Below are positions 1-64,000 of a stretch of 64,000 nucleotides of DNA, piece after piece. The stretch is from positions 8,904 through 72,903 of the forward strand of contig JBEKTW010000012.1 in the NCBI GenBank assembly GCA_049515655.1, in the 5' to 3' direction. How positions within the stretch are numbered: position 1 is the stretch's first letter; each line of letters begins with the position of its first letter. Made by a program: the position numbers and the translations under genes. The notes below the pieces were generated by a model. That model had not been told where the DNA came from. It worked only from the letters and a program-made list of their open reading frames with translations, and made no database searches. This DNA comes from Bacteroidota bacterium. Lineage in GTDB: Bacteria; Bacteroidota; Ignavibacteria; UBA10030; SZUA-254.

Positions 1-283
1 TTCCAATTGTGCTGAAACGAATCCACGACGTGGTGTCCGCAGCCCATTTGAACCAAACTGCTTTTCCGTCCCCGCCCAGTCCGTTATTGCAGAGGATGAT
101 GGGGTCGGTGGAATCGGGCGTCGCAAGTCGCGTGTTCTCAGTGGTGTGATACGGCAGCGAAGGAATAACGGTTGCGCCCGCACATGAATCATTGGCAGGT
201 TGAGCAAGACTCAAAGACGAAACGCCAACAATGGCGACAAGAATGCATGATAGCCGTCCGAAAAGGGGTAGCAGACTTTTCAT
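1..283 (-). CDS. partial CDS (N-terminal about 94 aa) of a secreted protein, runs off the left edge
   Basis: Reverse-strand ATG at 283-281. The product begins MKSLLPLFGRLSCILVAIVGVSSLSLAQPANDSCAGA..., a signal-peptide-like N-terminus, and the frame stays open to position 1. Absent from the ORF track because it has no stop codon in the window. Confidence 0.35.
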   Translation of the reverse strand, partial: MKSLLPLFGRLSCILVAIVGVSSLSLAQPANDSCAGATVIPSLPYHTTENTRLATPDSTDPIILCNNGLGGDGKAVWFKWAADTTSWIRFSTIG

Positions 284-495
284 AAGAATTCTCCTGAGAA
301 TGATTGAACAATGGCTTTTTTCCCGGAATCCAACAACGCGGGGAGGACTATTCACAAAGGGAAACTGACATGAAATTATATCGAATTTTACCCTTAGTGT
401 CAAGCAAAATTTTAAAAAAACGGGAGGATTTGTGAAAATGCCACCCCGGTCTGCCAATGAGCCCAAACCGGATGACTTTTGCCGTCATTCTCCTA

Positions 496-3162
496 CTACT
501 TGATAAGGAGCATTTTCCTCGTATCTATGAGCCGTTTGCCCGAAAGGGAGCTGAGGTCGCGTGCCTCCACGGTATAGAAATACACCCCCGATGCAAGCTC
601 GCCAGCGTCGAATGTCGGGTGGTACGAACCCGCTGGTAACTCGCCATCCACAAGTGTCGCAACCTCCCGTCCGGCGACATCAAACACCCTCAGCCGGACG
701 TACGACCGCTGAGCAATGCTGAACGGAATGGTCGTCGTTGGGTTGAAGGGATTCGGATAGTTCTGCTGGAGAACGAACGCCGCAGGGATAGCGGGCGGAT
801 GTTCCTCCACCCCCATCGGAGCGGTTGTTTTGAACATCCCCCGACCGTGCGTTCCGGCAAAGAGATACCGGTCTGCACGCACAACAAGCTGCGCGACGGA
901 AACATTGGCCAGACCATTGTTTTGCTGGGACCAGTTGGTGCCGTTGTTGGAGGACGCAAAAACACCGAGGTCGGTTCCCACAACGATGTGGTTCGAATTC
1001 GCCGGGTCGATCACGATAGTATTCACAGGAATGTCCGGCAAATCGCCGCCTGCATTCGTCCATGAATTCCCACCATTCGTCGTGAGGAAAAGATGTCCGG
1101 GTGTTGACGGAGTATTTGCATTATAGCCGGAGAATGCCGCCAAGGCCCGGGACGCGTTTGTCGGGTCGATAGCGAACGCCGTCACCTGCCGTTCTGGCAG
1201 CGGAGATTTCGTGGCGTCGGTCCACGTATGACCCGTCGTGGCGGTTGTCGTCACCTGGATCTTGGCGGTCGCAGTCACGCTGCCGCTCGTGCCAATGTAG
1301 ATCGTGGCCGACGATGACGGCGCAACAGCGATCGCGGTAATCGTAGAGCCGGCCTGTCCGACCTGTCCCGTGCCGTCGCCGTCACCCGTGAGGTCACCAC
1401 TGATGCTTGCCCACGAGTTGCCGCCGTTGGTCGTGCGATAAATCTTGAACGTGCCCGCGACCAGCGTCTGTGAATTCGAAGGATCCATGGTGAACGGAGC
1501 GATGAACGAACACCGGTCGGAAGTGCCGGTGGAGGACGCGGCAGGAATGCCGTTCATGATGGAGTTCCATGTATTCCCGCCGTCCGTCGATTTGTACATC
1601 TGGAGGTAGACGTAAGAGCTGTACACTGTTGTTGGCGTGGTTGGGTCGACGAAACTCGGTCCCCCATCCCCGTCGACAACCTGAGCCCAATTCGTTCCGT
1701 CAAATCGCATGGTCCCGTTATCCTGTGTGCCGCCGTAGTATATGTCAAGCGTGGGATGAACGGCGATGGAATAGAATTGGACGGTCACCAGACTATTGTT
1801 GAGGGTCGAGAAACTCATCCCACCATTCGTCGACTTGAACACACCGCCGTCATTTCCAAAGAAAACCACATTCGCGTTTCCCGGCTGGAACACAATCGCA
1901 TGTTCGTCAACATGGACATAGGGAAGACCATTATACCCGTACCCGTCACTGATGGGATTCCAGTTGGTACCGCCGTCAAGCGATTTGAAAAGATTAATGC
2001 CGCCGGTATAGACGAAGTTCTCGTTAGTCGGATCCACCGCGATGACGTTGTCGTACCAACCCTGCCCGCCCAGGTGTGTCCCGGTGACCAGCGGGTCGTG
2101 GTCAAAGGGAGTGCCGACAGCAGACCACAAAGCCCCGCCGTTCGTCGACTTCTGAATGCTGTGCGTGTAGTCGTTGGAATCGGCAAGGCACGCGTAGATG
2201 ACACTTGTGTTGCTCGCCGCCACGGCCAGGCTGATACGATGATAATTCTGCGACACCGGAGGAAAACCGGTCGCTTGTTTGCTCCACGTGGTTCCGCCAT
2301 TCGTGGTTTTGTACACTCCATCGGGACTGTGAAGTCCGAACGCCGAGTACAGGATGCTGGCATTCGACGGATCCGCGACGAGATCCATGCAGGCGCGACT
2401 CGTGTACGGGACATTGAGTTTTCCCCAGCTCAAGCCTGCGTCCGTACTCTTCCAGATTCCGCCGATCATCCCGGCATAGAGAGTGCTGGAATTAGCGGAA
2501 CTGATAACGAGTTTATTGATATAGTAGTACCCGAAATCCGGATCGGGAGTAGCGAAGTTCGTCAGCGTGGTCCATGTTGAACCGCCGTCGGTCGTTTTCA
2601 AAACGCCGATGCCGCGCAGCGCATCTATCGGGAAACAACCTTCGCCGGTGCCCGCGTAGAGTATGCTCGAATTCTTCGGATCCATCACGAGGGTATTGAT
2701 AGCAAGGTTGGATGCGAAATCTGTCGCCGGAAACCAGGAGCTTCCCCCATTCGTCGTTTTCCAAACGCCGCCGCTCACCGAACCGCAGTACATGACGTTT
2801 GTATTTGTCGGGTCGACAACGATCGAGCGCGTACGACCGCTGATCGTGCCGGACCCCAGCGTTGTCCACGACAGGGTGTTCAGCACCGACGATTTCTGAA
2901 GATTATTCCGTTGGATGTGAGCAAGAGCTTTATCCCTCCAGTCCACGGGAATGGAACCCTTCGGATACGCTCGCTGGTCGTTGTACCATTTGAGCGCCTC
3001 GTAGGCGAATTTCTCTTCCTGCTGTTCGGAGATTCCCTCTCTCTCCCGCTCAAATGGGGAATGCGCATCGGGTTTCTTCACAATGATCAACCACACTGTG
3101 AGAACAAAAAGGATCACGGGGATCGACCATTGAACAGCGAGTCTCTTCATGGGGCTCTTCAT
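496..3162 (-). CDS. BNR/Asp-box repeat beta-propeller protein (sialidase/GH74-like) with T9SS C-terminal sorting domain
   Basis: 888 aa with an N-terminal signal/TM segment. Many S-x-D-x-G-x-T-W Asp-box repeats (STDGGSTW, TTNGGTTW, STNGGALW ...). C-terminus is QNYPNPFNPTTTIPF...GVYFYTVEARD...KMLLIK, a Por secretion tail (TIGR04183-like). Confidence 0.8.
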   Translation of the reverse strand: MKSPMKRLAVQWSIPVILFVLTVWLIIVKKPDAHSPFEREREGISEQQEEKFAYEALKWYNDQRAYPKGSIPVDWRDKALAHIQRNNLQKSSVLNTLSWTTLGSGTISGRTRSIVVDPTNTNVMYCGSVSGGVWKTTNGGSSWFPATDFASNLAINTLVMDPKNSSILYAGTGEGCFPIDALRGIGVLKTTDGGSTWTTLTNFATPDPDFGYYYINKLVISSANSSTLYAGMIGGIWKSTDAGLSWGKLNVPYTSRACMDLVADPSNASILYSAFGLHSPDGVYKTTNGGTTWSKQATGFPPVSQNYHRISLAVAASNTSVIYACLADSNDYTHSIQKSTNGGALWSAVGTPFDHDPLVTGTHLGGQGWYDNVIAVDPTNENFVYTGGINLFKSLDGGTNWNPISDGYGYNGLPYVHVDEHAIVFQPGNANVVFFGNDGGVFKSTNGGMSFSTLNNSLVTVQFYSIAVHPTLDIYYGGTQDNGTMRFDGTNWAQVVDGDGGPSFVDPTTPTTVYSSYVYLQMYKSTDGGNTWNSIMNGIPAASSTGTSDRCSFIAPFTMDPSNSQTLVAGTFKIYRTTNGGNSWASISGDLTGDGDGTGQVGQAGSTITAIAVAPSSSATIYIGTSGSVTATAKIQVTTTATTGHTWTDATKSPLPERQVTAFAIDPTNASRALAAFSGYNANTPSTPGHLFLTTNGGNSWTNAGGDLPDIPVNTIVIDPANSNHIVVGTDLGVFASSNNGTNWSQQNNGLANVSVAQLVVRADRYLFAGTHGRGMFKTTAPMGVEEHPPAIPAAFVLQQNYPNPFNPTTTIPFSIAQRSYVRLRVFDVAGREVATLVDGELPAGSYHPTFDAGELASGVYFYTVEARDLSSLSGKRLIDTRKMLLIK

Positions 3163-3166
3163 TCAG

Positions 3167-3631
3167 TTAACGATTATTTGATTCGACATCTACGATGACC
3201 CAGTTTCCCTTCGCGGTCAGAGAGATTTTTCCGATGAACATATCGCCGGACCTGGCGGTTCGTATCCCCAGGAGTCTCTTGTTCCGCTCAACGGTCGTGT
3301 CGACGAACCCGCTTCCACTGAGAAAGAACTGCGGGGCAGCAACAATTTGCTGACCCGGCTCGGCGAAGTTCTCCATCGAGCCTTCCGGTAGCGAGCTGTT
3401 TACCTGAATCGATACCTTATAGCGTAACGAATCGACAAGTTCCAGAGCAGTGATGATTCCACTTACCGATGAGGTATTGGGTTTGATGGCCGTCTGTTGT
3501 TTCACCATCGGTCGCCGAGCAGCGCTCGTACTATCCGCACCGGCTTGCCTGGATGTCTCCATGTGCCGACAACCGGTCACGATGACGAGAACCTGGATGA
3601 CAAAAAACAGGCGAATAGACTTCATATCCAT
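3167..3631 (-). CDS. hypothetical lipoprotein
   Basis: Internal ATG gives MDMKSIRLFFVIQVLVIVTGC..., a lipobox. The track's longer N-terminus (start 3739) is unlikely. No recognisable domain. Confidence 0.5.
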   Translation of the reverse strand: MDMKSIRLFFVIQVLVIVTGCRHMETSRQAGADSTSAARRPMVKQQTAIKPNTSSVSGIITALELVDSLRYKVSIQVNSSLPEGSMENFAEPGQQIVAAPQFFLSGSGFVDTTVERNKRLLGIRTARSGDMFIGKISLTAKGNWVIVDVESNNR

Positions 3632-3869
3632 CAATAATATGCGGAGAGTTTGAGTGAAAAGCAAGACTCTCTTGACTTTCCGAAGTGGATTCTTTAGATT
3701 TCTGGAAGAGAAACGCACCCCGGAGGTGACCCGGCGCACATTCCGGTCTTCTCCGGTGAAGCTACTGCGGGCACGATCCCGCGCTTGAGGGCAGGCGCAC
3801 CGGCCTGCAGATGTTCTTTCCGTAGCCGTAGCATGTTATCGAACTAACGAACATGAAGGCACTGGACAC

Positions 3870-4940
3870 ATGAGGGCATTGGTTGTTTCTGCAACATTGG
3901 TCATCCTGATGTGCTTTGATATTCAGGCATGCCGCGAGACTCCCCCGGCGCCTCCGCAACCCGGAACGCAGTGGGTCACCTTCAACAAATCCAACAGCGG
4001 ACTCCAGAACAATTACATCCATGCTATCCTCACAGACGCCGAAGGAATCATGTGGATTGCAACGGACAGCGGTGCGTATTCTTACAGCAGAAGGTCCTGG
4101 AACTGTATTTGGGATAGTCTGTCGTTCATGACGTACGGTACCGGCGGCGGCGGTCATCTGGTGAGTATCGTTACCTCGATCGCACTGGGCTCCGACCAAA
4201 GTCTCTGGTTCGGGTTGGCGGGAGGGGGAGTCGCCCGGTACAATCGACAGGGAGTCACAACAGTGTGGAAACGGTTCACCAGTGTCGACGGTCTCCCTTC
4301 AGACAATGTGCTCTCGATAACAGCCGACCGGAAGCTCGGGCAAATCTGGTGCTCTACCCTGGCCGGCGTAGGCCGATTCATACCGACGACAAATGAAGGA
4401 GGTGTGTGGGAAACGTTCACCAGTTCGAACAGCACGCTCTCTTCAAATATGGTCCGATGCGTGGCATACAACCCCATTGACTTTTCCATCTGGTTCGGGA
4501 CACAATACAACGGCGTGACCTATATCAACGGCGCGAATGAGTGGCAGCAGCCGATGCCTTTCCCCGGTCCGGTAAATTATCCGGTCGTCGCAATCGCATT
4601 CGATGTGAACACCACGTGGTTTGCCACCTGGGATGGGATTCTGAGCTTTGTTCCGAAAACCTACGTATGGCGCCAGTACAACTCTGATAACACGCATGGC
4701 ATTGTGCCGTTCGGGATTGTCAATGCGGTTACCACAGATTACCTGACGACGCGGTGGTTCGGGACGAATGCAGGAATGGTCAGACTGAGCGATGCGTCGT
4801 GGACGAAATTCAACCGTCAGAACACCCCGCAACTTCCGAGCGATACGGTTACGGCATTTGCATACGATATTCGGGGGAACCTGTGGATCGGGACGGTGAA
4901 CGGCGTGGCTGTGTATAATGAAAACGGAACAAAATTTTGA
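3870..4940 (+). CDS. two-component-regulator propeller (Reg_prop/Y_Y_Y-like) repeat lipoprotein, paralog 1
   Basis: Lipoprotein signal (LVILMCFDIQAC). Repeated about 45-aa units of the form NSGL..N.I..I..D..G.IWIGT..G (e.g. NSGLQNNYIHAILTDAEGIMWIATDSGAYSY, LPSDTVTAFAYDIRGNLWIGTVNGVAVYN). Confidence 0.7.
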   Translation: MRALVVSATLVILMCFDIQACRETPPAPPQPGTQWVTFNKSNSGLQNNYIHAILTDAEGIMWIATDSGAYSYSRRSWNCIWDSLSFMTYGTGGGGHLVSIVTSIALGSDQSLWFGLAGGGVARYNRQGVTTVWKRFTSVDGLPSDNVLSITADRKLGQIWCSTLAGVGRFIPTTNEGGVWETFTSSNSTLSSNMVRCVAYNPIDFSIWFGTQYNGVTYINGANEWQQPMPFPGPVNYPVVAIAFDVNTTWFATWDGILSFVPKTYVWRQYNSDNTHGIVPFGIVNAVTTDYLTTRWFGTNAGMVRLSDASWTKFNRQNTPQLPSDTVTAFAYDIRGNLWIGTVNGVAVYNENGTKF

Positions 4941-5005
4941 GCTGTTAAAGCCATTGAGCACGTATCGACTGCTCTTGAAGCCGAGAAGATATCGAGTCTG
5001 GAACC

Positions 5006-6067
5006 GTGCAAGCACAAGTCAAACTCATAATCGTTGTGTTTGTTTTCTGCCTTGAGCTCCAGGGTTGCAAAGGCAATCCTCCATTGGGTCCGTCGACTCT
5101 GTTACTGCCGAAATGGGTTGTTTTTAAAACGTCGAACAGCGGATTAGTGAACAATCATGTGAATGCCGTGTTATCCGATTTTGAAGGAGGGATATGGGTA
5201 GGTACCGATGGCGGCGTGTCGACCTATTCCGGAGGTTCCTGGAACTCTTTTGTTGACGAGTTCTTTTTTATGACTGACAAAGGGGTCAGAAGCATCATTA
5301 CCTCCATGACCGAGGATCCGAATCGCAACCTGTGGTTTGGCCTGGCTGGCGGCGGTGTTGTACGGTACAACGAACATGATACAACAGACGTGTGGTGGCG
5401 CTACACAATAGACGATGGCCTTCCTTACAACTATATCCTTTCTATCACAGCGGACTTGCAACACTCAGAAATCTGGTGTGCCACAATGCTTGGCGTGGCA
5501 CGGTTCGTTCCCGAAGGGAATGAAGGCGGTGTATGGCACACGTACGGTTTGTCCAACAGCACACTCCCGTCAAATATGGTCCGATGCGTGGTCTACAACC
5601 CCATTGATTCTTCCATCTGGTTTGGAACACAGTACTCAGGCGTCACCTATATCAGTGGCGACAGAAGATGGCAGGCGCCGATCGTGTTTCCGCAGCCGGG
5701 GACGTATCCCATTGACGCCATTGCGTTCGATGAGAACAGTACGTGGTTCGGTACGGAGGCTGGCATCTTGCAGTACGCGACGAATATATCCGTTTGGCGT
5801 CAGTACGACTCCTCGACGACGAACGGACTCGTGCCGTTCGGTCCCGTGCACGCCGTAACAACGAACTATACGACGACCCGGTGGTTTGGGACAAACGGGG
5901 GTTTGCTGAAACTGACCGACACACTATGGACTGTAATGAATCGTTATAATACGCTGGAGCTTCCAAGCGACACTGTGACAGCATTGGCGTACGACATCCG
6001 GGGGAACCTGTGGATCGGGACAGTGAACGGTGTGGCTGTGTATAATGAGGAAGGAACGAAATTTTGA
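5006..6067 (+). CDS. Reg_prop-like propeller lipoprotein, paralog 2 (tandem duplicate of 3870..4940)
   Basis: About 60% aa identity to the upstream paralog, with a near-identical C-terminal 30 aa and a shared downstream motif. GTG start. Lipobox CLELQGC. Confidence 0.7.
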   Translation: MQAQVKLIIVVFVFCLELQGCKGNPPLGPSTLLLPKWVVFKTSNSGLVNNHVNAVLSDFEGGIWVGTDGGVSTYSGGSWNSFVDEFFFMTDKGVRSIITSMTEDPNRNLWFGLAGGGVVRYNEHDTTDVWWRYTIDDGLPYNYILSITADLQHSEIWCATMLGVARFVPEGNEGGVWHTYGLSNSTLPSNMVRCVVYNPIDSSIWFGTQYSGVTYISGDRRWQAPIVFPQPGTYPIDAIAFDENSTWFGTEAGILQYATNISVWRQYDSSTTNGLVPFGPVHAVTTNYTTTRWFGTNGGLLKLTDTLWTVMNRYNTLELPSDTVTALAYDIRGNLWIGTVNGVAVYNEEGTKF

Positions 6068-6117
6068 ATTGTTAAAGCCATGTTGGGCTCAGATGTCAAT
6101 ATCTTGAAGAGAATCTT

Positions 6118-8238
6118 ATGAAGCGTAGATATCGATTTCTCGTTATGGTGTTGGTCATGGCGACTGTCACGGCCGTGGAGTCACAGGCGCAATGGGTTCA
6201 GTCCGACTGCCCTTACGGTGGGGCTTTCGACAACCTCGCCGTGAATGAAAAGTATGTTCTCGCAAACGGGTTCTTTTATTCGAGCGATATGGGGTCAACG
6301 TGGCAGGCTACCGGGTTTGGAAGATGGTCAAGATGCCTGGCCGTCGCCGATTCAAACGTGTTCGCGGGCGACTTGTGGGGGTCAGTCTACGTCTCGACCG
6401 ACTACGGGTTGACCTGGGCGACCGCCGGAACGGGGAAAAGTGGGTTACCGGCCAGTGTGATCTATTCGCTTGTCGCGATGCCCGGGTGGGCCGGGGGAAA
6501 TGTGATCGCCGGTACCGACAGCGGGGCGTACCGGTCGACGGATAGGGGCGCATCATGGAGCGCCGTTAATAACGGCATCGCCGCCTATGATCAGGTCGCC
6601 TCTCTGATGCTCGACGCAACGTACATCTTTGCCGGTACGCAGACCGGGGTGTACCTTTCCACGGACTTTGGAACGACATGGAAACTCGTCACCTACGCGG
6701 GCAGCAAAGTCTGCGCGTTCGCATCCGTCGCGTCCTATGTCTACGCCGGCACTGTGAGCAGCGGCGTCCTACGCTCGACGAATTATGGAAAAGACTGGCA
6801 GCCGGTCAACGGAGGACTTACAAGCAACAGTGTTCTCTGCATTGCGATCGGCCCCGCCATAACAGGTGGCTATAACGTGTACGCCGGTACGCCTGACGGC
6901 GTATTCGTCTCGGGAACCACGGGGTCCTCGTGGCAGGCTCTGGGCCTTTCGGGGTATACTATTCAATCGCTCGTCACCCTCGGTGTTGAGCCCCTCGCGG
7001 CCACGAAGTTTGGCATATTTAGGTCCACTGACCTGGGGTTGACGTGGCAACCTTCAAGCAACGGCATACCTGCACGTGTGTGGGCTCTCGGCTCTTATGG
7101 TTACAAGACGCTCTCTCTCAGTTCGGCAGGTTTTTGCGTGTCCATGGATGGGGGGCAAAGTTGGTCGCAATCGAATACGGGGCTGCCCGACAATAGCTTC
7201 AGCTCTCTCGCCATTAATTCATCGATGATCTTCGTCGGAAGCTCTGTCAACGGAGTCTACCGGGCGAGCGTCAGTAGGATGGTATGGGAGGCGGATACGA
7301 TCGGCATGGGGCCTCAGGCGCAGGTGGCGTCAATTGCGGCATCCGACGCCAGGATCTTTGCCGGGCTCAACTGGTGGGGCGGACTTTACGCGTCGTGCGA
7401 TAATGGAGGCCGGTGGAGCGCTGTGCAGTCAAACTCCCTCTGGAATAACCACCGCTCCGTCTATTCGATCGTATTGAGGGACTCGCTCGTCGTCGCCAAT
7501 ACCGACGGCGGGGTGTACGTTTCTTCCGACAACGGCGTAACATGGTTGGTGCGGGCGCTTGAGAAATACAGGGTGAATGCACTGGCTTTCGGTGGGCAGG
7601 TACTGTATGCCGGAACATCCAGCGCGGGGGTATTCACGTCCACCGACAACGGCGTGAGCTGGTCCGGCGGCGGAACGGCAAGTGGTCTGACGAACACCCA
7701 TGTGAATTGCTTCGCGACGAAAGGAACCAATGTTTTTGCGGGAACCAATCAGGGGATTTTCCTTTCGACCGATAGCGGGACGTCCTGGTCGTCAGTTACA
7801 GTAACGAACCCGGCTCTTGACTCCGGCGGCGTTTATTGCCTCGCAATTGTTAATTCCCAGCTTCTTGCGGTCGTGTCCGCCGGCGGGGTGTGGCGCAGGC
7901 CACTCTCGCAGATGATAACAGATGTTCCGCCCAGCCGGCGCAACATTCCCCTCACATACAATCTCGACCAGAATTATCCGAACCCGTTCAATCCCACGAC
8001 AACAGTGTCATTTGTTATTGGTCATTCGTCATTGGTGACACTCACGGTGTACGACATACTGGGACGGCAAGTCGCGACGCTGGTGAACGAGGTAAAGCCA
8101 CCGGGTGAGTATACGGTTCGGTGGAATGCAGACGGAGTGCCGAGCGGTGTTTACTTCTACCGTCTGACGGCCCGCCCAACAGACGGCGGGCAGGCCGGAA
8201 GGTTCAGTGATACAAAAAAACTATTGTTGATTAATTAG
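6118..8238 (+). CDS. BNR/Asp-box repeat protein with T9SS C-terminal sorting domain
   Basis: 706 aa with a signal peptide. At least 10 Asp-box repeats (STDYGLTW, STDRGASW, STDFGTTW, SSDNGVTW ...). C-terminus is NLDQNYPNPFNPTTTVSF...GVYFYRLTARP...KKLLLIN. Confidence 0.8.
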   Translation: MKRRYRFLVMVLVMATVTAVESQAQWVQSDCPYGGAFDNLAVNEKYVLANGFFYSSDMGSTWQATGFGRWSRCLAVADSNVFAGDLWGSVYVSTDYGLTWATAGTGKSGLPASVIYSLVAMPGWAGGNVIAGTDSGAYRSTDRGASWSAVNNGIAAYDQVASLMLDATYIFAGTQTGVYLSTDFGTTWKLVTYAGSKVCAFASVASYVYAGTVSSGVLRSTNYGKDWQPVNGGLTSNSVLCIAIGPAITGGYNVYAGTPDGVFVSGTTGSSWQALGLSGYTIQSLVTLGVEPLAATKFGIFRSTDLGLTWQPSSNGIPARVWALGSYGYKTLSLSSAGFCVSMDGGQSWSQSNTGLPDNSFSSLAINSSMIFVGSSVNGVYRASVSRMVWEADTIGMGPQAQVASIAASDARIFAGLNWWGGLYASCDNGGRWSAVQSNSLWNNHRSVYSIVLRDSLVVANTDGGVYVSSDNGVTWLVRALEKYRVNALAFGGQVLYAGTSSAGVFTSTDNGVSWSGGGTASGLTNTHVNCFATKGTNVFAGTNQGIFLSTDSGTSWSSVTVTNPALDSGGVYCLAIVNSQLLAVVSAGGVWRRPLSQMITDVPPSRRNIPLTYNLDQNYPNPFNPTTTVSFVIGHSSLVTLTVYDILGRQVATLVNEVKPPGEYTVRWNADGVPSGVYFYRLTARPTDGGQAGRFSDTKKLLLIN

Positions 8239-8369
8239 ATCAGAAGGAGGGTCTGAACCGTGATTTTTGGGATCATAGGATTACCATGATCAGAACAATC
8301 GAGGTAATCACATGAATCGAGCGAATCGCGGTTCAGACGGTGAAGATTGAGCGGTTTGTGATTCGCTCA

Positions 8370-8391
8370 GGGAGATTCATCTCCCTTTTTT
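8370..8391 (+). terminator. rho-independent terminator downstream of 6118..8238
   Basis: GGGAGA-TTCA-TCTCCC hairpin followed by TTTTTT. Confidence 0.55.
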
Positions 8392-8400
8392 CGATTCAGC

Positions 8401-8518
8401 ATAACCATTTATGGTTATGCGTGCATGACAGCATGAGCATCGCCATCAATGGCGACGCTCGTTTCGAATAAAGCACCATGAATGGTGCTACAAACCATTC
8501 ATTGTTGTGCGTGCGCTA
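8401..8518. promoter_or_regulatory. array of four CCAT-NN-ATGG dyad-symmetric sites (candidate operator array) upstream of the TPR gene
   Basis: ATAACCAT-TT-ATGGTTAT (8401-8418), CGCCAT-CA-ATGGCG (about 8442-8455), GCACCAT-GA-ATGGTGC (8473-8488), AACCAT-TC-ATTGTT (8494-8507). Sites 1 and 4 are each followed by TGCGTGC, forming a direct repeat about 25 nt long. Confidence 0.3.
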
Positions 8519-8586
8519 ATTGACAATTAGACCCCCACAACAGCGCCTGTTTGCACAACTCCCAAATAAACCCTATCTTTTGAGTG

Positions 8587-11500
8587 ATGAGATCTAAAAT
8601 TGCCCATCGTTGTTTTTCCGTAATTCTCTTCCTACTGCTTTCAGCCTGCTGCCTCACTGCTTACTCACAGGACAACAAGGAGAATTCGGATTTCAAGCTC
8701 GCCGTCAATCTATACAACGACGGCATGTACGACCTTGCCGCCGAGCAGTTCAAGAATTTCATCTCTGCCTACGCGTCCACGGCCAACGGCATCGAAGCCA
8801 GGTTCTACCTCGGCCTCACGCAGATGAAACTCAAACGCTACGAAGACGCCCGGATGACGTTCCAGAACTTCGCCCTCGCCTACGTCGACCACCCCAAATC
8901 AGCAGAAGCCTGGACAAAGGTCGCGGAGGCGTTTCTCGCGCTGAAGAATGACCGCGAAGCCGCCTCGGCGTACGAGCGTGTGAAAGTCTTCCACCCCGGA
9001 AGCCCGCTGGCGCCCGACGCTCTCCTCAGCGCTGCACGAATCTATCTCCGTCTGGGCGAACGGGAGAACGCGATAAGAATCTACCGCTCCATCGTTTCGG
9101 ATTATCCCTCGAGCCAGAGCACTCCTTCCGCCCGGCTCATCCTTGCGGAATTCAAGGCCGAAGATGGACAGACGGATCAGGCGGAACAGGAAGCGCAGCG
9201 TGTGAGCGAAAGCAACGCGCCGGCAGAAGTGCGTGCAGAGGCATTGTATCTCATAGGCACACTGAAAATGTCTGTCAGCTTGTTCGATGAAGCAGAAAAC
9301 ATTTTCCGCACTATCGCCGCACAGTATCAAGGCACAACGGGAGCAACCCGCGCCTCCCTCGCTCTCGGAGGGATTCTGAGAAGCGTCGGGAAAACCGGCG
9401 ACGCACTTCGCCAGTTCCTGGACGCGCTCGCCTCAAATCCCGCCGATTCGCTCAGAGCACAGGCACTCTATCAGCTCGGTCTCACCTACGCGAAGGAGGA
9501 GAATTACGATTCGGCAAGAACTTGCTACGACCAGATCATCAAGTCCCTCTCGAATTCCCCGGTGTATGAGCGTACATTGTTCGAAGCCGGCAACGCCGCA
9601 CTTCATCAGAAGGACTACAACGGCGCGGGGCAGTATTTCAGAACCATACTCTCGCTCCCATCGGATGGTCTCCGGAGTAAAGCCCTCGTCCGGTTGGCGG
9701 AATCCGCCGTCGCGGGCGGGCATTTCGAAGAGGCGGCAAAGTCGTATCAGGCGGACATTGATCAGTATCCGGACAACCCCTTCACTCCCCGGGTCGCCTA
9801 CGCCCTTGGCTCCCTCTACGAACAGCCCATCAACAACTACAGAAAAGCGATCGAAATATTCAACCATGTTGTGGATAAATTCCCGCAGTCGCCGTACGCC
9901 GCCGACGCCCTCGTGGAAATCGGCCGCTGCTACGAAAAGTTGGAGAGTTTTGAAGAAGCGACGCAGTCCTACAACGACGTCCTTGTCCGCTACCCTTCAC
10001 TCGCAGGAAATGAAGTCCTGCAGAAAAGGATAGAATTCCTCCGGAATCACCGCGTCAGGAACCGCGACGCGGGCATGGAGAAGCTCGCCCGGCTTGTCGG
10101 TGACATGCTGGTTCAGAAAGCAAAGGCGAATGTGGCGTTCCAGCTCGGCCAGGTCTATTTCTACGACCTCAAGGACTATCCGTCGGCAGCCCAGCAATTC
10201 ACGTTCGCCATAGAGAACGGCCTTGATGAAGATAAGCTCATCGAGGCGAATTTCCTCCGCGCGCGATCGTACGATATGTGGAGCGAAATCGATTCGACCG
10301 TTGCCGAGAAGGCAATCATCTACTATGGCGCGTTCCTCAAACAGTATCCTGCGGACAAATGGAGCGGAGATGCGGCGTACTACAGTTTTCAGTTGAGAGC
10401 CAGGAAGAAATCTCCGGAAGAAATTCTTTCGCTGGCGAAGGGACTTCTCGCGGCTCACCTGCGGCCTGAGTTCCGGGAGGAGGTGTTGTTCACCATCGGC
10501 ACGGCGAGTCTCGCGGCGGGTTTGGCTGCCGATACGCTCCAATTCTTCATGCAACTCGAACAGGAGTTCAGGAACTCATCGACCGCCCAGCACGGTCTCC
10601 TCGCTCTCGGATCGTGGTATGCCGGGCACAGCAAACCGGATAGCGCGATCATGTACTGGCAGCGCGCGATAACAAATGCGCCCAGCGGTTTCTCGAGCGC
10701 CGCGATTCTTCAACGGCTCGCGGTGCTCTACATCCAGCTCCATAATTACGGGGAAGCCATCTCCACGTACAAAAAAATCATCAGCGATTTCCCCTACACG
10801 CATGAAGCTGAGCAAACGCGCACAGTGCTGGCAAACGAGTATTTTGCCGGCGGGCAATATGAGCAGGCAATCACGGAACTCGAATCGTATTTGAAACAAC
10901 TGGAGATATCTCCCTTCAGCGCGCCATATCCATGGGACATCACCCTTCAGCTCGCGATGGCATACGAGCGAAAAGGAAATGGCCAGAAGGCGATGTCTTT
11001 GTACGGCGAGTACCTGCTCAATAACCGCACGAGCAAGAACGCCGGGGAAGTCTACTATGCTCTGGGCATCCTTGCACGCAACCAGGGACGCACGGACGAG
11101 GCGACGTATTATTTCAAACAAGCGGCCACTCTCGGCTCTGCGGGCTCCGCTTCGCAAGAAATCGCCGATTTATTGTTCGAGAACGGAGAATATCAGGAAG
11201 CTGCGAAACAATACGGGCGATTGGCGCAGGCGGAAACGAGCACCGTCAGGAATCAGCAATTTCGTTCAAGAATCATCGTCGCGACACTGCGCATGGACAA
11301 GCTCTCCGAAGGCCAAAAGCTCATTACGGACTTCGAAAAATCCTTCGGCATTGTGAAAACGTCCCGTGCAGAGTTCGAATACGAGAAGGCCATGATTCTT
11401 TACCGGAAACAGGACTACCCGAAAGCATCGAAAGCGTTCGGGAAAGTTGTTGACGACTACGAGGGCACGGCGTTCGCCCCGTGGGCTCAATACTACGTCG

Positions 11501-12216
11501 GGAAAATTCTCGAGGTTTCAAACAAACTTGAAGACGCCACGAAAATCTATAACGACATTCTCAAGAACTCTCCGAACTCGGACGTCATCCCCCACATCCT
11601 GCTCTCTCTCGGAAATATTCAGTACAACGCCGAGCACTACGACGAGGCGATCCGTTTCTATCAGCGGATTCTCGACCAATCCGACAAGGCGGGCGATATT
11701 CTTCCCTACGCGATAAACAATCTCATCGAAGCGTACGAATCGACGAAGCTGTACGATGCCGCGCTCAAGCTGACGCGTGAATTCATCGAACGGTACCCCT
11801 ACGATGAAACCATCATCGACAAGAAAATCAAAATCGGAACCCTGTACACGAAACTCGGCTACTTCGACCAGGCGGTATCGCATTTCCAGAACCTGCTGAA
11901 TGAATCCGGCAGTCTTATGGAAGCCGAGCTCCATTACGACGTCGGCGAAGCGTACTTCTATAAGGGAGATTACCAGCAGGCAATCCTGGAATTCCTGAAA
12001 GTCCCCTACCTCGTTTCGCGCCAGGGCAAGGTGAACTGGACGGCAACGTCGCTCTACATGGCCGGCCAGGCGTACGAAAAAATGTCGAAGTTCGACGAAG
12101 CGATCGGCATGTACCAACAGATCGTGGACCGCTCGGGCATCGACGCGACGTTCAAGGCGGCGGCCCGGAAGGAAATCGACCGCGTGAAATCCATCATTAA
12201 AAAGGATTCGAAATGA
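8587..12216 (+). CDS. large tetratricopeptide-repeat (TPR) protein, secreted/periplasmic
   Basis: About 1209 aa. Signal peptide (ILFLLLSACCLTAYSQ). TPR-like 34-aa helical repeats throughout (recurring A..Y.LG..Y....Y..A pattern). The track start at 8584 is a GTG; ATG at 8587. Confidence 0.85.
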   Translation: MRSKIAHRCFSVILFLLLSACCLTAYSQDNKENSDFKLAVNLYNDGMYDLAAEQFKNFISAYASTANGIEARFYLGLTQMKLKRYEDARMTFQNFALAYVDHPKSAEAWTKVAEAFLALKNDREAASAYERVKVFHPGSPLAPDALLSAARIYLRLGERENAIRIYRSIVSDYPSSQSTPSARLILAEFKAEDGQTDQAEQEAQRVSESNAPAEVRAEALYLIGTLKMSVSLFDEAENIFRTIAAQYQGTTGATRASLALGGILRSVGKTGDALRQFLDALASNPADSLRAQALYQLGLTYAKEENYDSARTCYDQIIKSLSNSPVYERTLFEAGNAALHQKDYNGAGQYFRTILSLPSDGLRSKALVRLAESAVAGGHFEEAAKSYQADIDQYPDNPFTPRVAYALGSLYEQPINNYRKAIEIFNHVVDKFPQSPYAADALVEIGRCYEKLESFEEATQSYNDVLVRYPSLAGNEVLQKRIEFLRNHRVRNRDAGMEKLARLVGDMLVQKAKANVAFQLGQVYFYDLKDYPSAAQQFTFAIENGLDEDKLIEANFLRARSYDMWSEIDSTVAEKAIIYYGAFLKQYPADKWSGDAAYYSFQLRARKKSPEEILSLAKGLLAAHLRPEFREEVLFTIGTASLAAGLAADTLQFFMQLEQEFRNSSTAQHGLLALGSWYAGHSKPDSAIMYWQRAITNAPSGFSSAAILQRLAVLYIQLHNYGEAISTYKKIISDFPYTHEAEQTRTVLANEYFAGGQYEQAITELESYLKQLEISPFSAPYPWDITLQLAMAYERKGNGQKAMSLYGEYLLNNRTSKNAGEVYYALGILARNQGRTDEATYYFKQAATLGSAGSASQEIADLLFENGEYQEAAKQYGRLAQAETSTVRNQQFRSRIIVATLRMDKLSEGQKLITDFEKSFGIVKTSRAEFEYEKAMILYRKQDYPKASKAFGKVVDDYEGTAFAPWAQYYVGKILEVSNKLEDATKIYNDILKNSPNSDVIPHILLSLGNIQYNAEHYDEAIRFYQRILDQSDKAGDILPYAINNLIEAYESTKLYDAALKLTREFIERYPYDETIIDKKIKIGTLYTKLGYFDQAVSHFQNLLNESGSLMEAELHYDVGEAYFYKGDYQQAILEFLKVPYLVSRQGKVNWTATSLYMAGQAYEKMSKFDEAIGMYQQIVDRSGIDATFKAAARKEIDRVKSIIKKDSK

Positions 12217-13340
12217 CTCTCTTCGAACATGAAACAGAGCAAATCGTCGCAACCGCGAAGCAGCGCACGATCGGCAATTCTCCCGGCATTGCAGTGAAGG
12301 ATCTCCTGGCCGCAGATATCCCACATCCGCTCAAGACGTACTTCCGCACCTACGTCCAGTCGTTGCTCGAAGAGGAACTACAACAACATCATTCCTCCAG
12401 CCGGTTCAAGTTCGACCATCACGAGGTTCAGAGTCTCCAGAAGCAAATCAACTCCATCCTTATCATGCAGTATGTCTTCGAGGAGCAGGAGTTCCTTCAA
12501 CAACTCGACGATGCGGTCCACCTCATCATCAATTATCTCGTCCGACCGCAGTGGACCCTCAGGAATTTCGCCTTCACGAAAGGGCAGGAAATCTCGTCTC
12601 TGACGCTCATTCCCATGCTCCGGTACTTCGGTCCTTTCGAATACCTCAAAGACCTGATTTATTCGTACGTACGGCAAAAGCACATTCCATCGTTCACCGA
12701 CAAGGAATTTTCCCATACCGTGTGGAAGCTTGACGGCGAATATATTCGCCGTAAGACGGGAGACGAACTCGCCCTTCTCCTAAAACCGATGTACGACTTT
12801 ATAAGCTTTCCCTCGAAAAACGAGGACTTCGCGCTGCCCGTCAAAAGCCTGGTGAAACATTATGAAGATAAGGGACTCAAAATGGTCGTGCGGCGGCTTG
12901 AGGAGGTGGAAGCCGGAAACAACCAGGACTTGACCTGGCCTGCGCTGGCAGAACTCCTGGAAAGTGTCCGCGCGGCCGCCGATGGCTTCAGCGTCGAGCC
13001 GACCTGGGTGGACGAACAACCGGTTCAACCCGACGTCGCACAGGAAGCGGCATCGCCCCAGCCGGAGCAGCAAACCGACGCTCAACCGAAACAGGAGGAA
13101 TTCATCTCCATCGAAGCGTACATGGATGAAAGTGATAGGAAGCGCTTCATCAAGAAAATATTCAGACAAAGCGAGAACGCGTTTCTTGAGGCGGTCGATA
13201 CACTCAACGGCATGCCCACCTGGAAACAGGCATCCGTCTACATCGATGAGATTTACATCCGGTACGGAGTCGACCCCTACTCAACCGAAGCCGAACGATT
13301 TCTTGAAGTTGTGCGACAGAGATTTTACTCGGATAAATAG
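12213..13340 (+). CDS. hypothetical acidic protein, translationally coupled to the TPR gene (ATGA overlap)
   Basis: 375 aa with a clean ORF and no recognisable motif. Gln/Glu-rich linker (PQPEQQTDAQPKQEE). Confidence 0.55.
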   Translation: MTLFEHETEQIVATAKQRTIGNSPGIAVKDLLAADIPHPLKTYFRTYVQSLLEEELQQHHSSSRFKFDHHEVQSLQKQINSILIMQYVFEEQEFLQQLDDAVHLIINYLVRPQWTLRNFAFTKGQEISSLTLIPMLRYFGPFEYLKDLIYSYVRQKHIPSFTDKEFSHTVWKLDGEYIRRKTGDELALLLKPMYDFISFPSKNEDFALPVKSLVKHYEDKGLKMVVRRLEEVEAGNNQDLTWPALAELLESVRAAADGFSVEPTWVDEQPVQPDVAQEAASPQPEQQTDAQPKQEEFISIEAYMDESDRKRFIKKIFRQSENAFLEAVDTLNGMPTWKQASVYIDEIYIRYGVDPYSTEAERFLEVVRQRFYSDK

Positions 13341-13369
13341 ATTTCTCCATTCGCGCGACGGCGGACTGA

Positions 13370-14422
<1,053 letters not shown>

Positions 14423-14476
14423 AACCAAGCCGCGCGTGATGCACATCATAGAAGGAAACATCACATTCAAAAAGGC

Positions 14477-14505
14477 TTGACTTTCCCTGAAACTTTAGTT
14501 ATTAT
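14477..14505 (+). promoter_or_regulatory. sigma70-type promoter (TTGACT-N17-TATTAT) in front of the TetR/efflux island
   Basis: TTGACT at 14477-14482, a 17-nt spacer, TATTAT at 14500-14505. It lies 28 nt upstream of the TetR start, inside the AT-rich island. Confidence 0.45.
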
Positions 14506-14532
14506 TAGACCGTAAAACGATTTGAGTCGAAA

Positions 14533-15114
14533 ATGCCAGGACTGAGTAAAGACGATATTGTAAGAGCTGAAATCTTAAAAGCTGCAGAGCGCGTTTTCCA
14601 ACGATGGGGAAGCAAAAAAACCACGATGGATGATATTGCGGGCGAAGCAGGTAAGGGAAAGAGCACACTCTATTACTATTTTCAGAGCAAAGAAGAAATA
14701 TTTGATGCCGTAGTAATTGTTGAATTGGAAAGGATCTTTCGAAAGGCAAAAGAATTAGCACAAGAAACTGAAAATGCGAAAGAAAGACTGATCAAGTATA
14801 TCGTTGAGTCAATCAATGAAATGAAAAGCAGGATCAGCACCTTTACTATTATGCGGGAAGAAATTAAGCAAAACCAAAAATTTATTAGAAAATTACGTGC
14901 TATGATTCAGCCAAAAGAAGAACAATACATCAAGGCAATCTTAAAATCTGGTTTGGAAAGAAAGGAATTCACGTTTATTAATGAACGCGAACTAACGACT
15001 GCGGCAAAAACAATTACAGGAATGATGCATGCGCTTGAGCTCTATTTATTAGTAGAAAATGATGATACCTCTCAGATTGATATAGCAGCGCGACTTATCG
15101 CAAACGGACTTTAA
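14533..15114 (+). CDS. TetR/AcrR-family transcriptional regulator
   Basis: N-terminal helix-turn-helix (TTMDDIAGEAGKGKSTLYYYFQSKEEIF), length 193 aa, and position upstream of an RND efflux operon. AT-rich codon usage. Confidence 0.85.
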   Translation: MPGLSKDDIVRAEILKAAERVFQRWGSKKTTMDDIAGEAGKGKSTLYYYFQSKEEIFDAVVIVELERIFRKAKELAQETENAKERLIKYIVESINEMKSRISTFTIMREEIKQNQKFIRKLRAMIQPKEEQYIKAILKSGLERKEFTFINERELTTAAKTITGMMHALELYLLVENDDTSQIDIAARLIANGL

Positions 15115-15176
15115 ATTTTTTTATCAATAATTCGACCACAATACCATATTCGTCTAATGATCCAAAGGACTAAATT

Positions 15177-16214
15177 ATGAAAAATAAAGAGAATGTACTT
15201 GTCATCTTCTTTATTGGAATCGCATTTTCAGTGTGGGGTTGTTCCGGTAATTCAGGCAATCAAAATAATGCGACTATTAATGTACAGATCGAAAAAGTAA
15301 AACCCACCGACGCAAGTCAAGAGCTTGCTTACAGCGGCACCATAGAAGAATCCGAAACGATTCCGCTTAGTTTTTCTTCGGCAGGAACTGTATCGAAAGT
15401 ATATGTGTCCGAAGGAGTGTTTGTGAAGAAAGGGCAATTGCTTGCAACGCTGGATGATACAACGCACCAAAATGCCTATGCGATAGCGCAAGCGGCCGAG
15501 CAACAGGCAGAAGATGCCTACAAACGTTTAACACCGATGCATAAAAATGGCAATCTGCCGGATGTAAAATATGTAGAAGTGGAAACCGGTTTGCAGAAAG
15601 CAACGGCGGCGGCAGCAATAGCAAAAAAGAATTTGGACGCCTGCAATTTATGTGCAACAACTGAGGGCTATATCGGCAAACGATCAATAGAGCTCGGAAT
15701 GACCGCTACGCCGAACCTTGCCGCGATCACGATTGTGAAAATCAACAAAGTGCTTGCGCGTGTATCGGTTTCAGAAAACGAAATTGCTCTTATTCACAAA
15801 GGACAAAAGGCAAATATCACAATTGGCGCATTGAGGTCCGCGCACTATGACGGTGTGGTGGAAGAAATCGGTGTGGTTGCGGACCCAATAGTGCATACCT
15901 ATAAGATTAAGATCGGAATAACAAACAAGGATTTGTCCATAAAGCCGGGAATGATCTGTTCTGCAACCATTGAGAGCCCAAGCACAGTGCATGGTATGGT
16001 TGTTCCGAGCAGATCCGTTATGGTAGATGAGTTAGGAAAGAATTTTGTGTATGTCGTTTCATCACAGAATAAAGCAATGCGTAAATATGTTGTAACCGGT
16101 CAGTTGCTGAACGACGGTATTGAAGTGCTGGAAGGATTACAAATAAACGATGCGGTCGTTGTGGCAGGCCAGCATAAACTGATAGATAATGCATCTGTAC
16201 AAATTGAAAATTAA
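15177..16214 (+). CDS. RND efflux membrane-fusion protein (periplasmic adaptor, HlyD/AcrA family)
   Basis: Lipoprotein signal (FSVWGCSG). Coiled-coil/lipoyl and beta-barrel pattern (VSEGVFVKKGQLLATLD ... IKPGMICSATI). Sits directly upstream of the AcrB-like gene. Confidence 0.85.
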   Translation: MKNKENVLVIFFIGIAFSVWGCSGNSGNQNNATINVQIEKVKPTDASQELAYSGTIEESETIPLSFSSAGTVSKVYVSEGVFVKKGQLLATLDDTTHQNAYAIAQAAEQQAEDAYKRLTPMHKNGNLPDVKYVEVETGLQKATAAAAIAKKNLDACNLCATTEGYIGKRSIELGMTATPNLAAITIVKINKVLARVSVSENEIALIHKGQKANITIGALRSAHYDGVVEEIGVVADPIVHTYKIKIGITNKDLSIKPGMICSATIESPSTVHGMVVPSRSVMVDELGKNFVYVVSSQNKAMRKYVVTGQLLNDGIEVLEGLQINDAVVVAGQHKLIDNASVQIEN

Positions 16215-19200
16215 TGGCAAGCAGAGAGTACATAAGTATGAGAAAGAATGTGACATTGCTCGGAATGCTTCTGCGATACAAGCAGGTGATCTATATTTTC
16301 ACTGTCATTGCTATTCTTGTAGGAGTAGTGGCTCTCTTCCAGATGCCGCGCGATGAATATCCGACATTTACAGTACCAACAGGTCTTATCGTTGGTGTGT
16401 TCCCTGGCGCCTCTTCTCATCAGGTGGAAGAACAATTGACAACGAAAGCGGAGAATTATCTGTTCCAGTATAAGTCGGTTGACCGCGCCAAGACCTATTC
16501 CGTCTCCAAAGAGAACGTCATGCTCATCTACGTTCAGGTCTCAGATGCTGAAAAGGATAAGGATGGATTTTGGTTGAAATTGCGTCATGGCTTAAATGAT
16601 TTGAAACCAGAACTGCCCGCCGGAGTGACTTCTTTGACAGCGGATAACGATTTCGGCAGTACATCCGCCATGCTGCTCGCCGTTCAATCTGAAACGAAGA
16701 CATATAAAGAGCTTGAGAATTATATCAAGTCATTCGAGGATGATGTTCGTAAAGTGCCGTCCGTCTCCAAAGTGAAACATTACGGTTTGCAGAAAGAACA
16801 AATCAGCATTTACATGGATGATGCCAGGCTTGCTAATTATGGCATAAAACCAATCCAGGTTCTTGCCGCTCTTAAGCCGCAAAGCACGGTGAACTATGTG
16901 GGGGAGATAAATGATGGCAAATCTGTTCATCCGATCCATATTTCCTCAAACCTTAAAACCGAACAGGATGTAGCCAGCCAAATTGTTTATTCCGATCCGC
17001 CTGGCAATGTTGTACGCGTTAAAGATATAGCAAAAGTTGTGCGCGAATACGACGATATGGATTCTTATATCCGGGTTAATGGAAAGAAGTGCCTGCTTGT
17101 CTCGCTGGAAATGAAATCAGGGGAGAATGTTGTCCATTTTGGCGATGCAGTACAAAAGGCCATCGACAAGTTCTCTGTCATGCTCCCGCCTGATGTAAAG
17201 ATCATCACTATTTCCAATATCCCCGATGTAGTGAAGAAAGCTATTGCAAATTTTCTCAAAGAATTTGCCGTTGCAATGATAGCGGTAATAATGGTTACTA
17301 TCCTTCTGCTTCCGGTGAGAGTTGCTCGAATTGCAGCAATGGCAATTCCAACTTCAATTTTAACGGCTATCGGAATCATGTGGGCAAGCGGAATGGAGCT
17401 GCAGACTGTTTCGCTTGCAGGTTTAATTATTGTCCTTGGTATAACTGTGGATGATGCTATCGTTATAGTCGATAATTATGTAGAGAAGCTGGATCAGGAT
17501 ATGACCCCGTTTGATGCAGGAACAAAAAGCGTGACTCAACTATTCAGCTCAGTGCTTTCCGCTACGCTTATCATCATAGCGTGTTTTATGCCGATGCCGT
17601 TATTTATGACCGGTCAAGGTGCCGAGTTTCTCCAGTCACTTCCGATGACCATTACGTATGCACTGCTCGTTTCATTGCTGCTTTCAGTCTCTGTAATACC
17701 GTTATTAAGCTACACATTCATTAAAACAGGTTTAAAAGACAATTCATCAAAAAAGGGGAAAACGACATTCCTCGATAAACTTCAAAAATTCTATAACGGA
17801 GTCCTGGAGGAAGCATTCAGATGGAAAAAAACGGTTGTCCTTGTAGGTTGTCTTTCGTTCATCGCAGGAATTGTATTGATTGCGATTACTCCGCAGCAGT
17901 CATTCCCAAAACTTGAAAGGAACCAGTTTGCAGTGGAAGTATTTCTGCCCACCGGAAGTTCCCTGCAGAAAACGGATTCGGTAATGACAGATCTTGAAGC
18001 AATACTCCAAAAAGACCCCCGCGTTCGGGATGTGACGTCATTTATTGGAACGAGCTCGCCTCGTTTTAATGCTCTCTATGCGCCCAATTTTCCTGCAAAG
18101 AATTATGGCCAAATGGTTGTAGTAACGGAATCAAACAAGGCTACTGTTGAGATTCTTGACGAGTACAGCAAGAAATTGGAAGGCAAGTATCCCCTCGCCA
18201 ATATAAAATGGAAGCAATTGGCGTTCGAAATATTCAAGGCTCCGATCGAGATCCGTATTTCGGGAGATAGCATCCAGACCATCAAACAGACGGCAAATCG
18301 TGTCTCTGATATTTTACGCCAATTCAAGGATGTCGAATTCATACGCACCGATTATGAACAGCCGCTGCAATTCGCCGATCTGGTCGTAAAGAGAGATGAA
18401 GCAGCCCGGCTTGGTTATTCGAATACGCTTTTGGCTTATTCGTTGATGGTTGGGACCAAAGGATTCCCGGTCTCGACCGTATGGGAAGGAGATTATCCCG
18501 TTGATGTGAAGTTGAAGATCAATAAAAAGACCAAATCCAGTCCCAGCGATATCATGAATCAATACGTGACTTCTCCGTTCATGGTTTCTTCTGTTCCGGT
18601 TCGTCAGTTGGCAACGATAAAGCCAGGTTGGACAGAAGGAGAAATCGTGCGGCGCAACGGGATACGCACCGTAACTGTTTTTGCAGAAATAAAAAGAGGA
18701 TTACTTCCTGCACCGATATTCAATAGAATCAGACCTCTTGTCGATAAAATGGATCTGCCTTCCAGCGTCTTCATAGAATACGGCGGCGACTATCAAATGA
18801 GCGATGAGAATATTACACCGTTCTACTATTCACTGCTTGTTTCCGTTACTATAATTTTCCTCATTTTGATGTTTCAGTACAAAAACATCAAAACGTCGCT
18901 TTTGATCATGGTGACGCTTCCGTTAAGTGTGTTCGGCGCCGCGTTTGGAGTGTTTGTAACAGGATATCCATTCGGAACAACGGCCTTCATCGGATTGATT
19001 GGTTTATTTGGAATCGTCGTCCGTAATGGTGTAATATTTGTCTCGTATGCAGAGGAACTTCGTCATGAACACGGACTCACGCCGGGAAAAGCAGCAATCT
19101 TGGCAGGTAGGAGAAGAATGCGTCCCATATTTCTTACGTCAGCCGCTGCCGCAGTTGGCGTTATCCCAATGATTGCAAGCCGTTCATCACTTTGGGGACC

Positions 19201-19327
19201 GCTTGGTACGGTCCTTTGTTTCGGTCTGCTCTTCGCACTTGTGTTGTCACTGCTGGTTCTCCCGGTGCTCTATTATTACTTCCATCGAAATGATTTTGAC
19301 AAAGTTGAAGAAGGTGAGACATTATGA
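16214..19327 (+). CDS. RND family efflux transporter (AcrB/HAE1-like inner-membrane pump)
   Basis: 1037 aa with 12 predicted TM segments and two large periplasmic loops. Typical RND motifs (GLIIVLGITVDDAIVIVDN..., LIGLFGIVVRNGVIFVSY). The ATG overlaps the stop of the membrane-fusion gene. Confidence 0.9.
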   Translation: MASREYISMRKNVTLLGMLLRYKQVIYIFTVIAILVGVVALFQMPRDEYPTFTVPTGLIVGVFPGASSHQVEEQLTTKAENYLFQYKSVDRAKTYSVSKENVMLIYVQVSDAEKDKDGFWLKLRHGLNDLKPELPAGVTSLTADNDFGSTSAMLLAVQSETKTYKELENYIKSFEDDVRKVPSVSKVKHYGLQKEQISIYMDDARLANYGIKPIQVLAALKPQSTVNYVGEINDGKSVHPIHISSNLKTEQDVASQIVYSDPPGNVVRVKDIAKVVREYDDMDSYIRVNGKKCLLVSLEMKSGENVVHFGDAVQKAIDKFSVMLPPDVKIITISNIPDVVKKAIANFLKEFAVAMIAVIMVTILLLPVRVARIAAMAIPTSILTAIGIMWASGMELQTVSLAGLIIVLGITVDDAIVIVDNYVEKLDQDMTPFDAGTKSVTQLFSSVLSATLIIIACFMPMPLFMTGQGAEFLQSLPMTITYALLVSLLLSVSVIPLLSYTFIKTGLKDNSSKKGKTTFLDKLQKFYNGVLEEAFRWKKTVVLVGCLSFIAGIVLIAITPQQSFPKLERNQFAVEVFLPTGSSLQKTDSVMTDLEAILQKDPRVRDVTSFIGTSSPRFNALYAPNFPAKNYGQMVVVTESNKATVEILDEYSKKLEGKYPLANIKWKQLAFEIFKAPIEIRISGDSIQTIKQTANRVSDILRQFKDVEFIRTDYEQPLQFADLVVKRDEAARLGYSNTLLAYSLMVGTKGFPVSTVWEGDYPVDVKLKINKKTKSSPSDIMNQYVTSPFMVSSVPVRQLATIKPGWTEGEIVRRNGIRTVTVFAEIKRGLLPAPIFNRIRPLVDKMDLPSSVFIEYGGDYQMSDENITPFYYSLLVSVTIIFLILMFQYKNIKTSLLIMVTLPLSVFGAAFGVFVTGYPFGTTAFIGLIGLFGIVVRNGVIFVSYAEELRHEHGLTPGKAAILAGRRRMRPIFLTSAAAAVGVIPMIASRSSLWGPLGTVLCFGLLFALVLSLLVLPVLYYYFHRNDFDKVEEGETL

Positions 19328-20664
19328 AAAAGTACATTGTAATTTGTTTTCTCTTGGTTGTCACACTTCCTGTCTGTGCACAGCAGGTGCTGACATTGGA
19401 TGAAAGTAAACAACTTGCGCTGCAAAATAACGCCAGGATAAAAAATTCTTCTTTGGAAATTGAAGCATCCCGGCAAACGCGGAAAGCGGCGGTGACAAAA
19501 TATTTTCCGTCGATTAGCGCAAGCGGGGCCATGTTTGAATCGCAGAAGGACCTGATGGAAATATCTACAAATGGTGGTAATCTTCCTGTTTATGACGGGA
19601 ATCCGGCGCACCTCTCAGCTGCGACAGAGTATGCGTATATGCCTGCATCAACAATGGGTTTGTTGAAATCCGGCACATTCGGCATGCTCACTGCCGTGCA
19701 GCCGATCTTTGCCGGAGGCAGGATATGGAACGGCAATCGCCTGGCGTCGCTGGGCGAAGATGTGAGCGAATACAAGAATCGGCTTTCTCAGAACGATGTA
19801 CTTCTGAAAACTGAAGAGCAATACTGGTTGGTTGTTTCTCTGAATGAAAAATTCAAGACCATCCAGCGGTACGAAGAGCTACTCAACAGTTTGCTGGCGC
19901 AGGTGGAAGATGCCTACCGGTCAGGCATAGTGATGAAGAACGATGTGCTCAAAGTAAGAGTGAAGCGAAGCGAGGTTTTGCTCAACAAATCAAAATTAGA
20001 AAACGGGCGAAAGCTGGCTACGATGGCATTTTGCCAGTATATCGGAATACCATACGATTCGACGCTGGCGCTCAGAGATTCCTTGTCGCTCGAAGGTTCT
20101 CCGGAATCGTATTATGTGGAACATACTGAAGCGCTGAAGAACAGATCGGAGTATCAATTGCTCCAGGCATCTGTAACATCAGAAGAATTGCAGAGCAAGA
20201 TGAAGCTCGGAGAATATCTTCCCCAGATCGGCGTAGGTGTCACAGGACTGTACATGAAATTGGATGAAAGCCAGGACAGAACGCTGGGAATGGTCTTTGG
20301 AACGGTTTCCATTCCGATATCCGGCTGGTGGGAAGCCTCGCATGTACTGGAAGAACGAAGTATAAAAGAACAGATTGCGGAAAACAACATGAAGGACAAC
20401 TCCGAACTGCTCTTGCTTCAAATGCAAAAAGCGTGGCAGGATTTCACTGATGCATACAAACAGGTACTGCTAAGTGAAGAAGCACAAACACAGGCAGAGG
20501 AAAATCTGAAAGTCAATCGAGACGGTTATGATAACGGCATGATCTCGGTTGCCGATTTGTTGGAAGCGCAGGCGCTGGAACAACAATCACAAGATGGGTT
20601 AATCGATGCGAAAGCAAATTACGTTACGAAAAAGACAACGTATCTGCAGGTCACGGGCAGATGA
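19324..20664 (+). CDS. TolC-like outer-membrane efflux protein (OMF)
   Basis: Signal peptide. Two coiled-coil repeat halves with outer-membrane-factor signatures (LTLDESKQLALQNNARIK; LLEAQALEQQSQDGLIDAKANY). 4-bp overlap with the RND gene. Confidence 0.85.
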   Translation: MKKYIVICFLLVVTLPVCAQQVLTLDESKQLALQNNARIKNSSLEIEASRQTRKAAVTKYFPSISASGAMFESQKDLMEISTNGGNLPVYDGNPAHLSAATEYAYMPASTMGLLKSGTFGMLTAVQPIFAGGRIWNGNRLASLGEDVSEYKNRLSQNDVLLKTEEQYWLVVSLNEKFKTIQRYEELLNSLLAQVEDAYRSGIVMKNDVLKVRVKRSEVLLNKSKLENGRKLATMAFCQYIGIPYDSTLALRDSLSLEGSPESYYVEHTEALKNRSEYQLLQASVTSEELQSKMKLGEYLPQIGVGVTGLYMKLDESQDRTLGMVFGTVSIPISGWWEASHVLEERSIKEQIAENNMKDNSELLLLQMQKAWQDFTDAYKQVLLSEEAQTQAEENLKVNRDGYDNGMISVADLLEAQALEQQSQDGLIDAKANYVTKKTTYLQVTGR

Positions 20665-20735
20665 CTGATAATCGGCATCGAACCGACAAAATGAAGAAAC
20701 ATGAAAGAAAGACTCGAGAAAAAGCGGAGACAAGT

Positions 20736-21593
20736 ATGAGACCGCTGTTTCTGAGTATTTGCAGCCTGATCATTCTATGTGTGCAAACTGCGGGCTCTTC
20801 TGTCATTCTTACCGATGTGCAAACCATAACGGGGGATTCCGATGACTGTCAGCGCACAATGATATGCCCGGGCGAAGAACTGATATACGAGGTAAGTTGG
20901 TTTGGGGTCGGATTGGGGCAGATCCGGCTTCAGACCCGGGAACCAACGTGGAATGATGGAGAACGGCGCCACCATGCCACAGCGGTCATAGATTCTTACA
21001 AGGGTCTGCCGTTTGTCAGTGTGCATGCCCGGGATTACACGGAGATGGATTCGAACTTTAGTTCCCGTCGGTGTCGGTCGTTTGAAAAAAATGATGGATA
21101 CTGGCTTGGTGAGAATTATTACTACCTCATCCCTGAAAAGATCCTCGTTGTCGAAAAAACCAAACATGAAACTCTCTCTTCTCCTCCTGCAGAACGAGCG
21201 ACATATGATACGTTGCGAATCACCGACTCGTGGTTTGAGGATGGGCTTTCGCTTGTCTACTTCGCCCGTGCGAATGTCCATCGTCGAGATACTCTCCGTG
21301 CACCGACGATCGTCTACGGGAAAGTGGGCGCGACAAACTTCTACTTCACTGCTCAGAACACAACCGAAGAGATTGGCGCTCTCAAGAATCCCGTAAGAGT
21401 TATCGAGTTTGCCGGTAAAGCGGAGTTTGCCGGGATCTTCGGTCTCACCGGTGATTTCAAGGGTTGGTTCAGCGACGATGAAGCAGCGGCGCCAATCAAA
21501 GCAGAGATGAAAGTGCTCATTGGAAACATAACAATCGAGTTGATACAGTGGAAACGTCATAACTGGAATCCACCTACAGTGCTCGAACGGTAA
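20736..21593 (+). CDS. secreted hypothetical protein, DUF3108-like
   Basis: Signal peptide from the internal ATG (MRPLFLSICSLIILCVQTAG). GEELIYEVSWFGVGLGQIRLQT is reminiscent of DUF3108. The track's N-terminal extension (start 20661) was rejected. Confidence 0.45.
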   Translation: MRPLFLSICSLIILCVQTAGSSVILTDVQTITGDSDDCQRTMICPGEELIYEVSWFGVGLGQIRLQTREPTWNDGERRHHATAVIDSYKGLPFVSVHARDYTEMDSNFSSRRCRSFEKNDGYWLGENYYYLIPEKILVVEKTKHETLSSPPAERATYDTLRITDSWFEDGLSLVYFARANVHRRDTLRAPTIVYGKVGATNFYFTAQNTTEEIGALKNPVRVIEFAGKAEFAGIFGLTGDFKGWFSDDEAAAPIKAEMKVLIGNITIELIQWKRHNWNPPTVLER

Positions 21594-21626
21594 CTGCAGT
21601 CTCCTCATGAGACGAAGTATCTGTGT

Positions 21627-22541
21627 ATGTCAGCGATAGAATCAACGCTTAAATCTCGCGAAACGGAAGAGACGCTCGATATCTATTTTTATCGTCCGTG
21701 CGGCTACGTTGTTGCTCTCGCAGCCCGATGGATTGGCTTGACTCCGAACATGCTGACCGTACTTGGTGCGCTGATCGGGATAACTGCCGGACACCTTTTC
21801 TTCTATAACGATCTGACTATCAATCTTGTCGGAATTGGTCTGTTGCTCTTTGCGGAGACGATAGACAGTGCGGATGGACAGCTGGCAAGAATGACACAGA
21901 ACTTGTCGAAGCAGGGACGAATTCTTGATGGTCTCGCCGACAGTCTAAAATTCATCAGCATCTATTTACACATCTGTGCGCGTATTGTTGTGGCAACACA
22001 ATGGTGGTGGATTATTCTGATTGCTGTCCTTGCCGGAGTGAGCCATTCATTTCAAAGCGCGATTGCAGATTATTATCGAACGGCATATCTCTATTTCGTT
22101 GTGAATCCAGCGCATAACGATCACGAAAGCTCTCACAGCATTCTACAAATGTACAATACTCTTTCATGGAAAAAAGAACTCTGGACGAAGCTCTGCACGC
22201 GCTTGTATCTCAACTATACGGTTCAACAGGAATCGCTGACCCGGAGTTTTCGTGCATTGGAAGAAAAAACTGCACAACAGTTCGGCAACGATATTCCGGC
22301 GTGGTTTCGAGAAGCATTCCGGAGGAAAAATAGACCGATGATCAAATATTACAACATCTTGACGACGAATACCCGGATGATAGTGTTGATTCTCGGCATA
22401 TTTATCGATCTGCCGTGGATCTATTTTGCATTTGAATTGATCGTGCTGAATTTGCTGTTGGCTGCCGTGCTGTTCTATCAAAATATCATCAACATGTCGT
22501 TGCTAACGCTGGTGCAGACGGAACATGGAGAAACCGAATGA
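21627..22541 (+). CDS. CDP-alcohol phosphatidyltransferase family membrane protein
   Basis: Signature D-G-x2-A-R-x8-G-x3-D-x3-D is present as DSADGQLARMTQNLSKQGRILDGLADSL. Multiple TM helices. Confidence 0.7.
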   Translation: MSAIESTLKSRETEETLDIYFYRPCGYVVALAARWIGLTPNMLTVLGALIGITAGHLFFYNDLTINLVGIGLLLFAETIDSADGQLARMTQNLSKQGRILDGLADSLKFISIYLHICARIVVATQWWWIILIAVLAGVSHSFQSAIADYYRTAYLYFVVNPAHNDHESSHSILQMYNTLSWKKELWTKLCTRLYLNYTVQQESLTRSFRALEEKTAQQFGNDIPAWFREAFRRKNRPMIKYYNILTTNTRMIVLILGIFIDLPWIYFAFELIVLNLLLAAVLFYQNIINMSLLTLVQTEHGETE

Positions 22542-22607
22542 AGCATCAGGATAATAACATGTCGAGTCACACTGCTGGCATTTAGGAACTGATGGGACCC
22601 AGCCTAG

Positions 22608-22838
22608 GGAACACCTGATGCTGGTGGGCAGCGGTTCCGCCAAAGGAGAATTCACTGCTCTGAGGCAAAGGAGAAATTCTACGTGAACATAGATCGTAGG
22701 GCAAATACCTCGGCAGCATCGATTCCTATTGCCATGGTTGATGCCCGGAACGAAGGCAGACTCAAGAACGGGGATATAGTTGTACTGGCAGGTTTTGGCG
22801 CTGGATTAACATGGGGCGGTGTCGCAATGAAGTTTTGA
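22608..22838 (+). pseudogene. fabH: 3'-terminal remnant of fabH (3-oxoacyl-ACP synthase III); the 5' part is absent
   Basis: Translates to ...FYVNIDRRANTSAASIPIAMVDARNEGRLKNGDIVVLAGFGAGLTWGGVAMKF*. This matches the conserved FabH C-terminus (..DRYGNTSAASIPLAL..G.IK.GD..LL.AFGGG.TWG), with YG degraded to RA. An in-frame stop lies at 22605 immediately upstream, and nothing encodes the N-terminal 270 aa. Confidence 0.55.
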
Positions 22839-23034
22839 CTAATGTTCAGATCCCATTGATAACGAAGCCAACCTTTGCCTCGTATATTAGGCCATCCCGT
22901 CTTTGAGACCCTCGTGCGTGCGCTTGTCCCCTCCCAAGTGCAAGCATAACTCAGACCCCTGTTAGCGGCATAAGTTGGACGGTTTGTTCGTTTGGATCAG
23001 ATTAGCATCGAAACCGGCTGCATCACCCCTCCGG

Positions 23035-23120
23035 CGCCCCTACCACCTACGACCTATCACCTGTAACCTACTACCCACACCCTATCACCCACAACCTACC
23101 TCCTGCCACCACTTCGCCGG
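23035..23120. repeat. strand-asymmetric C/A/T-rich degenerate tandem repeat (CCTAYCACC-like units)
   Basis: The stretch cctaccacctacgacctatcacctgtaacctactacccacaccctatcacccacaacctacctcctgccacc has almost no G on the top strand, so the complement is G-run rich. Confidence 0.4.
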
Positions 23121-23178
23121 GAACATTCCCTCCTTTCGAAGAGTAAAAGGAGTAAGCAAGTGACATTATGCAAAGGAT

Positions 23179-23325
23179 GTTCGATGTCCAAAATCCGAAG
23201 CACAAAATTCGAAATCATAAACAAAACCTAAGCTCGAAACCCTAAATTCAAAAAAGGCGGAATTGGGTATTTGGACATTCGGATTTAGGATTTGTTTAGA
23301 GTTTAGTTATTCGGATTTCGGATTT
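23179..23325. repeat. A-tract-phased repeat element (modules X and Y, AAATCCGAA / TTCGGATTT motifs), copy A
   Basis: Module X at 23179-23250 (gttcgatgtccaaaatccgaagcacaaaattcgaaatc...). Inverted module Y at 23277-23325 (attcggatttaggatttgtttagag...). X is homologous to the reverse complement of 31253-31327. Confidence 0.5.
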
Positions 23326-23428
23326 ACTTAAGTTTCACGTATTCGTATGTGGAATTTTTCACTAAAAACTATACCTCTGCGTAAGATCACTAAATGACTT
23401 TCATTCACTCTATCGAAAGGGTCCCGCG

Positions 23429-24775
23429 ATGAAATACTACCCGTTGTACGTACTGGTTGCAGCGTGCCTGTTTCTTTTCAACGAAACGGGCAGGGCAATG
23501 TCGTTTCCCCCAGGCGGTGTCATCACGCTCAACGGAACATTGAATACGGGCTGCATTCCCCATAACGGCGGAACAGTCTACCTGCAGATTGAGCTCGATG
23601 CCCGAAACTTTCCGATGACTGCCGTTTGCCGCCACCCGATGAATATTGCCGTCGTTCTTGACCGCAGCGGTTCCATGGCGGATGCGCGGAAGATCGACTA
23701 TGCGAAAAAAGCGATCAATTCCCTTGTCGACGGTCTCTCGAGTGAAGATTACCTCTCGATCGTCATTTATGACGACCGGATCGATGTTCTTCTGCCGGCG
23801 CAGAGAGTTGTGAACAAGGAACGGATTAAGCGCATGGTCCGGGAAATCTATCCCCGCGGCTCGACGAATCTGGGCGGAGGAATGGTGGAAGGATTCCAAC
23901 AGATCGAAAGGAACTTCAGGAATGATTTCGTCAACCGGGTCATCCTGCTTTCTGACGGCCTCGCCAACACCGGCATCACCGACCCGCGGGAGCTCGACCG
24001 CATCGCCAGGACGTATCGCGATAGATCAATATCCCTGACCACGATGGGTGTCGGGTTGGAGTACAACGAAAATCTCATGCTCGGTCTCGCCGAGAACGGG
24101 GGCGGCAACTACTACTTCCTCGAGAGCCCGCACCAGATGGCGTCGATCTTCGAGCGCGAGCTCAACGGCATCGCCCTCGTCGTCGCGCAGAACGCGCACA
24201 TCGAGCTCACTCTCGCCGACCGTGTGACGTTGAATGATGCGGTCGGATGTGAATGGACCCATGAAGGGAATTCATGGATTCTTCCGGTCGGAGATCTCTA
24301 CGCGAACGCCCGCCGCGAGTTCACCGTCGAGTTGAGCTTACCTGAAGGAAGCGGGACGCGCCGTATCACAACCGGTGTCCTGAGGTACAGGGAGAAGAAC
24401 GGGTGGTTTGAGAACTATCCCCGGTTCTCCGTGGATATCCGTTACACTGACAACGCAGCGGAGCTCGAGAAGGGCAAGAACTGGGACACTCAGGCAAAGG
24501 TTGATGTGGCTCTTTCGACGCGCACGGTTGAGCGGGCGATGCAGGCACTCGACACGGGCCGCCGTGACGAGGCCTGCAAACAGTTGGAGGATGCGAAGGC
24601 GAAGCTGCTCTCCTCCCCCGCCATGCTGAACAGCGCCGCGGGTGCGCCGGCGATGAACGATCAAATCAAGCAGCTCGAGGAATATTCCCGGGATATCACA
24701 AGCGCCGCAGGCGACCTTCGCCGGGCCAAGAAGTCCATCCAGTACAACAACCACAAAATGCAGAAAAGCAAGTGA
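23429..24775 (+). CDS. secreted von Willebrand factor A (VWA) domain protein
   Basis: Signal peptide. MIDAS motif DRSGSM...S...T with a VWA fold (IAVVLDRSGSMADARKIDYAKKAI..LSDGLANTG). C-terminal coiled-coil region. Confidence 0.85.
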   Translation: MKYYPLYVLVAACLFLFNETGRAMSFPPGGVITLNGTLNTGCIPHNGGTVYLQIELDARNFPMTAVCRHPMNIAVVLDRSGSMADARKIDYAKKAINSLVDGLSSEDYLSIVIYDDRIDVLLPAQRVVNKERIKRMVREIYPRGSTNLGGGMVEGFQQIERNFRNDFVNRVILLSDGLANTGITDPRELDRIARTYRDRSISLTTMGVGLEYNENLMLGLAENGGGNYYFLESPHQMASIFERELNGIALVVAQNAHIELTLADRVTLNDAVGCEWTHEGNSWILPVGDLYANARREFTVELSLPEGSGTRRITTGVLRYREKNGWFENYPRFSVDIRYTDNAAELEKGKNWDTQAKVDVALSTRTVERAMQALDTGRRDEACKQLEDAKAKLLSSPAMLNSAAGAPAMNDQIKQLEEYSRDITSAAGDLRRAKKSIQYNNHKMQKSK

Positions 24776-25014
24776 TTCTCGACGGATGCCGCGCGCGACG
24801 GACTGCGCGCGGCATCTTTTTCTTGCCTTCCGTTCAAATTTTCTGTACATTCATACCCATGTGTCAATAACAGCGAAGTTCTTTAAGAGCATTCTACCAC
24901 AGCCAGGAAGTTGACAATCAGAACACCTATGCCTCTCGTGAGCAAAACCCGGCTGCAGGAAACCACCCGACCACTCAGTACGTCTCCCCCAATTGCCGAC
25001 CTTTTCATCAAGAA

Positions 25015-25614
25015 ATGAAAACCACCAGTGGCAGCACGGTAGTGTATCGGCGGAGGTTAATCCGGGAAAAAGTCCTCCAGGTGCTGTATGCCTACGAGAT
25101 TTCCAAGGAACCCCTTATCTTTGTCGAGGAACAACAACTCGACGAACTGAAAACGCACCGGAGCGAATTCGAGTTCGCGAAAGATCTAATCAGCCATGTC
25201 GTCCAGCACGAAGCGGAATTAGATGCGATCATCAAATCGAAAGCCTTCCACTGGGAATTCGACCGCATCGCGGTCATCGACAAGATCCTCCTTCGCATGG
25301 GAATCTGTGAGCTGATCCATTTCCCCGATATTCCACCCAAGGTGACGATCAACGAAGCAATTGAGATAGCCAAAGAATACAGCACCACAAAGAGCGGCCC
25401 ATTCGTCAACGGCATCCTCGATGCCATTCACAACGAACTGAAAAACAGCAGTTCCCTGCACAAGACGGGCCGCGGGCTTCTCACAAAGAGCCTCTCACCC
25501 GGACCGCCACGCGCCGTTCATCAGCCGGCGCCAGCGGCCAGGAGAGCCACCGTATCAAGGAAACCCAGCTTGAAGAAAAAACATCTGCGCGTCAAGTTTC
25601 GAAAAGGCATCTGA
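25015..25614 (+). CDS. nusB: transcription antitermination factor NusB with an unusual approximately 55-aa basic C-terminal extension
   Basis: NusB core (RRRLIREKVLQVLYAYEIS ... DRIAVIDKILLRMGICEL ... INEAIEIAKEY) followed by ...PAARRATVSRKPSLKKKHLRVKFRKGI. Confidence 0.8.
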   Translation: MKTTSGSTVVYRRRLIREKVLQVLYAYEISKEPLIFVEEQQLDELKTHRSEFEFAKDLISHVVQHEAELDAIIKSKAFHWEFDRIAVIDKILLRMGICELIHFPDIPPKVTINEAIEIAKEYSTTKSGPFVNGILDAIHNELKNSSSLHKTGRGLLTKSLSPGPPRAVHQPAPAARRATVSRKPSLKKKHLRVKFRKGI

Positions 25615-26882
25615 TGACGGCGGGGGCGACGGGAACAGGCAAGCTTCAGATTTTCTCCTGGACTCTCTTCGATTTCGCTCGAACTGCGTTCTCCGTTATG
25701 ATCAAGACCGTCGGGTACGCGCTGTACTTCCGCGCGATTGTAACGTTGAACTCGCCAAACGGAGACCTCTACTGGGGAATCTCCGACAGCATATCCATGT
25801 TTGCCGCAGCAGTCCTCTCACCGGTTCTTGGAGCTGCCAGCGATTATGCACAGGGAAGAAAGCGGTTCCTGCTCGGCTTCACGCTTCTGTGCGTCGTCTT
25901 CACTGCGCTTCTCGTGACCGTCCGTCCCGGAATGATCTTCCTGGGGATGCTTTTCTTTATTTTCGCCAACATCGGATTCGAAGGCGGATACGCATTCTAT
26001 GACGCGTTCCTTCCCCGAATTACCACCGAAAAAAATTACGGCAGAGTTTCCGGGTACGGATTCGCAATGGGATATCTCGGCGCATTGACAATCCTCGCTC
26101 TTTCATTTCCACTCATCAAAGGTGGATTTGAGCCGTCCAATATATTCAACTTCAGGCTGAGCTTTGGTTTTGCCGCTGTTTTCTTCCTCGTCTTCTCGCT
26201 CCCGCTCTTCTTCATTCTCAAGGAACAACGCGTCCGTCTGGCGGGAAAGATACCCTACATCAGGCTCGGTTTTCGCCGGGCCCTCAAGACGCTCAAACAC
26301 ATCCGTTCCTATCGCAACATCGCCTGGTTCCTGCTGGCGTTCTTTCTCTACATCGACGCCGTGAATACCGTCATCTTTTTCGCGGCCATCTTCGCGCAGG
26401 TGACCCTGCACTTCACCGAAGTCGAGGTCATCATGTTCTTTCTCGTGACGCAGACGACCGCGATCCTGGGAGCAGTATTATTCGGCATCCTCGCCGACTA
26501 TATCGGTCCGAAGAAAACGATCAGCATCACGCTCATCATGTGGATTTGCGTGGTCATCGGTGCGTTCTTCGTTGAGTCAAAAATCGCCTTCTACGGCGTC
26601 GGATTACTCGCCGGTTTGTCAATAGGGTCGTCCCAATCTTCAAGCAGGAGTCTTATGGCGAAGCTGACGCCACCCGAGCACGCGGGGGAATTCTTCGGCT
26701 TCTATGACGGGATCTGCGGAAATGCTTCCGCAATTCTCGGTCCCTCGATCTTCGGATTGATCTCTGCGGCCACCGGCAGTCAGCGACTCGCAGTTCTCTC
26801 CATCGGCTTCTTCTTTATTACCGGGCTCTCTCTTCTGCAAAAGGTGAGGGAAGAACCCCCGGGCGCCGTGCTCCCTACGTGA
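25614..26882 (+). CDS. MFS transporter
   Basis: 422 aa, about 12 TM helices, MFS-like loop motifs. The start overlaps the nusB stop (ATGA). Confidence 0.8.
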   Translation: MTAGATGTGKLQIFSWTLFDFARTAFSVMIKTVGYALYFRAIVTLNSPNGDLYWGISDSISMFAAAVLSPVLGAASDYAQGRKRFLLGFTLLCVVFTALLVTVRPGMIFLGMLFFIFANIGFEGGYAFYDAFLPRITTEKNYGRVSGYGFAMGYLGALTILALSFPLIKGGFEPSNIFNFRLSFGFAAVFFLVFSLPLFFILKEQRVRLAGKIPYIRLGFRRALKTLKHIRSYRNIAWFLLAFFLYIDAVNTVIFFAAIFAQVTLHFTEVEVIMFFLVTQTTAILGAVLFGILADYIGPKKTISITLIMWICVVIGAFFVESKIAFYGVGLLAGLSIGSSQSSSRSLMAKLTPPEHAGEFFGFYDGICGNASAILGPSIFGLISAATGSQRLAVLSIGFFFITGLSLLQKVREEPPGAVLPT

Positions 26883-27229
26883 TGAAGAAACGTTCAGCCG
26901 CGGAATTTTGTTTAGTGAAGGAAACCCGGGGGTGGTGTCTCAGTTTGAAGTCGCTATGTCCACGTTCGACCCCCTCTTGTATTGAGGCTGTCCAGAAAGT
27001 CCCGGCGTCATGCTGAAGTGCTTTTGTTCAGCATCCATTCTGCGCGTGCCGAGTTCAGATTCCGAACAGAAGCATTTCGGAATGACGGATTGGCCTATTT
27101 CTTGGACAGCCTCGACGGAAGGTGGGGTGTGGGCGCAGCTCTGCGAAATAGGAATGATACACTACCAGCGGGGCCTGTGGTTTGCCTTTTTCTTGATTTC
27201 TTCGTAATTATGACCCTGAAGGATACTTT

Positions 27230-27673
27230 ATGAAATGCATTTTAGCTCTGTTTGCCTCCCTTGCCCTGTTGACCGGCAGCGCTTCTGCGTTCGGCGAGAA
27301 GCCGGACGAAAACGCCTCGGTCAGGTGCGAGGTCAGCATGAAACAAAAATCGATCAAAGCCGGGGCAACGGGTCAGATCCTTGTTTCGTTGCAGCCGAAG
27401 AAAGGAATCCACATCAATCTCGACCAGCCGATCCAGATAAGAATGGATAGCGCGGAAGTCATCGCTTCCGTCGGCAAACCGGAGATCCCCGTGATCGATA
27501 CATCGTATGACGCATCCAAACCCATCCGGCTGCGCGTCACCATCTCCAAAAACGCAAAACCGGGGAAATTCAGTCTCCGCGGGACGGTGATTTATTTCTA
27601 TTGCTCGGACACGGAGGGCTGGTGCAGCAGATTCAAGCAGCCGATTGACGTTCAATGCACGGTAACTAAGTAG
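27230..27673 (+). CDS. small secreted protein, possibly DsbD-alpha (N-terminal domain)-like
   Basis: Signal peptide. A C-x5-C pair inside FYCSDTEGWCSRF resembles the DsbD-alpha catalytic CysX5Cys. This assignment is tentative. Confidence 0.4.
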   Translation: MKCILALFASLALLTGSASAFGEKPDENASVRCEVSMKQKSIKAGATGQILVSLQPKKGIHINLDQPIQIRMDSAEVIASVGKPEIPVIDTSYDASKPIRLRVTISKNAKPGKFSLRGTVIYFYCSDTEGWCSRFKQPIDVQCTVTK

Positions 27674-27679
27674 CCGTTC

Positions 27680-28405
27680 ATGTCCAAGGTATATTTCATT
27701 TCCGATGCTCATCTGGGCCTCGGCCCGGAGGAAGAAGAACGGGGAAAAGAACGCCGCATCATAGCTTTTTTGGATTCCATCGCGAACGATGCAAACCAGC
27801 TCTTCATCGTCGGCGACCTCTTCGACGCCTGGTTTGAGTACCGGACGGTCATGCCAAAGGGGTATCACCGCCTGCTCACAAAACTCGAAGATCTGGTCCT
27901 CCGAGACATCAAGGTGCACTACCTCGTCGGCAATCACGATTTCTGGATCCGGAATTACTTTCATGACAGGCTGGGTATGACAGTCTACCGGCATGCATTC
28001 GAGACAACAATCGACGGCAAGAGATTTTTCATCCATCACGGCGATGGCCTGGCCAACAACGACACGGGATACAAGATACTCAAGAAGATTTTACGGAACC
28101 CTCTCGCCATGTGGCTGTACTCGTGGGTTCACCCCGACATCGGTGTCGCACTTGCCGGGTTCTCGTCAAAGAAGAGCCGGCAGTACACCGCCGAGAAGCA
28201 CTACGGGGAGGAGGACGGCATGGTGAAATTCGCCGCTGAAAAAATCAGACAGGGAATCGACGTCGTCATCATGGGCCATCGGCATCAGCCGGTAGTAAAA
28301 GAGATGGGGAAAGGACTGTACGTCAATCTCGGCGATTGGATTGAGCATAACACGTATGCTGAGGCAGCCAACGGCGTGGTGAGTCTCAAAACCTGGAAGC
28401 CATGA
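27680..28405 (+). CDS. lpxH: UDP-2,3-diacylglucosamine diphosphatase (LpxH-family calcineurin-like metallophosphoesterase)
   Basis: Motifs ISDAHLG, GDLFDAW, GNHDFW, HHGDG and GHRHQP lie in the order and spacing typical of LpxH. Confidence 0.7.
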   Translation: MSKVYFISDAHLGLGPEEEERGKERRIIAFLDSIANDANQLFIVGDLFDAWFEYRTVMPKGYHRLLTKLEDLVLRDIKVHYLVGNHDFWIRNYFHDRLGMTVYRHAFETTIDGKRFFIHHGDGLANNDTGYKILKKILRNPLAMWLYSWVHPDIGVALAGFSSKKSRQYTAEKHYGEEDGMVKFAAEKIRQGIDVVIMGHRHQPVVKEMGKGLYVNLGDWIEHNTYAEAANGVVSLKTWKP

Positions 28406-30633
28406 AGGCATTTACTTCAAAACCTAATTCCCTGAGGAATCGACGCAACGCGTATATTGCCGGAAGCATTATCGGAGCTCTCCTGCTGGTCGCGTATGGC
28501 ATTTACATCATGTCGGGCCTGCCTTCGCTCGAGCAGCTTGAGAATCCAAAATCGGAGCTTGCCACAAAAATTTATTCGACCGACGGAGAAGTTCTCGATC
28601 AGTTTTTCATCAAGAACCGGACACAGGTAACCCTCTCCGAACTGCCGCCCTATCTCGTCAACGCACTTATAGCGACGGAAGACAAGGATTTCTATCAGCA
28701 CTGGGGTGTGGACCTGCCGCGCATCGCCAGGGCGATGGTCAAAAATATCTTTACGCTCCGGCTGCGCGAAGGTGCAAGCACGATCACACAGCAACTTGCG
28801 CGCAATCTCTACGGCTTCAAAGGGGTCCACGAGTTGTTGCCGGCAAAGATCACGCGAAAAATCCGTGAGTTTATCACCGCGGTGCAGATCGAGCGCAACT
28901 ATACAAAAGAAGAGATTCTTGAGATGTACTTGAACGTCGCGTACTTCGGCAGGAGCGCCTACGGAATCGCCGCGGCTTCGCAAATCTATTTTGGCAAGAA
29001 TCCTTCAAACTTGACTCTGGGTGAAACAGCCATTCTCATTGCGATGTTAAAAGGCCCGGGAATCTACGACCCGTTCAAGCATCGTGAGGCCGCGCTCAAC
29101 CGGCGCAACACCGTCCTGAGCCAGATGACAAAATACGGTTACATTACGGAGGCAGAAGAAAAGGCCGCCAGACAGGAGCACTTGAGCCTCCGGCCGATCA
29201 ACGAACAACAGGCTGGCGGGATAGCGCCGCATTTCGTGGAGTGGATACGGCAGCAGCTTATCCAGAAAGCGGAAAAATATGGTTTCGATATCTATCGTGA
29301 CGGCCTGTCAGTGTACACGACGCTCGATAGTCGAATGCAGCGCTACGCGAACCGTGCCGCCAGAGAACACCTTGCCGACTACCAGAAGTCATTCAACGAA
29401 ACGTGGCAGTGGAAAGACCATCCCTCCGAATTAAGCAGAGCCGTGTCTCAGGCAATCTGGACATCCGATGCGTATCGCCAGGCGGAACCTCAGAAGCGCG
29501 ACAGCATCTACCGGGCACTTAGAAAGAACAGGGCTTTCGTCGATTCCGTGAGCAAGGACGCGAAGCATATCGAGGTCGGTTTCGTTGCGGTCGACCATCG
29601 AACCGGGTACATTCTCGCCATGGTGGGCGGATCTCCGTTCGAGAATTTCAAGTACGGATTGAATCACACGACGCAGATTCGCCGACAGCCCGGTTCCGCG
29701 TTCAAGCCGTTCGTGTACACCGTGGCCATCGACAACGGCTATCCCCCCTGCTACGAATTGCTGAACCAGCCTGTGACCATTATAATGGCAAATGGGCAAC
29801 GCTGGGCCCCGTCGAATTTTGACGGAAGGTTCGGGGGCAAGTTCACTCTCCGTGAAGGGATCAAACATTCCATCAACCTCATCGCCATCAGGGCAATCAT
29901 GGAAATCGCGCCCGTTGGCCAGGTCGTCAGCTATGCGCATCGCATGGGGATAAAATCCGACATTCCTCCGTATGAGTCGATCGCGATAGGAACTGCTGAA
30001 GTGCAGCCCCTGGAGATCACGGCCGCCTACGGCGTGTTCGCGAACGACGGCGTCTACGTTGAACCCATTTCTATTGTGAGAATTGAAGACAAGAATGGGA
30101 ATGTGATCGAAGATACCAAAGCGGATAAGCGTGAGGTGTTGAGCCCGGAAACGGCCTACCTGCTTACCAGCATGATGGAAGACAATGTCAACGGAGGAAC
30201 AGGCGGCCGCGTGAGGCTGTACTTTCACCTGCCAGCCGCAGGCAAAACCGGAACGACGCAGGAATTCGCCGACGCGTGGTTTATCGGGTTCACGCCGCAC
30301 ATCACTGCCGGCGTATGGGTGGGGTTCGACAACAAAACTGTACATTTTACAAACATCGACGGACAAGGCGGACACGCAGCTGCGCCCATCTGGGCCCGTT
30401 TCATGCAGTACGTCTATGATGACCCGGAAATCGGAATGCCCCTGGATTATTTCAATCAACCGGAAGGGGTCGAGCGGGACACGATTTGCTCCGAGACAAA
30501 AAAATTAGCAACTCCGTTCTGTCCCGAGCGGATGGAGGAAGTCTTCAACAAGAAATACCGGCCGCCTGCGTGCGACAAGCACACGAGCGCGCATTGGAAG
30601 GAAGAAGAGACTAAACCAACGACACGATTTTAA
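28402..30633 (+). CDS. mrcA: class A penicillin-binding protein 1A (bifunctional transglycosylase/transpeptidase)
   Basis: GT51 motifs (EDKDFYQHWGVD, RLREGASTITQQLARN). Transpeptidase motifs SAFKP (SxxK), KHSIN and AGKTGTT (KTG). N-terminal TM anchor. Confidence 0.9.
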   Translation: MKAFTSKPNSLRNRRNAYIAGSIIGALLLVAYGIYIMSGLPSLEQLENPKSELATKIYSTDGEVLDQFFIKNRTQVTLSELPPYLVNALIATEDKDFYQHWGVDLPRIARAMVKNIFTLRLREGASTITQQLARNLYGFKGVHELLPAKITRKIREFITAVQIERNYTKEEILEMYLNVAYFGRSAYGIAAASQIYFGKNPSNLTLGETAILIAMLKGPGIYDPFKHREAALNRRNTVLSQMTKYGYITEAEEKAARQEHLSLRPINEQQAGGIAPHFVEWIRQQLIQKAEKYGFDIYRDGLSVYTTLDSRMQRYANRAAREHLADYQKSFNETWQWKDHPSELSRAVSQAIWTSDAYRQAEPQKRDSIYRALRKNRAFVDSVSKDAKHIEVGFVAVDHRTGYILAMVGGSPFENFKYGLNHTTQIRRQPGSAFKPFVYTVAIDNGYPPCYELLNQPVTIIMANGQRWAPSNFDGRFGGKFTLREGIKHSINLIAIRAIMEIAPVGQVVSYAHRMGIKSDIPPYESIAIGTAEVQPLEITAAYGVFANDGVYVEPISIVRIEDKNGNVIEDTKADKREVLSPETAYLLTSMMEDNVNGGTGGRVRLYFHLPAAGKTGTTQEFADAWFIGFTPHITAGVWVGFDNKTVHFTNIDGQGGHAAAPIWARFMQYVYDDPEIGMPLDYFNQPEGVERDTICSETKKLATPFCPERMEEVFNKKYRPPACDKHTSAHWKEEETKPTTRF

Positions 30634-30681
30634 GAGATTGGAAAACCAGCGGCAGAAAAGCTCTACAGCAGCAACCACAAT

Positions 30682-30841
30682 TTACTGCAATAATTCTTCT
30701 GCGAAAATGTTTGAACTGTCGTCTTCCGTGGTTTCCACCTGATGGGCTCTCAGCTTGTTGAGGATGAACAGAAGCGGGACGGCCGCGAGCGCGGCGATTC
30801 CAATCCACTTTAGCAACTTCGTTATACTTTTCGATTCGTCC
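30682..30841 (-). CDS. possible small (53-aa) single-TM membrane protein
   Basis: ATG at 30841. Product MDESKSITKLLKWIGIAALAAVPLLFILNKLRAHQVETTEDDSSNIFAEELLQ*. It is below the track's size cutoff and preferred over the overlapping track ORF 30611..30808. Confidence 0.3.
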
Positions 30842-31036
30842 ATGACAAAGGGTTCCAGTAATCTAATATACGTTCTATCATAATATACGATTTTTTCTGA
30901 TAAGATACTTGACGAAGATCACATAGAACCTTTTTCCCAACGGGAAACCGGCAGCGGGAGAAGTGCTCTATACGGATTGTTTTGCCCATAATAATAAATC
31001 ATATTACGCAGAGCTATAATTCTAAATGAAAAATAG

Positions 31037-31327
31037 TAAATCCGAATACCGAAACCGTAAACAAATCCTAAATCCGAATATCTAAACTCTAAATTCCGCT
31101 TTTCAGAATCCCGCTCCCCAGCGGAATCCAGAAGCGGGACAATTCCTAAATCTTAATATCCAAATTCTAAACAAGCACCAAGTCCCAGCATCTAAACCAA
31201 GACATCCAAAGAATCAAAAAAGGTTGTCGTTCTGATCGGTGTTTCGATTTTTGCATTTAGAACTTAGATTTTATTTAGGATTTCGGATTTCGTGCTTCGA
31301 ATTTATCTATGATTTTGGACATCGAAC
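31037..31327. repeat. A-tract-phased repeat element, copy B (module Y 31037-31100, internal hairpins, inverted module X 31253-31327)
   Basis: Shares the exact 21-mer aaacaaatcctaaatccgaat and the 12-mer ctaaactctaaa with copy A. The reverse complement of 31253-31327 (gttcgatgtccaaaatc...cgaagcacgaaatccgaaatc) matches module X of copy A, including an identical 17-mer. A TCCCGCT...AGCGGGA inverted repeat lies at 31109-31139. Confidence 0.5.
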
Positions 31328-31366
31328 GTTGCTTTACGTAACGTCACTTAATAATTTCATAGAGAT

Positions 31367-33292
31367 TTGCCTGTGAATCAAACACATCCTGTGACGGAAA
31401 AAATATCCATCGTTCTTTCAATCTTACTGTGCGGCGCATTCCTGTGCTACGGCAAACCGCTCCGGACAACGCCGGCAGGTTCTTCACACCCCTCACTCGT
31501 TCTTATGTGCCTCTCCGCCCATCCCGACGATGAAGACGGCGCCGCGCTCGCATTCAACGGAATAGTACGCGGCCTCAAAACGTACAGTGTCCTTTTCACA
31601 CGAGGTGAGGGCGGACAGAATGAAACCGGTTCCGAACTCTACGAGGACCTCGGTGAACTACGAACAAATGAAACGCTCGAAGCGGCCAAGATTCTCGGCA
31701 CCGAGGCCTATTTCCTCGGCTTCCCTGATTTTGGATTTTCAAAAACGGCGAAGGAGACTTTCATTAAGTGGGGCGGCAAAGACAGCGTCCTCGCGCGGCT
31801 CGTGTACTTCATCCGGGCGCTCAAACCTGATGTTATCATCACAAATCATGACACCGTCACGGTCAAACCGAATCGCCAGCACGGCAACCATCAAGCAGTA
31901 GGTATTACGGCCTATGAAGCGTTCTCGAAAGCAGCCGACCCGCTGTACCATCCGGGACAATTGAACGACAGGGTCACGACGTGGCAGGTAAAAAAACTTT
32001 TCTTCCGCTCGTTCAGGGCGGACTCCACGGCAAAGAACAGGCAGTTCGTCGAGCTGGATACGCGCCAGCGTGACAGTACCGGCACACCCATCGAGCAAAT
32101 CGCCATTGCCGCTCTCCACAAGCACCGTTCGCAGGGCCTGGAACGAATCACGCTCGAAGGTATCCCGGATTTCTTCCGGCGCCATAGATATTACCTCGTT
32201 GAGAGTGACCGTCAATATCCGTTCGATAACCATGATCTCTTTTCGGGGATCACACCGTCAATAAGAACTCAGGGCTCCGTCACAAGCGCGGCTCTCCAGG
32301 CCGCTGCACCCGTGAAAATCGTGGTGTCGCCGGGGTTCGTACCGCTAAATCTATCGGGAGAATCGGGCAGTAGGGACATCAGCCGGACATTCGTTGTCAA
32401 TCTCATCAAGAACACTTCCGGGAAGGTCGATGCGAGGCTGAGCATTCACGCTGGAAAGGAAGGCCGGAGCCTCTTCTCAAAAAGGATTTCCCTGGACTCG
32501 CAGAAATATGCTGACACCGTGCGACTTACACTGGGCAGGGATGAAATCATGGCCGCAAAAGTCCTACATTTTAATGTGGAAGAAGCAAATATCGCTCACG
32601 CGATTCCGGCCAGCACAATTGTAACATTCCAGCCTGTTACCGCGAATTTCGAATCCGATGCGCTGGTGGGTATTGTCGCCACGTATGACAATTCATTGGA
32701 AGAAGTGCTGCACTCATTCCACGTCAACTATCGCCCCATCGACTCGAGCGCGTTAGCCACGGAGGATTTAGGGAAATACACGACGATCCTTCTCGACCTT
32801 CGGACGTTTGAATTCCGGAACGACGCCGTCAAGTACGCAAACCGGTTGATCGACTACTCCTATGGCGGCGGCAATCTGGTCTGTTTCTACCACAAATTGA
32901 ATGACTGGAACGGGAAAGGATTCTCGCCGTACCCCATCACGATCACGAATGAACGTGTAACGGAAGAGGACGCTGCCGTCGTTCCGCTCGTGCCCGACCA
33001 CCCTCTGCTAACAACACCAAACATGATCTTGCCCCAAGATTGGAACGGGTGGGTGCAGGAACGAAGCATTTACCTGCCGAGCGACGACACGCTGAAGACC
33101 TCTGCAAGATATGTCCGTATACTGGCGATGAGCGACGAGAATGAACATCAACCGCCGACGTCCCTCCTCTGGACCCGATACGGCAAAGGGACATACACTT
33201 ACGCATCGCTCGTTCTCTACCGGCAGCTGCGCATCCTCAACGACGGAGCCGTCAAGCTGTTGTTTAATCTCATTTCCCGGAAGAACCGCTGA
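31367..33292 (+). CDS. secreted PIG-L/LmbE-family N-acetylglucosaminyl deacetylase fused to an approximately 350-aa C-terminal domain of unknown function
   Basis: The N-terminal domain has the LmbE signature (LSAHPDDEDGAALAFNG...ITNHD...HGNHQA). TTG/GTG start. The C-terminal half has no recognisable motif. Confidence 0.7.
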   Translation: MPVNQTHPVTEKISIVLSILLCGAFLCYGKPLRTTPAGSSHPSLVLMCLSAHPDDEDGAALAFNGIVRGLKTYSVLFTRGEGGQNETGSELYEDLGELRTNETLEAAKILGTEAYFLGFPDFGFSKTAKETFIKWGGKDSVLARLVYFIRALKPDVIITNHDTVTVKPNRQHGNHQAVGITAYEAFSKAADPLYHPGQLNDRVTTWQVKKLFFRSFRADSTAKNRQFVELDTRQRDSTGTPIEQIAIAALHKHRSQGLERITLEGIPDFFRRHRYYLVESDRQYPFDNHDLFSGITPSIRTQGSVTSAALQAAAPVKIVVSPGFVPLNLSGESGSRDISRTFVVNLIKNTSGKVDARLSIHAGKEGRSLFSKRISLDSQKYADTVRLTLGRDEIMAAKVLHFNVEEANIAHAIPASTIVTFQPVTANFESDALVGIVATYDNSLEEVLHSFHVNYRPIDSSALATEDLGKYTTILLDLRTFEFRNDAVKYANRLIDYSYGGGNLVCFYHKLNDWNGKGFSPYPITITNERVTEEDAAVVPLVPDHPLLTTPNMILPQDWNGWVQERSIYLPSDDTLKTSARYVRILAMSDENEHQPPTSLLWTRYGKGTYTYASLVLYRQLRILNDGAVKLLFNLISRKNR

Positions 33293-34756
33293 GTGTCGTC
33301 CCCGGCACCACACGACCGCCCGGAGCTCATACGAGGGGTCGGCCTCACGGCCGCTACCTCTCTGAACATGATCGACATGATCGGTGTCGGTCCGTTCATC
33401 ACCATCCCGCTGATCGTCGCCGCCATGGGAGGTCCACAGGCAATCCTCGGATGGATCTTCGGCGCCGTGCTCGTCGCGTGTGACGGACTTGTGTGGGCAG
33501 AGCTCGGCGCGGCATTGCCGGGTTCGGGCGGGTCGTACCGGTATCTCAAGGAAATCTATAACCCCGCCGGGCTCGGGAAGTTGATGGCTTTCCTGTACGT
33601 CTGGCAACTCTCGTTCAGCGCCCCCCTTTCGATTGCATCGGGTTGTATCGGCCTCTCGCAGTACGCCGGCTATTTACTGCCGTCCCTCGGGAAAACGCTG
33701 CTGCACCAGGATCTTCATTTTGCGATCCCGTTCCTCGGCACGGTGGAGGCAAGCTCGCTCCTGACTGCCGGCACATTTGTCGCAATGGCGGCGTGCCTGG
33801 CGGCAGTGTTCCTGCTCTATCGAAACATTACCGTCATCGCACGGATTTCCCGCTACCTGTGGGTGGGAGTAATGCTGACGATCGGCTGGATCATCATTGC
33901 AGGAATCACACATTTCAACAGCGCGCGGGCTTTCAGTTTCCCACCCAACGCATTCTCCCTCTCGACGAATTTCTTCAACGGGATGGGCGCCGGAATGATT
34001 GTCGCGATTTATGATTACTGGGGATACTATAATGTGTGTTTCATCGGCGGCGAGGTGAAAAACCCCGGTCGCGTCATCCCGCGCGCCATTCTTTTTTCGA
34101 TTCTGTTTGTGGCGATCATTTATCTCACAATGAACGTCAGTATTCTCGGCGTGATCCCCTGGCAGGAGCTGAGTGAGACCGCAGCTTCCGACGCCCGGCA
34201 GTACATAGTTTCGGTGTTCATGCAAAGGATCTACGGAAATTGGGCAGGGCTACTTGCGACAGTTCTCATCATGTGGACGGCCTTTGCATCGATCTTCTCG
34301 CTTCTCCTCGGCTATTCACGGGTGCCGTATGCAGCCGCGCTGGAGAGGGATTATTTCAGGGTATTTTCGAACATCCACCCCAAACATCGCTTCCCGAATG
34401 TCTCATTACTCGCGCTGGGGTTCGTGGCAATCCTGTTTTGCTCCCTGCGGCTCTCGGACGTCATCGCGGCGCTGGTCGTCATTCGCATCATCGTACAATT
34501 TCTAGCGCAGACGGTCGGGATCGTCGTCCTGCGTATTCGCCGGCCGGAGATGCCCCGTCCTTTCCGCATGTGGCTGTATCCTCTCCCGGCAATGGTGGCC
34601 TTCGTCGGGTTTCTTTACGTTCTGATTATGCGGGAGAACTTCCTGAAGGAAATCCGTTACGCCGCCGTCATTATTGTCGTCGGACTTGTTCTTTACGTAC
34701 TTCGTGCGGTCCGAAACGGCGATTGGCCATTCTCCGTGGCGCGTACGAATGAGTAA
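33293..34756 (+). CDS. APC-superfamily amino acid/polyamine permease
   Basis: About 12 TM helices. APC signature region (NMIDMIGVGPFITIPLIVAAMGGPQAILGWIFGAVL...GAALPGSGGSYRYL). GTG start, position uncertain. Confidence 0.8.
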   Translation: MSSPAPHDRPELIRGVGLTAATSLNMIDMIGVGPFITIPLIVAAMGGPQAILGWIFGAVLVACDGLVWAELGAALPGSGGSYRYLKEIYNPAGLGKLMAFLYVWQLSFSAPLSIASGCIGLSQYAGYLLPSLGKTLLHQDLHFAIPFLGTVEASSLLTAGTFVAMAACLAAVFLLYRNITVIARISRYLWVGVMLTIGWIIIAGITHFNSARAFSFPPNAFSLSTNFFNGMGAGMIVAIYDYWGYYNVCFIGGEVKNPGRVIPRAILFSILFVAIIYLTMNVSILGVIPWQELSETAASDARQYIVSVFMQRIYGNWAGLLATVLIMWTAFASIFSLLLGYSRVPYAAALERDYFRVFSNIHPKHRFPNVSLLALGFVAILFCSLRLSDVIAALVVIRIIVQFLAQTVGIVVLRIRRPEMPRPFRMWLYPLPAMVAFVGFLYVLIMRENFLKEIRYAAVIIVVGLVLYVLRAVRNGDWPFSVARTNE

Positions 34757-35169
34757 TCGGTTGGCAGATGGGATTGGGGAACGACATGAAACCTTTGCGC
34801 TCTCGCGATTTGAAAAGCTTTACCACAAAGACACAAAGGACACAAGGAGAAAACTTCATAGCCATCTTCAACCTCTGGGTTCTATGCGAATCCTTTACGG
34901 TCTCTGCGTTCAAAAAAACTTTAAACGCAGAGGACGCAGAGAAAAGATACGCAGAGATCGCAAAGGGGATTGGTTGCTACAGGGATGCATTCCAACTTCC
35001 GAGCTAGTGTTGCAATGCACAATACGTGCGTCATCCGCGCCGTATCAGTGAAAATCAGCTGTAAGTTGATAACTTTGAGTAGATCGGTCAACTTAGGGAA
35101 GTTGAACAAATGCCGGTGTTGTACCCTCGAAGCTTATTTGAATTGCACGCCGCCAGACGGCCGATGATC

Positions 35170-35604
35170 TTACTTGCCGATATCCTCATTCCATAGCGCG
35201 GGATGTTCTTTGATGAAATGCTCCATCATCTTCACGCATTCATCCAAATCAAGGTCGATGACTTCCACCCCGTGTTCACGCATGAAGTCGCGCGAGCCGG
35301 AAAAGGTTCTCGATTCGCCGACGACAACTTTTCGGATATTGAATTGAACCACCGCCCCGCCGCACAGGTAACAGGGCATCAAGGTCGAATAAAGGGTTGT
35401 GTTTCGGTAGTCTCCTACCCGGCCGGCGTTGACGAGGCAATCGATTTCCGCGTGCAACATCGTATTTTTTTCCTGCACTCGTTTGTTGTGCCCGCGTCCG
35501 ATGATTGTCCCATCCCGAACAAGCACAGAGCCGATAGGAATCCCACCTTCGGAGAGTCCCTTTTTTGCCTCCTTTATCGCTTCAGACATGACCTTATCCA
35601 TCAT
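35170..35604 (-). CDS. CDA-fold zinc deaminase (yeast-type cytosine deaminase / guanine-deaminase-like)
   Basis: HAE...PCxxC zinc motif (HAEIDCLVNAG...TLMPCYLCGGAV). Overall architecture and length (144 aa) match FCY1-type cytosine deaminase and B. subtilis GuaD. Confidence 0.8.
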   Translation of the reverse strand: MMDKVMSEAIKEAKKGLSEGGIPIGSVLVRDGTIIGRGHNKRVQEKNTMLHAEIDCLVNAGRVGDYRNTTLYSTLMPCYLCGGAVVQFNIRKVVVGESRTFSGSRDFMREHGVEVIDLDLDECVKMMEHFIKEHPALWNEDIGK

Positions 35605-35633
35605 AGATCTCTCTTGACTCCCTCAAGAATTAT

Positions 35634-35675
35634 CAATTGCTAACAACCAATTGACAATTGTCGATTAGCAGTTGG
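35634..35675. promoter_or_regulatory. dyad-symmetric element between the deaminase and ThrC-like genes
   Basis: caattgctaa...ttagcagttg is an inverted repeat (9 of 10 bases match) enclosing two CAATTG palindromes. Confidence 0.25.
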
Positions 35676-35710
35676 CCATTCACCATTACCTTGAGATGAT
35701 CAAGCTCGTC

Positions 35711-36943
35711 TCAGGTGAATTTCAGCCGCCTGACTGCCTCGAGCGTCGGCTCGATCACCGTGCCTGCACCCGCAACTTTCATCGCGCTTGCGATATCTTT
35801 CAAGCCGTTGCCGGTCAGCACGCACACGACTGTCTCATCCGATTTGACGAGACCGCCTTTGACTGCCTTTTTTAATCCCGCGTACGCGGCCGAGGCCGCA
35901 GGTTCGGAGAAAATCGCTTCGCCGCGCGCGAGTTCCGGAATCGCCGCGAGAATCTCATCGTCGCTCACTGTAAGGTATGCCCCCCCGGTTTCGCGCACGG
36001 CACGCACAGCACGCACACCGTCGCGCGGCATATCCGCGCTGATAGAATCCGCAACGGTTTGCGCATTGACGGCAGTGATCTTTTCTGTTCCGGCTTTCCA
36101 CGCGTTGTAACAGGCGGCCGAGCCTTCCGCTTGAATGCCCATGAGTTTCGGCATCCTGTCAATCCAGCCCAGGGCGAGCAAATCACGCAAGCCCTTCCAC
36201 AAACCGCTGATGATATTACCGTCGCCGACCGAAACGAAAATGGAGTCGGGCGTTTTCCAGCCTAGTTGTTCACACATCTCAATGGACGCGGTCTTCTTTC
36301 CTTCCACCGTATACGGGTTGAATGCAGTATTGCGGCAATACCAGCCGAATTCTTTCGAGACCTCCAGGCACAGGTCAAAGGCCTGGTCGTACGTACCTTT
36401 GACAAGGATGATGCGCGCACCGAAAATCAGCAGTTGGGCAATTTTCGCCTTCGGGGCCGTCTGGGGGACAAAAATCACCGCGGGCATTTTCGCAGCAGCG
36501 GCGAGACCTGCGAGCGCGGCGCCCGCATTACCGGTGCTTGCGGTTGTGATGACTTCAACACCCAGCTCACGCGCCTTTGCTACAACGACTGCGCTCGCAC
36601 GGTCCTTAAACGACGCGGTCGGATTGCGACCGTCGTCCTTGAGATACAGATGGCGCAATCCCAATCGTGGACCAAGAGTCGTCGAACGATAGAGCGGCGT
36701 CCAACCGACGTGAATCGGCGGCGCGGATGTGCGTGCATCGTCGAGCGGCAGAAGCGCCGAGTATCGCCAGATGGAGTAGTCGCGCGAATCGGAGATCGCA
36801 CGCGGAGAAGTTGATTCGTTGATTCGTTTGTAATTGAAAATCGTATCGAGGATACCATCAGACCCATGGTTGGGACAAACATAACGCGTGGTCCGGGGGT
36901 CGTACTCCGAGCCACATAGGGTACATTTGAAATGATAGTTCAT
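35711..36943 (-). CDS. threonine-synthase-like PLP-dependent enzyme (fold type II) with N-terminal Zn-ribbon
   Basis: PLP-lysine motif PTASFKDRA. Glycine-rich loop TASTGNAGAALA. N-terminal C-x2-C...C-x-x-H ribbon (MNYHFKCTLCGSEY..YVCPNHG). Start moved to the internal ATG at 36943. Confidence 0.75.
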   Translation of the reverse strand: MNYHFKCTLCGSEYDPRTTRYVCPNHGSDGILDTIFNYKRINESTSPRAISDSRDYSIWRYSALLPLDDARTSAPPIHVGWTPLYRSTTLGPRLGLRHLYLKDDGRNPTASFKDRASAVVVAKARELGVEVITTASTGNAGAALAGLAAAAKMPAVIFVPQTAPKAKIAQLLIFGARIILVKGTYDQAFDLCLEVSKEFGWYCRNTAFNPYTVEGKKTASIEMCEQLGWKTPDSIFVSVGDGNIISGLWKGLRDLLALGWIDRMPKLMGIQAEGSAACYNAWKAGTEKITAVNAQTVADSISADMPRDGVRAVRAVRETGGAYLTVSDDEILAAIPELARGEAIFSEPAASAAYAGLKKAVKGGLVKSDETVVCVLTGNGLKDIASAMKVAGAGTVIEPTLEAVRRLKFT

Positions 36944-36968
36944 ATGGAGACAACCACCTTCGAGATCA

Positions 36969-37985
36969 TTACCGTGTGATGTGCGTTCCGGTTTCACCGC
37001 GCAAGGCGCGCCCGATGTTTTCGGGATTCGTGATTATCGCGTGCTTGCCGCCGGCTTCGAGGAACCAGATGATCGCTTCAATCTTGGGAGCCATAGAACC
37101 TCTGGCAAAATGCGTGCCTTCCGCAAGATACCGTTTCGCCTCTGCTAGCGTTATCTTATCGAGCCATTGCTGATTCGGTTTGCCAAAATTAATTGCCACT
37201 TTCTCGACCGCCGTCGCAATCAGAAATAAATCGGCTTTGACTTTACTCGCGAGAAGACTGCTTGCAAAGTCCTTGTCGATAACTGCCGCGGTGCCCCGAT
37301 ACTCGCCATCGCCGACATCAATAACCGGTATCCCGCCGCCGCCAACCGTGATGACAATGATGCCCTGGTTCAGAACGGCTTCGATGGTTGACAGCTCGAC
37401 GATTTCTGCGGGCATAGGTGACGGAACCACGCGCCGCCAGCCGCGACCCGCATCTTCGACGACGCTCCAGTCCATTTCAGTTTTACGCCGCATCGCTTCA
37501 GCTTGATCCATGAATCCGCCGATGGGCTTCGATGGATGCTGGAAAGCCGGGTCCTTTTGATCTACCAGCACCTGCGTGATAATCGTCGCACATTGTTTCT
37601 TAATACCGCGATGATACAACTCGTTCTGCAGCGCTTGCTGCAATTCGTACCCGATCGCGCCCTGCGTATCCGCGCCGCATACATCAAGAGGAACTTCGTG
37701 CATTCCTTCGACTTTGGCGGCTATTTCGGAGCGGCGCAGGATGAAACCGACCTGCGGTCCATTGCCATGCCCGATTGCAACATCCCAACGTTGCTCGATC
37801 ATATCGGCGACATGATGTGCAGTTTCGCGTAATGCGCTTTCCTGATCTTCGACCGACTGGTGCTTTGTATCTTTGATGAGCGAGTTGCCGCCAATGGCGA
37901 TCACCGCGAGTTTGCGTTTGGGAACGCCGGGCCTTCTCCTGACAATTTTCCTCACCCTCTTCATTGTCTTCTTTTTCTTTGCCAT
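36969..37985 (-). CDS. arcC: carbamate kinase with a Lys/Arg-rich N-terminal extension
   Basis: CK core (KLAVIAIGGNSL..., VAIGHGNGPQVG, VITVGGGGIPV, GSMAPKIEA) preceded by MAKKKKTMKRVRKIVRRRPGVPKR. The track's longer N-terminus (38054) translates a repeat array and is rejected. Confidence 0.85.
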   Translation of the reverse strand: MAKKKKTMKRVRKIVRRRPGVPKRKLAVIAIGGNSLIKDTKHQSVEDQESALRETAHHVADMIEQRWDVAIGHGNGPQVGFILRRSEIAAKVEGMHEVPLDVCGADTQGAIGYELQQALQNELYHRGIKKQCATIITQVLVDQKDPAFQHPSKPIGGFMDQAEAMRRKTEMDWSVVEDAGRGWRRVVPSPMPAEIVELSTIEAVLNQGIIVITVGGGGIPVIDVGDGEYRGTAAVIDKDFASSLLASKVKADLFLIATAVEKVAINFGKPNQQWLDKITLAEAKRYLAEGTHFARGSMAPKIEAIIWFLEAGGKHAIITNPENIGRALRGETGTHITR

Positions 37986-38034
37986 GATTATTGTCCTTTT
38001 TTTGCCTTCGATAACCAGGTAACTACTCAACCAA

Positions 38035-38098
38035 TCAACGATCCAACTACCCAACTATTCAACTACTCAACGATCCAACCACTCAACTATTCAACTAT
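38035..38098. repeat. 32-bp tandem direct repeat x2 (tcaacgatccaactacccaactattcaactac)
   Basis: Two adjacent units differ at 3 positions. Same CAACTA-type 8-mer family as the arrays around the 39.1-39.8 kb cassette. Confidence 0.6.
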
Positions 38099-38106
38099 CG
38101 CACTAT

Positions 38107-39087
38107 TTAACCCATCGTCAATGCCATCGCCGCTTTCTGGGCGTGCATCCGATTTTCAGCTTCATCGTACACAACCGAGTTGGGTCCATCCATTACGCCG
38201 TCGGTCACTTCGATGTTGCGGTCGGCGGGAAGCGGATGCATGTAAATTGCATCGGGTTTTGCCAGCTTTAGCCGTCGCTCGTCCATAATCCACGACGAGT
38301 ATTTGCCGATGATTTTTGCGCCTTCTTTTTCGTCCGCCGTGTGGACCATCGCGCCCCACGACTTAGCGTAGACGACGTCGGCGCCCTTCATCGCGGCATC
38401 CATATCGTTAACCACCTCGAAGCCTGCGCCAAATTTCTTCGCTTGCTCACGCGCTTGATCCATGATCTCCGGCATCAGTTTAAATTCCGGAGGATGCGCA
38501 AGGACGACATCCATTCCAAAGCGCGGCATTTGCAGGATGAGTGATTGCGGTACCGACATCGGTTTCTGGTACGAGGAGGCGTATGCCCATGACACGACGA
38601 TCTTCTTGCGGCGCAGATCGCGTCCCTTCTTTTCGACAATCGTCATCAGGTCGGCGAGTATCTGGTACGGGTGATAGACGTCGCACTGCATATTCAGGAC
38701 CGGCACCCGCGAGTGTTTTGCAACTTCATTGATGTATTTGTTGCCGACGCCCCAGTCCACATGGCGGATGGCGATGCCGTCGAAATACCGGCCAAAAATT
38801 TCTCCGATTTCCTTCGGCGTGTCGCCGTGCGCAATCTGCGTCGACCGCGACTCGATGAATGCCGCGTGCCCGCCGAGTTGTGCCATCCCTGCTTCAAAGG
38901 AACCGCGCGTACGCGTGCTGGAGAAAAAGAATAGCATGGCGAGGACTTTATCGCGCAGCACTGCCTGCGATTCATTCAACGCGCGTTTGCGTTTTAAATC
39001 AAAAGCAACGTCGAGGACAGTTTCAACTTCTTCTTTGCTGAAATCGAGATCGCCGATTAAATCACGGCCATGTAGGTATGTTTGCAT
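38107..39087 (-). CDS. transcarbamylase (ATCase/OTCase superfamily), substrate unknown (YgeW-context paralog 1)
   Basis: STRTR carbamoyl-phosphate motif (FFFSSTRTRGSFEAG), HPYQ and HPLP motifs. 326 aa. Adjacent to carbamate kinase. Confidence 0.8.
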   Translation of the reverse strand: MQTYLHGRDLIGDLDFSKEEVETVLDVAFDLKRKRALNESQAVLRDKVLAMLFFFSSTRTRGSFEAGMAQLGGHAAFIESRSTQIAHGDTPKEIGEIFGRYFDGIAIRHVDWGVGNKYINEVAKHSRVPVLNMQCDVYHPYQILADLMTIVEKKGRDLRRKKIVVSWAYASSYQKPMSVPQSLILQMPRFGMDVVLAHPPEFKLMPEIMDQAREQAKKFGAGFEVVNDMDAAMKGADVVYAKSWGAMVHTADEKEGAKIIGKYSSWIMDERRLKLAKPDAIYMHPLPADRNIEVTDGVMDGPNSVVYDEAENRMHAQKAAMALTMG

Positions 39088-39102
39088 GGGTTCTTCTTTC
39101 GT

Positions 39103-39174
39103 TTGATAGTTCGATAGTTAAATAGTTCAATAGTTAGATAGTTGGATAGTTCAATAGTTCGATAGTTGGATCGT
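39103..39174. repeat. 8-bp-period tandem array (NNATAGTT) of about 9-11 units
   Basis: tgatagtt cgatagtt aaatagtt caatagtt agatagtt ggatagtt caatagtt cgatagtt ... It continues degenerately into the 3' end of the adjacent four-helix-bundle gene. Confidence 0.7.
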
Positions 39175-39597
39175 TCAGTCGTTTGGTGGTTTCTTCGTTG
39201 GATCGTCGGAGCGTTGTTTGTTCGATGCTGAGCCGTGTTCGCGAAGATACGCGATGAATGCATTCATGAGTTGTTTCGCTTCAGTTGCCAAATTGTAAAC
39301 GGCATCCATTTGTTCTTGCGTGACGTACTTGCGATCAAGCGCGAGGTTCAATTCAGACTGTACTTCGCTGGCTGAGCGGCGCGCAATCTTTAGAAACCGG
39401 ATGAATTCCGGATTATAGCCAGAATCGAAGCCCTCTGCTATATTGTGCATCACTGATCCTGCCGCCGCCTGAATCTGATCCCGTAGCCTAAAGTCTTTCG
39501 CAAATCGTGTTCCTTCAGTGAGATCATAGATCGCGTTTGCCAATTTCCGCGCCTTATGCCAACACTCTAGATCTTCAAAGTGTCTGATTGTCCCCAT
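39175..39597 (-). CDS. four-helix-bundle protein (23S rRNA intervening-sequence protein family, TIGR02436/PF05635-like), copy 1
   Basis: MGTIRHFEDLECWHKARKLANAIYDL...RDQIQAAAGSVMHNIAEG...FLKIARRSASEVQSELNLA matches the family consensus. The gene is AT-richer than its flanks. The track start at 39612 is a TTG. Confidence 0.8.
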   Translation of the reverse strand: MGTIRHFEDLECWHKARKLANAIYDLTEGTRFAKDFRLRDQIQAAAGSVMHNIAEGFDSGYNPEFIRFLKIARRSASEVQSELNLALDRKYVTQEQMDAVYNLATEAKQLMNAFIAYLREHGSASNKQRSDDPTKKPPND

Positions 39598-39770
39598 AAA
39601 AATCCTCCCCAACTGTCGAACAATTGAACGACCAAACGATCCAACGATTCAACAACCGAACAATCCAACTACCCAACTACTTAACTACGCAACCACACAA
39701 CTGTACGTTATTCAACGCCCGAACGATCTAACGACCCAACTATTTAACTACTCAACTACGTAACTGTAAG
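39598..39770. repeat. 8-bp-period array (NAACNANN / CAACTAYN), about 20 units, inverted relative to the 39103-39174 array
   Basis: gaacgacc aaacgatc caacgatt caacaacc ... caactacc caactact taactacg. The reverse complement of 39103-39174 aligns with it (shared ccaaacga, gaacgatccaac, caactat). Confidence 0.65.
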
Positions 39771-40751
39771 TTATTCAACAGCACCCAAAACGAGCGAGAT
39801 CAACCCCATTTTCAGGACGACGCCGTAGAATGCTTCCTGCCAGTAGCGCGCCCAGCGGGTAATGTCGACGTCCGGAGGAATCTCATCCATGCGTGGAAGC
39901 GAGTGGAGTAATATCATATCACTCTTTGCCTTGCTCATCAATAGCTCGCGCGTGATCTTGAAATTCGCCGGCGTGAGCGGTCGATCCTTCGTGGCTTCCT
40001 GTCGCGACTGCGAATAATCGGCCTGGATCACCGGCTCGACCAGAATCACATCGGCGTTCGCGATCGCCTGCTCGACGTGCTCCGCTTCGCTAAAGTTAAG
40101 TCCGTACTTCTTGAAATCCGCCTTGTATTCTTCCGGCATTCGCATGTCGGGCGAGTTTGGGAAAAGCGCATTCGGGGCCGGGCCGACGAAAGTGATGGGA
40201 CAATCGAATTGTGTAAGCGCATATCCGAGCGAGTGCATCGTGCGCATTCGCATGTCCCCAACGGCAAGCCAGCGCAGACCGTCAATGCGTCCGCGTTCGC
40301 GGAGGACCGTATAGAGGTCGGTGAGAATCTGGGTCGGGTGTTCGCCCCAGCCGTCACCGCCGTTGATGATCGGTACAGACGACCATTTCGCGGCCTCGTG
40401 CGGCGCCCCTTTCTGAAAATGGCGCATTGCAATCACGTCACCGTAGAACTCGAGCATCTTCACGGTGTCTTTGATGCTCTCCTGATAGTAATCGCCGGCG
40501 CGCGTCATTTTGGCGTCGGCAAAACCAGTAACGTGTCCGCCGAGGCGGTGCATGGCGGCTTCGTGGGAAAGACGCGTGCGCGTGCTGGGCTGATAGAACG
40601 CAGTCACGAGCGTCTTACCCTTGAGCATATCACTGTTCTGGCGATTGCGGGCGATCGGCTCCAGACGTTCCGCAATTTCAAACACGCGGAGGAACTCGCT
40701 TCGTTCAAATTCTTTAAGCGACAGAATGTCGCGACCGATGAAACTACGCAT
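39771..40751 (-). CDS. transcarbamylase (ATCase/OTCase superfamily), paralog 2
   Basis: STRTR motif (FYQPSTRTRLSHEAA), HPTQ, and an HSLP variant of the HPLP/HCLP motif. 326 aa. Confidence 0.8.
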   Translation of the reverse strand: MRSFIGRDILSLKEFERSEFLRVFEIAERLEPIARNRQNSDMLKGKTLVTAFYQPSTRTRLSHEAAMHRLGGHVTGFADAKMTRAGDYYQESIKDTVKMLEFYGDVIAMRHFQKGAPHEAAKWSSVPIINGGDGWGEHPTQILTDLYTVLRERGRIDGLRWLAVGDMRMRTMHSLGYALTQFDCPITFVGPAPNALFPNSPDMRMPEEYKADFKKYGLNFSEAEHVEQAIANADVILVEPVIQADYSQSRQEATKDRPLTPANFKITRELLMSKAKSDMILLHSLPRMDEIPPDVDITRWARYWQEAFYGVVLKMGLISLVLGAVE

Positions 40752-40831
40752 TGTGAAATTCTCCTTTTGTTTTGATGATTACCATTTTCAAACACTCTAC
40801 TCAGGCTCTTGGCTGTTAGCCCTTGGATTAC

Positions 40832-41383
40832 TTACACAATTTCCGACAACAATTCCTTCCTTGGCTGCGGGATAACGACCTTATTGACGAGAAGTCCTTT
40901 CTCCGCAACGATCGCCGCACCCGCGTCGACTGCCGATTGGACGGCGGCGACTTCGCCCGTCAGCGTGAGAAAGGCCTTTCCCCCCAGCGCCATGGCAAGC
41001 CGGATTTCGATCAATTGCACGCGCGCGGCCTTGACGGCGGCGTCGGCGGCTTCGATGAGCGCTGCCACGGAAAATGACTCCACAATCCCCAATGCTTCGA
41101 GCAGGTCGACTTTACTCGTGCCGCCGATTGCGGGAAAAACCGCGGCGTGCACATTCGGGATGACGAACGTGTCAATCACCGAACCCTGTGCAGCGACGCA
41201 TCCCGCTTCGACACTCGAGGTCACTGCGGCGACATCTCCCCCGACAAGCACCATGTACTTGCCCGAGCAGATTGTCCGCGAAAGGATGATTTCCACTTCC
41301 GCTGCTTTGAGCATTGCATCGGCGGCCTGGTAACCCGCCGCAATGCTCGTGAGTTCGATGAGGCCGATGGAGGTCTTAGTCAT
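40832..41383 (-). CDS. pduT: tandem BMC-domain shell protein, PduT-like (BMC-T with the single conserved pore cysteine)
   Basis: Two BMC domains (IGLIELTSIAAGYQAADAMLKAAEVEIIL...GGDVAAVTSSVEAG and LGIVESFSVAALIEAADAAVKAARVQLIEI...TGEVAAVQSAVDAG). The TICSGK motif corresponds to the [4Fe-4S]-ligating Cys of PduT. 183 aa. Confidence 0.85.
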   Translation of the reverse strand: MTKTSIGLIELTSIAAGYQAADAMLKAAEVEIILSRTICSGKYMVLVGGDVAAVTSSVEAGCVAAQGSVIDTFVIPNVHAAVFPAIGGTSKVDLLEALGIVESFSVAALIEAADAAVKAARVQLIEIRLAMALGGKAFLTLTGEVAAVQSAVDAGAAIVAEKGLLVNKVVIPQPRKELLSEIV

Positions 41384-41453
41384 AAAAACGTTCCATGATT
41401 GACGATGGATGATTGATGTCGGCCTTTAGCCCTTGGCTTCTGGCCTTTGGCAT
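41384..41453. repeat. low-complexity repeat (gatgattga units plus ggcctttagcccttggcttctggcctttggc)
   Basis: The reverse complement of 41811-41847 is about 85% identical to 41421-41451. The two flank four-helix-bundle gene copy 2 as inverted repeats. Confidence 0.6.
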
Positions 41454-41810
41454 TTAACTCTTAGAGATTTTCGATATCAGGGCGTTCGTCATCTTTTGCT
41501 CTGACGTCAGTAATCCTGCAACTTTTTCCACTTTCTCGGCTGGGACAAGACAGAGCTCTTGAAGAATCTGTATTTGAGTCTCAAGTTCAAACGCAGAGCC
41601 CATTGATAGCTCCAAGAATCTTTTGAATTCAATCTCACTATTTCTGCTACAGCCTTCTGCGATATTGGACGGAATTGAAACTGCGGCCCTGCACATTTGA
41701 GCCTTCAATCCGTACTGTTCTTCTTTCGGAAGTAATTTCGCAAGATCATACACTTGCTTCACAATCTCAATTCCATCCCTCCAAATAGTCAATTTTCTGA
41801 AGTCTCTCAT
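41454..41810 (-). CDS. four-helix-bundle protein (23S rRNA IVS protein family), copy 2
   Basis: MRDFRKLTIWRDGIEIVKQVYDLAKLLPKEEQYGLKAQMCRAAVSIPSNIAEGCSRNS..FKRFLELSMGSAFELETQIQIL is a textbook family match. About 43% GC. Confidence 0.85.
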   Translation of the reverse strand: MRDFRKLTIWRDGIEIVKQVYDLAKLLPKEEQYGLKAQMCRAAVSIPSNIAEGCSRNSEIEFKRFLELSMGSAFELETQIQILQELCLVPAEKVEKVAGLLTSEQKMTNALISKISKS

Positions 41811-41847
41811 CTTGCCTCCCAAAAGCCAAGAGCCAATGGCTAATAGC
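41811..41847. repeat. inverted partner of repeat 41421-41451 (ccaaaagccaagagccaatggctaatagc)
   Basis: Contains the 15-mer ccaatggctaatagc, whose exact reverse complement gctattagccattgg occurs in the 45438-45543 repeat. Confidence 0.55.
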
Positions 41848-43192
41848 TTTCTATTGTCACACTCTTCCCCACACTCTTCACCACTCCGTCAATACTCGCA
41901 TGCACTCTCGCCCCGAGTTTTCCTTCGGGAATTTCTCCGATGCACTGGCCTTTCACGACCATGTCGCCGGGGCGGACGATCGCGAGCGCCGGAAATCCCA
42001 TGTGCTGGGAGAGCGGAATCTCGACCTTCGACACCGTGATGTGCTTTTTGATGAACTCCGAGGGATGGTCGTAGTCGGTCACACCGAGACGTTTCACGAG
42101 TTGCCTCAGCGGCGTTCGCCTCCCCTCATACATGGGATGAGGTTGAACGTCCATATTCCCCGACCATTTGATTCCCTGTTCCTTCAAATCGTGTTTTGCC
42201 TTGTCGCAAGCTTCTTTGGGAAACAGGCTTTCAGGACACGCGTACAACGTGCAGAGCCCGCACGAGCAGCAGAGCTCTGCGTACTGATTCCAGATATTCT
42301 CTCCGGTCGTTGTAAACGAGAGACTCCGCATCACTTTGTGCGGCTGGATGTCGTAGCCGAGGAGGTAGCGCGGACACAATTCCGTGCAGTACGTGCACTG
42401 GTCACATGCTGATTTCCCTATCCGGTGCATCGATTTTTCCGGTTGACGCTTCCGCTGCACAAGAGTATGCTCAATCGGAAGAACCACCAAACCCGCCACC
42501 GTCTTTGTGATGGGAAGGTCAAGATTAAACTCCAATCTCCCCATCATGACACCGCCGACGAAGACCGCGAATCCCTTCGAGCCGTCGTAGGAGAACCCGC
42601 CCGCCGCTTCAATCGCTTTCGCGAAACTCATACCGATCGGTGCGAGAAAGGAACCCGGGTTCCTGACGGCGCCTGCGACGGTGAGGAATTTTTCCGTGAC
42701 CGGGTGACCTTCCGCCGCACGGACGATATTGTAGAGAGTCTCGACATTGTTGACCACGACGCCGACGTCGAGCGGAATTCCTTTCGGAGGGATCAGGCGC
42801 TTCGTCGCCTCATACACGAGGATGTATTCATCGCCGGATGGATAGAAATCTCCCAACAGATGGAACTTGGGATTATGCTTGGGATTATTGGCATGATTGG
42901 GATTATTGGAACTTAAGGCCGTGGAGAGTGCGTCGATAGCGAGCTTGTTCTTCTGCTTGATTCCAATGATCCCGGAACCCGCTCCCGTCGATTCCATGAG
43001 GAGTTGCAATCCCCGGACGACTTCCCCCGGATAATGGAGCATCAGTTCATAGTCCTTATGAATCAACGGCTCGCATTCGGCTCCGTTGGCGATGACGCAC
43101 CCGACCTTCGCGGAGGCCTTGACGTGTGCCGGGAATCCGGCTCCGCCCGCGCCGACAACCCCGGCGTTGCGTATTTTCTCTGAAATGCTCAC
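41840..43192 (-). CDS. RnfC/NuoF-like Fe-S flavoprotein, PduS-like
   Basis: GAGGAGFP NADH/FMN-site motif near the N-terminus. Two 4Fe-4S ferredoxin motifs (CDQCTYCTELCP; CCSCGLCTLYACP). 450 aa, GTG start. Lies immediately upstream of the PduT-like gene, as pduS-pduT do in pdu operons. Confidence 0.75.
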   Translation of the reverse strand: MSISEKIRNAGVVGAGGAGFPAHVKASAKVGCVIANGAECEPLIHKDYELMLHYPGEVVRGLQLLMESTGAGSGIIGIKQKNKLAIDALSTALSSNNPNHANNPKHNPKFHLLGDFYPSGDEYILVYEATKRLIPPKGIPLDVGVVVNNVETLYNIVRAAEGHPVTEKFLTVAGAVRNPGSFLAPIGMSFAKAIEAAGGFSYDGSKGFAVFVGGVMMGRLEFNLDLPITKTVAGLVVLPIEHTLVQRKRQPEKSMHRIGKSACDQCTYCTELCPRYLLGYDIQPHKVMRSLSFTTTGENIWNQYAELCCSCGLCTLYACPESLFPKEACDKAKHDLKEQGIKWSGNMDVQPHPMYEGRRTPLRQLVKRLGVTDYDHPSEFIKKHITVSKVEIPLSQHMGFPALAIVRPGDMVVKGQCIGEIPEGKLGARVHASIDGVVKSVGKSVTIESY

Positions 43193-43248
43193 AGATGAAG
43201 ATTCAATTCAGAGGTTAAAATAAGAAACAATGCCGGAAGTTCCAAGAA

Positions 43249-44715
43249 TCAGCCCGCCCTGCCGACTTCGCCGTTGAACTCCTCAATCAGCTTGTCAAAA
43301 TAGGCGACTTCGTCCTCAAAGATTGCCCGCCAGTACCCGGGATCCCATTGTGCGTCCAGTTCTTCGGAAGACTTCCCCTGCTGTTCCACCCACGTGAAGT
43401 ACTTGAGATGGTGAATCGCCTTTCTTTCGTAGTACGTGAGCTCCTTGAAGAAATCGATGCCCTGGTGCAGAAGCGGTCCGGCATGGTCCTTTGCCGCATC
43501 GACGAGGGAATAGCTCCCACGTTCCTCACGAAGTTCTTTCAGCCGGGACCGGTACAATTCAACAGAGTCCGTGAAAATCGTGAAAACCACATCATTGCTC
43601 TTCAACTCGAAGTGCTTTGCCGTTTTTATTGCAGCAAGAAGATTTGAAATGCTCGAAATGCCCAACAGCGGCAGTCGTTCCAACTCGGCAGCCGATACTC
43701 CATTACCCCGAAGGTACTTCTTCCCGGCATCATCATTAAAGAGCCGCAGCACTCTCATGCAATCTTCATCGTCGATGGCAGCCACGGCGTCGGTATTCAG
43801 GACGTTATGAACCCACGGCACATGTTTATCGCCGATCCCTTCGATCCGGTGCGCACCGTATCCGTTCATGAACAGCGTGGGGCACTGCAATGCCTCTGAA
43901 GCAACGACCTTCAGATGCGGAAATTGTTTCTTGAGGTAATCTCCCGCGGCGATCGTTCCTGCTGAACCGGTCGCCGAGATGTACGCGGCAGCGTTTGCAT
44001 TTTTCATATTGAGGGAATGGAACGCTTCTTCTATTGCCGGTCCCGTAACGCTGTAGTGCCAGATCGGGTTGCCAAATTCTTCAAACTGATTGAAAATCAT
44101 GTTGACGGGATCGTTCTTCAGCTCCCAGCATTTGTCGTAAATTTCCTTCACGTTGGATTCGGTCCCGGGTGTCGCAATGACTTCAGCGCCGATCTCTTCC
44201 AGCCATTCGAATCGCTCCTTCGACATTCCCTCGGGCAGGATCGCGACGGCGGTGCAATCCAGCAGCGCGCAATCGAAAGCCCCACCCCGACAGAAATTAC
44301 CGGTCGACGGCCAGACGGCTTTGTGCTCTTCGGGGTCGAACTCACCGCTCACCAGTCGAGGCACGAGGCAGCCGAACGCCGCACCGACTTTGTGCGCTCC
44401 GGTCGGAAAGTATTTCCCGACCATTCCGATGATGCGCGCATCCACCCCCGTTATCGATTTCGGTATTTCGACATAGTTCACAGGTCCGAATGAACCGGTG
44501 CGAATATCATTCTTCCATGATATCCGGAAAAGGTTGAGAGGATTGACGTCCCACAGTCCGACCTTGGAGAGTTTCTTTTTAATCGACGCCGGAATTTTCG
44601 CCGGGTCTCTCATTTGCGCGAAGGTCGGAATCACGATTCCCCGCTTCTTGCATCGACGGGCAGTTTTCTTGATAACTTCCGGGGAAATGTTCTTTATAAT
44701 CTTCGATTTCTTCAT
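43249..44715 (-). CDS. PLP-dependent enzyme, fold type II (tryptophan-synthase-beta/cysteine-synthase superfamily), 488 aa
   Basis: Candidate PLP-lysine region FPTGAHKVGAAFG. Glycine-rich phosphate loop ISATGSAGTIAAG. Exact function unknown. Confidence 0.65.
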   Translation of the reverse strand: MKKSKIIKNISPEVIKKTARRCKKRGIVIPTFAQMRDPAKIPASIKKKLSKVGLWDVNPLNLFRISWKNDIRTGSFGPVNYVEIPKSITGVDARIIGMVGKYFPTGAHKVGAAFGCLVPRLVSGEFDPEEHKAVWPSTGNFCRGGAFDCALLDCTAVAILPEGMSKERFEWLEEIGAEVIATPGTESNVKEIYDKCWELKNDPVNMIFNQFEEFGNPIWHYSVTGPAIEEAFHSLNMKNANAAAYISATGSAGTIAAGDYLKKQFPHLKVVASEALQCPTLFMNGYGAHRIEGIGDKHVPWVHNVLNTDAVAAIDDEDCMRVLRLFNDDAGKKYLRGNGVSAAELERLPLLGISSISNLLAAIKTAKHFELKSNDVVFTIFTDSVELYRSRLKELREERGSYSLVDAAKDHAGPLLHQGIDFFKELTYYERKAIHHLKYFTWVEQQGKSSEELDAQWDPGYWRAIFEDEVAYFDKLIEEFNGEVGRAG

Positions 44716-44969
44716 TTTGATGTCCTCATTTACTATGGTTAATTGATATCAAGCTCTAAGGGGTTCTTCGTTCTTTGTCATTGGTTCTTAGTCATTGGTC
44801 ATTGCTCTCAGCTTTTGGCTCTTAGCTATTGGCTACCAGCTTCTGAATTCTGTCTTCTGTCTACTTGGTTCCTTGTTCTTTGTTATTGGTTCTTCGTTCT
44901 TTGTCATTCGTCACTGGTCATTAGTGCGTTGTTCCTGCTTCCGTCATCCATCTTCCATCATCCATCGTG
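44716..44969. repeat. modular low-complexity repeat (ttctttgtcattggtt..., ttttggctcttagctattggc, cagcttctgaattctgtcttctg)
   Basis: Same orientation and same modules as 45438-45543, making direct repeats that flank the CoA-binding gene. Confidence 0.6.
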
Positions 44970-45437
44970 TCAAATTCTCCCAAACATCCTCATAAGGAAT
45001 CGATGGAAACCGTGCGCTCCTTTCGGATCGACGAACATAAATAGACATCTGCCGGTTATTACCTCTGCGCCGGTGTCCTTTGCAATTTGAATGGATTTCT
45101 GGGTTTCCGACATCTGTTGAAACCAGATAATCTCGAAACGCCTGTTTGCCACTTGTTCCATCAAAGCGTCGGTGGCACGACGGGGAGTCGCCACAAAGAG
45201 ATTCCTTACAGTTTGTGGAATACCTGCAATACTGGGATTGCATGCCACGCCGTCGATTTGAGTCGCTTCGGGGTGAACCGGATGCACCGAATAGCCATGA
45301 GTTCGAAGATGTTCGAAAAGCTTGTATCCAAATTTCTTCTTATCTCTTGATACTCCTGCAATGGCAATGTCTCTGGCCGAGAGGAATTTTTGAATCAGCT
45401 CCGAAGAGGTCATCCGGTCAATCATGTTCTTTGTCAT
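44970..45437 (-). CDS. CoA-binding domain protein (YccU/YneT-like)
   Basis: IAIAGVSRDKKKFGYKLFEHLRTHGYSVHPVHP matches the CoA_binding-domain consensus (IAVVGAS..P.R.G..V...L...GY.V.PVNP). About 48% GC, lower than its flanks. Confidence 0.7.
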   Translation of the reverse strand: MTKNMIDRMTSSELIQKFLSARDIAIAGVSRDKKKFGYKLFEHLRTHGYSVHPVHPEATQIDGVACNPSIAGIPQTVRNLFVATPRRATDALMEQVANRRFEIIWFQQMSETQKSIQIAKDTGAEVITGRCLFMFVDPKGAHGFHRFLMRMFGRI

Positions 45438-45543
45438 TGGTCATTGGTTCTTGCTTTTGGCTTTTGGCTTTTGGCTATTAGCCATTGGCCTTGGGCTGCC
45501 GGCTTCTGAATTCTGTATTCTGACTACTGGGCTTCTAATTGAC
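45438..45543. repeat. modular low-complexity repeat, direct partner of 44716-44969
   Basis: catgttctttgtcattggtcattggttcttgcttttggcttttggcttttggctattagccattggcc...ccggcttctgaattctgtattctg. Confidence 0.6.
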
Positions 45544-46869
45544 TTACAGTCTCTTCCATAACTCCGCCGCACACTCGCGCGCCCGAGCGTTGATACGTTC
45601 TTCGTCGATATTGAGCATCAACCGGCGGCCTTCCATCAATACATTTCCGCTCACAATCGTCGTGTCTACGGCAAACTGCGACGCTCCGAACAACAGATGA
45701 CCGAAGACGTTTGTGCCGTCGATCGGCGTCGTGGCATCATAATCGATGATGGCAATATCGGCAGCACACCCTTCACGCAGCTCTCCCAGCGGGACACCGA
45801 AGATTTGCCCGCCAATCGCCGGATTGTTCACGAAGAGCGCGTTCGTCACCTCGGACCATCCAATCGACGGGTTGCTTCCGCGGAGGTGCTGCATCCAGAG
45901 CGCAACGCGCAATTCTTCAAGCATGTTCGTCGTCATCGCATCCGTTCCGAGCCCGACGCGTATGCCGCGTTTCTGCATGGCAATAATGTCGGCGATTCCC
46001 ACGGCATTGTTCCCGTTCGATTGCGGGTTGTGAACGACCGTTGTACCCGTGCTTGAAAGAATATCCATCTCTTTCTCATCACAGTGCACACAGTGCGCAG
46101 CGATCGTCTGCTGCCCCAGTACATCAAATTTCTTCAACCTTTCAACGACCCGCATGCCGAAATGCTGCTCGGCGTACTCTTCGTCGCTCGCCGCTTCGGC
46201 GACGTGGACGTGAAAACCGGTCTTGAGGTCGCGTCCCAGCCTCGAAGCCGCCTCCAGGGTGTTGTCCGACAAGGTAAACGACGCGTGAAGTCCGAACAGA
46301 GCAGACACCGTGTGATCATTTCGACCCGTGCACTCGCGAATAAACTCTGCATTTTCATCCAATCCCTCTCTCGCAATTCGATCACCATCTCTGTCCGAAA
46401 GTTCATAGCAGAGACAGGCTCGGAGCCCGGTTTCGCGGACCGCCCCCTCGATCGCCTTCAACGAACCGCGGACTGCCCCGGGGCTCGCATGATGGTCGAT
46501 AAGCGTCGTGGTGCCGTGCCGGATAGACTCAATCAGGGCGACGAGCGCGCTGTAGTAGCAGTCTTCGGTTGTGAGCGCGGAATCCAGGCGCCACCAGAGA
46601 TTTTTCAGAACACCGACAAAATCGCCGGCAGGTTTTGCCTTCGTCAGACCTCGTGCAAACGAGCTGTACAAATGCGTATGGGCATTGATGAAACCCGGCA
46701 CAACGAGCTTCCGGCGTGCATCGATTCGCTCGGCCCCCTTTCCAATCTTGTCACCTTCCGGGACAATCCTGCTGATCCGTCCATCCTCGACGAGAACGGA
46801 ATGACCGTGAAGAACCTCGGGCGACTTCCCGAGCGTAACCAACGTTCCATTTTCAATGATAAGTGACAT
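45544..46869 (-). CDS. ssnA: SsnA-family amidohydrolase (chlorohydrolase/aminohydrolase), paralog 1
   Basis: HxH metal motif (PGFINAHTHLY). SsnA-specific block LKNLWWRLDSALTTEDCYYSAL...TTLIDHHASPGAVRGSL. Start set at internal ATG 46869 (MSLIIENG), 5 nt after the upstream gene's stop. Confidence 0.8.
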   Translation of the reverse strand: MSLIIENGTLVTLGKSPEVLHGHSVLVEDGRISRIVPEGDKIGKGAERIDARRKLVVPGFINAHTHLYSSFARGLTKAKPAGDFVGVLKNLWWRLDSALTTEDCYYSALVALIESIRHGTTTLIDHHASPGAVRGSLKAIEGAVRETGLRACLCYELSDRDGDRIAREGLDENAEFIRECTGRNDHTVSALFGLHASFTLSDNTLEAASRLGRDLKTGFHVHVAEAASDEEYAEQHFGMRVVERLKKFDVLGQQTIAAHCVHCDEKEMDILSSTGTTVVHNPQSNGNNAVGIADIIAMQKRGIRVGLGTDAMTTNMLEELRVALWMQHLRGSNPSIGWSEVTNALFVNNPAIGGQIFGVPLGELREGCAADIAIIDYDATTPIDGTNVFGHLLFGASQFAVDTTIVSGNVLMEGRRLMLNIDEERINARARECAAELWKRL

Positions 46870-46873
46870 CGAT

Positions 46874-49372
46874 TCATCCTTCTTGTAAAAGTGAGAGTTC
46901 ACGCCTGGACCTGTCCCGCATGGAGATTGCACCGGAGAAGCATTTCTGGGCACATAATGAGCAGCCGACGCATCGGGCAGGATCGAACTGCGGAATCCTA
47001 TTCTTATCCAGTTCGATGGCCTCGTATGCGCACCGCGTGCAATTGCCGCAGTGCTGACACAATTCGTGCACAACCGTCGGGATCTTCTTTGTCGCAGTAA
47101 GCTCACCGAATCCTGTGATGGGATCGGGCAGCGCAGAACCGATCAGCGCTTCCACGGACCGGATTCCGCGTTCTTCCATCAGATAGCTCAGTCCGGAGTG
47201 CAGTTCGTCGACGATGCCGTAGCCGTACTTCATGGCGATCGTGCAGAACTGAACTGTCCGAACGCCGAGCGCGAGAAAATTAGCTGCCGACTTGTAGTCC
47301 ATTGGCCCACCGTTGCCGGAGACCGTGATCCCCATGCCCGAGACCTTGGCCAGCGTCAGATTGCTGATCGGCAGAACACCTTCACCCGACATACCAACGA
47401 CAACTCCTTCGTCCCACGTTCGCTTCTTCCCACGGCGGAATGCAAGCGATGGAAAACTGTTCGCCAGCGTGACACCCGCCTTCTTGCGTGGATACCGGGA
47501 AAAAACCTCCTTGATAGCGCTCACAATCGGATAAATGGCGGTGACGGCCGCCGTCAGTTTGAAGAGCTTCGGGACATCGGCGCTTCCGGCCTGCATCACC
47601 CAGTCGACGATCTTGGCAGTCAGTTCTGCGTCCTGGGAGACGATGTCGCCCTTGGTGCCGTCTCCGCCCTGCGGGCATGAAAGACTGTATTCGATCCCCA
47701 TGACACCGGCGGATTCAAGTTTCCGGGTGTTCGACTGCCATGCTGCGCTATCCTTCTCGTCATCACCTGTTACCGGCCCGCCGGTCGAGGCGGCAGTCAA
47801 CCGGTCGGGGAACTCACGTCGCAGACGTTCGACTTCACGCCGAACGCGGTCGAGCGCATGGCCCGATACATTGTCGCAATTCGCATATGTCGACCTTGAG
47901 AATGCAAACATATACTCGGACGGAATGTGAATCGGAACATTATCGAAAGCGGTCTTCATGATACCACCAGCCCAGCCCGACTCGTACGCTCTTTTCATTT
48001 GATTGTACCCGTCAGTGGGCGGGCCCGCAGAAAGCAGAAAAGGAGAAAGAATTTTACGACCGAAGAAATCAGCTGTCAGCGGAACCGGAATCATCAACCG
48101 ACCCGGCATGACGGTGCGGTTCTTGGTTGCCTTTTCAATCCGTTTGGCGGAGTGGCCGGACACGAAAGCGTCGAGTTCCAGAGCGGCGTTCTTGCCGGCA
48201 GCTACTGCTTCGACGACCGTCGTCGGACCGTTGACCATGTCGCCCGCATAAAAAACGCCTTTCGTATGCGACATCTGAAGGGAAGACCGTGCACCGGCGG
48301 CAATAATCACGAAGTCGACATCCGGGCGCGTTTGCTCGGTTCCTTTGAGATCGACGACGTTGCTCGGATGGAATTTCTTTCCCTTCGGCAGGGTAACCTT
48401 CTGCGTCCGCAAACCGGTGATGCGCCTTCCGCTCCTCAGGATTTCCAGCACCCTCACTCGTCCGCTGACCGCAATACCCGTTTCTGCAATTGCATGACGC
48501 TCCTTGGCCGTGAGGGGCATCTCAGACCATGTCTCGAGCGCAAACATCTCCACGAATGTTGCACCTCGTGCAAGCGCCTCCTCAGCGCAGTCGAGCGCCA
48601 CTGCTCCGCCTCCGATGACTGCCACGCGCTTTCCCTTCACCGTGAATCGGGACGGGTCGCGGAGATAGTCCATCCATTCGACGGCCACGCTGCTGTTCTC
48701 CATCTTCGGAGTAAAGGACTCATCGAGGCCCGTCGCTACCAGAATGGCATCGTATCCGTTTCTTGATGCAGGAGACCATTTGCCCTTCTTGAACGTAATA
48801 TCACCAAGCAACTTCAGGAAATCGATATCGGTTTTGAGAACTTCCGGCGACAATCTAGATTCCGGGATGAGACGACACATGCCGCCGGGCTGCTTTGTCG
48901 TGTCCATAACGTCGACAGCGTACCCCTTCTGTGCGAGCAATGACGCAGCGCCGAGACCCGCCGGACCGGCGCCGTAGACTCCGACCTTGTTTCCATTTGA
49001 ATCCGCCTTTTCAAACTCAGGCATGACGCCAAGCTGTTTTGCTTTTTCAATGATTGTTGCCTGGACGGCCGGAATATTCACCGCGGAGTCGAACGTCCGG
49101 TGAACGCAGGCCTTCATGCAATGCCGGTCGGGACAAACTGCGCCGCAAACACCGCCGAGAGGATTACTTCCCATGATGAGCGCGGCGGAGCGTTTGAAAT
49201 CGGAATGACTGCCTGCCTTCACGGCCATAATAAAGTCCGCGGGCGAACAATCGACAGGGCATGCCTCCTTGCACGGCTTCTCTTCGCAATACTCGCATTT
49301 CTCGACCTCGGCGCGGAGTTGAGCGTCAGTGAGAAATCCTGTAACGCAATTCGTTTTTTTTACCTTGGTCAT
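46874..49372 (-). CDS. YgfK-like Fe-S flavoprotein (dihydropyrimidine-dehydrogenase-like fusion: GltD-like FAD/NAD domain, DHOD-like TIM barrel, 2x[4Fe-4S])
   Basis: N-terminal Cys clusters. Dinucleotide fold VGVYGAGPAGLGAASLLAQKGYAVDVMD. C-terminal ferredoxin pair CQHCGNCTRCAYEAI...CVGCSLCAQKC. ATG at 49372; the track's 49411 is a TTG. Confidence 0.8.
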   Translation of the reverse strand: MTKVKKTNCVTGFLTDAQLRAEVEKCEYCEEKPCKEACPVDCSPADFIMAVKAGSHSDFKRSAALIMGSNPLGGVCGAVCPDRHCMKACVHRTFDSAVNIPAVQATIIEKAKQLGVMPEFEKADSNGNKVGVYGAGPAGLGAASLLAQKGYAVDVMDTTKQPGGMCRLIPESRLSPEVLKTDIDFLKLLGDITFKKGKWSPASRNGYDAILVATGLDESFTPKMENSSVAVEWMDYLRDPSRFTVKGKRVAVIGGGAVALDCAEEALARGATFVEMFALETWSEMPLTAKERHAIAETGIAVSGRVRVLEILRSGRRITGLRTQKVTLPKGKKFHPSNVVDLKGTEQTRPDVDFVIIAAGARSSLQMSHTKGVFYAGDMVNGPTTVVEAVAAGKNAALELDAFVSGHSAKRIEKATKNRTVMPGRLMIPVPLTADFFGRKILSPFLLSAGPPTDGYNQMKRAYESGWAGGIMKTAFDNVPIHIPSEYMFAFSRSTYANCDNVSGHALDRVRREVERLRREFPDRLTAASTGGPVTGDDEKDSAAWQSNTRKLESAGVMGIEYSLSCPQGGDGTKGDIVSQDAELTAKIVDWVMQAGSADVPKLFKLTAAVTAIYPIVSAIKEVFSRYPRKKAGVTLANSFPSLAFRRGKKRTWDEGVVVGMSGEGVLPISNLTLAKVSGMGITVSGNGGPMDYKSAANFLALGVRTVQFCTIAMKYGYGIVDELHSGLSYLMEERGIRSVEALIGSALPDPITGFGELTATKKIPTVVHELCQHCGNCTRCAYEAIELDKNRIPQFDPARCVGCSLCAQKCFSGAISMRDRSRRELSLLQEG

Positions 49373-49608
49373 CTGATCACCCTCTTTCTTTTGATCACGT
49401 GGAGTCTTCAATTACTCGACCTGAATTTCGATCTGCCGCTGGGAGTCATCGAGAGTTTGAATGGCTCTTGCGATCTGATCGTGTCCTGTCCAACGGCACA
49501 GATTACTGCTAATTGCGGTGTGCATATCGTTTCCCGTGTTTGTGAAGTGCGAGCGTAAGCGAACATTTGGGCGAGGGGATCAAACCACAAACACCGTGTT
49601 AGGCGAGG

Positions 49609-50010
49609 TCATTTGCTCTGCTCAATGTCATCTAAAAAATCCAAAAGATGATCCCGCACAACAACAAATGAAGGACCCCCTCCAAATTCAACCCCTATCG
49701 CCGCTGCCTCCAACACCTCATCCCTTGTAGCCCCAGCCAAAATCGCATTGTTTGCATGGTTGGCAAGGCAAGGGATACATCTTGTAGCTACCGCAGCCGT
49801 GACGGCCATTAGCTCTTTTTGTTTTCTATCTAAAGCACCATGCTTGTAGTAGTGTTTTACCAATTCATTGAAACCATTGTAAAGGTTGGGTGCCTCCTTT
49901 TCCAAACGCTCTCTGTTGGCTTTTCTCTTTTTCAAAATATCTTTCACATTATGCATGGATTTACCTTCTATTTTATCATTCTGGGCCATTACTGCCTTAC
50001 ACTTTACCAT
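49609..50010 (-). CDS. carboxymuconolactone-decarboxylase/AhpD-like family protein (AT-rich insertion)
   Basis: AhpD-like core with CxxC-type motif (AAVATRCIPCLANHAN). About 43% GC versus about 58% for neighbours. Confidence 0.7.
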   Translation of the reverse strand: MVKCKAVMAQNDKIEGKSMHNVKDILKKRKANRERLEKEAPNLYNGFNELVKHYYKHGALDRKQKELMAVTAAVATRCIPCLANHANNAILAGATRDEVLEAAAIGVEFGGGPSFVVVRDHLLDFLDDIEQSK

Positions 50011-51202
50011 TCAATGTCGCGACGAACGCTGCGTAAAACGCGGCTGCTCGGCTGAGCTGCTCGATTTGACACGCTTCGTTCGGGGCGTGCGCATACAGTT
50101 CATTCCCCGGACCGAGCAGGAAACACGGGATACCGTGCATTCCGGCAATCGCAGTTGCGTTGCTGCTAAACGTCCACATGTCGACGTGAGGATCTTTACC
50201 GAACACTCCAGCGTACACTTCGACGGCGCTCTTGAGAAACGGAGAGTTTGCGTCCAGCGACCACGTCGGATAGTATTTTTCGGTTGGATACACCTTCCCG
50301 GTATATGCAGCGTCCTCGAAAATGAGCACGCTAACCTTCGCATCCTCGTAACCTGCGCGTCTGGCTGCTTCGTACACTTCAGCCACGGTGGTTTCTTTCG
50401 ATTCGTCCTGGGTCAACCGCCGGTCGAGACGGATGCTCGCGCCGTCCGGCACGGCGCAGATTGATGGAGACATGGAGCCGGCTTCAGTGACTGTGATCGA
50501 CCCCTTTCCCAAGAACGGATCGCTCCGCAGCCGCTCATTAAGCCTTTCGATTTCCAGCGCAATGCGCGCGATTTTATAGATGGCATTATCGCCGCGCTCG
50601 GGCGCGGAGCTGTGGCAGCTTCGTCCTTTCACTTCAACGCGCATCTCCATCCGGCCGCGATGACCGCGGTAGATGTTCATGTTCGTCGGCTCCGTAATCA
50701 CCACGAGCTCGGGCCGAAGGTGATCTTCCCTGATGAGGTGCTGCCAGCAGAGTCCATCGCAATCTTCTTCCATCACCGTGCCGGTGAAGTAAAGAGTGAA
50801 CGCGTCATTCAGATTCAGTTCTTTGATGAGCCTGGCCGCGGACAGCATCGCCGCCAGCCCGCCTTTCTGGTCGACAGTTCCGCGTCCCCACACCTTGCCG
50901 TCTGCCACCTTCGGGTCGAATGGGTCGAAGCTCCACTGCCCCCGGTCGCCTGCCTTCACGGTATCAACGTGTCCATCGAAGGCAATAGTTCTTGTTCCAC
51001 TGCCGATGCGTCCGATGATGCTCCCGAGTCCGTCAATCCTGATTTCGTCAAAGCCCACCTTTTCCATCTCTCGTCGGACAACCTGGACCGCCTCTTTCTC
51101 TTTCGACGAGAAGGATGGTGTACGAACGAGATCCATCAGAATCCGGACGGTGTCGTTTTCGATTTCCTTCGCTCGATCGTAAATGGCCTGGTATAAATTC
51201 AT
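49997..51202 (-). CDS. M20-family metallopeptidase/amidohydrolase (YgeY-like)
   Basis: M20 motifs (AFDGHVDTV; GRGTVDQKGG; TGTVMEEDC). Start at ATG 51202 (MNLYQAIYDRAKE); the track extension was rejected. Confidence 0.85.
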   Translation of the reverse strand: MNLYQAIYDRAKEIENDTVRILMDLVRTPSFSSKEKEAVQVVRREMEKVGFDEIRIDGLGSIIGRIGSGTRTIAFDGHVDTVKAGDRGQWSFDPFDPKVADGKVWGRGTVDQKGGLAAMLSAARLIKELNLNDAFTLYFTGTVMEEDCDGLCWQHLIREDHLRPELVVITEPTNMNIYRGHRGRMEMRVEVKGRSCHSSAPERGDNAIYKIARIALEIERLNERLRSDPFLGKGSITVTEAGSMSPSICAVPDGASIRLDRRLTQDESKETTVAEVYEAARRAGYEDAKVSVLIFEDAAYTGKVYPTEKYYPTWSLDANSPFLKSAVEVYAGVFGKDPHVDMWTFSSNATAIAGMHGIPCFLLGPGNELYAHAPNEACQIEQLSRAAAFYAAFVATLNGKV

Positions 51203-51225
51203 TCTTCCCGGGTTACTCTTCCCTC

Positions 51226-51687
51226 TCACTTTGCCGCATCCTTGATCGCTTCGACAATCTGAACGTAACCGGTGCACCGGCAGAGATTGCCCGAGATAGC
51301 GATTCGAATGTCCTCTTCGGAAGGATGGCCGTTCTTATCCAGCAATGCTTTCGCACTCATTAACATTCCCGGTGTACAGAAGCCGCAATGTGCTGCATCG
51401 TGGTCCATGAAAGATTCTTGAAGCGGGTCGAGTCTACCGTCCGAGATCAAACCCTCCACCGTCAGGATTTTTTTGCCGTCAATCTGAGGCGCGAGCACAA
51501 GACACGAATTCACGGCTGCTCCGTCGAGCAGAACCGTGCAGGCGCCGCATTCCCCCACTTCGCAACCGCATTTCGTTCCGGTAAATCCGAGTTCATCCCG
51601 CAGAATCTCAAGCAGCGTTCTGTCGGGGAAAATCGAGAGCACATATTCCCGACCGTTGATGGTTGTATGGATTGGGACTTGGGGCAT
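51226..51687 (-). CDS. molybdenum hydroxylase [2Fe-2S] small subunit (XdhC/CoxS-like)
   Basis: Plant-type ferredoxin motif CGCEVGECGACTV. Second cluster motif CGFCTPGMLMS...NLCRCTGY. Confidence 0.9.
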   Translation of the reverse strand: MPQVPIHTTINGREYVLSIFPDRTLLEILRDELGFTGTKCGCEVGECGACTVLLDGAAVNSCLVLAPQIDGKKILTVEGLISDGRLDPLQESFMDHDAAHCGFCTPGMLMSAKALLDKNGHPSEEDIRIAISGNLCRCTGYVQIVEAIKDAAK

Positions 51688-51887
51688 CAACTTGAAGAAT
51701 TGGAATGATTGGAATGATTCCAGAGATTATTCCTTCCCTTTTCAAATTTGCGAAGGTATTTCATATTGTACTCAAATCCTTCGGCGATATTGCTGGAAAT
51801 CGACATCGCCGTGTATATGTCGACCGCAACCTGCATCGCTTTCCGCCAAACTTCTAAGTCTTCAATCTTTCCAATCTTCCTAATCAC
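51687..51887 (-). pseudogene. decayed four-helix-bundle (IVS-protein family) gene remnant, copy 3, exactly filling the FAD-subunit / 2Fe-2S gap
   Basis: 66 aa: KIEDLEVWRKAMQVAVDIYT...SISSNIAEGFEY retains the family N-terminus and the SNIAEG motif but has lost the middle and the C-terminal helices. Flanked by inverted repeats gaagaattggaatgattggaatga (51693-51716) and tcaatctttccaatcttcc (51856-51880). Confidence 0.45.
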
Positions 51888-52741
51888 AATCTACACCCCT
51901 CCAGCGCCCGCCTGACCAAAACACCAATGACCGGTTCTTTGTATTCGGTTGACCAGCGTCTGCCGGTTTCCGAAATCATCAACTCCGAGACCTTCTGCCC
52001 CGCGGCTGCGAACAGTTTTTCCGAAGGTTTTTCCCCTATCAGCATTTTTTCCGCCTCATCGGCTCTTCTCCACTTCGAAAATGCAGCTCCGGGAGCAATA
52101 CGGGCGTCGACGATTTTCCCCTGTTCATTCTGTTCAATCACGGCGGCCACGCTCAATCGCGCGATGGAGAGCGCGTTCCGACGACCGAGCTTAATGAAGG
52201 CACTCCGGGCTTTTTCAGAAAGTTTCTGGAATCGGATTTCCGTCAGGAGTTCGTCTGGCCGGGCGTTTGTTACATACGGCCTCACAATCAATTCATCAAT
52301 TCCCATTTGCCGGCTCCCGCGCTTCGATTTCAGCGTGACACGGGCGCCAAGGGCAATAAGCGGGGGTACGGTATCGGCACAGACGGCGGCGTTCATGATG
52401 TTGCCGCCGATCGTGCCGCGATTTCTGATCTGCGGGGAACCGATGAGGGAAGCGGCAGCTGCAAGTAATGGCGCGTACTGATGGAGGATGGAGGATTGGA
52501 GCAACAGCGTGTGTGTCGCGAGGGGTTTGATGCGGACAGACCCGTTCTCCAGATTGATCGTGCCAAACTCATCAAGGAATGAGATATCAATGACCGCTTT
52601 CGGCGGCTTGCCATCGGGCCGACGGAGCTCCAGGAGCACGTCCGTGCCGCCGGCAAGGATACGCGCATCAGGACCATATTCAGCGAGCACTGAACACGTT
52701 TCGTCGATTGAACCGGTCCGTATGTAATCGAATGCCCTCAT
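51884..52741 (-). CDS. molybdenum hydroxylase FAD-binding subunit (XdhB/CoxM/YgfM-like)
   Basis: ILAGGTDVLLELR FAD-binding signature and a CO-dehydrogenase-flavoprotein-like fold. ATGA overlap with the Mo subunit. Confidence 0.85.
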   Translation of the reverse strand: MRAFDYIRTGSIDETCSVLAEYGPDARILAGGTDVLLELRRPDGKPPKAVIDISFLDEFGTINLENGSVRIKPLATHTLLLQSSILHQYAPLLAAAASLIGSPQIRNRGTIGGNIMNAAVCADTVPPLIALGARVTLKSKRGSRQMGIDELIVRPYVTNARPDELLTEIRFQKLSEKARSAFIKLGRRNALSIARLSVAAVIEQNEQGKIVDARIAPGAAFSKWRRADEAEKMLIGEKPSEKLFAAAGQKVSELMISETGRRWSTEYKEPVIGVLVRRALEGCRL

Positions 52742-55143
52742 CTTTTCTTTGAGCTTCGTTTCCTACCCGGTGGCTTCTTTCTTGGCCGCAACGGACGCTG
52801 AGGTTTCTGTCTTGTTTTACTGCTGTCAAGATTGAACTCGTCCTTCTTCACCGACCCGCGTTCACCCTTCCTCGTGAGCTTATGACCGAGGAGGACTCTC
52901 TCAAGGTTCGCGGGTAACTCGTCTATCCGTTTGCCCGTTGCGTTGTAGATTGCATTGACGATCGCCGGCGCGGCAAGTTCGTTCGCCGGTTCACCGATCG
53001 ATTTCGCGCCAAACGGTCCCGCCGCATCCTCATTCTCTATGACGATCGGCGTTATCTTTGGAACGTCCATCGACGTAGGAATCAGGTACTCATCGAAGTT
53101 CAGTTGCTTGGGAATTCCACCTTCAATCTCGAATTCTTCCAGCAGTCCGTAACCGAGTCCCATGGCAACCCCGCCGTAGAACTGGCCGAGCACTGTCGAC
53201 CGATTGATCGCTTTGCCGACGTCATGAGCGGAAACAACATTGAGAACATCCACTTTACCAGTCTCCGTATCGACCTCGACTTCCGCAACGTTTGTCCCGT
53301 AGACGAAGGTGAAGTACGCTTCCCCGTGTCCGTCTTCTTCATGCCAGGTTGTTCGCGGCGACTTGTACCATCCGAAGCCGTACATCGGCTTGCCCTGGTT
53401 GAAACATGCAGCGGCAAGCTCGGAAAATGATGCGAGTCTCTGCGAGCTCTTTTTGTCGATGAGATAATTCCCGGCGAGGTCCAGATCCTGCGCATTGCGG
53501 CCGGTCATTTCCGCCCCGGCGCTTAGAAGAGTCGCGCGGACTATCTCCGCCGCATGCTTTGCTGCCGAACCGCCCATGATGGTTCCGCGGGATGCCACTG
53601 TCGGACCGGAATCCGGAACCCTGCTTGTGTTCGTGTTGAGGAACAGAATACGCTCCATCGAAATGCCGAGAACCTCAGCCGCGATCTGCGACATTTGCGT
53701 TTGCGCGCCCTGTCCCATGTCCGTTATGCCGGAAGAAACAATGACACTGCCGTCGGTCTGCACGGATACGATTGTCCCGGCGGCATCCGCTCCTTCCGCT
53801 CCGAGTGAAACACCGCGGTAGCTGCAGGCAAGACCGATTCCCCTGCGTTTCGGGGCTCTTGGAGCAGTCCGGTACTCCTTCCACTTCTTCAGGAAATCCG
53901 ACGCCTCCGCCGCTTTGGTCAGAGCTTCCTTAAGACTCACAATATGGTCCAGCTTTTGACCCGTGGCCGTCACGGCCCCGCGCTCAAATCCATTCTGAAG
54001 ACGGATCTCGAGCGGATTCTTGCCGACCCGCTCCCCGAGTTCATCCATCATCGATTCAATCGCGAAGTTCACCTGCGGTGAGCCGAAGCCGCGCATGGCG
54101 CCGGTGTAATTGTTGTTCGTGTAGACCGCGTACACATCGGTCTTGACATTCTCGCAGTAGTACGGCCCGGTTGCCTGAACAACGGACCGCCACGTCACGA
54201 ACGGACTCATGGAGGCGTACGCACCGCCGTCAGCGATGACGCGGGCTTCCATCGCCGTGATCGAGCCGCCGTTCTTCGCTCCCCACTTGTAGTACATCGT
54301 GTAGGGGTGGCGTTTATAACTTTCAAGCATCGACTCTTCACGGGAATTTACCATTTTCACCGGCTTCCCGGTCTTCAGGCACAGCAACGCCGCCCGGCAG
54401 CACATCGACGTCATCACCTCATCCTTGCCGCCGAAGGAGCCGCCGAGAGTCGCCTGGATGATCTGAACTCTATTCAGGTCGAGATTCAACGCGGCGGCGA
54501 CCGACCTCCGGCTCGAGAAGAGATTCTGCACCGAGCCGACAATTCTCACGCCGCCATGCTCGGCGGGTTCGGCCAGAACCGCCTCCGGCTCGATGTAGGA
54601 ATGTTCGACGAATTGTGTCTTGAATTTCTTCTCGATAACGAAATCCGCTTCGGCGAATCCCTTTCCGGTGTCGCCCTTGCGAACCTTGTGATGAACAAAA
54701 GTATTATCTTCCCCGTGGATCCTGGGAGCATCCGCGGTCATCGCAAGCTCCGGGTCGGAAACGACGGGCAGTTCTTCGTATTTCACTTCAATGAGAGTCA
54801 GCGCGCGGGCCGCGATCTTTTCACTTTTCGCCGCAACCAACGCAATGCCGTCGCCTAAATAACGAACTTTCTCCCGGGCGAGTATCGCCTGGTTCTTCAC
54901 GACGATTCCAAACGCTCTTTCGCCCGGAATGTCCTTTGCGGTGAGAATGGCCTCCACGCCCTCGAGCTTCTCGGCCTTCGAAACATCGACAGACAGGATC
55001 TTCGCGTGCGGATGCTTTGCACGAAGGACTTTCCCATACAGTTGGTGCCCGGCATTATAGTCAGCGGCAAATTTTGCTTTGCCGGTGACCTTTCCGAGAG
55101 CGTCCACTCTGCGTTCAGGTTTTCCGATGATCCTGTTTGCCAT
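52738..55143 (-). CDS. molybdopterin-binding large subunit of a xanthine-dehydrogenase-family hydroxylase (XdhA/XdhD-like) with a Lys/Arg-rich C-terminal tail
   Basis: 801 aa. Ald_Xan_dh_C N-terminal region (GKPERRVDALGKVTGKAKFAAD...) and Mo-cofactor domains. The last about 45 aa are ...RKGERGSVKKDEFNLDSSKTRQKPQRPLRPRKKPPGRKRSSKKR. Confidence 0.9.
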   Translation of the reverse strand: MANRIIGKPERRVDALGKVTGKAKFAADYNAGHQLYGKVLRAKHPHAKILSVDVSKAEKLEGVEAILTAKDIPGERAFGIVVKNQAILAREKVRYLGDGIALVAAKSEKIAARALTLIEVKYEELPVVSDPELAMTADAPRIHGEDNTFVHHKVRKGDTGKGFAEADFVIEKKFKTQFVEHSYIEPEAVLAEPAEHGGVRIVGSVQNLFSSRRSVAAALNLDLNRVQIIQATLGGSFGGKDEVMTSMCCRAALLCLKTGKPVKMVNSREESMLESYKRHPYTMYYKWGAKNGGSITAMEARVIADGGAYASMSPFVTWRSVVQATGPYYCENVKTDVYAVYTNNNYTGAMRGFGSPQVNFAIESMMDELGERVGKNPLEIRLQNGFERGAVTATGQKLDHIVSLKEALTKAAEASDFLKKWKEYRTAPRAPKRRGIGLACSYRGVSLGAEGADAAGTIVSVQTDGSVIVSSGITDMGQGAQTQMSQIAAEVLGISMERILFLNTNTSRVPDSGPTVASRGTIMGGSAAKHAAEIVRATLLSAGAEMTGRNAQDLDLAGNYLIDKKSSQRLASFSELAAACFNQGKPMYGFGWYKSPRTTWHEEDGHGEAYFTFVYGTNVAEVEVDTETGKVDVLNVVSAHDVGKAINRSTVLGQFYGGVAMGLGYGLLEEFEIEGGIPKQLNFDEYLIPTSMDVPKITPIVIENEDAAGPFGAKSIGEPANELAAPAIVNAIYNATGKRIDELPANLERVLLGHKLTRKGERGSVKKDEFNLDSSKTRQKPQRPLRPRKKPPGRKRSSKKR

Positions 55144-55177
55144 ACTTGTTATTCATTGATTTGCCGGGCGTCATGAA

Positions 55178-56509
55178 TCAGATTCTTGCCCACAGTTTCT
55201 TGGCAGCATTCCGGGCCTTTTCATAGATAGACGGCACATCCTGCCCGACGATCTCGCGACCCTGTACAACCCACTTCCCGCCTACCATCACCGATTCAAC
55301 CATCGACGACTGCATGCCGAAGAGGAAATGACCCGGAAGATTCGCCCCGTTCAGAGGACTAGGGGATTCATACTCCATCACAACCAGGTCTGCGACCGAA
55401 CCCTTTTCCAGCGTTCCGAACTTCTGTGAAAAAATCTCCGACACCATTTCCTGATTGCTTTGAAGAAAAGAAGTGATTGGCTTAGCGGATTGAGAAATCC
55501 CGGATATTCTCCCGCCTCGTGCTTCTTTCTTCTTGTCTCTTTCTTCTTGATTCCAGAAAAAACCAACCCTGGCCTCTTCCAGCATGTCGGCCGGAAAACC
55601 GTCGGTACCCAGGCAGGCGCGATCACCGAAAAGACGCAGCGGGGCATGTCCGACACGGTTGTTCATGTTCGACCTCGGGTTGTGCACCAACCAGCATCGC
55701 GATTCCCGGAGTTTCAAGAAATCCCGTACTCCCACGTGAATGCAATGCGCAAGAATCGATTTGTCTCTCAAGATCCCGCACTCCGAGAGACGGCCGACGA
55801 CACTGCACTCGTAGTTTTCCTCCGCGTCGACACTATCGCACGTGTCTTCAGCGACATGGATATGAACACCCATTTTATTTTCAGACGCCATATCGCCGCA
55901 CAGGCGGAGAGAATCATTGCTCAAGGTGAACGAGGCATGAGCTCCGACCATGCCGCGGAACCGGGGATGTTTCCTGTTCGCCCGAATAAAGCGTTCGTTT
56001 TCTTTCAGTCCCTGGTCGCGCTCTTTCTTGCCGCCCCTGTCCGTCACTTCATAACAAAGAACGCCGCGAAGCCCGGCTTCTTCCACGGCCTGTTTAATAA
56101 TGTCGAGTGAACCACCGATGGCACTGGGTGATGCATGGTGGTCCACGAGCGTCGTCGTGCCGCAGCGCGCAGCTTCAACGGCACCGACGAGCGCACTGTA
56201 ATATATCGACTCGTCGTCGAGAGCCCGGTCGAGTTTCCACCATACCTTTTGGAGAATTTCGAGAAAGTTCGCTGGCTGAACCTTCGGCCCCGGCATGCCG
56301 CGGGAGAGTGCGGAGTAAAGATGCGTGTGCGCGTTCACCAAACCGGGGAGAACGATCCTGCCTCTGAGGTCAAGTCTCTCCTCATCATGGACCTGGGGCA
56401 GGTGCTTCCCCCGTTCCGTGATGATTCCATTCCGAATGCGAAGGTCGGTCGCTTCGATTGAGGGAGGATTCAGGACAGCGCTTCTGGCGTTCTTTATGAG
56501 AAGGTTCAA
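55178..56509 (-). CDS. ssnA: SsnA-family amidohydrolase, paralog 2 (closest to E. coli SsnA)
   Basis: LPGLVNAHTHLYS, LQKVWWKLDRALDDESIYYSALVGAVEAARCGTTTLVDHHASPSAIGGSL and HNPRSNMNN line up block by block with SsnA. TTG start. Confidence 0.85.
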   Translation of the reverse strand: MNLLIKNARSAVLNPPSIEATDLRIRNGIITERGKHLPQVHDEERLDLRGRIVLPGLVNAHTHLYSALSRGMPGPKVQPANFLEILQKVWWKLDRALDDESIYYSALVGAVEAARCGTTTLVDHHASPSAIGGSLDIIKQAVEEAGLRGVLCYEVTDRGGKKERDQGLKENERFIRANRKHPRFRGMVGAHASFTLSNDSLRLCGDMASENKMGVHIHVAEDTCDSVDAEENYECSVVGRLSECGILRDKSILAHCIHVGVRDFLKLRESRCWLVHNPRSNMNNRVGHAPLRLFGDRACLGTDGFPADMLEEARVGFFWNQEERDKKKEARGGRISGISQSAKPITSFLQSNQEMVSEIFSQKFGTLEKGSVADLVVMEYESPSPLNGANLPGHFLFGMQSSMVESVMVGGKWVVQGREIVGQDVPSIYEKARNAAKKLWARI

Positions 56510-56930
56510 GTGGATTATCTAGTTGTCGATAAGGGCTTGCTTCCGAACAACTTTCGGTAGTCATGCGATGAACCGCAAACAAAATGAATCAGACCGGTGC
56601 CGTACGGGTCGGTGGAGCTCTCGATCTTCATAACCCATTGTACTGACAAGCTTTGTACCACCGATTTCCCGGCCCGATGAAGAGAAAATGCCTTTTCGAC
56701 GAGGCAGACGGCGATTTTAGTCGCGCTGAAGGGATTCGATCACCGCCCGGAGCTATTGGCTATCAGTTTTGATATGGGACAAAAAAGACTTTTTCAGTTG
56801 TGATAACGCAGGATCAAGAGAATTGATGGGAGGTCCCTCTTCTCCTCTTGAAACTCCGAACGTGTTCCAAGTTCCGTCGTGCTCTCGCTCTTTGGTTCGT
56901 CGGTTCCCGACTGACCGACGTTCGCTGCTC

Positions 56931-58079
56931 TTATTGAACCGTAAAAGGAATCGATGCCTCTGTCTTTTCCCATTTGAGGCTGAGAGTTCCGTGGGAGCCA
57001 TCGGCAGTTATGCTGATCGTGAACCGCTCTGTGAAATCGTCAACATGTTTTACGTCGAGCGGAAGTCGTGCAAGGTCCTTCGACTGGTCGTAATCTGTTC
57101 CCCACTGACCGTGCTGATGATTGATGATCAGTTTCCAGCCGTCCTGTGAGGGGAGCACGAACAACGAATAGGTTCCGGCAGGTACCACGGTTGTACCAAA
57201 CGCCAGGTCTTTGCCGATGATGAGCTGGGTTGCGGCATTCGCACCGGTACGCCAGACGACATTCCACGGAACCACCTGACCGAAAATCGTACGTCCCCGC
57301 GCGGAAGGACGTCCGTAGTCGACAATAACGCTGGCTCCGTTGACCATAGCCCGCGTGGAATCTCTTGGAGAGAGAGGTCCGAGGGCACCTCCGGAACGCT
57401 CACGATCGGCGAAAGTCTTCGCGACCTCTTTGACATCAATATTGGCGGCACGCGTGGCAACGAATTTGTCCGTCGTTTCCGTCATATCGAATTTTTCAAG
57501 GAGGGCGTCCTTTCCGACGACGGCATGGAGCGGACCGAAGTCTCCGCCCGGGTTCAGAAGTTCCACCTTGCCCGGGAAACTTCCTTGAATGTCATAGTGC
57601 ATAACCTGCCTGCCGCCGAGTATTCCGAATCCCTTTTTCTTATCCATCATCAATGCATGCTGGATGGCGGCCTGCCAGCCGCCGAAAATATCGCCAAAGA
57701 ACGGAAAAGGACGGTCGGATGCAGCGACGGCGTATTTTGTCGTGACGGTGTCCTGTCTTGACACGATGTGAACGCTGTCATTTCCATACGTATAATCGCG
57801 TTCCGAAAAAATGGGATTGCCATAGCGTTGGGATGCCACATGAAAGCGCATGAGGCCGCCATCGGGTCCAAAAGTCCCCGAGTACTCGCGAATGGTGGTC
57901 TTCGGTGCGCGTACGACACTCGTCCCGTGCAACCCCCCACCATCCATAAAGAATTCTTCAACGGCGATCGTGTCCCGGCCAAGTGTGACCACGAAAAAAC
58001 CGTGCTGTTTCGGCTGTCCGATTGCAGCAATGGTCGAGAAGCCGGCAACGACTGCGAACAAGATGAATAAACGATTCAT
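56931..58079 (-). CDS. secreted protein with C-terminal DUF2911-like domain
   Basis: Signal peptide from the internal ATG (MNRLFILFAVVAGFSTIAAIG). C-terminal VVPWNVVWRTGANAATQLIIGKDLAFGTTVVPAGTYSLFVLPSQDGWKLIINHQ resembles DUF2911. Confidence 0.55.
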   Translation of the reverse strand: MNRLFILFAVVAGFSTIAAIGQPKQHGFFVVTLGRDTIAVEEFFMDGGGLHGTSVVRAPKTTIREYSGTFGPDGGLMRFHVASQRYGNPIFSERDYTYGNDSVHIVSRQDTVTTKYAVAASDRPFPFFGDIFGGWQAAIQHALMMDKKKGFGILGGRQVMHYDIQGSFPGKVELLNPGGDFGPLHAVVGKDALLEKFDMTETTDKFVATRAANIDVKEVAKTFADRERSGGALGPLSPRDSTRAMVNGASVIVDYGRPSARGRTIFGQVVPWNVVWRTGANAATQLIIGKDLAFGTTVVPAGTYSLFVLPSQDGWKLIINHQHGQWGTDYDQSKDLARLPLDVKHVDDFTERFTISITADGSHGTLSLKWEKTEASIPFTVQ

Positions 58080-58398
58080 ACTATTACCTTTCTTAAGGAT
58101 GCAAGAATGATTTAGGACATAATATATCGATAATTTGGTCAAAATGTAACACCTGGAGCGCTCGAAAAGATTCCGGCATTCCCCTCCCGGTTCCGGCAGG
58201 GTTTCGGAGGAATCTGGCCCTTCGGGGAAGAATGGCAAATTGATTCTTGCAGCATTTTCACCTTGTAAGGAAGGAGATTTTTTGTTACATTTGTATCGCA
58301 TCGAGATCACCGATCGAGATCTCGATCTGCTGTAGTAATATGGAGGGCTTCTCGTGGGGGTTTTGCTACCCGGAGGTCCTCAAACCACGGAGAAGATA

Positions 58399-58436
58399 GC
58401 CCGGATGGCGGAATTGGCAGACGCGCTAGATTCAGG
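58399..58436 (+). pseudogene. tRNA-Leu(CAG)-like 5' half (acceptor stem, D-arm, anticodon stem-loop) lacking a 3' half
   Basis: GCCCGGA-UG-GCGG-AAUUGGCAGA-CGC-G-CUAGA-UUCAGGG matches E. coli tRNA-Leu(CAG) up to about position 38. No complementary anticodon-stem strand, variable arm, T-arm or 3' acceptor (UCCGGGC) follows within 1.7 kb. Confidence 0.45.
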
Positions 58437-58962
58437 GATGAAACCTCCTCCGCGAAAACCTTTCAAGCTAACTCACCTTCCAAGAAGTTTCACGTTCGCA
58501 TCTCCATCCGTTCCTAAAATGGGACTAGCGGACCTGGCATTCGTGTCATGGAATGTGTCCAAATTCGGGAATCCCACTCTAACATATTCGGAGCGACCCG
58601 AATTGTAAAACCAAAACTTGCATTTCACATGCGACATTTCGCGTCCGAGATGAATATTGACGTATTCTTTTACCATTCGTATCGAATCCGCCCTATCATG
58701 AGCAAATGGGTTTCCGCCTACGGTTCCCTTATAGGAATCATCTGCGAGACACCTGAATGAAACAATGAGAATTGAAAATAGAATTCTACTAGTCATTGCA
58801 TCTCCTACAAGAAGTTTCCATCTCAATGATAAATACGAAACTATATTTTGTCTAAATGGATTGATCAGTACTGCTACTCCGGAGGTGTTGGTGGTTTCGG
58901 TTCGATGCTTGCACGTCAGGTTGGGCACCTGGTTAGGTGGCCATCTAAAAGCCATCGTTTGA

Positions 58963-59529
58963 TTACCTACTGACTGATTCATATTCAGATCCGACCATTA
59001 GATCCATTGGATCCATCGAGACCTTGACGCAAAGGATTTGGAATATCGCCTTAGCATCCTCGAGGTAAATTTTCGCATTCCGGAAGTTTATCTCCTTTTC
59101 CCAATTGGTCATAGGCATTTGGGGGCACTCACCTTCTCGAAGAAACTGAGTACTCTCTGCTGTCATAGATTCCGTTTTGCCATGAGCAAGCGCATCGCGG
59201 AGTCGAAACATACGCTTAAAAGTTTGAAACGGTCTTTTACTAAAATCAATCTTTAGGCCAAATAGGTTGGCTAATAAGTCGAGCTTATCTGGAGGAGACA
59301 ATTTACGTTCAACGGAAGACCAAAACGTAGTTCTATTGGCTCCGACGTGATTGAGAAAAGCCTCGACAGTAAATGCAGAGAAGACCATGGAAGCGGAGAG
59401 CATGAGAGTGCTACCCGCATCTGTCTCCTTAGCTCGTTCATAACATTCGTAACTGACGGTTCGTAAGCGCGCGAAAGTATATACCGTCCTACGTGCACTC
59501 GTATGAACGCGTCTTTTATTAGTTTTCAT
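58963..59529 (-). CDS. hypothetical protein in an AT-rich islet, possible HEPN-like (R-x4-H) nuclease
   Basis: Internal ATG gives MKTNKRRVHTS...FKRMFRLRDALAHGKTES..., which contains an R-x4-H-G motif. AT-rich promoter-like sequence upstream. Function speculative. Confidence 0.35.
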   Translation of the reverse strand: MKTNKRRVHTSARRTVYTFARLRTVSYECYERAKETDAGSTLMLSASMVFSAFTVEAFLNHVGANRTTFWSSVERKLSPPDKLDLLANLFGLKIDFSKRPFQTFKRMFRLRDALAHGKTESMTAESTQFLREGECPQMPMTNWEKEINFRNAKIYLEDAKAIFQILCVKVSMDPMDLMVGSEYESVSR

Positions 59530-59648
59530 TATTGATACTTGATTACGTAAAATAATGGTTGTGGCCGCCGAACGAACCGGAGCTATGCTGCAACGAATTT
59601 GCCGACAGATATTTCCGTCTCGCTTGCGCCGCTGGTTTGGCAGCCCCA

Positions 59649-59981
59649 TTATTTATATAATGAAATATTCCATGGTGATTTATAATCTGTTCGCGTTGCC
59701 TTCCACCCACGTTTTAATTGCCCAAGTTGGATTATACTACTATCGAAAGCAACAAGATCTCTCAAACTCGATTCGACCGCTAGATCGATCCCTAACATCT
59801 CATTGGATAGAAATTGCCAATCTCCTTCTTGATCATGAAGTACGAAAAGAATAGGTCTTTTTTTATCGATAACTGATTGTTGTGTCACAACTATTGTTGA
59901 TGGCGGATCTTGGAATGACCATTCTGAAGTACTGGCACAACCAATGAGCAATGTTATCAAGAGTAACAGTCGTCGTTTCAT
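59649..59981 (-). CDS. small lipoprotein, immunity-protein-like
   Basis: Lipobox LLITLLIGCAS. The ILFVLHDQEGDWQFLSNE motif is reminiscent of DUF2185/Imm-type immunity proteins. About 43% GC. Confidence 0.45.
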   Translation of the reverse strand: MKRRLLLLITLLIGCASTSEWSFQDPPSTIVVTQQSVIDKKRPILFVLHDQEGDWQFLSNEMLGIDLAVESSLRDLVAFDSSIIQLGQLKRGWKATRTDYKSPWNISLYK

Positions 59982-60149
59982 TCGTTCTCCATTCTAAGCT
60001 TACTTAATGGACCGGAGCTAAGCTGCGATAACGGCCCATAGCGGTGACAACTGATTCGGCATCATAGATCGCTTGATGCATCGGGAGTTCTTTTTGCTCC
60101 TGACTTTTTCCTTTTTAAAGTGGTTAGGCAGCAGTGCCCGCGTCTTTCT

Positions 60150-60956
60150 CTAAGGTACAAGAAAACTGACGGTATTGCTCGGTATTGTTCCTATGTTTGG
60201 ATAGATTGTTTTTCCCGTAGCTGGGTCGGAATAACCTGTATCGAGAAAGTTGGTTCCATCATCGAAGTAAGTGCTGTTCGCGGAAGCATAAGCTATCAAG
60301 TATACGGTCGACCCACTGGAAATTCCGGCGCGATTAAATGTGCTGGAAGTAATGCTCGTTGAAATCGCAGTGGTTGATGTACCGGAACTCAAATAGGAAA
60401 AAAGAAACGTCGTAGGGTTAGAGGAGACCGAACTGCTCGTTCCAATGAAGAAGCGCACGTAATGGACATAACCTGCAGAAGGAGCTGAAGAAATTGAGCC
60501 AGAGATTGTTACGCTGCTTGTTGTGGGAGTTGCGACGAGACTGGATACTGTGAACGCCGGAATTGCCATTAAGAATTGACTGCGCCCATAAAACAGATCC
60601 CCGCCGCCAGTAAATCCCAATCCGATTCGTTTGTAAACCCCAAAGCCAGTTTTTGAGAAAGTGAGTGTGTAAGATCCAGTTGCGAGTTCCGTGATTGTCC
60701 ATTTCCCGCTAATGTCGCTCGTTGTTGCTTTGTCCGAGTTCTCCACGGTAATCGTAACAGTAGAATTGTCAGGTAACTTACGACCGTAATCGTCATACAG
60801 TGTAACATAGCCGATAAGATTGCCCGTCAACTTCGGACCAGCCGGACCCGTATCTCCCTTGAATTTGTCGCAAGAAGAAGAGCAAATAGAGAAAAACAAT
60901 AATACTAGCGACATCGCCGCTGGTGTGCCGAGCAGTCGTTGAACTGTGTGTTTCAT
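60150..60956 (-). CDS. Ser/Thr-rich lipoprotein with a short collagen-like G-x-y stretch
   Basis: Start at internal ATG (MKHTVQRLLGTPAAMSLVLLFFSICSSSC). GDTGPAGPK triplets. Long S/T-rich low-complexity regions. Confidence 0.5.
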   Translation of the reverse strand: MKHTVQRLLGTPAAMSLVLLFFSICSSSCDKFKGDTGPAGPKLTGNLIGYVTLYDDYGRKLPDNSTVTITVENSDKATTSDISGKWTITELATGSYTLTFSKTGFGVYKRIGLGFTGGGDLFYGRSQFLMAIPAFTVSSLVATPTTSSVTISGSISSAPSAGYVHYVRFFIGTSSSVSSNPTTFLFSYLSSGTSTTAISTSITSSTFNRAGISSGSTVYLIAYASANSTYFDDGTNFLDTGYSDPATGKTIYPNIGTIPSNTVSFLVP

Positions 60957-61075
60957 AGGAACCTTCCTTTCTTTGTGGAATGCGATGATCAAGGCACTGC
61001 TGCCTAACGGATGGCGGCTCAACTGCCCTACTGCGCATGCCCTATAGCATGTCGCTGTGTTGGGATGTGCTGCAC

Positions 61076-62923
61076 TCACTTCAATAGCAACATTTTCTTA
61101 ATGTCTGTGAACTTCCCTGCCTGCAATCTGTAGAAATATATCCCGGATGGAACATTCGATGCGTCCCAGGTTACTGATTTGAAACCGGGCTCTAGCACAC
61201 CATTCACTAGCGTCGCAACTTGCTGACCAAGTAGATTGTAGATATTAAGAGTCACGGCACTCGTTGTCGACAACTGGTAACGAATCGTAGTCGAAGGGTT
61301 AAATGGCTCAGGATAGTTCTGTTCAAGCGAAAAGACTTTCGGCAGGTTGGCTGCCACCTTTTCATCGGGCGCAGGAGGCGGCATTTCGCTGGTAGACAAT
61401 ATCTTTATTCGATTCGTCTTCAGCATTAATGTGGATGACAAAGAGAGTATCAGTCTACCACTTTGATTAACTTTGACCCAATATCCTTTGCCTGGCTGGA
61501 TCGTGTCAACAGAATGGTATCCAGAACTGTAACCGAAGAACTCTGACGTGATCAATCCACTAGGGCTGCTGGCGATATTTGCAACTCGCATAGGAGAACC
61601 GATTGAACCAACTAAATTCCATCCGGTAACCACGGAGATTGACTCGCTCTCGGCAGGTAACCCCGGCGGAAAGGTCACGGTTTGTGGTGCACCGAACTTC
61701 AACCAATATCCGATACCGCCAGATAACGTATCCTTCGCCGCATAGCCATTGCTATACTCGTAAGCCTTTCCGACCGATGAAGGGAAAACAATATTCGCGC
61801 GATAGTCTCGCAGCGACTCAGGAACAGACACAAGGTTCCAACGAGTTTGGTAGGATGTAGAAAGAGGTTTCTGACCATAAATATAAATACCTGACGCACT
61901 GCGGTCCGAATTTACACCGATGTACACTCTGTCGTACATCGTATCGATAACAATCGAAGTTACCATACCTGAATCCGGCAAGCCATTGCTGAAATCATCC
62001 CAATGGGCAGCACCATCAGTGGTGCGAAAGAGCATCTTGCTTCCAACGGTATAGTTCGAGGTGCCAAGAAACATCTCATCGGGATTTCTTGGATTCATTG
62101 CAAATGCCCAAACATCCAGATTTCCCGGCCCGAGACCGTTGTTCATCGAAACCCATGTTTCTCCACCATCAGTCGATCCTGTCACGCCGCAGCCGGCAGA
62201 AGCCATGTATACATGACCACTATTCCTTGGGTCCACAAAAATTGTGCCGCCCCATCCCTGACATTCTGAAGGTTGTCGAGTCCACGTCGTTCCCAAGTCT
62301 GTACTCTTGAAAATCAATCCATTTGAGTCCGCAATTCCAAAGAGGAAGCTCCCCTGTGCCGCATACAAAATACTATCATCACTCGGGAAAATGGTCATAG
62401 ACATTATGCCGATATCAAAGGTTTGTGTCCAGTGGAGTCCTCGATCTATTGTCCGATATAGTAAAGGCCATACCTCCATGTAAACGACGCTCGTGTTTTT
62501 CGGATCTATTTCAATTGACACCCCGGATGCGTATCCTTCCCAGGAGAACAGGGTCTGCCAGCTTTGCCCTCCGTCTGTCGTCATCAACGATGTGTTACAG
62601 GGAGGGTCGCAAGTGGGGTCAGTTGTTTTTACGTATAGGATTTTGGAGTTCCCAGGATCAATCTTGAAATTCGTGACAAGGACGGATCCGAAGACTGACA
62701 CATTGGACCAGCTTTCGCCCCAGTTCGTGCTCAAAAGAAACATCGATTGACCAGATTCGGCATCCTCGCAACTGGCGAACAGCGTATCAGGATGTTTGCG
62801 ATATACATCCATTGGCCACGGCCAGACGCCTTCTGTCCCCCCTGCCCGTCTCCAAGACTGTTCCTGCGAGATAGCCATGCTGCAAACGAGCAATAAAGTC
62901 CAAAGTATTAGCAAGCGTTTCAT
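61076..62923 (-). CDS. BNR/Asp-box repeat protein with T9SS C-terminal sorting domain
   Basis: Signal peptide. Asp-boxes (TTDGGQSW, STDLGTTW, STDGGETW, TTDGAAHW). C-terminus FSLEQNYPEPFNPSTTIRYQ...GIYFYRLQAGKFTDIKKMLLLK. Confidence 0.8.
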   Translation of the reverse strand: MKRLLILWTLLLVCSMAISQEQSWRRAGGTEGVWPWPMDVYRKHPDTLFASCEDAESGQSMFLLSTNWGESWSNVSVFGSVLVTNFKIDPGNSKILYVKTTDPTCDPPCNTSLMTTDGGQSWQTLFSWEGYASGVSIEIDPKNTSVVYMEVWPLLYRTIDRGLHWTQTFDIGIMSMTIFPSDDSILYAAQGSFLFGIADSNGLIFKSTDLGTTWTRQPSECQGWGGTIFVDPRNSGHVYMASAGCGVTGSTDGGETWVSMNNGLGPGNLDVWAFAMNPRNPDEMFLGTSNYTVGSKMLFRTTDGAAHWDDFSNGLPDSGMVTSIVIDTMYDRVYIGVNSDRSASGIYIYGQKPLSTSYQTRWNLVSVPESLRDYRANIVFPSSVGKAYEYSNGYAAKDTLSGGIGYWLKFGAPQTVTFPPGLPAESESISVVTGWNLVGSIGSPMRVANIASSPSGLITSEFFGYSSGYHSVDTIQPGKGYWVKVNQSGRLILSLSSTLMLKTNRIKILSTSEMPPPAPDEKVAANLPKVFSLEQNYPEPFNPSTTIRYQLSTTSAVTLNIYNLLGQQVATLVNGVLEPGFKSVTWDASNVPSGIYFYRLQAGKFTDIKKMLLLK

Positions 62924-62953
62924 TGCATCATCTATTCTCCGTGCTGTGGATGA

Positions 62954-63880
62954 TCACTTCAGAAGCACCATCTTCTTAATATCCGTGAATCGGCGTCCTG
63001 AGCTTGCCGAAGGATTGCCTGCCTGCAATCTGTAGAAGTAAACTCCACTCGGTAGATCACTCGCGTCGACTATTCGAGAGTAATTTCCTGGTTCTTGCTC
63101 TCCGTTTACGAGAGTTCGCACTTCCCTTCCCAGCAGATCGCACAGCTTCAAGGTAACGAATGACTTTTGTGGAAGAGAGTATGAGATTGTGGATGTTGGA
63201 TTAAATGGGTTGGGGTAGTTTTGAGCGATTGAAAACTTTTCAGGCATCATGAATCGATTTTGTTCAACACCAACTATCCCATAGCTCACGCCGTTGATCC
63301 TCGCTCCCCTCAGTTGATAGTTGAATGCCTCGAGTGAGCCATACCCAATCATTCCAATACTGTCTGCAAATGCTACGGTTGTGAACCAGTTGTGGATGTT
63401 TGTAAATGTGCAACAAATACGGCTTCTCGAATACAAGGTGTCCTCCATACACCCATCGTGTATCCATTCCCCGGCAGTATCTCCGGGCGAAGATGCAAAA
63501 TCAAAAATAGCGTTCTCCATCCGGCTGGATGTATCATAACCCAGGAATTGTCCATGCTCTTCTCGAAAATACCCGCAGGAAAAGAACGGAAACACGTCAG
63601 CACAATTTGACGAGAACACAGAATAGGTCTTACCATTCGCCATCGTAGTATCCCGAAGGATTTCGACCTGGAGAATAATGTCCGGGCGCATGTATTCTAC
63701 GTACTGCCAAAGATTCCCGGGTTGAAAAGGATATTCAAGAACCTGTGAATTCGAAGTTCCTTGACCAATGAGCCAGCAAGCGAGCACTCCGAAGATAAAC
63801 CTCAGAACCCCTCCTCCCACACCAATTGGAATCGTCCCTGCAACTGCCCATTGCAGCGCAAGTATCATCAACCGCTTCAT
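62954..63880 (-). CDS. secreted protein with T9SS C-terminal sorting domain
   Basis: Signal peptide/TM. C-terminus FSIAQNYPNPFNPTSTISYS...GVYFYRLQAGNPSASSGRRFTDIKKMVLLK. Confidence 0.75.
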   Translation of the reverse strand: MKRLMILALQWAVAGTIPIGVGGGVLRFIFGVLACWLIGQGTSNSQVLEYPFQPGNLWQYVEYMRPDIILQVEILRDTTMANGKTYSVFSSNCADVFPFFSCGYFREEHGQFLGYDTSSRMENAIFDFASSPGDTAGEWIHDGCMEDTLYSRSRICCTFTNIHNWFTTVAFADSIGMIGYGSLEAFNYQLRGARINGVSYGIVGVEQNRFMMPEKFSIAQNYPNPFNPTSTISYSLPQKSFVTLKLCDLLGREVRTLVNGEQEPGNYSRIVDASDLPSGVYFYRLQAGNPSASSGRRFTDIKKMVLLK

Positions 63881-64000
63881 CTCTTTGCCAAGGTTGTGAA
63901 CGCCCCGATCGAAAAAGCCATAAGACTACCGCGACCTCTAGTTGAACGACAAAACCCGCCGTGCCATATACTTCAGCACAAGCGGGTTCTTTTTCGAACT

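Follow-up and report, generated by a model that had tools for sequence, protein, structure and literature searches.

A PF05635 gene enclosed by inverted arrays of 8-nt repeats in a purine-catabolism operon: a candidate IVS-type hairpin cassette

The IVP1 cassette and its predicted stem

The gene designated as IVP1 (39175-39597, minus strand, 140 aa) lies between an ATCase-like gene (39771-40751, minus strand) and an OTC-like gene (38107-39087, minus strand), and is flanked on both sides by arrays of 8-nt units that are inverted relative to each other. It probably represents, although with considerable room for doubt, an IVS-type hairpin cassette in an operon: a promoter-less gene of the PF05635 family with its own Shine-Dalgarno sequence, situated in the loop of a stem made by the inverted arrays. 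The host of the cassette is a long minus-strand purine-catabolism/microcompartment operon in the window, i.e., the whole 64-kb stretch of DNA analysed. No rRNA was found in the window by Rfam, and the cassette sits between two protein-coding genes, not inside a 23S or 16S gene. Rfam gave no match of any kind across the window at gathering thresholds, nor in the cassette region at E<=1, and promoter-like and terminator-like consensus sites showed no excess in the operon, cassette included. The G+C content is 48.5% in the IVP1 ORF and 44.9% in the whole cassette, compared with 54.0% and 56.5% in the flanking genes. The cassette is thus AT-richer than its operon, as first described, but the initial annotation had put the surroundings at 58%, and the contrast is smaller than that.

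IVP1 belongs to the four-helix-bundle ('23S rRNA IVS protein') family, with matches to PF05635 (E 3.5e-32, 111.2 bits against a curated cutoff of 33.8) and TIGR02436 (E 2.8e-30, 104.7 bits against 24). This confirms the initial annotation, which had placed a gene of the family between two transcarbamylase genes. In phmmer searches, IVP1 matched 2gsc_A at E 9e-11 and 2rld_A at E 1e-6, and a profile built from the PF05635 proteins collected here reached 2gsc at 8e-30. The conserved motif of the family is GxxRxxxSxxxNxxE (PMC3936711). Its S, N, and E residues are kept in IVP1 (AAAGSVMHNIAEG), and the motif Arg is replaced by Q/A (DQIQAAAGS), compared with R in all orthologues (DQIRDAAGS or DQIRRAAGS). 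The Shine-Dalgarno sequence GGGGAGGA was read at 39603-39610 (minus strand), in the loop directly after the 5' arm, and a GGAG-type Shine-Dalgarno sequence is present between arm and start codon in most IVP1 orthologues.

[quoted passage not shown] TRF delimits this short array at 39101-39176 (39177 in another listing), with period 8, 9.5 copies, and 80% matches, and the count of 11 units given originally is therefore too high. The 5' arm (39598-39773, minus) has G/T-rich 8-nt units of the form NNRTNGTT, begins at the ATCase stop codon TAA, and contains two copies of a 63-nt block. This long array (39598-39770) is more degenerate, with 8-bp sub-arrays at 39627-39702 and 39709-39765 (73-80% matches in TRF) and a 63-bp higher-order duplication at 39647-39780 (2.1 copies, 83%), the repeated block of which takes in the last codons and the stop codon of the ATCase gene. 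Together the arms span the entire intercistronic space, from the upstream stop codon to a point shortly ahead of the downstream ribosome-binding site. The 3' arm and a TRF array at 39195-39216 overlap about the last 14 codons of IVP1, and in the orthologue at locus L007 a tail of 45 aa is encoded by the repeat array; the repeat does run into the 3' end of the gene and encode its tail, as had been proposed.

The two arrays had been described as reverse complements, and pairing bears this out: positions 39116-39209 and 39609-39702 align over 94 nt with 70% Watson-Crick pairs, or 82% when G·U pairs are included. The RNA duplex of the two arms has a computed energy of -109.4 kcal/mol with 96 pairs (-58.7 +/- 5.7 for shuffled partners), and its longest unbroken helix is 23 bp. 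When the whole cassette was folded as RNA, z was -5.8, and MFE and centroid structures alike contained the arm-arm stem. A stem bordered by complementary sequences with the PF05635 ORF in its loop, the architecture suggested at the outset, is therefore predicted, as an imperfect 96-bp duplex in which mismatches break the stem every 6-8 bp.

Inside the operon, read-through transcription would include the cassette in the polycistronic mRNA, and the arms would pair co-transcriptionally, closing the inserted cistron off from its neighbours. Since the G-rich arm would always be synthesised first, the C-rich arm would never be single-stranded. By analogy with rRNA IVSs, the duplex, with helices of up to 23 bp, is a plausible substrate of RNase III, cleavage by which would free the IVP mRNA and leave the two flanking fragments with ends protected by the base of the stem. 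The regular mismatches may limit such cleavage. At the DNA level, the arms would grow and be matched to each other by slippage, by block duplication as in the 63-bp case, and probably by template switching. The probable target of the PF05635 protein itself is nucleic acid, and may be the repeats.

Other cassettes and arrays in the window

A second intact PF05635 cassette with 7-nt-unit arms is located at 41421-41847 (minus strand; profile matches and TRF). Its gene, IVP2, is 41454-41810 and codes for 118 aa, or for 122 aa if started from TTG at 41822. The product scores 113 bits with PF05635 and 108 bits with TIGR02436, above the cutoffs of both families, and is about 29% identical to IVP1. 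The 5' arm at 41820-47 (GCTATTA GCCATTG GCTCTTG GCTTTTG) overlaps the stop codon of a PduS/RnfC-like gene, the 3' arm is 41421-53, and the arms agree at 22 of 28 positions as read by eye. Between the genes of the FAD and Fe-S subunits of xanthine dehydrogenase, there is a third PF05635 cassette (51687-51890, minus) that has decayed by internal deletion and retains inverted 8-9-nt arrays at 51699-51719 and 51863-51885. In the IVP1 operon, an 'empty' hairpin is present between the PALP and deaminase genes (35628-35687, minus), with 34-nt arms of units of about 7 nt and 74% complementarity.

At 38013-38111 (minus; TRF 38021-38099), the OTC-like gene and the carbamate-kinase gene are separated by a solo array, G/T-rich and of the unit family seen in the IVP1 arms. 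This array can pair with the short arm of IVP1 over 99 nt with 77% Watson-Crick pairs and -96.7 kcal/mol, i.e., equally well, and in the pairing model such a duplex with the 3' arm would enclose the OTC-like gene. Further partnerless or direct-repeat arrays of the cassette unit families were found in the operon at 44716-44969 and 45438-45543, flanking a CoA-binding gene, and at 40752-40831. The pure stem model leaves solo and direct arrays in the operon unexplained. Head-to-tail intergenic arrays of 7-9-nt units, as in STRR-like SSRs, were delimited by TRF at 38021-38099, 39101-39177, 39627-39780, and 41421-41455. Two further arrays of the window, 8007-8036 and 23039-23345, have no PF05635 gene nearby.

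These arrays could alternatively be periodic binding sites for a ring-shaped PF05635 oligomer, a reading modelled on TRAP, which binds 11 spaced triplets. Every subunit would recognise a single 7-8-nt unit in RNA or DNA that is single-stranded, and the oligomer would control hairpin formation or downstream translation, in cis at cassette arrays and in trans at solo and empty ones. This appears improbable to us, but several observations point in its direction. At other places in the operon, solo and direct arrays of the cassette unit families immediately precede start codons, and the two PF05635 paralogues of one genome differ in unit sequence and in period (8 nt and 7 nt). The entries of the solved homologues 2GSC and 2RLD each contain five chains, XCC0516 is described as a toroidal homopentamer (PMC4990558), and PF05635 is reported to be homologous by sequence and structure (4DWL compared with 2GSC) to Avd of DGRs (PMC10053308). 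Period follows protein clade: in 53 of 55 cases the nearest neighbour has an identical period, where about 60% would be expected by chance. Shared descent is a confounder here, since one operon family supplies many of the cases. Longer arrays vary mainly at two positions, as core plus spacer, in 7 of 34 arrays at p<0.05; the pattern is weak overall, with a top-2 share of 0.57 against 0.54 in the null. Binding sites alone also leave the consistent inversion and complementarity of the flanks unexplained.

Orthologous loci, inheritance, and spread

An IVP1 orthologue was found at the ATC|OTC junction of eleven Chloroflexota operons (L007-10, 12, 35, 41, 43, 50, 51, 55). Arms of 8-nt units are present in all 10 intact orthologous cassettes with both flanks readable; relatives carrying the gene with no repeats, which would have spoken against the cassette, were not encountered among them. 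The sequence of the repeat unit varies by genome while the paired arms remain complementary: the mean arm score is 23.2 within loci and 10.9 across loci, and the score is above all 200 shuffles in 16 of 17 loci. Tandem arms were recognised in 32 of 54 junction hairpins of the relatives, 24 of them with period 8 and seven with period 7. Pseudogenes and empty hairpins with the same repeat units occur at the same or neighbouring junctions. A search for empty sites had been proposed, and they exist in the closest relatives: the cassette is gone in L003 and decaying in L004. The operon is intact in both, from which it follows that the cassette is dispensable for operon function, a point against the hairpin reading.

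The packaging is not limited to this operon family. At 60 (79%) of 76 unrelated metagenomic PF05635 loci, the gene has inverted arrays with a period of 7 or 8 bp, in most cases 7. Taken together with the orthologues, these loci show that the IVS-like architecture extends beyond the window. Among 160 fetched loci, no rRNA-embedded PF05635 copy was detected with long conserved 23S motifs. That the arms are generic microsatellites, their inverted relation being a coincidence in intergenic regions rich in short tandem repeats, is very improbable and was rejected. Many 7-9-bp arrays are indeed scattered in the window, some with no PF05635 gene nearby. However, the window has 13 occurrences of ATAGTTNNATAGTT at <=1 mismatch where 0.11 are expected, every one of them in three arrays of one operon; the energy of the arm duplex is about 9 sd past shuffled partners; the arms co-vary by genome; and the arrangement recurs in all readable orthologues and in most of the unrelated homologues.

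The IVP1 orthologues have omega values of 0.08-0.19, which indicate that the PF05635 protein is under purifying selection, and IVP identity correlates with that of ATCase (rho 0.40, p 0.0025). The latter means that the IVP1 copy was inherited together with the operon. An identical IVP1 protein was found on just one other contig, and the two contigs are 100% identical over 13.7 kb. In comparisons of the window with L004 and L003, no target-site duplication or clean excision was seen, and loss proceeded by decay. The features of a transposable element or MITE are present in part: the cassette has inverted termini, but no transposase, no target-site duplication against these two loci, and intact copies that are about 29% identical. 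The initial suggestion of mobile units has indirect support, in that paralogues sit at different junctions and presence varies among relatives, but the copy studied here was co-inherited with its operon and is lost by decay.

The same observations bear on a DNA-level selfish element, which seems rather unlikely to us. In such an element, the arrays would be terminal inverted repeats or a palindrome, mobile or spreading by slippage and intramolecular template switching; the PF05635 protein would be cargo or agent, empty hairpins would be MITE-like, and the RNA hairpin would be incidental. It agrees with the mismatches of the stems. In a test that scored all mismatches alike, sense-strand G·U and A·C transition mismatches numbered 84:78 (p 0.69) in the operon hairpin set and 100:75 (p 0.07) in the metagenome set, and with no significant excess of G·U these counts show no clear RNA-specific signature of selection on the stem, which speaks against the hairpin reading as well. 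It also agrees with the homogenisation of units among junctions of one genome (0.51 against 0.26, permutation p 0.0004), with the enlargement of one arm by a 63-bp tandem duplication that copied the ATCase stop codon, and with the paralogous cassettes at differing junctions and their presence or absence in close relatives. IVSs were proposed earlier as remnants of transposition or mobile elements, with an ORF serving mobility (PMC4990558). On the other hand, the cassette is old here and vertically co-inherited, and shows decay instead of clean excision or visible target-site duplications. The PF05635 gene is in sense orientation in 46 of 50 cases with both neighbours co-oriented, and this bias, the conserved Shine-Dalgarno sequence, and purifying selection point to expression from the host transcript. 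A four-helix bundle of 120-140 aa is unlike any known transposase or recombinase. Finally, of 53 hairpins, 50 have more G than C in the 5' arm (p 6e-12); transcription or translation accounts more readily than DNA transposition for this 50:3 polarity, with the G-rich arm first.

Comparison with known systems

The closest counterparts of the IVP1 cassette are the ORF-bearing IVSs in 23S rRNA of Coxiella and Leptospira, in which a PF05635 ORF lies in a stem loop with complementary borders and RNase III cuts inside the stem (PMC4990558). In the cassette, too, complementary sequences border a PF05635-family ORF and are predicted to form an extended stem with the ORF in its loop, and the cassette is likewise AT-richer than its host and sporadic among relatives (PMC4990558). 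It differs in its host, a polycistronic mRNA as opposed to helix 9, 25, or 45 of 23S rRNA, and in its arms, which are 7-8-nt tandem-repeat arrays. Its ORF has a strong Shine-Dalgarno sequence and is under purifying selection, unlike S23p of Coxiella, which apparently is not made in vivo. RNase III cuts are known for the IVS stems, whereas the cassette is known from sequence and a predicted fold.

Intercistronic RNase III or stabiliser hairpins, as in the phage T7 early region and in REP/BIME, are long and imperfect, fill the intercistronic space, do not terminate transcription, and can separate or differentially stabilise cistrons. The cassette resembles them as a long imperfect hairpin filling the intercistronic space of a polycistronic mRNA, but they have neither a gene in the loop nor tandem repeats, and the cassette has no Rfam match. 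An integron cassette consists of a promoter-less ORF in sense orientation, expressed by read-through, and of attC, an imperfect inverted repeat that folds as a hairpin. The IVP1 cassette shares the promoter-less sense ORF and an imperfect inverted repeat able to fold, but here the repeat encloses the ORF, while in integrons it follows the ORF, and no integrase, attI, or attC core sites are present. Membership in a DGR was considered on account of Avd and rejected, as no reverse transcriptase domain was found in the scanned operon genes (Pfam and precomputed annotation). A scan for inverted repeats across the window showed only the arrays, a template/variable repeat pair was not seen either, and bAvd was not reached by the sequence profile built from the PF05635 proteins.

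Heptamer arrays offer the other comparison. The GGGAATC arrays of Xanthomonas include 70-75 convergent (inverted) pairs that could form stem-loops (PMC4692102), and the TAACTGA arrays of Beggiatoaceae are located ahead of start codons and have stops in each of the three frames (PMC4679880). Like these and the cyanobacterial STRR, all with units of 7 nt, the cassette arrays are intergenic and near the end of the upstream ORF. Unlike them, they are tied to PF05635, have period 8 in the IVP1 operon lineage, and co-vary as hairpin arms; STRR, GGGAATC, and TAACTGA repeats have been treated as G-quadruplex or regulatory SSRs, with PF05635/S23 proteins unmentioned (0 occurrences) in those papers. No paper linking the PF05635 family to flanking tandem-repeat arms was found in the limited literature consulted, which is no proof of novelty.

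As a tentative proposal, more doubtful than the hairpin cassette itself, PF05635 genes and the inverted or solo 7-8-nt arrays could form one widespread and unrecognised class of intercistronic elements, in which a ring-shaped protein recognises the units of its own and of empty hairpins, as RNA or DNA, and thereby governs how hairpins form, are processed, or spread. Few uncharacterised small proteins of bacteria are as widespread as those of PF05635, which are known from rRNA IVSs and cas operons, from large paralogous families, and from DGRs as Avd. Heptameric tandem repeats, for their part, are over-represented in many genomes, a feature that has lacked an explanation since about 1990. If the hairpin packaging and its gene-less versions hold up, the IVS protein family and the heptamer repeats are one puzzle. 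A single element class, if real, would account for the puzzling IVS protein family as well as for the over-representation of heptamers such as STRR and GGGAATC, and the rRNA IVSs would be merely the insertion site noticed first. Such cassettes would divide operons into segments bounded by hairpins, which is relevant to product stoichiometry, the microcompartment operon included, and the repeat arrays and low-complexity protein tails to which they give rise mislead CRISPR finders and gene callers. Outside the loci described above, a PF05635 gene on a Nostoc plasmid is flanked by (GGGAACA)n and (TGTTCCC)n.

The IVP1 cassette and its predicted stem

The gene IVP1 (39175-39597, minus strand) codes for a 140-aa protein of the PF05635 family (23S rRNA intervening sequence, IVS, proteins), with E values of 3.5e-32 for PF05635 and 2.8e-30 for TIGR02436, both well over the curated cutoffs. 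The solved structures 2GSC and 2RLD, with five chains per entry, match it as well. On the sense strand, the stop codon of the upstream ATCase-like gene (39771-40751, minus strand) is followed by the G/T-rich 5' arm U1, the SD GGGGAGGA, the IVP1 ORF, the A/C-rich 3' arm D1, about 20 nt, the OTC-like gene (38107-39087, minus strand), U2, which is a solo G/T-rich 8-nt array at 38013-38111, and carbamate kinase. The initial annotation had described an AT-rich cassette with inverted 8-bp arrays between the two transcarbamylase genes. This was confirmed, except that the array at 39101-39176 has 9.5 copies (80% matches, TRF) instead of eleven, and the neighbouring genes have G+C contents of 54.0% and 56.5% instead of about 58%, against 48.5% for the ORF and 44.9% for the cassette. 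The repeat also runs into the 3' end of the gene, as had been noted, with D1 overlapping the last ~14 codons. Further, more degenerate 8-bp arrays were recognized by TRF within 39627-39765. Allowing no more than one mismatch, the unit ATAGTTNNATAGTT was counted 13 times where 0.11 would be expected, and it is confined to three arrays. A 63-bp higher-order tandem duplication (39647-39780, 83% identical, TRF) lies in the 5' arm, and its second copy repeats the last ATCase codons and the TAA stop (GTTGAATAAC...), so the long arm grew by DNA duplication; the block shows a recent DNA-level extension of this arm.

The arms had been called reverse complements of each other, and U1 and D1 are indeed complementary over 94 nt (66 Watson-Crick and 11 G·U pairs). 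Their predicted RNA duplex has 96 pairs and -109.4 kcal/mol, the longest helix being 23 bp; shuffled partners gave -58.7 +/- 5.7. In the whole-cassette fold (z = -5.8), the proposed arm-arm stem is present in both the MFE and the centroid structures, with the ORF in the loop. D1 is also complementary to U2 over 99 nt (77%; 76 Watson-Crick and 6 G·U pairs; predicted duplex -96.7 kcal/mol), and in these predictions U2 pairs with D1 as well as U1 does. Two mutually exclusive long-range pairings would thus be available, one enclosing IVP1 and the other the OTC-like gene.

Cassettes in relatives and in metagenomes

The window, taken from a JGI metagenome contig, was compared with 80 loci that each code for a close homologue of the ATCase. 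Terriglobia MAGs come nearest, with 94% and 92% identity; the rest are mostly Chloroflexota, with 77-87%. An IVP1 orthologue (55-75% identity) lies between the ATCase-like and OTC-like genes in eleven Chloroflexota loci, in every case on the operon strand; it is frameshifted in L008 and cut by the contig end in L041. All ten intact orthologues with both flanks available lie between two 8-nt arrays. The upstream one starts at the stop codon (TAG/TAA), and the downstream one stops at the SD of the next gene. The repeat units vary by genome, with the arms still complementary (TCGTTGNN / CAACGANN, ATAGTGCG / CGCACTAT, GTAGTCNN / NNGACTAC). The mean arm score was 23.2 within a locus and 10.9 across loci, and it was above all 200 shuffles in 16 of 17 loci. 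At the junction of the OTC-like and carbamate kinase genes, seven loci carry a different PF05635 paralogue (30-36% identical), again with matched arms around the gene. Because this is the junction where U2 is found, U2 may be a leftover 5' arm. Many loci without a gene at these junctions have "empty" hairpins of like arrays there. Arms are tandem in 32 of the 54 junction hairpins (24 with period 8, 7 with period 7), and the two junctions of a given genome have units in common (0.51 vs 0.26, permutation p 0.0004). Genes other than PF05635 at the ATCase-OTC junction (L049:6950-7920, L061, and L016) have one complete tandem-repeat hairpin on each side and are not inside a single hairpin, so the loop position is perhaps specific to PF05635 genes.

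Omega among IVP1 orthologues is 0.08-0.19 (dN 0.057 and dS 0.69 in the least saturated pair), and IVP1 identity correlates with ATCase identity (rho 0.40, p 0.0025). Judged from these values, the gene is functional and has for the most part moved together with the operon. A good SD is present in the loop of most orthologues. IVP1 of the window lacks the conserved Arg of GxxRxxxSxxxNxxE (codons ~45-52), with DQIQAAAGS (Q/A) in place of the DQIR(D/R)AAGS of all eleven orthologues, which may be a sign of relaxed constraint, this being a lineage whose relatives are losing the gene. In the closest relatives, the comparison for presence or absence that had been suggested revealed a decaying cassette in L004, where the 5' array, SD, and N-terminal half of the gene remain, and nothing of it in L003; neither has a clean excision footprint. 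The best account is that the IVP1 cassette has long been part of this operon lineage and, since the nearest relatives are losing it, is dispensable. Its mobility, proposed in the initial annotation, is something we infer.

A profile of these PF05635 proteins found 80 metagenomic loci (marine, soil, freshwater, and gut), giving 76 genes with usable flanks. Inverted-complementary flanks (score at least 15) were present in 60 of them, nearly all as tandem arrays and mostly of period 7. A cultured case is plasmid pC052_D of Nostoc sp. C052, where a gene annotated as "four helix bundle protein" has (GGGAACA)n upstream and (TGTTCCC)n downstream. Where both neighbours are on one strand, the PF05635 gene shares their orientation in 46 of 50 cases. 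Array period follows the protein clade (the nearest neighbour shares the period in 53 of 55 cases, against ~60% by chance), much of this being shared descent. The observation is real and significant, and the structural reading as an IVS-like hairpin cassette within an operon is supported and generalises beyond the window.

Maintenance of the arms and similarity to known elements

Transition mismatches between arms were counted as G·U or A·C in the sense transcript, the alignment scoring treating every mismatch alike. The counts were 84 vs 78 (p 0.69) in the operon set and 100 vs 75 (p 0.07) in the metagenome set, so an RNA signature is weak at most. DNA processes (for example slippage, block duplication, and template switching from arm to arm) may be largely what keeps the arms complementary, and a purely DNA-level selfish palindrome is one main rival explanation. 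In 50 of 53 hairpins (p 6e-12), the arm that is rich in G and poor in C precedes the other, a polarity that reads alike on both strands and by which the C-rich arm would never be exposed unpaired during transcription. Stop codons in all three frames occur in 17 of 54 first arms vs 3 of 54 second arms. Transcription and translation would explain polarity, strand symmetry, and first-arm stops more easily than DNA transposition. Added to the sense co-orientation, conserved SD, and exactly filled intercistronic space, these three favour a transcript-level logic, without being proof of it. The PF05635 cassette would be expressed by read-through and insulated by its hairpin, with arms evolving via DNA-level repeat dynamics. 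The separation of cistrons by RNase III that had been suggested is likewise inferred, by analogy with rRNA IVSs.

In Coxiella and Leptospira, the 23S rRNA IVSs that bear an ORF are AT-rich and bordered by complementary sequences forming a stem cut by RNase III; the S23p (PF05635) ORF occupies the loop, and a mobile-element origin has long been suspected (PMC4990558). The IVP1 cassette has the same architecture, but it is placed in mRNA, away from the defining location, and has tandem-repeat arms and a constrained ORF that is evidently expressed. PF05635 genes were also found between cas genes (PMC3936711), and the family is reported as homologous to Avd, the accessory protein of DGRs (PMC10053308). 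Heptamer arrays are known as TAACTGA repeats in Beggiatoaceae (PMC4679880), GGGAATC in Xanthomonas, with 70-75 pairs convergent (PMC4692102), and STRR in cyanobacteria; the Beggiatoaceae and Xanthomonas papers do not mention PF05635 or S23 proteins. No Rfam family matches the cassette. A literature search of limited coverage, hence no proof of novelty, found nothing joining PF05635 genes to flanking tandem-repeat arms.

Host operon and other arrays in the window

The minus strand carries all genes from ~35170 to beyond 56500, with short spacers, and a consensus scan revealed no excess of promoter-like or terminator-like sites across the operon. Coded at 35170-56509 are xanthine-dehydrogenase subunits, amidohydrolases, an M20 peptidase, a DPD-like oxidoreductase, a CoA-binding protein, two PLP enzymes, a PduS/RnfC-like protein, a tandem BMC-domain shell protein, the ATCase-like and OTC-like carbamoyltransferases, carbamate kinase, and a deaminase. 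With xanthine dehydrogenase, amidohydrolases, both carbamoyltransferases, the kinase, and PLP enzymes beside shell and PduS-like proteins, it looks like a purine-fermentation microcompartment operon. Among MAGs of Terriglobia, "Bacteroidota", KSB1, and many Chloroflexota, the ATCase-like protein keeps 77-94% identity, which suggests horizontal transfer of the whole operon, cassettes included.

A second intact PF05635 cassette (41421-41847; gene IVP2, 41454-41810) separates the PduS/RnfC-like gene from the BMC-T gene. Its upstream 7-nt arm (GCTATTA GCCATTG GCTCTTG GCTTTTG) overlaps the PduS-like stop codon, and the complement is downstream. These arms belong to a 7-nt GGCYTTT family, different in unit and period from the 8-nt IVP1 cassette, which is only 2 kb away within this operon. 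Within the PduS/RnfC-like gene, 9/18-bp tandem repeats (42866-42909) encode a low-complexity insert (NNPNHANNPKHNPK) between domains. A third PF05635 copy, an internally deleted pseudogene (51687-51890) between the xanthine-dehydrogenase FAD-binding and 2Fe-2S subunit genes, retains inverted 8-9-nt arrays (GGAAGATT... / ...AATCATTCC). Between the PLP-enzyme and deaminase genes is a gene-less hairpin (35628-35687) with 34-nt arms of ~7-nt units, 74% complementary.

On either side of the 155-aa CoA_binding_2 gene are long heptamer arrays (44716-44969 and 45438-45543) in direct, not inverted, orientation. Their units GTCATTG and GCTTTTG and common block cagcttctgaattctg are of the IVP2 family and A/C-rich on the sense strand. 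They are without a nearby partner, the sole G/T-rich complement in the operon being the short 5' arm of IVP2, ~3 kb downstream. A/C-rich heptamer arrays of this family also precede the ATCase gene. Solo and direct arrays would be accounted for by the other main rival, a TRAP-like model in which an oligomeric PF05635 protein would bind the repeat units; this model, the read-through cassette, and the DNA palindrome are not mutually exclusive.

Outside the operon, an 887-bp gap between genes, with no ORF identified, contains at 23039-23345 a 7-nt array rich in A and C (CCTACCA x10) as well as a hairpin built of AAATCCGAA / TTCGGATTT-type repeats with the rare reversed polarity, C-rich arm first on the plus strand. 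Far from the operon, GTCATTC/GTCATTG heptamers, with the unit seen beside the CoA-binding gene, are located at 8007-8036, near the 3' end of a large plus-strand ORF (6118-8238).

Follow-up and report, generated by a model that had tools for sequence, protein, structure and literature searches.

Two genes in the 64-kb stretch of DNA analysed here (the window) are predicted to encode a genuine electron relay of the PduS/PduT type, known in current BMC nomenclature as MNdh/BMC-T^SE (Sutter et al. 2024, PMC11626177). The pair lies within a purine/uric-acid operon, which places a known module in a new and apparently unreported functional context. We give about an even chance (probability roughly 0.5) to the reading that this relay balances NAD(H) for the purine operon, most likely across a shell encoded elsewhere in the genome. 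Both open reading frames were confirmed at the positions given in Table 1, in the order pduS (S) then pduT (T).

Table 1. Genes of the purine operon and of the PduS/PduT-type pair, with positions in the window
Feature	Position	Strand	Basis
CDA/TadA-fold deaminase, last in same-strand gene run	35170..35604	-	PF00383
ThrC-like PLP enzyme	35711..36997	-	PF00291 E 3e-80; NF006050 307 bits vs cut-off 303
Carbamate kinase	36969..38054	-	NF009007 428 bits vs cut-off 266
Carbamoyltransferase (OTC/YgeW-like)	38107..39087	-	Pfam; OTC and YgeW models all under cut-off
Second 23S_rRNA_IVP gene, inserted in operon	39175..39612	-	PF05635 E 3.9e-32
Carbamoyltransferase (ATCase-like), directly downstream of pduT	39771..40751	-	OTCace_N, OTCace; TIGR00670 237.2 bits vs 236.95
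Predicted PduT-type Fe-S BMC-T shell protein (BMC-T^SE), 183 aa (T)	40832..41383	-	PF00936 twice; PDB relatives
23S_rRNA_IVP four-helix-bundle gene, 122 aa, between pduS and pduT	41454..41822	-	PF05635 E 9.7e-33
Predicted PduS/MNdh-type NAD(H)-FMN, 2x[4Fe-4S] protein, 450 aa (S)	41840..43192	-	Pfam; permuted RnfC alignment
PLP enzyme, 488 aa, CysK-like core, N- and C-terminal extensions	43249..44715	-	PF00291
CoA-binding-domain protein	44970..45437	-	PF13380
SsnA amidohydrolase	45544..47106	-	NF005540 528.5 bits vs cut-off 444
PreT/PreA-type fused flavo-Fe-S reductase	46874..49411	-	Fer4_20, Pyr_redox_2, C-terminal 4Fe-4S dicluster (Fer4_21/Fer4_7)
Carboxymuconolactone-decarboxylase-family protein	49609..50010	-	PF02627
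YgeY-family M20 hydrolase	49997..51277	-	NF009555 515 bits vs cut-off 321
Xanthine-dehydrogenase-family [2Fe-2S] subunit	51226..51690	-	Fer2_2, Fer2; XdhC_XDHase 186 bits
Xanthine-dehydrogenase-family FAD subunit	51884..52741	-	FAD_binding_5, CO_deh_flav_C; XdhB 203 bits
Xanthine-dehydrogenase-family molybdopterin subunit	52738..55143	-	MoCoBD_1, MoCoBD_2, Ald_Xan_dh_C
Second SsnA-family amidohydrolase	55178..56509	-	NF005540 458.9 bits vs cut-off 444

The PduS-like and PduT-like proteins

The T protein matched PF00936 twice (E 2.8e-48; 162 bits against a Pfam cut-off of 24.5), and its best solved relatives are BMC-T proteins of the PduT type, namely 3NWG (E 5e-56), Citrobacter PduT 3PAC (E 3e-49) and Salmonella PduT 3N79. 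Judged by eye from the alignments, identity between T and the solved PduT-type structures is about 50-60% over 175 residues. Its TICSGK motif aligns on TICPGK of 3PAC, and the pore cysteine, Cys39 in the first domain, is invariant in all 66 non-redundant relatives, as are the two edge ("antiparallel") lysines K26 and K118, the XDH-linked (xanthine-dehydrogenase-linked) clade included. These features bear out the first-pass annotation, which had described a tandem-BMC protein of the PduT type with a pore cysteine. T is thus predicted to be a subunit of a tandem-BMC pseudohexamer, with Cys39 at the position from which PduT coordinates a [4Fe-4S] cluster on its trimer axis, and such a cluster is predicted for T too. 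T scored below the NCBIfam TIGR02526 eut_PduT equivalog cut-off (122.1 versus 250.3 bits), so it is best described as a PduT-like relative and not as an equivalog of the enteric protein. An identical T protein is present on seven metagenome contigs.

Pfam domains in S run in the order Complex1_51K, SLBB, Fer4_17 and RnfC_N, with the RnfC barrel-sandwich domain at the C-terminus. The motifs GAGGAGFP, CDQCTYCTELCP and CCSCGLCTLYACP are all conserved in relatives and point to a site for NAD(H)/FMN and to two [4Fe-4S] motifs. When S was aligned to the RnfC chain 7ZC6_C, its residues 381-443 corresponded to RnfC 24-85 and its residues 6-321 to RnfC 126-416, the same circular permutation relative to RnfC that is a known trait of PduS/MNdh (PMC11275729). 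Motifs, domains and permuted alignment all agree with the earlier view of S as an RnfC-like flavo-Fe-S protein of the PduS kind.

S lies 456 nt upstream of T with one inserted gene between them, and thus the pduS-pduT order noted at first holds while the direct adjacency does not. This 23S_rRNA_IVP gene is absent from the S-T spacer of three related loci (L010, L015 and L007), and in two others (L178 and L076) the spacer contains non-orthologous IVP or PDDEXK_3 genes instead. The genes around the pair all run on the minus strand, 17-160 nt apart, and no terminator-like site was found on that strand between 38.5 and 45.5 kb. From the shared strand, the short gaps and the lack of such a site, we infer that the pair is probably co-transcribed with the XdhABC-type molybdenum hydroxylase and the PreT/PreA-type reductase.

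The published role of MNdh/BMC-T^SE is generic NAD+ recycling for aldehyde dehydrogenases; the module oxidises NADH and has Fe-S clusters in line with the T pore (PMC11275729, PMC11626177). According to one survey, MNdh is restricted to BMC types having an aldehyde dehydrogenase (PMC11626177). The window pair resembles PduS/PduT of propanediol utilisation in the architecture of S, including its permutation, in the tandem-BMC T with a single pore cysteine and in gene order. It differs from that system in the score of T against eut_PduT, in a 15-residue repeat-derived insertion in S, in the small unrelated gene that splits S from T, in its position within a purine operon, and in lacking nearby genes for an aldehyde dehydrogenase, a B12 enzyme or any further shell protein.

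The surrounding purine operon

The genes around the pair are best read as a variant of the reductive uric-acid (2,8-dioxopurine) pathway, a route described only recently. As in the uric-acid clusters of E. coli and Clostridia (10.1101/2025.05.19.654654; 10.1101/2025.04.24.650524), SsnA, YgeY and carbamate kinase score above their cut-offs, and carbamoyltransferases, an XDH-family enzyme and a flavo-Fe-S reductase are gathered in one operon. The window operon differs from those clusters in having a PreT/PreA-type reductase in place of YgfK, two SsnA paralogues and two other PLP enzymes. Against the YgeW model both carbamoyltransferases fall short of the cut-off. Neither HyuA hydantoinase nor YgeX diaminopropionate ammonia-lyase models were among the matches listed (the best 25 families for some proteins). 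The PduS/PduT cassette occurs in no described version of the pathway.

In the published pathway, XdhD and YgfK/UacX together perform the net four-electron reduction that it requires, drawing on NAD(P)H or ferredoxin (10.1101/2025.05.19.654654). In the window, the candidates for these roles are a three-subunit XdhABC-type enzyme and the PreT/PreA fusion, both assigned at family level only. The molybdopterin subunit scored 559-572 bits against the PucD and XdhA models, under cut-off; it also has a basic, non-conserved C-terminal tail. The C-terminal half of the reductase (residues 445-836) reached 197 bits against the PreA model, under the 335-bit cut-off, and the protein reached 142 bits against the YgfK model, which has a cut-off of 835. 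PreT and PreA are separate genes in L010 and L015, where PreA carries PF01180 (DHO_dh). The purine-catabolism context proposed in the first-pass annotation therefore stands, with "YgfK" replaced by a PreT/PreA fusion (dihydropyrimidine-dehydrogenase-like), which is the probable functional counterpart of YgfK/UacX.

Members of the family of the 488-aa PLP enzyme are 76-81% identical; the enzyme is encoded directly upstream of pduS in several loci of clade 1 and adjoins YgeY in operons without S and T. As given in Table 1, the first SsnA reading frame runs into the gene upstream of it; in L001 the gene as called encodes 441 aa. Small selfish-looking genes (IVP, PDDEXK_3, DUF1016 and ORF6N) are also inserted in these purine operons.

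Lineage and recruitment of the pair

We examined 96 related loci, comprising 80 species-level genomes and 16 metagenome loci, and S and T were adjacent in 94 of them. The pair is part of an extensive lineage spread over Ignavibacteriota, Bacteroidota and Acidobacteriota. The BMC catalogue (Sutter et al. 2021, PMC8217296, Supplementary Data 2 and BMC-T tree) treats members of this lineage as satellites of fragmented (FRAG1) or ACI microcompartments, with the label FRAG1 (sat) for those of Ignavibacteriae and ACI (sat) for those of Acidobacteria; the two groups are the wisteria and tealBlue clades, respectively, of its BMC-T tree. Two of our loci are themselves catalogued, L035 as CVV24_07465 (FRAG1 sat) and L083 as SBA4_1010065 (ACI sat); the window T is 72% identical to the former and 76% to the latter. 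In our tree of S and T the window falls in a sister clade within the FRAG1/ACI satellite lineage, and its T is accordingly placed, on sequence grounds, in the wisteria/tealBlue lineage. The likeness extends to the phyla and to the way the two genes stand alone, at a distance from shell genes. The window differs from FRAG1 as catalogued in its purine setting, since the catalogue entry does not mention xanthine dehydrogenase or purine genes (PMC8217296), and its XDH-linked sub-clade is not visibly represented in those parts of the catalogue BMC-T tree that were consulted (PMC8217296).

A six-frame search of the 64 kb (hmmsearch --max) found neither BMC-H nor BMC-P; T was the sole BMC match, as had been noted at first sight, and the best BMC-P match had an E-value of 1.4. 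Within 10 kb of the pair, all 96 related loci likewise lack BMC-H and BMC-P genes. The orphan position is not unusual for the lineage. A metagenome scan with the BMC-P profile returned HO-type loci only. No aldehyde dehydrogenase (PF00171-like reading frame) was found in the window, and just 4 of 99 related loci have one near T.

Of the 80 species-level genomes, 75 have no purine gene beside the pair; in a Melioribacteraceae example the pair sits among unrelated housekeeping genes in the order ClpB-PRTase-M64-SpoIIE-S-T. Neighbours of the XDH family or of purine metabolism are confined to two sub-clades, one per phylum, and in both phyla the pair lies within same-strand purine operons. One of these clades is nested in Acidobacteria (100 of 100 bootstraps); the second, which is Bacteroidota/Ignavibacteria-like and includes the window, came out as a group in 99 of 100. 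A single origin of the purine-linked pairs was recovered in 0 of 100 bootstraps. This distribution implies that the pair was recruited to XDH-family/purine operons independently, at least twice.

There are at least five arrangements of the pair with purine or Mo-hydroxylase genes: XdhAB-S-T (L007, L096 and L179); an XdhD-like FeS-Mo fusion lacking an FAD subunit (L177); a Mo-hydroxylase with a dihaem cytochrome c (L052); XDH-PreT-PreA-PLP-S-T-YgeY (L010 and L015); and OTC-CK-S-T in Terriglobia. The genes of the XDH-S-T run in L007 are closely spaced, only 2-27 nt apart. In the window's clade, genes of the XDH family stay linked to the pair through at least four rearrangements and accompany it in seven of nine sampled close homologues. 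Three close relatives (L180-L182) have the same purine operon without S and T, with the 488-aa PLP enzyme followed directly by YgeY, and for this reason the pair is considered an optional accessory cassette of the purine operon in the window's sub-clade. In relatives it is inserted where the PLP enzyme meets YgeY; in the window its neighbours are the PLP enzyme on one side and a carbamoyltransferase on the other.

Proposed role of the relay

In the reading we prefer, S would exchange two electrons with NAD(H) and pass them singly through its own clusters to the predicted pore cluster of T, and this transfer would balance the NAD(H) pool during purine degradation. It would most likely take place across a shell with BMC-H and BMC-P encoded at some other place in the genome, a step that depends on the catalogue labels of relatives that are only 72-76% identical. 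The first-pass annotation had offered two options, a free-standing soluble pair or a satellite of a shell locus elsewhere; the second is favoured, since the S/T lineage is catalogued as FRAG1 (sat)/ACI (sat) and two of our loci are among the catalogued genes, although not in its form as a "purine-utilising microcompartment". Several findings weigh against our reading. MNdh is tied by the survey to BMC types with an aldehyde dehydrogenase, the window has none and the purine pathway is without an aldehyde step; no encapsulation-peptide-like extension was seen on the window's purine enzymes; relatives run the same operon without the pair; and most genomes have the pair without purine neighbours. 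Moreover, neither the xanthine dehydrogenase, which brings an FAD subunit of its own, nor the reductase, which likewise brings an NAD(P)-binding domain, shows an obvious need for a further NADH module.

It is a real though minority possibility that no microcompartment is involved, and that the PduT-like trimer works like an oligomeric ferredoxin, as an adaptor wiring PduS (NADH/FMN) directly to enzymes of the XDH family. Pairs of the window's clade adjoin four kinds of Mo-hydroxylase, including the one without an FAD subunit and the one with a cytochrome c subunit, and the tight packing in L007, the lack of shell genes around the pair in every related locus and the lack of an aldehyde dehydrogenase in the window fit such a role. 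So does the catalogue's description of FRAG1 as shell-only, with no associated enzymes or encapsulation peptides found (PMC8217296). However, the catalogued T proteins of the same lineage come from genomes having both BMC-H and BMC-P, and a satellite is by the catalogue's definition merged with a main locus (PMC8217296). Most pairs of the lineage also lack a Mo-hydroxylase neighbour, and the window's own xanthine dehydrogenase does not lack an FAD subunit. Both edge lysines of T are invariant, and they are not known to act other than in facet tiling.

The pair might also be a passenger, belonging to an unrelated aldehyde-type metabolosome elsewhere and having landed in, or been rearranged into, the purine operon without functional coupling. 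This we think unlikely. It would account for the sister operons without the pair, for the unrelated housekeeping neighbours in most genomes and for the published role in aldehyde metabolism, and the small selfish-looking genes indicate that these operons tolerate insertions. Yet the pair occurs inside purine/XDH operons in two independent clades of two phyla, its linkage to the XDH family has outlasted repeated rearrangement in the window's clade, and it reads in the same direction as its neighbours, from which it is separated by small gaps without any terminator-like site.

The first-pass annotation had mentioned a proposed xanthine-utilisation BMC class, and this is correct: Xau, which is BUF1 of the Sutter 2021 catalogue, has been put forward as a compartment for anaerobic xanthine degradation (Ravcheev 2019, PMC6620236). 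Its loci include shell genes of their own and come mostly from Firmicutes. The window shares with it BMC-domain proteins tied to anaerobic purine degradation and an XDH-family enzyme, but that it is a satellite of Xau/BUF1 is very improbable and already contradicted by its features: it has no shell genes besides T, in contrast to the full shell set of Xau/BUF1; it has the MNdh/BMC-T^SE module, stated to be absent from Xau/BUF1 (PMC11626177); and its enzymes are the SsnA/YgeY/carbamate-kinase set of the reductive pathway and not the Xau set.

Finally, S can hardly belong to a membrane Rnf complex as its genuine RnfC subunit, even though it has the same FMN/NADH, SLBB, 2x[4Fe-4S] and barrel-sandwich domains, RnfC chains are its best solved relatives and RnfC models its top NCBIfam matches. 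All NCBIfam RnfC and NuoF scores for S are under cut-off (221.8 versus 245.95 bits for RnfC), no other rnf genes (rnfDGEAB) were found in the window, in line with the initial impression, the barrel-sandwich domain is N-terminal in RnfC but C-terminal in S, and S is partnered with a BMC-T gene almost throughout its lineage; domain order and gene neighbourhood thus already contradict the RnfC reading.

PduT-like and PduS-like proteins

The smaller of the two proteins was read in the first-pass annotation as a tandem BMC-T shell protein of the PduT type, and this reading held. It matches PF00936 twice, and the closest solved structures are of the PduT type, namely 3NWG (E 5e-56), Citrobacter PduT 3PAC (E 3e-49) and Salmonella PduT 3N79. 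The pore cysteine proposed at the same time is present, as TICSGK aligns on TICPGK of 3PAC. Since the protein scores 122 bits with the NCBIfam eut_PduT equivalog model, which has a cut-off of 250, it is considered PduT-like and not an equivalog. Homologues number in the thousands, and the best 120 are 78-100% identical and carry names from Bacteroidota, Ignavibacteria and Terriglobia.

The larger protein contains an NAD(H)/FMN motif and two cluster motifs, and its earlier description as an RnfC/NuoF-like flavo-Fe-S protein of the PduS type is supported by four domains in the permuted order of PduS/MNdh. When aligned with RnfC (7ZC6_C), residues 381-443 correspond to RnfC 24-85 and residues 6-321 to RnfC 126-416; because it is the C-terminal residues that align to RnfC 24-85, the barrel-sandwich domain lies at the opposite end from its position in RnfC. 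This circular permutation relative to RnfC was already reported for PduS/MNdh (PMC11275729). A sentence in section 6 of that paper places pfam13375 C-terminally in RnfC and N-terminally in MNdh; the paper's list of domains and the 7ZC6 alignment instead put it at the N-terminus of RnfC and at the C-terminus of PduS/MNdh. Identity as a true RnfC was rejected, as every RnfC and NuoF model scored below its cut-off and the window contains no rnf genes. The PduS-like protein also has an insertion of some 15 residues rich in Asn, Pro and His, which an in-frame tandem repeat of 9/18 nt encodes and no other aligned relative shares.

The two genes had been described as directly adjacent; in fact, a 122-aa IVP gene (23S_rRNA_IVP, a four-helix bundle) sits between them. 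IVP was considered as a part of the module and rejected, as most loci lack it and other lineages have non-orthologous copies. The spacer between pduS and pduT resembles a hotspot for small hitch-hiking genes, and in other loci it holds a non-orthologous IVP gene (L178) or a PDDEXK_3 gene (L076). Tandem arrays with a period of 7-8 nt, such as CAACTATC and GTTCGATA, fill the spacers between the genes of the operon; they also show higher-order periods of 24-63 nt, and many of them flank IVP genes.

Coordinates of features in the window and in related loci (L numbers denote related loci)
Feature	Locus	Coordinates	Strand	Content
PduT-like protein, 183 aa	window	40832..41383	minus	PF00936 twice, E 2.8e-48
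PduS-like protein, 450 aa	window	41840..43192	minus	Complex1_51K, SLBB, Fer4_17, RnfC_N, in that order
PduS insertion	window	42863..42910		residues about 95-110, NNPNHANNPKHNPK
IVP gene, 122 aa	window	41454..41822	same as operon	between pduS and pduT
Second IVP gene	window	39175..39612	same as operon	inside purine operon
PreT-like and PreA-like halves	window	46874..49411		single fused ORF
XDH Mo subunit C-terminus	window	52738..52875		45-residue tail ...KTRQKPQRPLRPRKKPPGRKRSSKKR
Carbamate kinase ORF N-terminal extension	window	about 37915..37985		MAKKKKTMKRVRKIVRRRPGVPKRK
Tandem-array spacers of operon	window	38021..38097, 39101..39177, 39627..39780, 44762..44966, 45433..45523
Repeated motif	window	40816, 41426, 41833, 45478		CCAAGGGCTAA
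Segment of lower GC	window	14001..24000		GC 0.43-0.48 vs about 0.54
PreT-like and PreA-like genes	L010	4577..7095		separate genes
Mo-hydroxylase region	L052	781..6033		large subunit, dihaem cytochrome c, S-T, XdhC-family gene
S-T spacer	L178 (Ignavibacteria)	9554..9910		non-orthologous IVP gene
Aldehyde dehydrogenase	L178	10644..12173		convergent with pduT
DeoC-family aldolase	L178	15740..16609		5 kb off
S-T spacer	L076 ('Chlorobi')	9447..9935		PDDEXK_3 gene

The purine operon around the pair

All genes from 56509 down to 35170 are minus-strand genes separated by short gaps, and no terminator-like sites were found on this strand between 38.5 and 45.5 kb. The run begins with an SsnA paralogue, the molybdenum, FAD and [2Fe-2S] subunits of an XdhABC-type enzyme, YgeY and a CMD-family protein. 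These are followed by a PreT/PreA fusion, SsnA, a CoA-binding protein, a 488-aa CysK-like PLP enzyme, PduS, IVP and PduT, and the run ends with a carbamoyltransferase, IVP, a second carbamoyltransferase, carbamate kinase, a ThrC-like PLP enzyme and a deaminase. Both copies of SsnA, YgeY and carbamate kinase score above curated cut-offs; the gene first taken for YgfK is actually the PreT/PreA-type fusion. The operon represents a variant of a pathway published in 2025, the reductive uric-acid / 2,8-dioxopurine pathway, in which a xanthine dehydrogenase (XDH) homologue and a YgfK/UacX-type reductase use NAD(P)H or ferredoxin for a net four-electron reduction (10.1101/2025.05.19.654654; 10.1101/2025.04.24.650524).

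The true starts of PreT/PreA, SsnA, YgeY and carbamate kinase are probably internal to the open reading frames, because gene calls on identical contigs begin downstream. The tail of the XDH molybdenum subunit is very basic, of low complexity and unconserved in relatives, and the extension of carbamate kinase is likewise very basic and of low complexity. Both were considered as encapsulation peptides and rejected on these grounds, neither resembling an amphipathic helix. The PreT-like and PreA-like halves, fused in the window, are encoded separately in relatives. The remainder of the window is ordinary and includes T9SS cargo proteins, an RND efflux set, Obg, NusB and PBP1; the segment of lower GC holds a TetR regulator, the RND efflux set (HlyD, AcrB, OEP), a DUF3108 protein and a CDP-alcohol phosphatidyltransferase.

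Orphan position and recurrence of the purine link

The first-pass annotation recognized no BMC-H hexamer or BMC-P pentamer gene in 64 kb, and a six-frame HMM search agreed, finding none in the window or in 99 related loci except the PduT-like gene itself. The relatives comprised 96 loci: 80 came from a search limited to a single genome for each species and belong to Ignavibacteriota, Bacteroidota, Bryobacterales/Solibacteraceae, Rhodothermaceae and 'Chlorobi', and 16 came from metagenomes. The PduS and PduT genes adjoin in 94/96, and none of the 96 has BMC-H or BMC-P within 10 kb of the pair, so an orphan position is normal in this lineage. All loci recovered from metagenomes with a BMC-P profile were main loci of the HO type (BMC-H, BMC-P, AldDh, T, P, P), most of them GC-rich, and hence no shell gene of FRAG1 was traced to the long contigs bearing the PduT-like gene.

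This position is already known and is exactly what the published BMC catalogue describes for satellite loci in these phyla, and the PduS/PduT module itself is also known. FRAG1, which is most prominent in Ignavibacteria, consists of shell proteins only, with genes spread over up to 6 genomic sites; it comprises a BMC-P triplet, two BMC-H genes and, in 24/57 cases, a PduS/T pair, and has neither associated enzymes nor encapsulation peptides (PMC8217296 Supplementary Data 2). In the BMC-T tree of the catalogue, 'wisteria' is FRAG1 (sat), the neighbouring 'tealBlue' is ACI (sat) of Acidobacteria, and 'dusk' is mostly PVM (sat) (PMC8217296). In the suggested comparison with such catalogues, two related loci proved to be catalogued genes, CVV24_07465 (L035) of FRAG1 (sat) and SBA4_1010065 (L083) of ACI (sat), to which the window PduT-like protein is 72% and 76% identical. 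The xanthine-utilisation microcompartment mentioned in the first pass does exist as a proposed class, Xau/BUF1, but it is a different entity that lacks the PduS/T pair carried by the window (PMC6620236; PMC11626177).

A universal link to purine genes, suggested by the contexts of six of the closest homologues, was rejected, as purine or XDH genes lie near the pair in 5/80 species-level genomes; elsewhere the pair stands among unrelated housekeeping genes. The recurrent upstream genes in Melioribacteraceae (ClpB-like, phosphoribosyltransferase, peptidase M64 and SpoIIE phosphatase) were rejected as a functional clue as they are housekeeping genes, and their conservation is lineage synteny.

The purine link is nevertheless not random. 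In a neighbour-joining tree of concatenated PduS and PduT sequences (100 bootstraps), the linked pairs fall into two clades: a Terriglobia clade inside Acidobacteria (100/100) and the clade of the window (99/100), which has one unlinked member, L076. Grouping of all linked pairs as a single clade was recovered in 0/100 bootstraps, and on this tree the pair joined purine or Mo-hydroxylase operons independently, at least twice. In the window's clade the pair keeps adjoining XDH-family genes through several rearrangements. The order is XdhAB-S-T in L007, L096 and L179 and XDH-PreT-PreA-PLP-S-T-YgeY, with the 488-aa PLP enzyme, in L010 and L015; in L177 an XdhD-like FeS-Mo fusion that lacks a FAD subunit occurs together with PLP, S, T and YgeY. 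In L052 the neighbour is a Mo-hydroxylase accompanied by a dihaem cytochrome c, and this XDH-family enzyme differs in kind from that of the window. In the Terriglobia clade the order is carbamoyltransferase (OTC)-carbamate kinase-S-T, or S-T lies mid-operon.

Three close relatives (L180, L181 and L182) have the same operon without the pair, the 488-aa PLP enzyme (77-79% identical) being followed directly by YgeY; the pair is therefore an accessory cassette and not a core component of the pathway. One XDH-family enzyme in these loci is three-subunit or XdhD-like, and a second is present, of XdhAB type in L180 and L182 and with a separate Mo subunit in L181. All three have an XdhC maturation gene, and L180 and L182 also a MocA-like gene.

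Possible roles of the electron relay

MNdh, the PduS-type protein, oxidises NADH, and in a published model its clusters are aligned with the pore cluster of the PduT-type protein at a spacing of 7-9 Å (PMC11275729, PMC11626177). MNdh/BMC-T^SE was recently reinterpreted as a generic electron exporter of aldehyde-oxidising microcompartments. In a published survey, MNdh occurs only with aldehyde dehydrogenases (PMC11626177). FRAG1 and ACI are types without a known substrate, and our literature searches turned up no published connection of PduS/PduT, FRAG1 or BMC domains to xanthine dehydrogenase or to the breakdown of purines.

As the most likely mechanism, the cassette probably shares a transcript with the XDH-type enzyme and the PreT/PreA reductase and would balance NAD(H) for the redox steps of the pathway, most likely across a shell encoded elsewhere. 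Electrons could flow into the four-electron reductive pathway, or the relay could dispose of NADH from xanthine or hypoxanthine oxidation. It is possible, with a probability of roughly 30%, that the relay in the window's clade serves XDH-family enzymes or Mo-hydroxylases and not aldehyde dehydrogenase, in either a shell-linked or a shell-free form. In the shell-linked form, the enzyme-less FRAG1 of Ignavibacteria-like bacteria may be tied to purine or Mo-hydroxylase redox chemistry, which would be the first functional clue to this orphan organelle type.

Alternatively, the PduT-like protein may have been domesticated as a [4Fe-4S] adaptor outside any shell, between an NADH dehydrogenase and molybdenum hydroxylases, and would then be an example of a shell protein at work outside a shell. 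The persistent adjacency of the pair to different Mo-hydroxylases is consistent with this, as are the lack of an aldehyde dehydrogenase in the 64-kb window and of encapsulation-peptide-like terminal extensions on the purine enzymes. However, the satellite labels of relatives in the catalogue favour a shell, as does the invariance of the edge ('antiparallel') lysines K26 and K118, unchanged in 66/66 sequences including the XDH-linked clade. A shell encoded elsewhere thus seems the most likely setting for the pair, judging from these sequence comparisons.

If the linkage to purine genes is functional, the role of MNdh/BMC-T^SE reaches past aldehyde chemistry and an orphan organelle class (FRAG1/ACI) gains a concrete, testable handle; the pair would be an unreported accessory component of the reductive uric-acid pathway in environmental Bacteroidota, Ignavibacteriota and Acidobacteriota. 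If it is not, the locus is merely another satellite PduS/PduT pair.

The aldehyde dehydrogenase adjoining the PduT gene in L178 was considered as a clue to function and rejected, as such a neighbour occurs in only 4/99 loci. This enzyme and the nearby DeoC-family aldolase belong to families typical of sugar-phosphate metabolosomes, FRAG1 having been described without enzymes.

Follow-up and report, generated by a model that had tools for sequence, protein, structure and literature searches.

A cassette of about 427 nt (41421-41847; cassette 2) separates the PduS-like and PduT-like genes in the window, the whole 64,000-nt stretch of Bacteroidota bacterium DNA analysed here. In the sense direction it consists of an array of a 7-nt word, a ribosome-binding site, a PF05635 four-helix-bundle gene (IVP2), and an inverted array of the same word. 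By analogy to the ORF-bearing intervening sequences (IVSs) of 23S rRNA, we lean toward reading it as an IVS-type cassette that would be transcribed by read-through, fold into a stem, and be cut by RNase III. Coordinates of its parts and of related features are collected in Table 1.

The IVP2 protein matches positions 1-105 of the 106 in the PF05635 profile "23S rRNA-intervening sequence protein" (E = 1e-32; 113 bits, cut-off 33.8) and also the TIGR02436 profile "four helix bundle protein" (108 bits, cut-off 24), a full-length match that bears out the original prediction of a family member. The nearest solved structure is the pentameric XCC0516 (PDB 2GSC; E = 1.6e-23), and the isoelectric points of the IVPs in the window are near neutral (7.7 and 6.9). 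IVP2 lies on the operon strand (minus). Its GC content, given beforehand as 43%, is 41.7%; the PduS-like and PduT-like genes have 55.3% and 59.1%. The genes of 35700-51300 suggest a microcompartment locus for nucleobase catabolism: Fer2/Fer2_2, M20 peptidase, DPD-like oxidoreductase, amidohydrolase, two carbamoyltransferases, carbamate kinase, cytidine deaminase, two PLP enzymes, BMC-T, and the PduS-like protein.

Table 1. Features of cassette 2 and related elements in the window (nt, 1-based).
Feature	Coordinates	Strand	Basis
IVP2, 118 aa, PF05635/TIGR02436 four-helix-bundle gene, ATG start, intact	41454-41810	minus	
PduS-like flavoprotein gene (Complex1_51K, RnfC_N, 4Fe-4S), upstream flank	41840-43192	minus	
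PduT-like tandem-BMC-domain shell protein gene, downstream flank	40832-41383	minus	
Sense 5' arm, about 4.4 units of the 7-nt word, GCUAUUA GCCAUUG GCUCUUG GCUUUUG G	41818-41848	minus	
Sense 3' arm, 5 units, GCCAAAG GCCAGAA GCCAAGG GCUAAAG GCC; partner of 41818-41848	41421-41455	minus	
Shine-Dalgarno-like GGGAGG, 4 nt 5' of the IVP2 ATG	41815-41820	minus	read from sequence
Extra short array, 14-nt direct repeat, sense CAUCAAU-type heptamers, between 3' arm and PduT-like start	41388-41415	minus	
Solo array of the 7-nt word, 3'-arm orientation, between PduT-like and next gene	40804-40827		
Solo array of the 7-nt word, 3'-arm orientation; possible alternative 5'-arm partner (20/25)	44803-44840		
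Solo array, GCTTTTG x 3.4; possible alternative 5'-arm partner (20/25)	45452-45490		
Cassette 1, IVP1 gene 39175-39597, inverted 8-nt arrays 39101-39176 / 39627-39780	39101-39780	minus	
Decayed cassette 3, PF05635 N-terminal and middle fragments only	51690-51890	minus	

Both arms of cassette 2 step by 7 nt: motif matches in the 5' arm fall at 41818, 41825, and 41832 on the minus strand, and the 3' arm is a TRF repeat of period 7 with 5.0 copies. The best-matching portions (41426-41450 and 41819-41843) are 25 nt each and 84% complementary with 368 nt between them, close to the 85% originally given for the flanks. As had also been noted, the right flank, which is the sense 5' arm, takes in the stop codon of the PduS-like gene (41840-41842; last codons ESY*). 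In the predicted fold, GGGAGG comes at the inner end of the stem and shares 2 nt with the 5' arm. Written as RNA, the repeat word is (GGCUUUU)n for IVP2 and (GGUAGUUG)n for IVP1.

The complementarity of the flanks exceeds what their composition yields. Their local-alignment score of 30 is reached by none of 2000 dinucleotide shuffles (mean 15.6, maximum 27), and the arm duplex energy of -48.9 kcal/mol (-32.2 +/- 4.5 in shuffles) is equalled or bettered in 2 of 1000. When the sense strand of 41400-41870 is folded, a long-range stem enclosing the ORF is predicted in both the MFE and the centroid structure, with about 26 bp and three 1x1 mismatches (z = -2.8 for the region), so that the proposed folding of the flanks holds up. 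When both strands of the 64-kb window are scanned, nothing complements the right arm better than the left arm does (21/25); the next-best complements (20/25) are all further arrays of the same 7-nt word, and the near-equal 5'-arm partners among them sit 3 kb upstream. Arrays of this word without an ORF occur in four other intergenic regions of the same operon. Nor do the flanks prove to be ordinary promoters or terminators: 40700-42000 contains no sigma-70-like promoter and no intrinsic-terminator-like site on either strand. No Rfam family, rRNA included, is found in the window.

Two further cassettes of this kind lie in the window. Cassette 1 has a predicted enclosing stem (fold z = -5.8), and its 3' arm differs by two 8-nt units between strains L001 and L002. 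Cassette 3 retains inverted 9-nt arrays (51699-51719 and 51863-51885; ATTGGAATG and CAATCTTCC) and a predicted enclosing stem, which suggests that ORF-less hairpins can arise through decay. The arms differ among all three cassettes. The view that cassettes 1 and 2 have a common architecture and different repeats thus stands, but not the corollary that the repeat sequence is free, since the word is conserved within a protein subfamily (see below).

Other arrays are found in the same DNA. The 8-nt CAACTA/TAGTTG arrays at 38021-38099, 39101-39176, and 39627-39780 include a middle one inverted relative to the other two, which could therefore pair either across IVP1 or across the carbamoyltransferase gene at 38107-39087, giving alternative structures of one transcript. 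Long, imperfect, ORF-less hairpins with shared TTCGGAT-type heptamers are present at 23205-23345 and 31030-31330, and CCTACCA is repeated 10 times at 23039-23110. The intergenic segments 44716-44969 and 45438-45543 consist almost entirely of successive 7-nt arrays; the former measures 330 nt in L001 and 254 nt in L002 and the window. Within the PduS-like coding region, a 9-nt tandem repeat at 42866-42909 produces the low-complexity insert NNPNHANNPKHNPK, which the L008 homologue lacks; short-repeat expansion of the intergenic kind seems to extend into coding sequence.

Operons related to that of the window identify the cassette as an insert. For PduS relatives with 54-94% identity, 80 loci were fetched, 72 of which have both genes on the fragment; in 59 of these 72 the PduS and PduT frames are no more than 60 nt apart, and cassette 2 therefore parts genes that normally adjoin, as had been proposed. 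Stop-to-start spacing at cassette-free junctions is about 2-30 nt and leaves no counterpart of the extra array at 41388-41415, which thus probably belongs to the inserted segment. Among the 72 loci, an IVP is at the junction only in L007, whose PduS is 94% identical. The closest database relatives of IVP2 (67-74% identical) are also situated between PduS-like and BMC-T genes; their hosts are Ignavibacteria-labelled MAGs and metagenome contigs with PduS 72-77% identical to that of the window, and their arms are made of the same word as cassette 2. Since four Ignavibacteria-type lineages at this PduS distance carry a cassette at the same junction, cassette 2 is taken to be an old insert, long resident in some lineages and missing from many others at equal distance. 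These Ignavibacteria-type relatives overturn an alternative that was considered, a recent insertion confined to L007 and the species of the window. Entry of the cassette into a pre-existing hairpin is likewise unsupported here, as cassette-free relatives have about 2-30 nt between the genes.

The same junction accepts other inserts. ORF-less hairpins of 120-190 nt fill it in several other lineages. In L008-L010 it holds instead a gene for a GxxExxY protein (TIGR04256; L008 4600-5424), around which a hairpin unit of about 100 nt occurs in three direct copies; the first unit begins within the native PduS stop region, and the predicted fold of the region (z = -8.3) has an enclosing stem. A hairpin related to this unit, but with no ORF, is found at the junction in L011 and L013. 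GxxExxY cassettes are represented by one distinct locus among the fetched DNA. No PADLOC defence model matches IVP2, IVP1, or the L008 GxxExxY protein. As to the insertion point of cassette 2, its first 5'-arm unit, AGCTATTAG (41840-41850, ESY*), differs by two bases from the end of PduS in the cassette-free L012, AGAAATTAG (3965-3979, ERN*), a likeness that suggests either microhomology at the insertion point or later homogenisation.

The cassette and its flanking genes have different histories. The operon DNA of the window and L007 is about 92.6% identical on both sides of the cassette, whereas blastn cannot align 41413-41781, the stretch that takes in the 3' arm and most of the body of IVP2; dN between the two is 0.35 for the IVP and 0.03 for PduS. 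Between L169 and L171, dS is lower for the IVP (0.13) than for PduS (0.47) and PduT (0.58). The IVP dN/dS for this pair is 0.14, and the ORF is under purifying selection, with what appears to be exchange or replacement of cassettes at a fixed site. Shine-Dalgarno-like sequences are retained inside the loop. The L007 allele has a predicted enclosing stem, yet the stability of its whole region is no greater than that of shuffles (z = -0.3). Six more contigs encode exactly the IVP2 protein, but the cassette is 100% identical in all of them and so provides no covariation.

The arrangement recurs throughout the protein family. PF05635/TIGR02436 proteins are very abundant (at least 7960 matches among 8000 scored candidates), and 80 loci in named genomes of many phyla, among the matches listed, were surveyed, with 79 genes compared. 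The 150 nt upstream of each gene were aligned locally with the 150 nt downstream, and mismatched flank pairs served as background; alignment scores were used instead of duplex energies because the energy background is very high (mismatched median -46 kcal/mol on 150-nt flanks), and energies, though significant (p = 1e-14), discriminate poorly. Of the 79 loci, 65% have an inverted-flank score above the 95th percentile of mismatched pairs, 34% above the 99th, and 18% above the 99.9th; the remaining 35% of genes lack significant inverted flanks. Among 225 control genes that neighbour them in these loci, the share above the 95th-percentile score is 4%. With its score of 30, cassette 2 falls between the 95th and 99th percentiles. 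Inverted similarity is greater than direct similarity in 62 loci and the reverse holds in 15 (p = 3e-6). Low-complexity words of 6-9 nt, repeated in tandem and different from one locus to another, make up the arms. In 76 of 79 cases the PF05635 gene has the orientation of its upstream neighbour, against a baseline of 84% (p = 5e-4), and the gaps around these genes have a median of about 55 nt; co-orientation and short gaps fit promoterless inserts that rely on host transcription. In 20 of the 27 strongest loci of L087-L166 the GT-rich arm is 5' of the gene (p = 0.02), a polarity that gene orientation alone does not explain because it is the same on both strands.

Which repeat word is present goes with the protein subfamily. 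Loci whose proteins are more nearly identical also have more similar arm 6-mers (Mantel r = 0.31, p = 5e-4), and dropping locus pairs with homologous neighbours leaves the result unchanged. Across phyla and operons, the 7-nt word TTGGCTN accompanies IVP2-like proteins and the 8-nt word NNTAGTTG accompanies IVP1-like proteins. IVP2-like proteins with TTGGCTN/TTAGCTN heptamers are found between PduS and PduT in the Ignavibacteria types and between hemCD and hemE in Flavobacteriaceae, and also in KSB1, Fibrobacteres, and Bacteroidales MAGs. The hemCD-hemE cassette is present in at least five Flavobacteriaceae genera, with Maribacter and Tamlana strains among its carriers, and two metagenome contigs (L087-L092, L172, L175), with the same word, a strongly variable number of units, and opposite arm polarity in L172. 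The IVP1 relatives, which are 73-83% identical and have arms of the same 8-nt word, constitute an independent replicate. An IVP1-like gene in an Anaerolineales MAG belongs to a different operon and has an arm of 12 x GGTAGTTG, and two others, from a Chloroflexi-labelled MAG and a metagenome contig, are each enclosed by a pair of carbamoyltransferase genes. In the Chloroflexi-labelled case (GCA_016219275.1; L184 977-4378) the order carbamoyltransferase, IVP1-like cassette, carbamoyltransferase, carbamate kinase recurs under another phylum label and with no microcompartment genes upstream, which points to horizontal transfer of this block or a binning error. As the word tracks the subfamily, arms and ORF are therefore inherited or moved as one unit. 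How many repeat units an arm has and how long it is vary freely from strain to strain.

The mechanism we favor for cassette 2 follows from these features by comparison with 23S rRNA. The cassette would be transcribed by read-through from the operon promoter, and its arms would pair within the polycistronic RNA. RNase III would then cut the stem, as it does in the 23S rRNA IVSs that encode the same protein family, splitting the transcript between its pduS and pduT parts and freeing an IVP mRNA with a ribosome-binding site and base-paired ends. Such cleavage would allow the host to tolerate the insert, and the mRNA levels of pduS and pduT could become uncoupled by it. We infer read-through, arm pairing, and the RNase III cut from the precedent of ORF-bearing 23S rRNA IVSs.

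The best point of comparison is the 23S IVS of Coxiella burnetii, a 428-nt element excised by RNase III, whose terminal stem has 28 bp and which contains an S23p ORF along with tandem heptamers that vary between strains; the function of IVS proteins is given as unknown (PMC4990558). As in the ORF-bearing IVSs of Coxiella burnetii and Leptospira, the loop of cassette 2 contains an S23p/PF05635 ORF in the sense of the host transcript. Stem and overall size also agree (about 26 bp and 427 nt, against 28 bp and 428 nt), and tandem heptamers on the 5' side, with strain-variable copy number, are common to cassette 2 and the Coxiella IVS. Cassette 2 differs in its site, the mRNA junction of two protein genes instead of helix 25 or 45 of 23S rRNA, in arms that are wholly composed of tandem words, and in a good ribosome-binding site that is kept in the loop, whereas that of the Coxiella IVS is weak and lost on cleavage. 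RNase III excision is known for the Coxiella IVS and is predicted for cassette 2 from sequence alone. Because cassette 2 has the sequence-level features of an IVS except the location, we describe it as an element that would work like an IVS and not as a member of that class.

The arms themselves give no sign of selection on the sense RNA. Non-Watson-Crick arm positions family-wide number 51 G.U and 50 A.C, and hence there is no sense-RNA bias; duplex energies of sense and antisense strands do not differ in the family survey. Native arm pairs in six positional orthologs are no more stable than swapped pairs (-29.5 and -29.0 kcal/mol), so lineage-specific compensation is not seen among them, and the same comparison between the window and L007 favours neither clearly. 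With no RNA bias and no advantage of native pairs, the conserved feature may be the word itself, inverted on the two sides; conservation of the word explains arm complementarity as well as selection for pairing does.

These results bear on the main rival to an RNA-level role, a somewhat unlikely one in our judgement, in which the cassette is a DNA-level element whose inverted arrays are the protein-binding ends of a mobile or recombining unit and whose RNA stem is a by-product. Binding could fall to the IVP pentamer itself or to a trans-acting recombinase, comparable to proteins at the subterminal repeats of some transposons. It would account for a word that follows the protein subfamily over phyla and unrelated operons, for arms without compensation by lineage and with equal G.U and A.C positions, for presence or absence that varies among equally distant operons, for the decoupling of cassette history from the flanks, and for the similarity of the first arm unit to the native PduS end of cassette-free relatives. 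However, there is no catalytic domain within the cassette or beside it, and no transposase, integrase, or RT is in the gene list for +/-10 kb; cassette 2 shows no target-site duplication; strains differ freely in the number of units and the length of the arms; and the IVPs are near neutral. We know of no PF05635 family member for which DNA-binding or recombination activity has been demonstrated.

Standard criteria for transposons or MITEs give a mixed result. Terminal inverted repeats are present but are built of tandem words and variable in length; no direct repeat abuts the arms, whose boundaries are approximate and whose cassette-free comparators are distant relatives; and no transposase is found in or near cassette 2 (gene list for +/-10 kb), with copies compared within 64 kb of the genome. 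An integron gene cassette was rejected, as repeats are on both sides of the ORF and no integrase is present within +/-10 kb.

A role in serving the host is improbable. In that case the arrays would punctuate the mRNA, acting as processing or stability determinants that resemble REP/BIME, ERIC, and Correia hairpins and set the amounts of operon segments (enzyme versus shell protein), with the IVP as a passenger. ORF-less arrays of the same word elsewhere in the operon, the ORF-less hairpins at the PduS-PduT junction of other lineages, and long retention of cassettes at two unrelated operon junctions are consistent with it; 59 of 72 related operons work without an insert at this junction, though, and arm length is unstable between strains. 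Nor is the IVP a mere passenger, given that its ORF is under purifying selection and its ribosome-binding site is kept. Correia/NEMIS and ERIC elements are operon inserts with inverted repeats and hairpin transcripts, and Correia elements are reported RNase III substrates that alter mRNA stability; they are near-identical copies of 100-150 bp with defined terminal repeats, target duplications, and no ORF. The cassettes described here, in contrast, have tandem-word arms that differ between cassettes and a gene in the loop.

A chance match of low-complexity intergenic sequence, or an ordinary promoter or terminator, is very improbable: 7-9-nt tandem arrays are indeed abundant (63 TRF rows) and cassette 2 scores within the 95th to 99th percentiles, but no shuffle reaches that score, within the window each arm is complemented best by the other, promoter- and terminator-like sites are absent from the region searched, and the family-wide preference for inverted orientation is missing from control genes. 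Almost no credence attaches to IVP2 being an Avd-type accessory protein of a diversity-generating retroelement, for although PF05635 proteins resemble Avd, which has a homologous pentameric four-helix-bundle fold (PMC10053308; PDB 4DWL as cited there), there is no reverse transcriptase within +/-10 kb, the gene sits in a catabolic operon, and short chance direct repeats are found in place of a template/variable repeat pair.

Parts of the design are familiar from elsewhere. Cyanobacterial STRR heptamers are intergenic heptamer arrays, and Foldback-type transposons, which are eukaryotic and far larger, have inverted arms of short tandem subrepeats; to our knowledge neither has an established link to PF05635 genes. 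For the family itself, genes within cas operons, for example between cmr3 and cmr2, and insertions in CPR rRNA have been reported (PMC3936711; bioRxiv 10.1101/2024.02.27.582315). As far as the available sections of these reports extend, the genes are, like those considered here, wedged between unrelated genes at scattered sites and accompanied by ORF-less versions, and their co-occurrence is read as functional association or the ORF is merely listed; bracketing arrays and subfamily words are not described in those sections. In the literature searched, which includes few subscription-journal papers, no description of flanking arrays outside rRNA was found, and the family-wide arm-ORF-arm regularity appears to be undescribed before.

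A bolder extension, which we consider quite unlikely, is that PF05635 cassettes amount to a large class of elements, so far unrecognised, that move or maintain themselves with no canonical transposase. If so, the protein of each subfamily would recognise its own 7-9-nt word in RNA or DNA, and the unit would colonise operon junctions and rRNA helices, possibly via an end-paired RNA excised by RNase III; ORF-less hairpins would be decay products, and GxxExxY (TIGR04256) proteins a second family in the same niche.

For the window operon, cassette 2 places a predicted mRNA break point between redox enzyme and shell genes that are normally adjacent or overlapping. For the family, PF05635 members are typically promoterless, co-oriented inserts between inverted arrays of a subfamily-specific word. 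This insert design explains the presence of PF05635 genes in unrelated operons (microcompartment, heme, cas) and in rRNA, counsels caution with guilt-by-association labels such as "CRISPR-associated" for these genes, and makes the rRNA intervening sequences, a puzzle of long standing, part of something much broader.

Follow-up and report, generated by a model that had tools for sequence, protein, structure and literature searches.

The closest described relatives of the element reported here lie within ribosomal RNA genes. [quoted passage not shown] Further points of comparison are the four-helix-bundle proteins of PF05635/TIGR02436 (XCC0516, PDB 2GSC; 2RLD), the distant fold homologue Avd of diversity-generating retroelements (PF22296, NF033474), and two kinds of short tandem repeat, the cyanobacterial STRR heptamers and the TAACTGA repeats found in intergenic spacers of Beggiatoaceae (PMC4679880). 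Both kinds have been reported as direct repeats that mostly precede start codons, and not as inverted pairs around a gene; PMC4679880 does not connect them with the four-helix-bundle family. That family was met between cmr3 and cmr2 in a survey of cas loci, which interpreted its presence as an association (PMC3936711); an insertion may be the simpler reading.

In a window of 64,000 nucleotides (the whole stretch of DNA analysed here), the remnant of a four-helix-bundle (H4) gene, hereafter the relic, fills the junction between the FAD and 2Fe-2S subunit genes of a molybdenum hydroxylase. With a probability that we put at roughly 85%, the relic is a recently eroded IVS-type S23p/PF05635 cassette lying in a former ATGA overlap and now probably serving as a translated bridge.

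The likeness to the S23p rRNA intervening sequences of Coxiella burnetii and Leptospira (PMC4990558) extends to the protein family, the stem-forming borders, the short tandem repeats, the lack of a transposase, the erosion of the ORF in place and the sense orientation on the host transcript. Complementary borders are found in the relic, in two intact window copies (A and B) and in 40 of 60 other loci. Whereas rRNA intervening sequences occupy rRNA helices and are demonstrably excised by RNase III, the relic lies outside any 16S or 23S rRNA gene, between two protein-coding genes of an operon, and RNA processing would apply to it by analogy. It is also unlike rRNA intervening sequences in its insertion point, a stop/start overlap, and in its arms, which are long arrays.

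Copy B matches the structure 2GSC at 1e-23. The relic differs from the PF05635/TIGR02436 proteins in having half their length, no helices 3-4 and scores under the cut-offs, and as a pseudogene fragment it cannot form the pentameric bundle. Homology to Avd is distant: copy B gives E values of 0.007 and 0.02, the window copies score far under the cut-offs of the Avd models, and neither a reverse transcriptase nor a template/variable repeat lies next to the three window copies, whose neighbours are the FAD/2Fe-2S subunits, carbamoyltransferase-like genes, an RnfC-like gene and a BMC shell protein. Like the STRR and TAACTGA repeats, the window arrays are tandem 7-9-mers in operon intergenic spacers, and H4 genes on Nostoc plasmids are flanked by such short tandem arrays. 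Lastly, the junction recalls ATGA/TGATG translational coupling, with ATGA at the empty junction and, in the relic, GTGA where it meets the FAD gene and TGATG where it meets the 2Fe-2S gene; unlike plain stop/start coupling, that of the relic would pass through a relay ORF of 66 codons with its origin in a selfish element.

The relic ORF and its repeat arms

The operon and the parts of the relic, in the order of the transcript, are as follows.

52738..55143, minus strand: molybdopterin-binding (large) subunit gene, with a 4-nt overlap with the FAD gene
51884..52741, minus strand: FAD-binding (medium) subunit gene of the molybdenum hydroxylase (PF00941, PF03450)
51687..51887, minus strand: relic ORF, 201 bp, 66 codons from GTG to TGA, a four-helix-bundle (PF05635/TIGR02436, S23p-type) pseudogene fragment
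51859..51884, minus strand: mRNA-5' arm, a 9-nt tandem array with GGAAGATTG units in the sense strand
51813..51863, minus strand: helix-1 segment kept (EDLEVWRKAMQVAVDIY), 51/53 aligned nt identical to the intact gene of locus L168; HMM positions 3-26
51810-51812: scar of a 60-nt deletion, just upstream of the kept half of helix 2
51765..51809, minus strand: second half of helix 2 kept (AMSISSNIAEGFEYN), 45/47 aligned nt identical to L168
51764/51765: scar of a 162-nt deletion that is common to loci L165-167
51744..51764, minus strand: C-terminal tail kept (MKYLRKF), from the comparison with L168
51699..51724, minus strand: mRNA-3' arm, also a 9-nt tandem array, whose sense-strand units (AATCATTCC) complement the 5' arm
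51226..51687, minus strand: 2Fe-2S (small) subunit gene (PF01799, PF00111)

Large subunit, FAD subunit, relic and 2Fe-2S subunit thus form a chain of overlapping ORFs. The FAD subunit is XdhB-like but scores under the equivalog cut-off. An earlier sequence-only reading had proposed the 66-aa ORF, which is confirmed on the minus strand, and had given it 4-bp overlaps with both neighbours. At the FAD end this is correct, the FAD-subunit TGA and the relic GTG (51887-51885) sharing 4 nt as GTGA. At the other end the relic TGA overlaps the 2Fe-2S ATG at 51687 by 1 nt only (TGATG); this ATG aligns with the starts of homologues and is used by the JGI and Logan gene callers, and a 4-nt overlap arises only if the mechanical TTG at 51690 is taken as the start. 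The same reading had the family N-terminus and the SNIAEG motif retained and the central and C-terminal helices lost. The N-terminal helix and the S-x-x-x-N-I-A-E-G motif are indeed kept and helices 3-4 are gone; the C-terminal tail (MKYLRKF...NHSNHSNSSS), native to the intact protein, is still there. As for the inverted repeats said to bracket the ORF, their symmetry survives re-alignment in the form of two 26-nt arms, at 51699-51724 and 51859-51884, 77% complementary, which are 9-nt tandem arrays and not simple repeats (ATTGGAATG x2.3 at 51699-51719; CAATCTTCC x2.6 at 51863-51885).

Against a profile built from the intact copies, the relic gives three collinear pieces, with profile positions 27-45 and 64-115 missing and 66 aa left of a family length of about 110-130 aa. 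The losses amount to 20 codons for the helix-1/2 loop plus the opening half of helix 2, and to 54 codons for helices 3-4. Scores lie below the curated cut-offs of both family models, at 26.7 bits for PF05635 (cut-off 33.8; aa 9-26 on profile positions 1-18) and 19.6 bits for TIGR02436 (cut-off 24; aa 27-49 on positions 35-59). The family motif GxxRxxxSxxxNxxE (PMC3936711) is split: the S-I-S-S-N-I-A-E half is in the relic, and the GxxR half, still present as GQIRGAAMSISSNIAE in the intact gene of L168, falls within the deleted 60 nt. An identical 66-aa product (P0121) is annotated at NCBI as 'four helix bundle protein'. By position and sequence, the relic is a descendant of a PF05635/TIGR02436 gene. 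One assignment was discarded: MAFFT and a local aligner both placed MKYLRKFEKG on helix 3 (KYAKGS), and P0124, the intact product of L168, shows it to be the C-terminal tail. Scans of 51200-52300 gave no Rfam family, promoter or terminator above chance, and comparing the intact-copy profile with the six-frame translation of the window revealed neither a fourth copy nor a further relic.

The arms were assessed with one scoring scheme, by sliding the geometry of the relic along the whole window. The relic scores 11.5, compared with a mean of 5.6 (sd 1.0), and is matched nowhere else among 1723 positions. A longer homologous 5' array occupies the same place in the related loci L003, L004, L008, L014 and L030. 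The 3' arm is translated as ...WNHSNHSN..., as it is in the intact orthologue. In the predicted RNA fold of the relic, the arms pair as a closing stem around the ORF; this fold is not significantly more stable than those of shuffled sequences (z = -1.6, 14/200), and neither is that of the intact cassette in L008 (z = +1.5).

Intact cassettes and other arrays of the window

The two intact copies lie 10-12 kb from the relic on the same strand.

39101..39780, minus strand: intact cassette A, with its H4 gene at 39175..39612 by the ORF list
41421..41840, minus strand: intact cassette B, with its H4 gene at 41454..41822

Both products match PF05635 at E ~1e-32 (111-113 bits). Cassette A, with a likely ATG at 39597 preceded by GGGGAGGA, is enclosed by inverted 8-nt arrays (39101-39176 and 39627-39780) whose arms reach up to 94 nt and form the closing stem of its predicted fold (z = -4.5). 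In cassette B, where the likely ATG at 41810 is preceded by GGGAGG, inverted arms of 22 nt (41422-41443 and 41819-41840) with a 7-nt array, GGCCTTT, likewise close the predicted fold (z = -3.8). A canonical Shine-Dalgarno sequence stands 5-8 nt before the H4 ATG in both cassettes (GGGGAGGA, 39597-39615; GGGAGG, 41810-41825) and in L168 (AAGGAGG, L168:180-201), and is seen at none of nine host genes of the xdh neighbourhood.

All three cassettes belong to a long same-strand cluster at 36000-56000. The Pfam-scanned genes of this cluster encode xdh-type subunits, a BMC shell protein and an RnfC-like flavoprotein; Pfam labels on the gene calls of the source contig add an M20 peptidase and amidohydrolases, and translations were read as a carbamate kinase and two carbamoyltransferase-like proteins. 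Going by these gene names, the cluster may be a purine-degradation or fermentation island.

Several other arrays deserve mention. Three related 8-nt arrays (38021-38099, 39101-39176 and 39627-39780) alternate in orientation, and the middle one can pair across either H4 copy A or the carbamoyltransferase-like gene at 38107..39087. Inside the RnfC/Nuo51-like gene 41840..43192 (minus strand), a 9/18-nt tandem array at 42866-42909 (ATGATTGGG...) is translated in frame to NNPNHANNPKHNPKFH; the repeat unit is similar to that of the 3' arm of the junction cassette (AATCATTCC), and the array could be a solo arm absorbed into coding sequence. In an intergenic region at 23184-23293, short-repeat arrays in inverted orientation (AAATCCGAA... 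/ TTCGGATTT...) are separated by 25-63 nt and enclose no ORF; they resemble the ORF-less inverted heptamer arrays in the FAD/2Fe-2S junction of L018, and may represent the end state of cassette decay. Heptamer arrays without an H4 gene also occur in the intergenic spacers 44762-44966, 45433-45523 and 8007-8036, two of these sets flanking the small gene 44970..45437. Their units include GTCATTG, which we take for the cyanobacterial STRR heptamer TTGGTCA in rotated form.

Relatives of the junction and the path of decay

The window is part of the JGI metagenome contig Ga0427939_0000371. The FAD/2Fe-2S junction was compared in 80 loci from species-representative genomes, the nearest of which are labelled as Ignavibacteriota, Bacteroidota or Chlorobi-type MAGs. 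In many of these loci the junction is tight, and the overlapping empty sites are a clean ATGA. Of most consequence is the metagenome scaffold L168, where an intact 137-aa H4 gene (P0124, PF05635) is bounded, as the relic is, by this FAD end (TGTAGATTGTGA) and this 2Fe-2S start, and agrees with the three segments kept in the relic at 51/53, 45/47 and 31/33 nt (94-96%). The contig of P0002, with an FAD subunit 87% identical, carries a 139-aa PF05635 gene that ends at the 2Fe-2S start. L165-167 (FAD 92.6% identical) have an 88-codon form at the junction, and L163/164 (FAD 99%) have the 66-codon form of the window with one substitution. The cassettes of L008 and L030 are intact, consisting of an array, an H4 gene of 129-131 aa and an inverted array; L004 has the same cassette but with a TAT to TAG nonsense change. 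In L014 only a helix-3 piece (KYAKGSAGEVRNQLH) is left between the arrays, and in L003, which has suffered a 303-nt deletion, 36 codons keep the leader, an ATG of their own and helix 1. The junction of L018 holds ORF-less inverted heptamer arrays.

Other inserts are found at the same junction in L019:4849-5537, L025:4849-5786, L005, L013, L061, L081 and L169-L173. One type, read from translated ORFs alone, is a nucleotidyltransferase and HEPN/DUF86-like pair; further types are another two-gene insert and GC-rich palindromic elements. At four junctions retrieved with FAD homologues of 295-312 aa, no H4 remnants were found, three of them having GC-rich palindromic inserts and the fourth (L172) being extended by a short non-repetitive stretch. 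A single protein of 465-499 aa combines the FAD and 2Fe-2S subunits in MAGs labelled Verrucomicrobia.

Compared with L168, the window relic has lost the leader, including AAGGAGG and the ATG; because of this loss the 5' array is fused to the codons for KIEDLEVW and the 5' arm is now read as relic codons 2-9. It has also lost 60 nt, corresponding to the loop between helices 1 and 2 and the first half of the latter helix, between direct repeats (GGCGAYG) that are still visible in L165, as well as the 162 nt of helices 3-4, and it has one more 9-nt repeat unit. Over 117 codon-aligned nt there are 4 differences from L168, 3 of them synonymous, and the decay is therefore recent. L165-167 have the leader and 162-nt deletions in common with the window and lack the 60-nt deletion, which therefore came after the other two. 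These alignments show an order of erosion in which the leader with its Shine-Dalgarno sequence and ATG was lost, then the 162 nt, then the 60 nt. By the same comparison, decay is independent in L003, L014 and L004. The 20-codon gap had been considered as a deletion common to the window and L003, a reading dropped on account of an alignment that is ambiguous around the GGCGAYG direct repeat; the L003 deletion is independent. While whole, the H4 gene was functional, given a dN/dS of 0.13-0.15 for intact junction copies where dS is measurable, and in the L168 clade the frame of the intact protein continues across the 3' array to end on the 2Fe-2S ATG.

How the cassette came and went can be approached through the neighbour-joining tree of the FAD and 2Fe-2S proteins, in which filled junctions stand beside empty ones in at least four places. 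The empty L007 is closest to the filled L008 in the FAD subunit (90% aa identity). In disagreement with this, the closest 2Fe-2S subunit to that of L008 is that of L004 (98%), which suggests a recombination breakpoint at the junction among L004, L007 and L008. Between L008 and L030 the H4 proteins are 64% identical and the flanking genes 65-75%. Divergence of the H4 gene therefore tracks that of its flanks, and the pattern fits an old resident that would have been lost or replaced through recombination in the flanking genes; repeated insertion of a single cassette lineage may instead have occurred. Comparison of filled sites (L008, L168) with empty ones (L007 and others) places the insert between the last FAD codons and the 2Fe-2S ATG. 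No target-site duplication accompanies it, and the cassette encodes no transposase, two departures from a transposon or MITE; a trans-acting enzyme is possible.

These comparisons bear on the remaining claims of the sequence-only reading. That copies degrade in place is borne out by the intact L168 gene of 137 aa, by the 88-codon form of L165-167 and by the differently eroded L003, L014 and L004, and the ORF is not conserved at 66 aa in relatives, as it might have been in a genuine small protein. Recurrent insertion into the operon stands for the three window cassettes, which lie within 13 kb, are built on repeat units without relation to each other (9-, 8- and 7-mers) and encode proteins that share only 30-45% identity; it does not extend to the junction copy, which is old and common to relatives. 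The idea that the remnant now serves as the intergenic spacer gains support from deletions that keep the frame and from the end of the ORF on the 2Fe-2S start.

Present role of the relic and the wider cassette population

The ancestral cassette was an H4 gene with its own ribosome-binding site between two inverted short-tandem-repeat arrays, set exactly where the FAD and 2Fe-2S genes had once met in an ATGA stop/start overlap. Ribosomes ending the ORF of an intact cassette of this clade on the 2Fe-2S start would pass on to the 2Fe-2S gene. The cassette was then eroded by deletions between short direct repeats that spared both arms, and once decay had begun deletions out of frame would not have been tolerated. 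The proposed relay would now run from the FAD stop/GTG through 66 codons to the TGA/ATG, tying translation of the 2Fe-2S subunit to that of the FAD subunit. In the transcript the arms may pair into a stem comparable, by analogy only, to the RNase III-cut stem of rRNA intervening sequences; short and weak in the relic, this stem probably no longer matters.

The internal deletions of the relics (60, 162 and 303 nt, and 9 nt in L165) are all multiples of three, and the relic frames terminate on the 2Fe-2S start, with TGATG in the window and L003 and ATGA in L014. About four of these events are informative, for a chance of about 0.01; 9-nt changes inside the arrays, in frame by construction, were not counted. 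A shifted relic frame meets no stop before the 2Fe-2S start, and ribosomes would therefore run over it. From the in-frame deletions together with the stop on the start codon we infer selection against frameshifts, and in terms of sequence the relic probably passes ribosomes from the FAD to the 2Fe-2S gene as a translated bridge. Several facts run counter to this. The Shine-Dalgarno sequence and ATG of the relic are gone, its GTG start is hypothetical and JGI made no ORF call. Most host genes here are without a Shine-Dalgarno sequence, and the 2Fe-2S gene therefore need not depend on coupling; the missing Shine-Dalgarno sequence before this gene, once taken as evidence for coupling, was dropped as such, nine nearby host genes being without one as well. 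A gap of 20-62 nt separates the stop of the intact gene from the 2Fe-2S start in L008, L004 and L030, and coupling through the cassette is therefore not universal.

Other explanations have to be set against these observations. An unlikely one is that the relic is neutral junk, its open frame and its stop on the ATG being leftovers of the intact arrangement plus chance. Decay is recent and has left little time for selection, the informative deletions number only about four, and the junctions of other lineages tolerate toxin-antitoxin-like pairs, GC-rich palindromes and fused-protein linkers; the low chance that every informative deletion would be a multiple of three speaks against it, as does the preservation of termination on the start codon in three independent relics. 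Those same two patterns would be left unexplained by a role in RNA only, a reading we hold to be a little more doubtful still, in which the relic is an untranslated spacer and the arm hairpin a site for RNase III or other processing, or a stabiliser, that sets the subunit ratio. Here the arms are the main argument: every relic (window, L003, L014 and L165) keeps them though most of the ORF is lost, the inverted repeat of the window relic is significant, the predicted structure closes on it, ORF-less inverted arrays exist in the L018 junction and at 23184-23293, and rRNA intervening sequences are cut in such stems. The predicted fold of the relic is nevertheless not significantly stable, and arms may persist merely since deletions occur between internal direct repeats.

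Very improbable, in our estimation, is that the relic encodes a real small protein under selection, a truncated four-helix bundle with a function of its own that might for instance bind intact paralogues through one helix. The frame has stayed open through several deletions, the NCBI name of the identical product is that of a four helix bundle protein, and the window and L003 share 91% identity in the helix-1 segment, compared with 52-74% at fourfold-degenerate sites of the flanking genes. This identity had led us to suspect constraint on the relic itself; L165 and L168 show it to reflect recent decay, independent in each case, from a gene under purifying selection. Moreover, lengths of 137, 88, 66 or 36 aa occur in a narrow clade with varying kept pieces, helices 3-4 and half of helix 2 are absent, and the scores fall under both family cut-offs. 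The translated bridge remains the preferred reading. Taken alone, the relic is a case of ordinary gene decay, a new instance of a known process; the class of operon cassettes, a variant of the rRNA intervening sequence, is more interesting than the relic.

To look at this class more widely, metagenome contigs were scanned with an alignment of the intact copies, yielding 80 H4 loci, 60 of them with enough flanking sequence. A flank inverted-repeat score of at least 13 was reached in 40 of the 60, compared with 3 of 133 offset controls, and tandem arrays of period 7-10 were present on at least one flank in 54 and on both flanks in 36, with repeat units that vary between loci. The H4 gene is sense-oriented in 39 of the 40 loci with co-directional neighbours. 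The RefSeq plasmid of Nostoc sp. ATCC 53789 carries an H4 gene between 31-nt arms, 94% complementary, and a RefSeq plasmid of Riemerella anatipestifer shows the same repeat-armed design. An incomplete literature search turned up no account of H4 cassettes with repeat arms in protein-coding operons.

Tentatively, and with rather less than even confidence, we propose that S23p cassettes with inverted arrays form one widespread, transcript-riding class across Ignavibacteriota, Bacteroidota and Cyanobacteriota. Such cassettes would lie in sense at operon junctions, be gained and lost precisely and probably be cut at the stem, their relics being kept as coupling spacers, and rRNA intervening sequences would be the first-noticed members. 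Many intergenic heptamer arrays that lack an explanation may likewise derive from them.

The one-site series of intact, 88-, 66- and 36-codon forms would illustrate how a selfish insert can be whittled down with the tight coupling of an operon unbroken. The relic also connects the long-puzzling S23p/four-helix-bundle family and the rRNA intervening sequences with a much larger set of cassettes that have repeat arms and lie in protein-coding operons, a class that merits a systematic census. From this link follow testable ideas on the function of the family, on the short tandem repeats of intergenic regions and on those cas-gene 'associations' that may be insertions.
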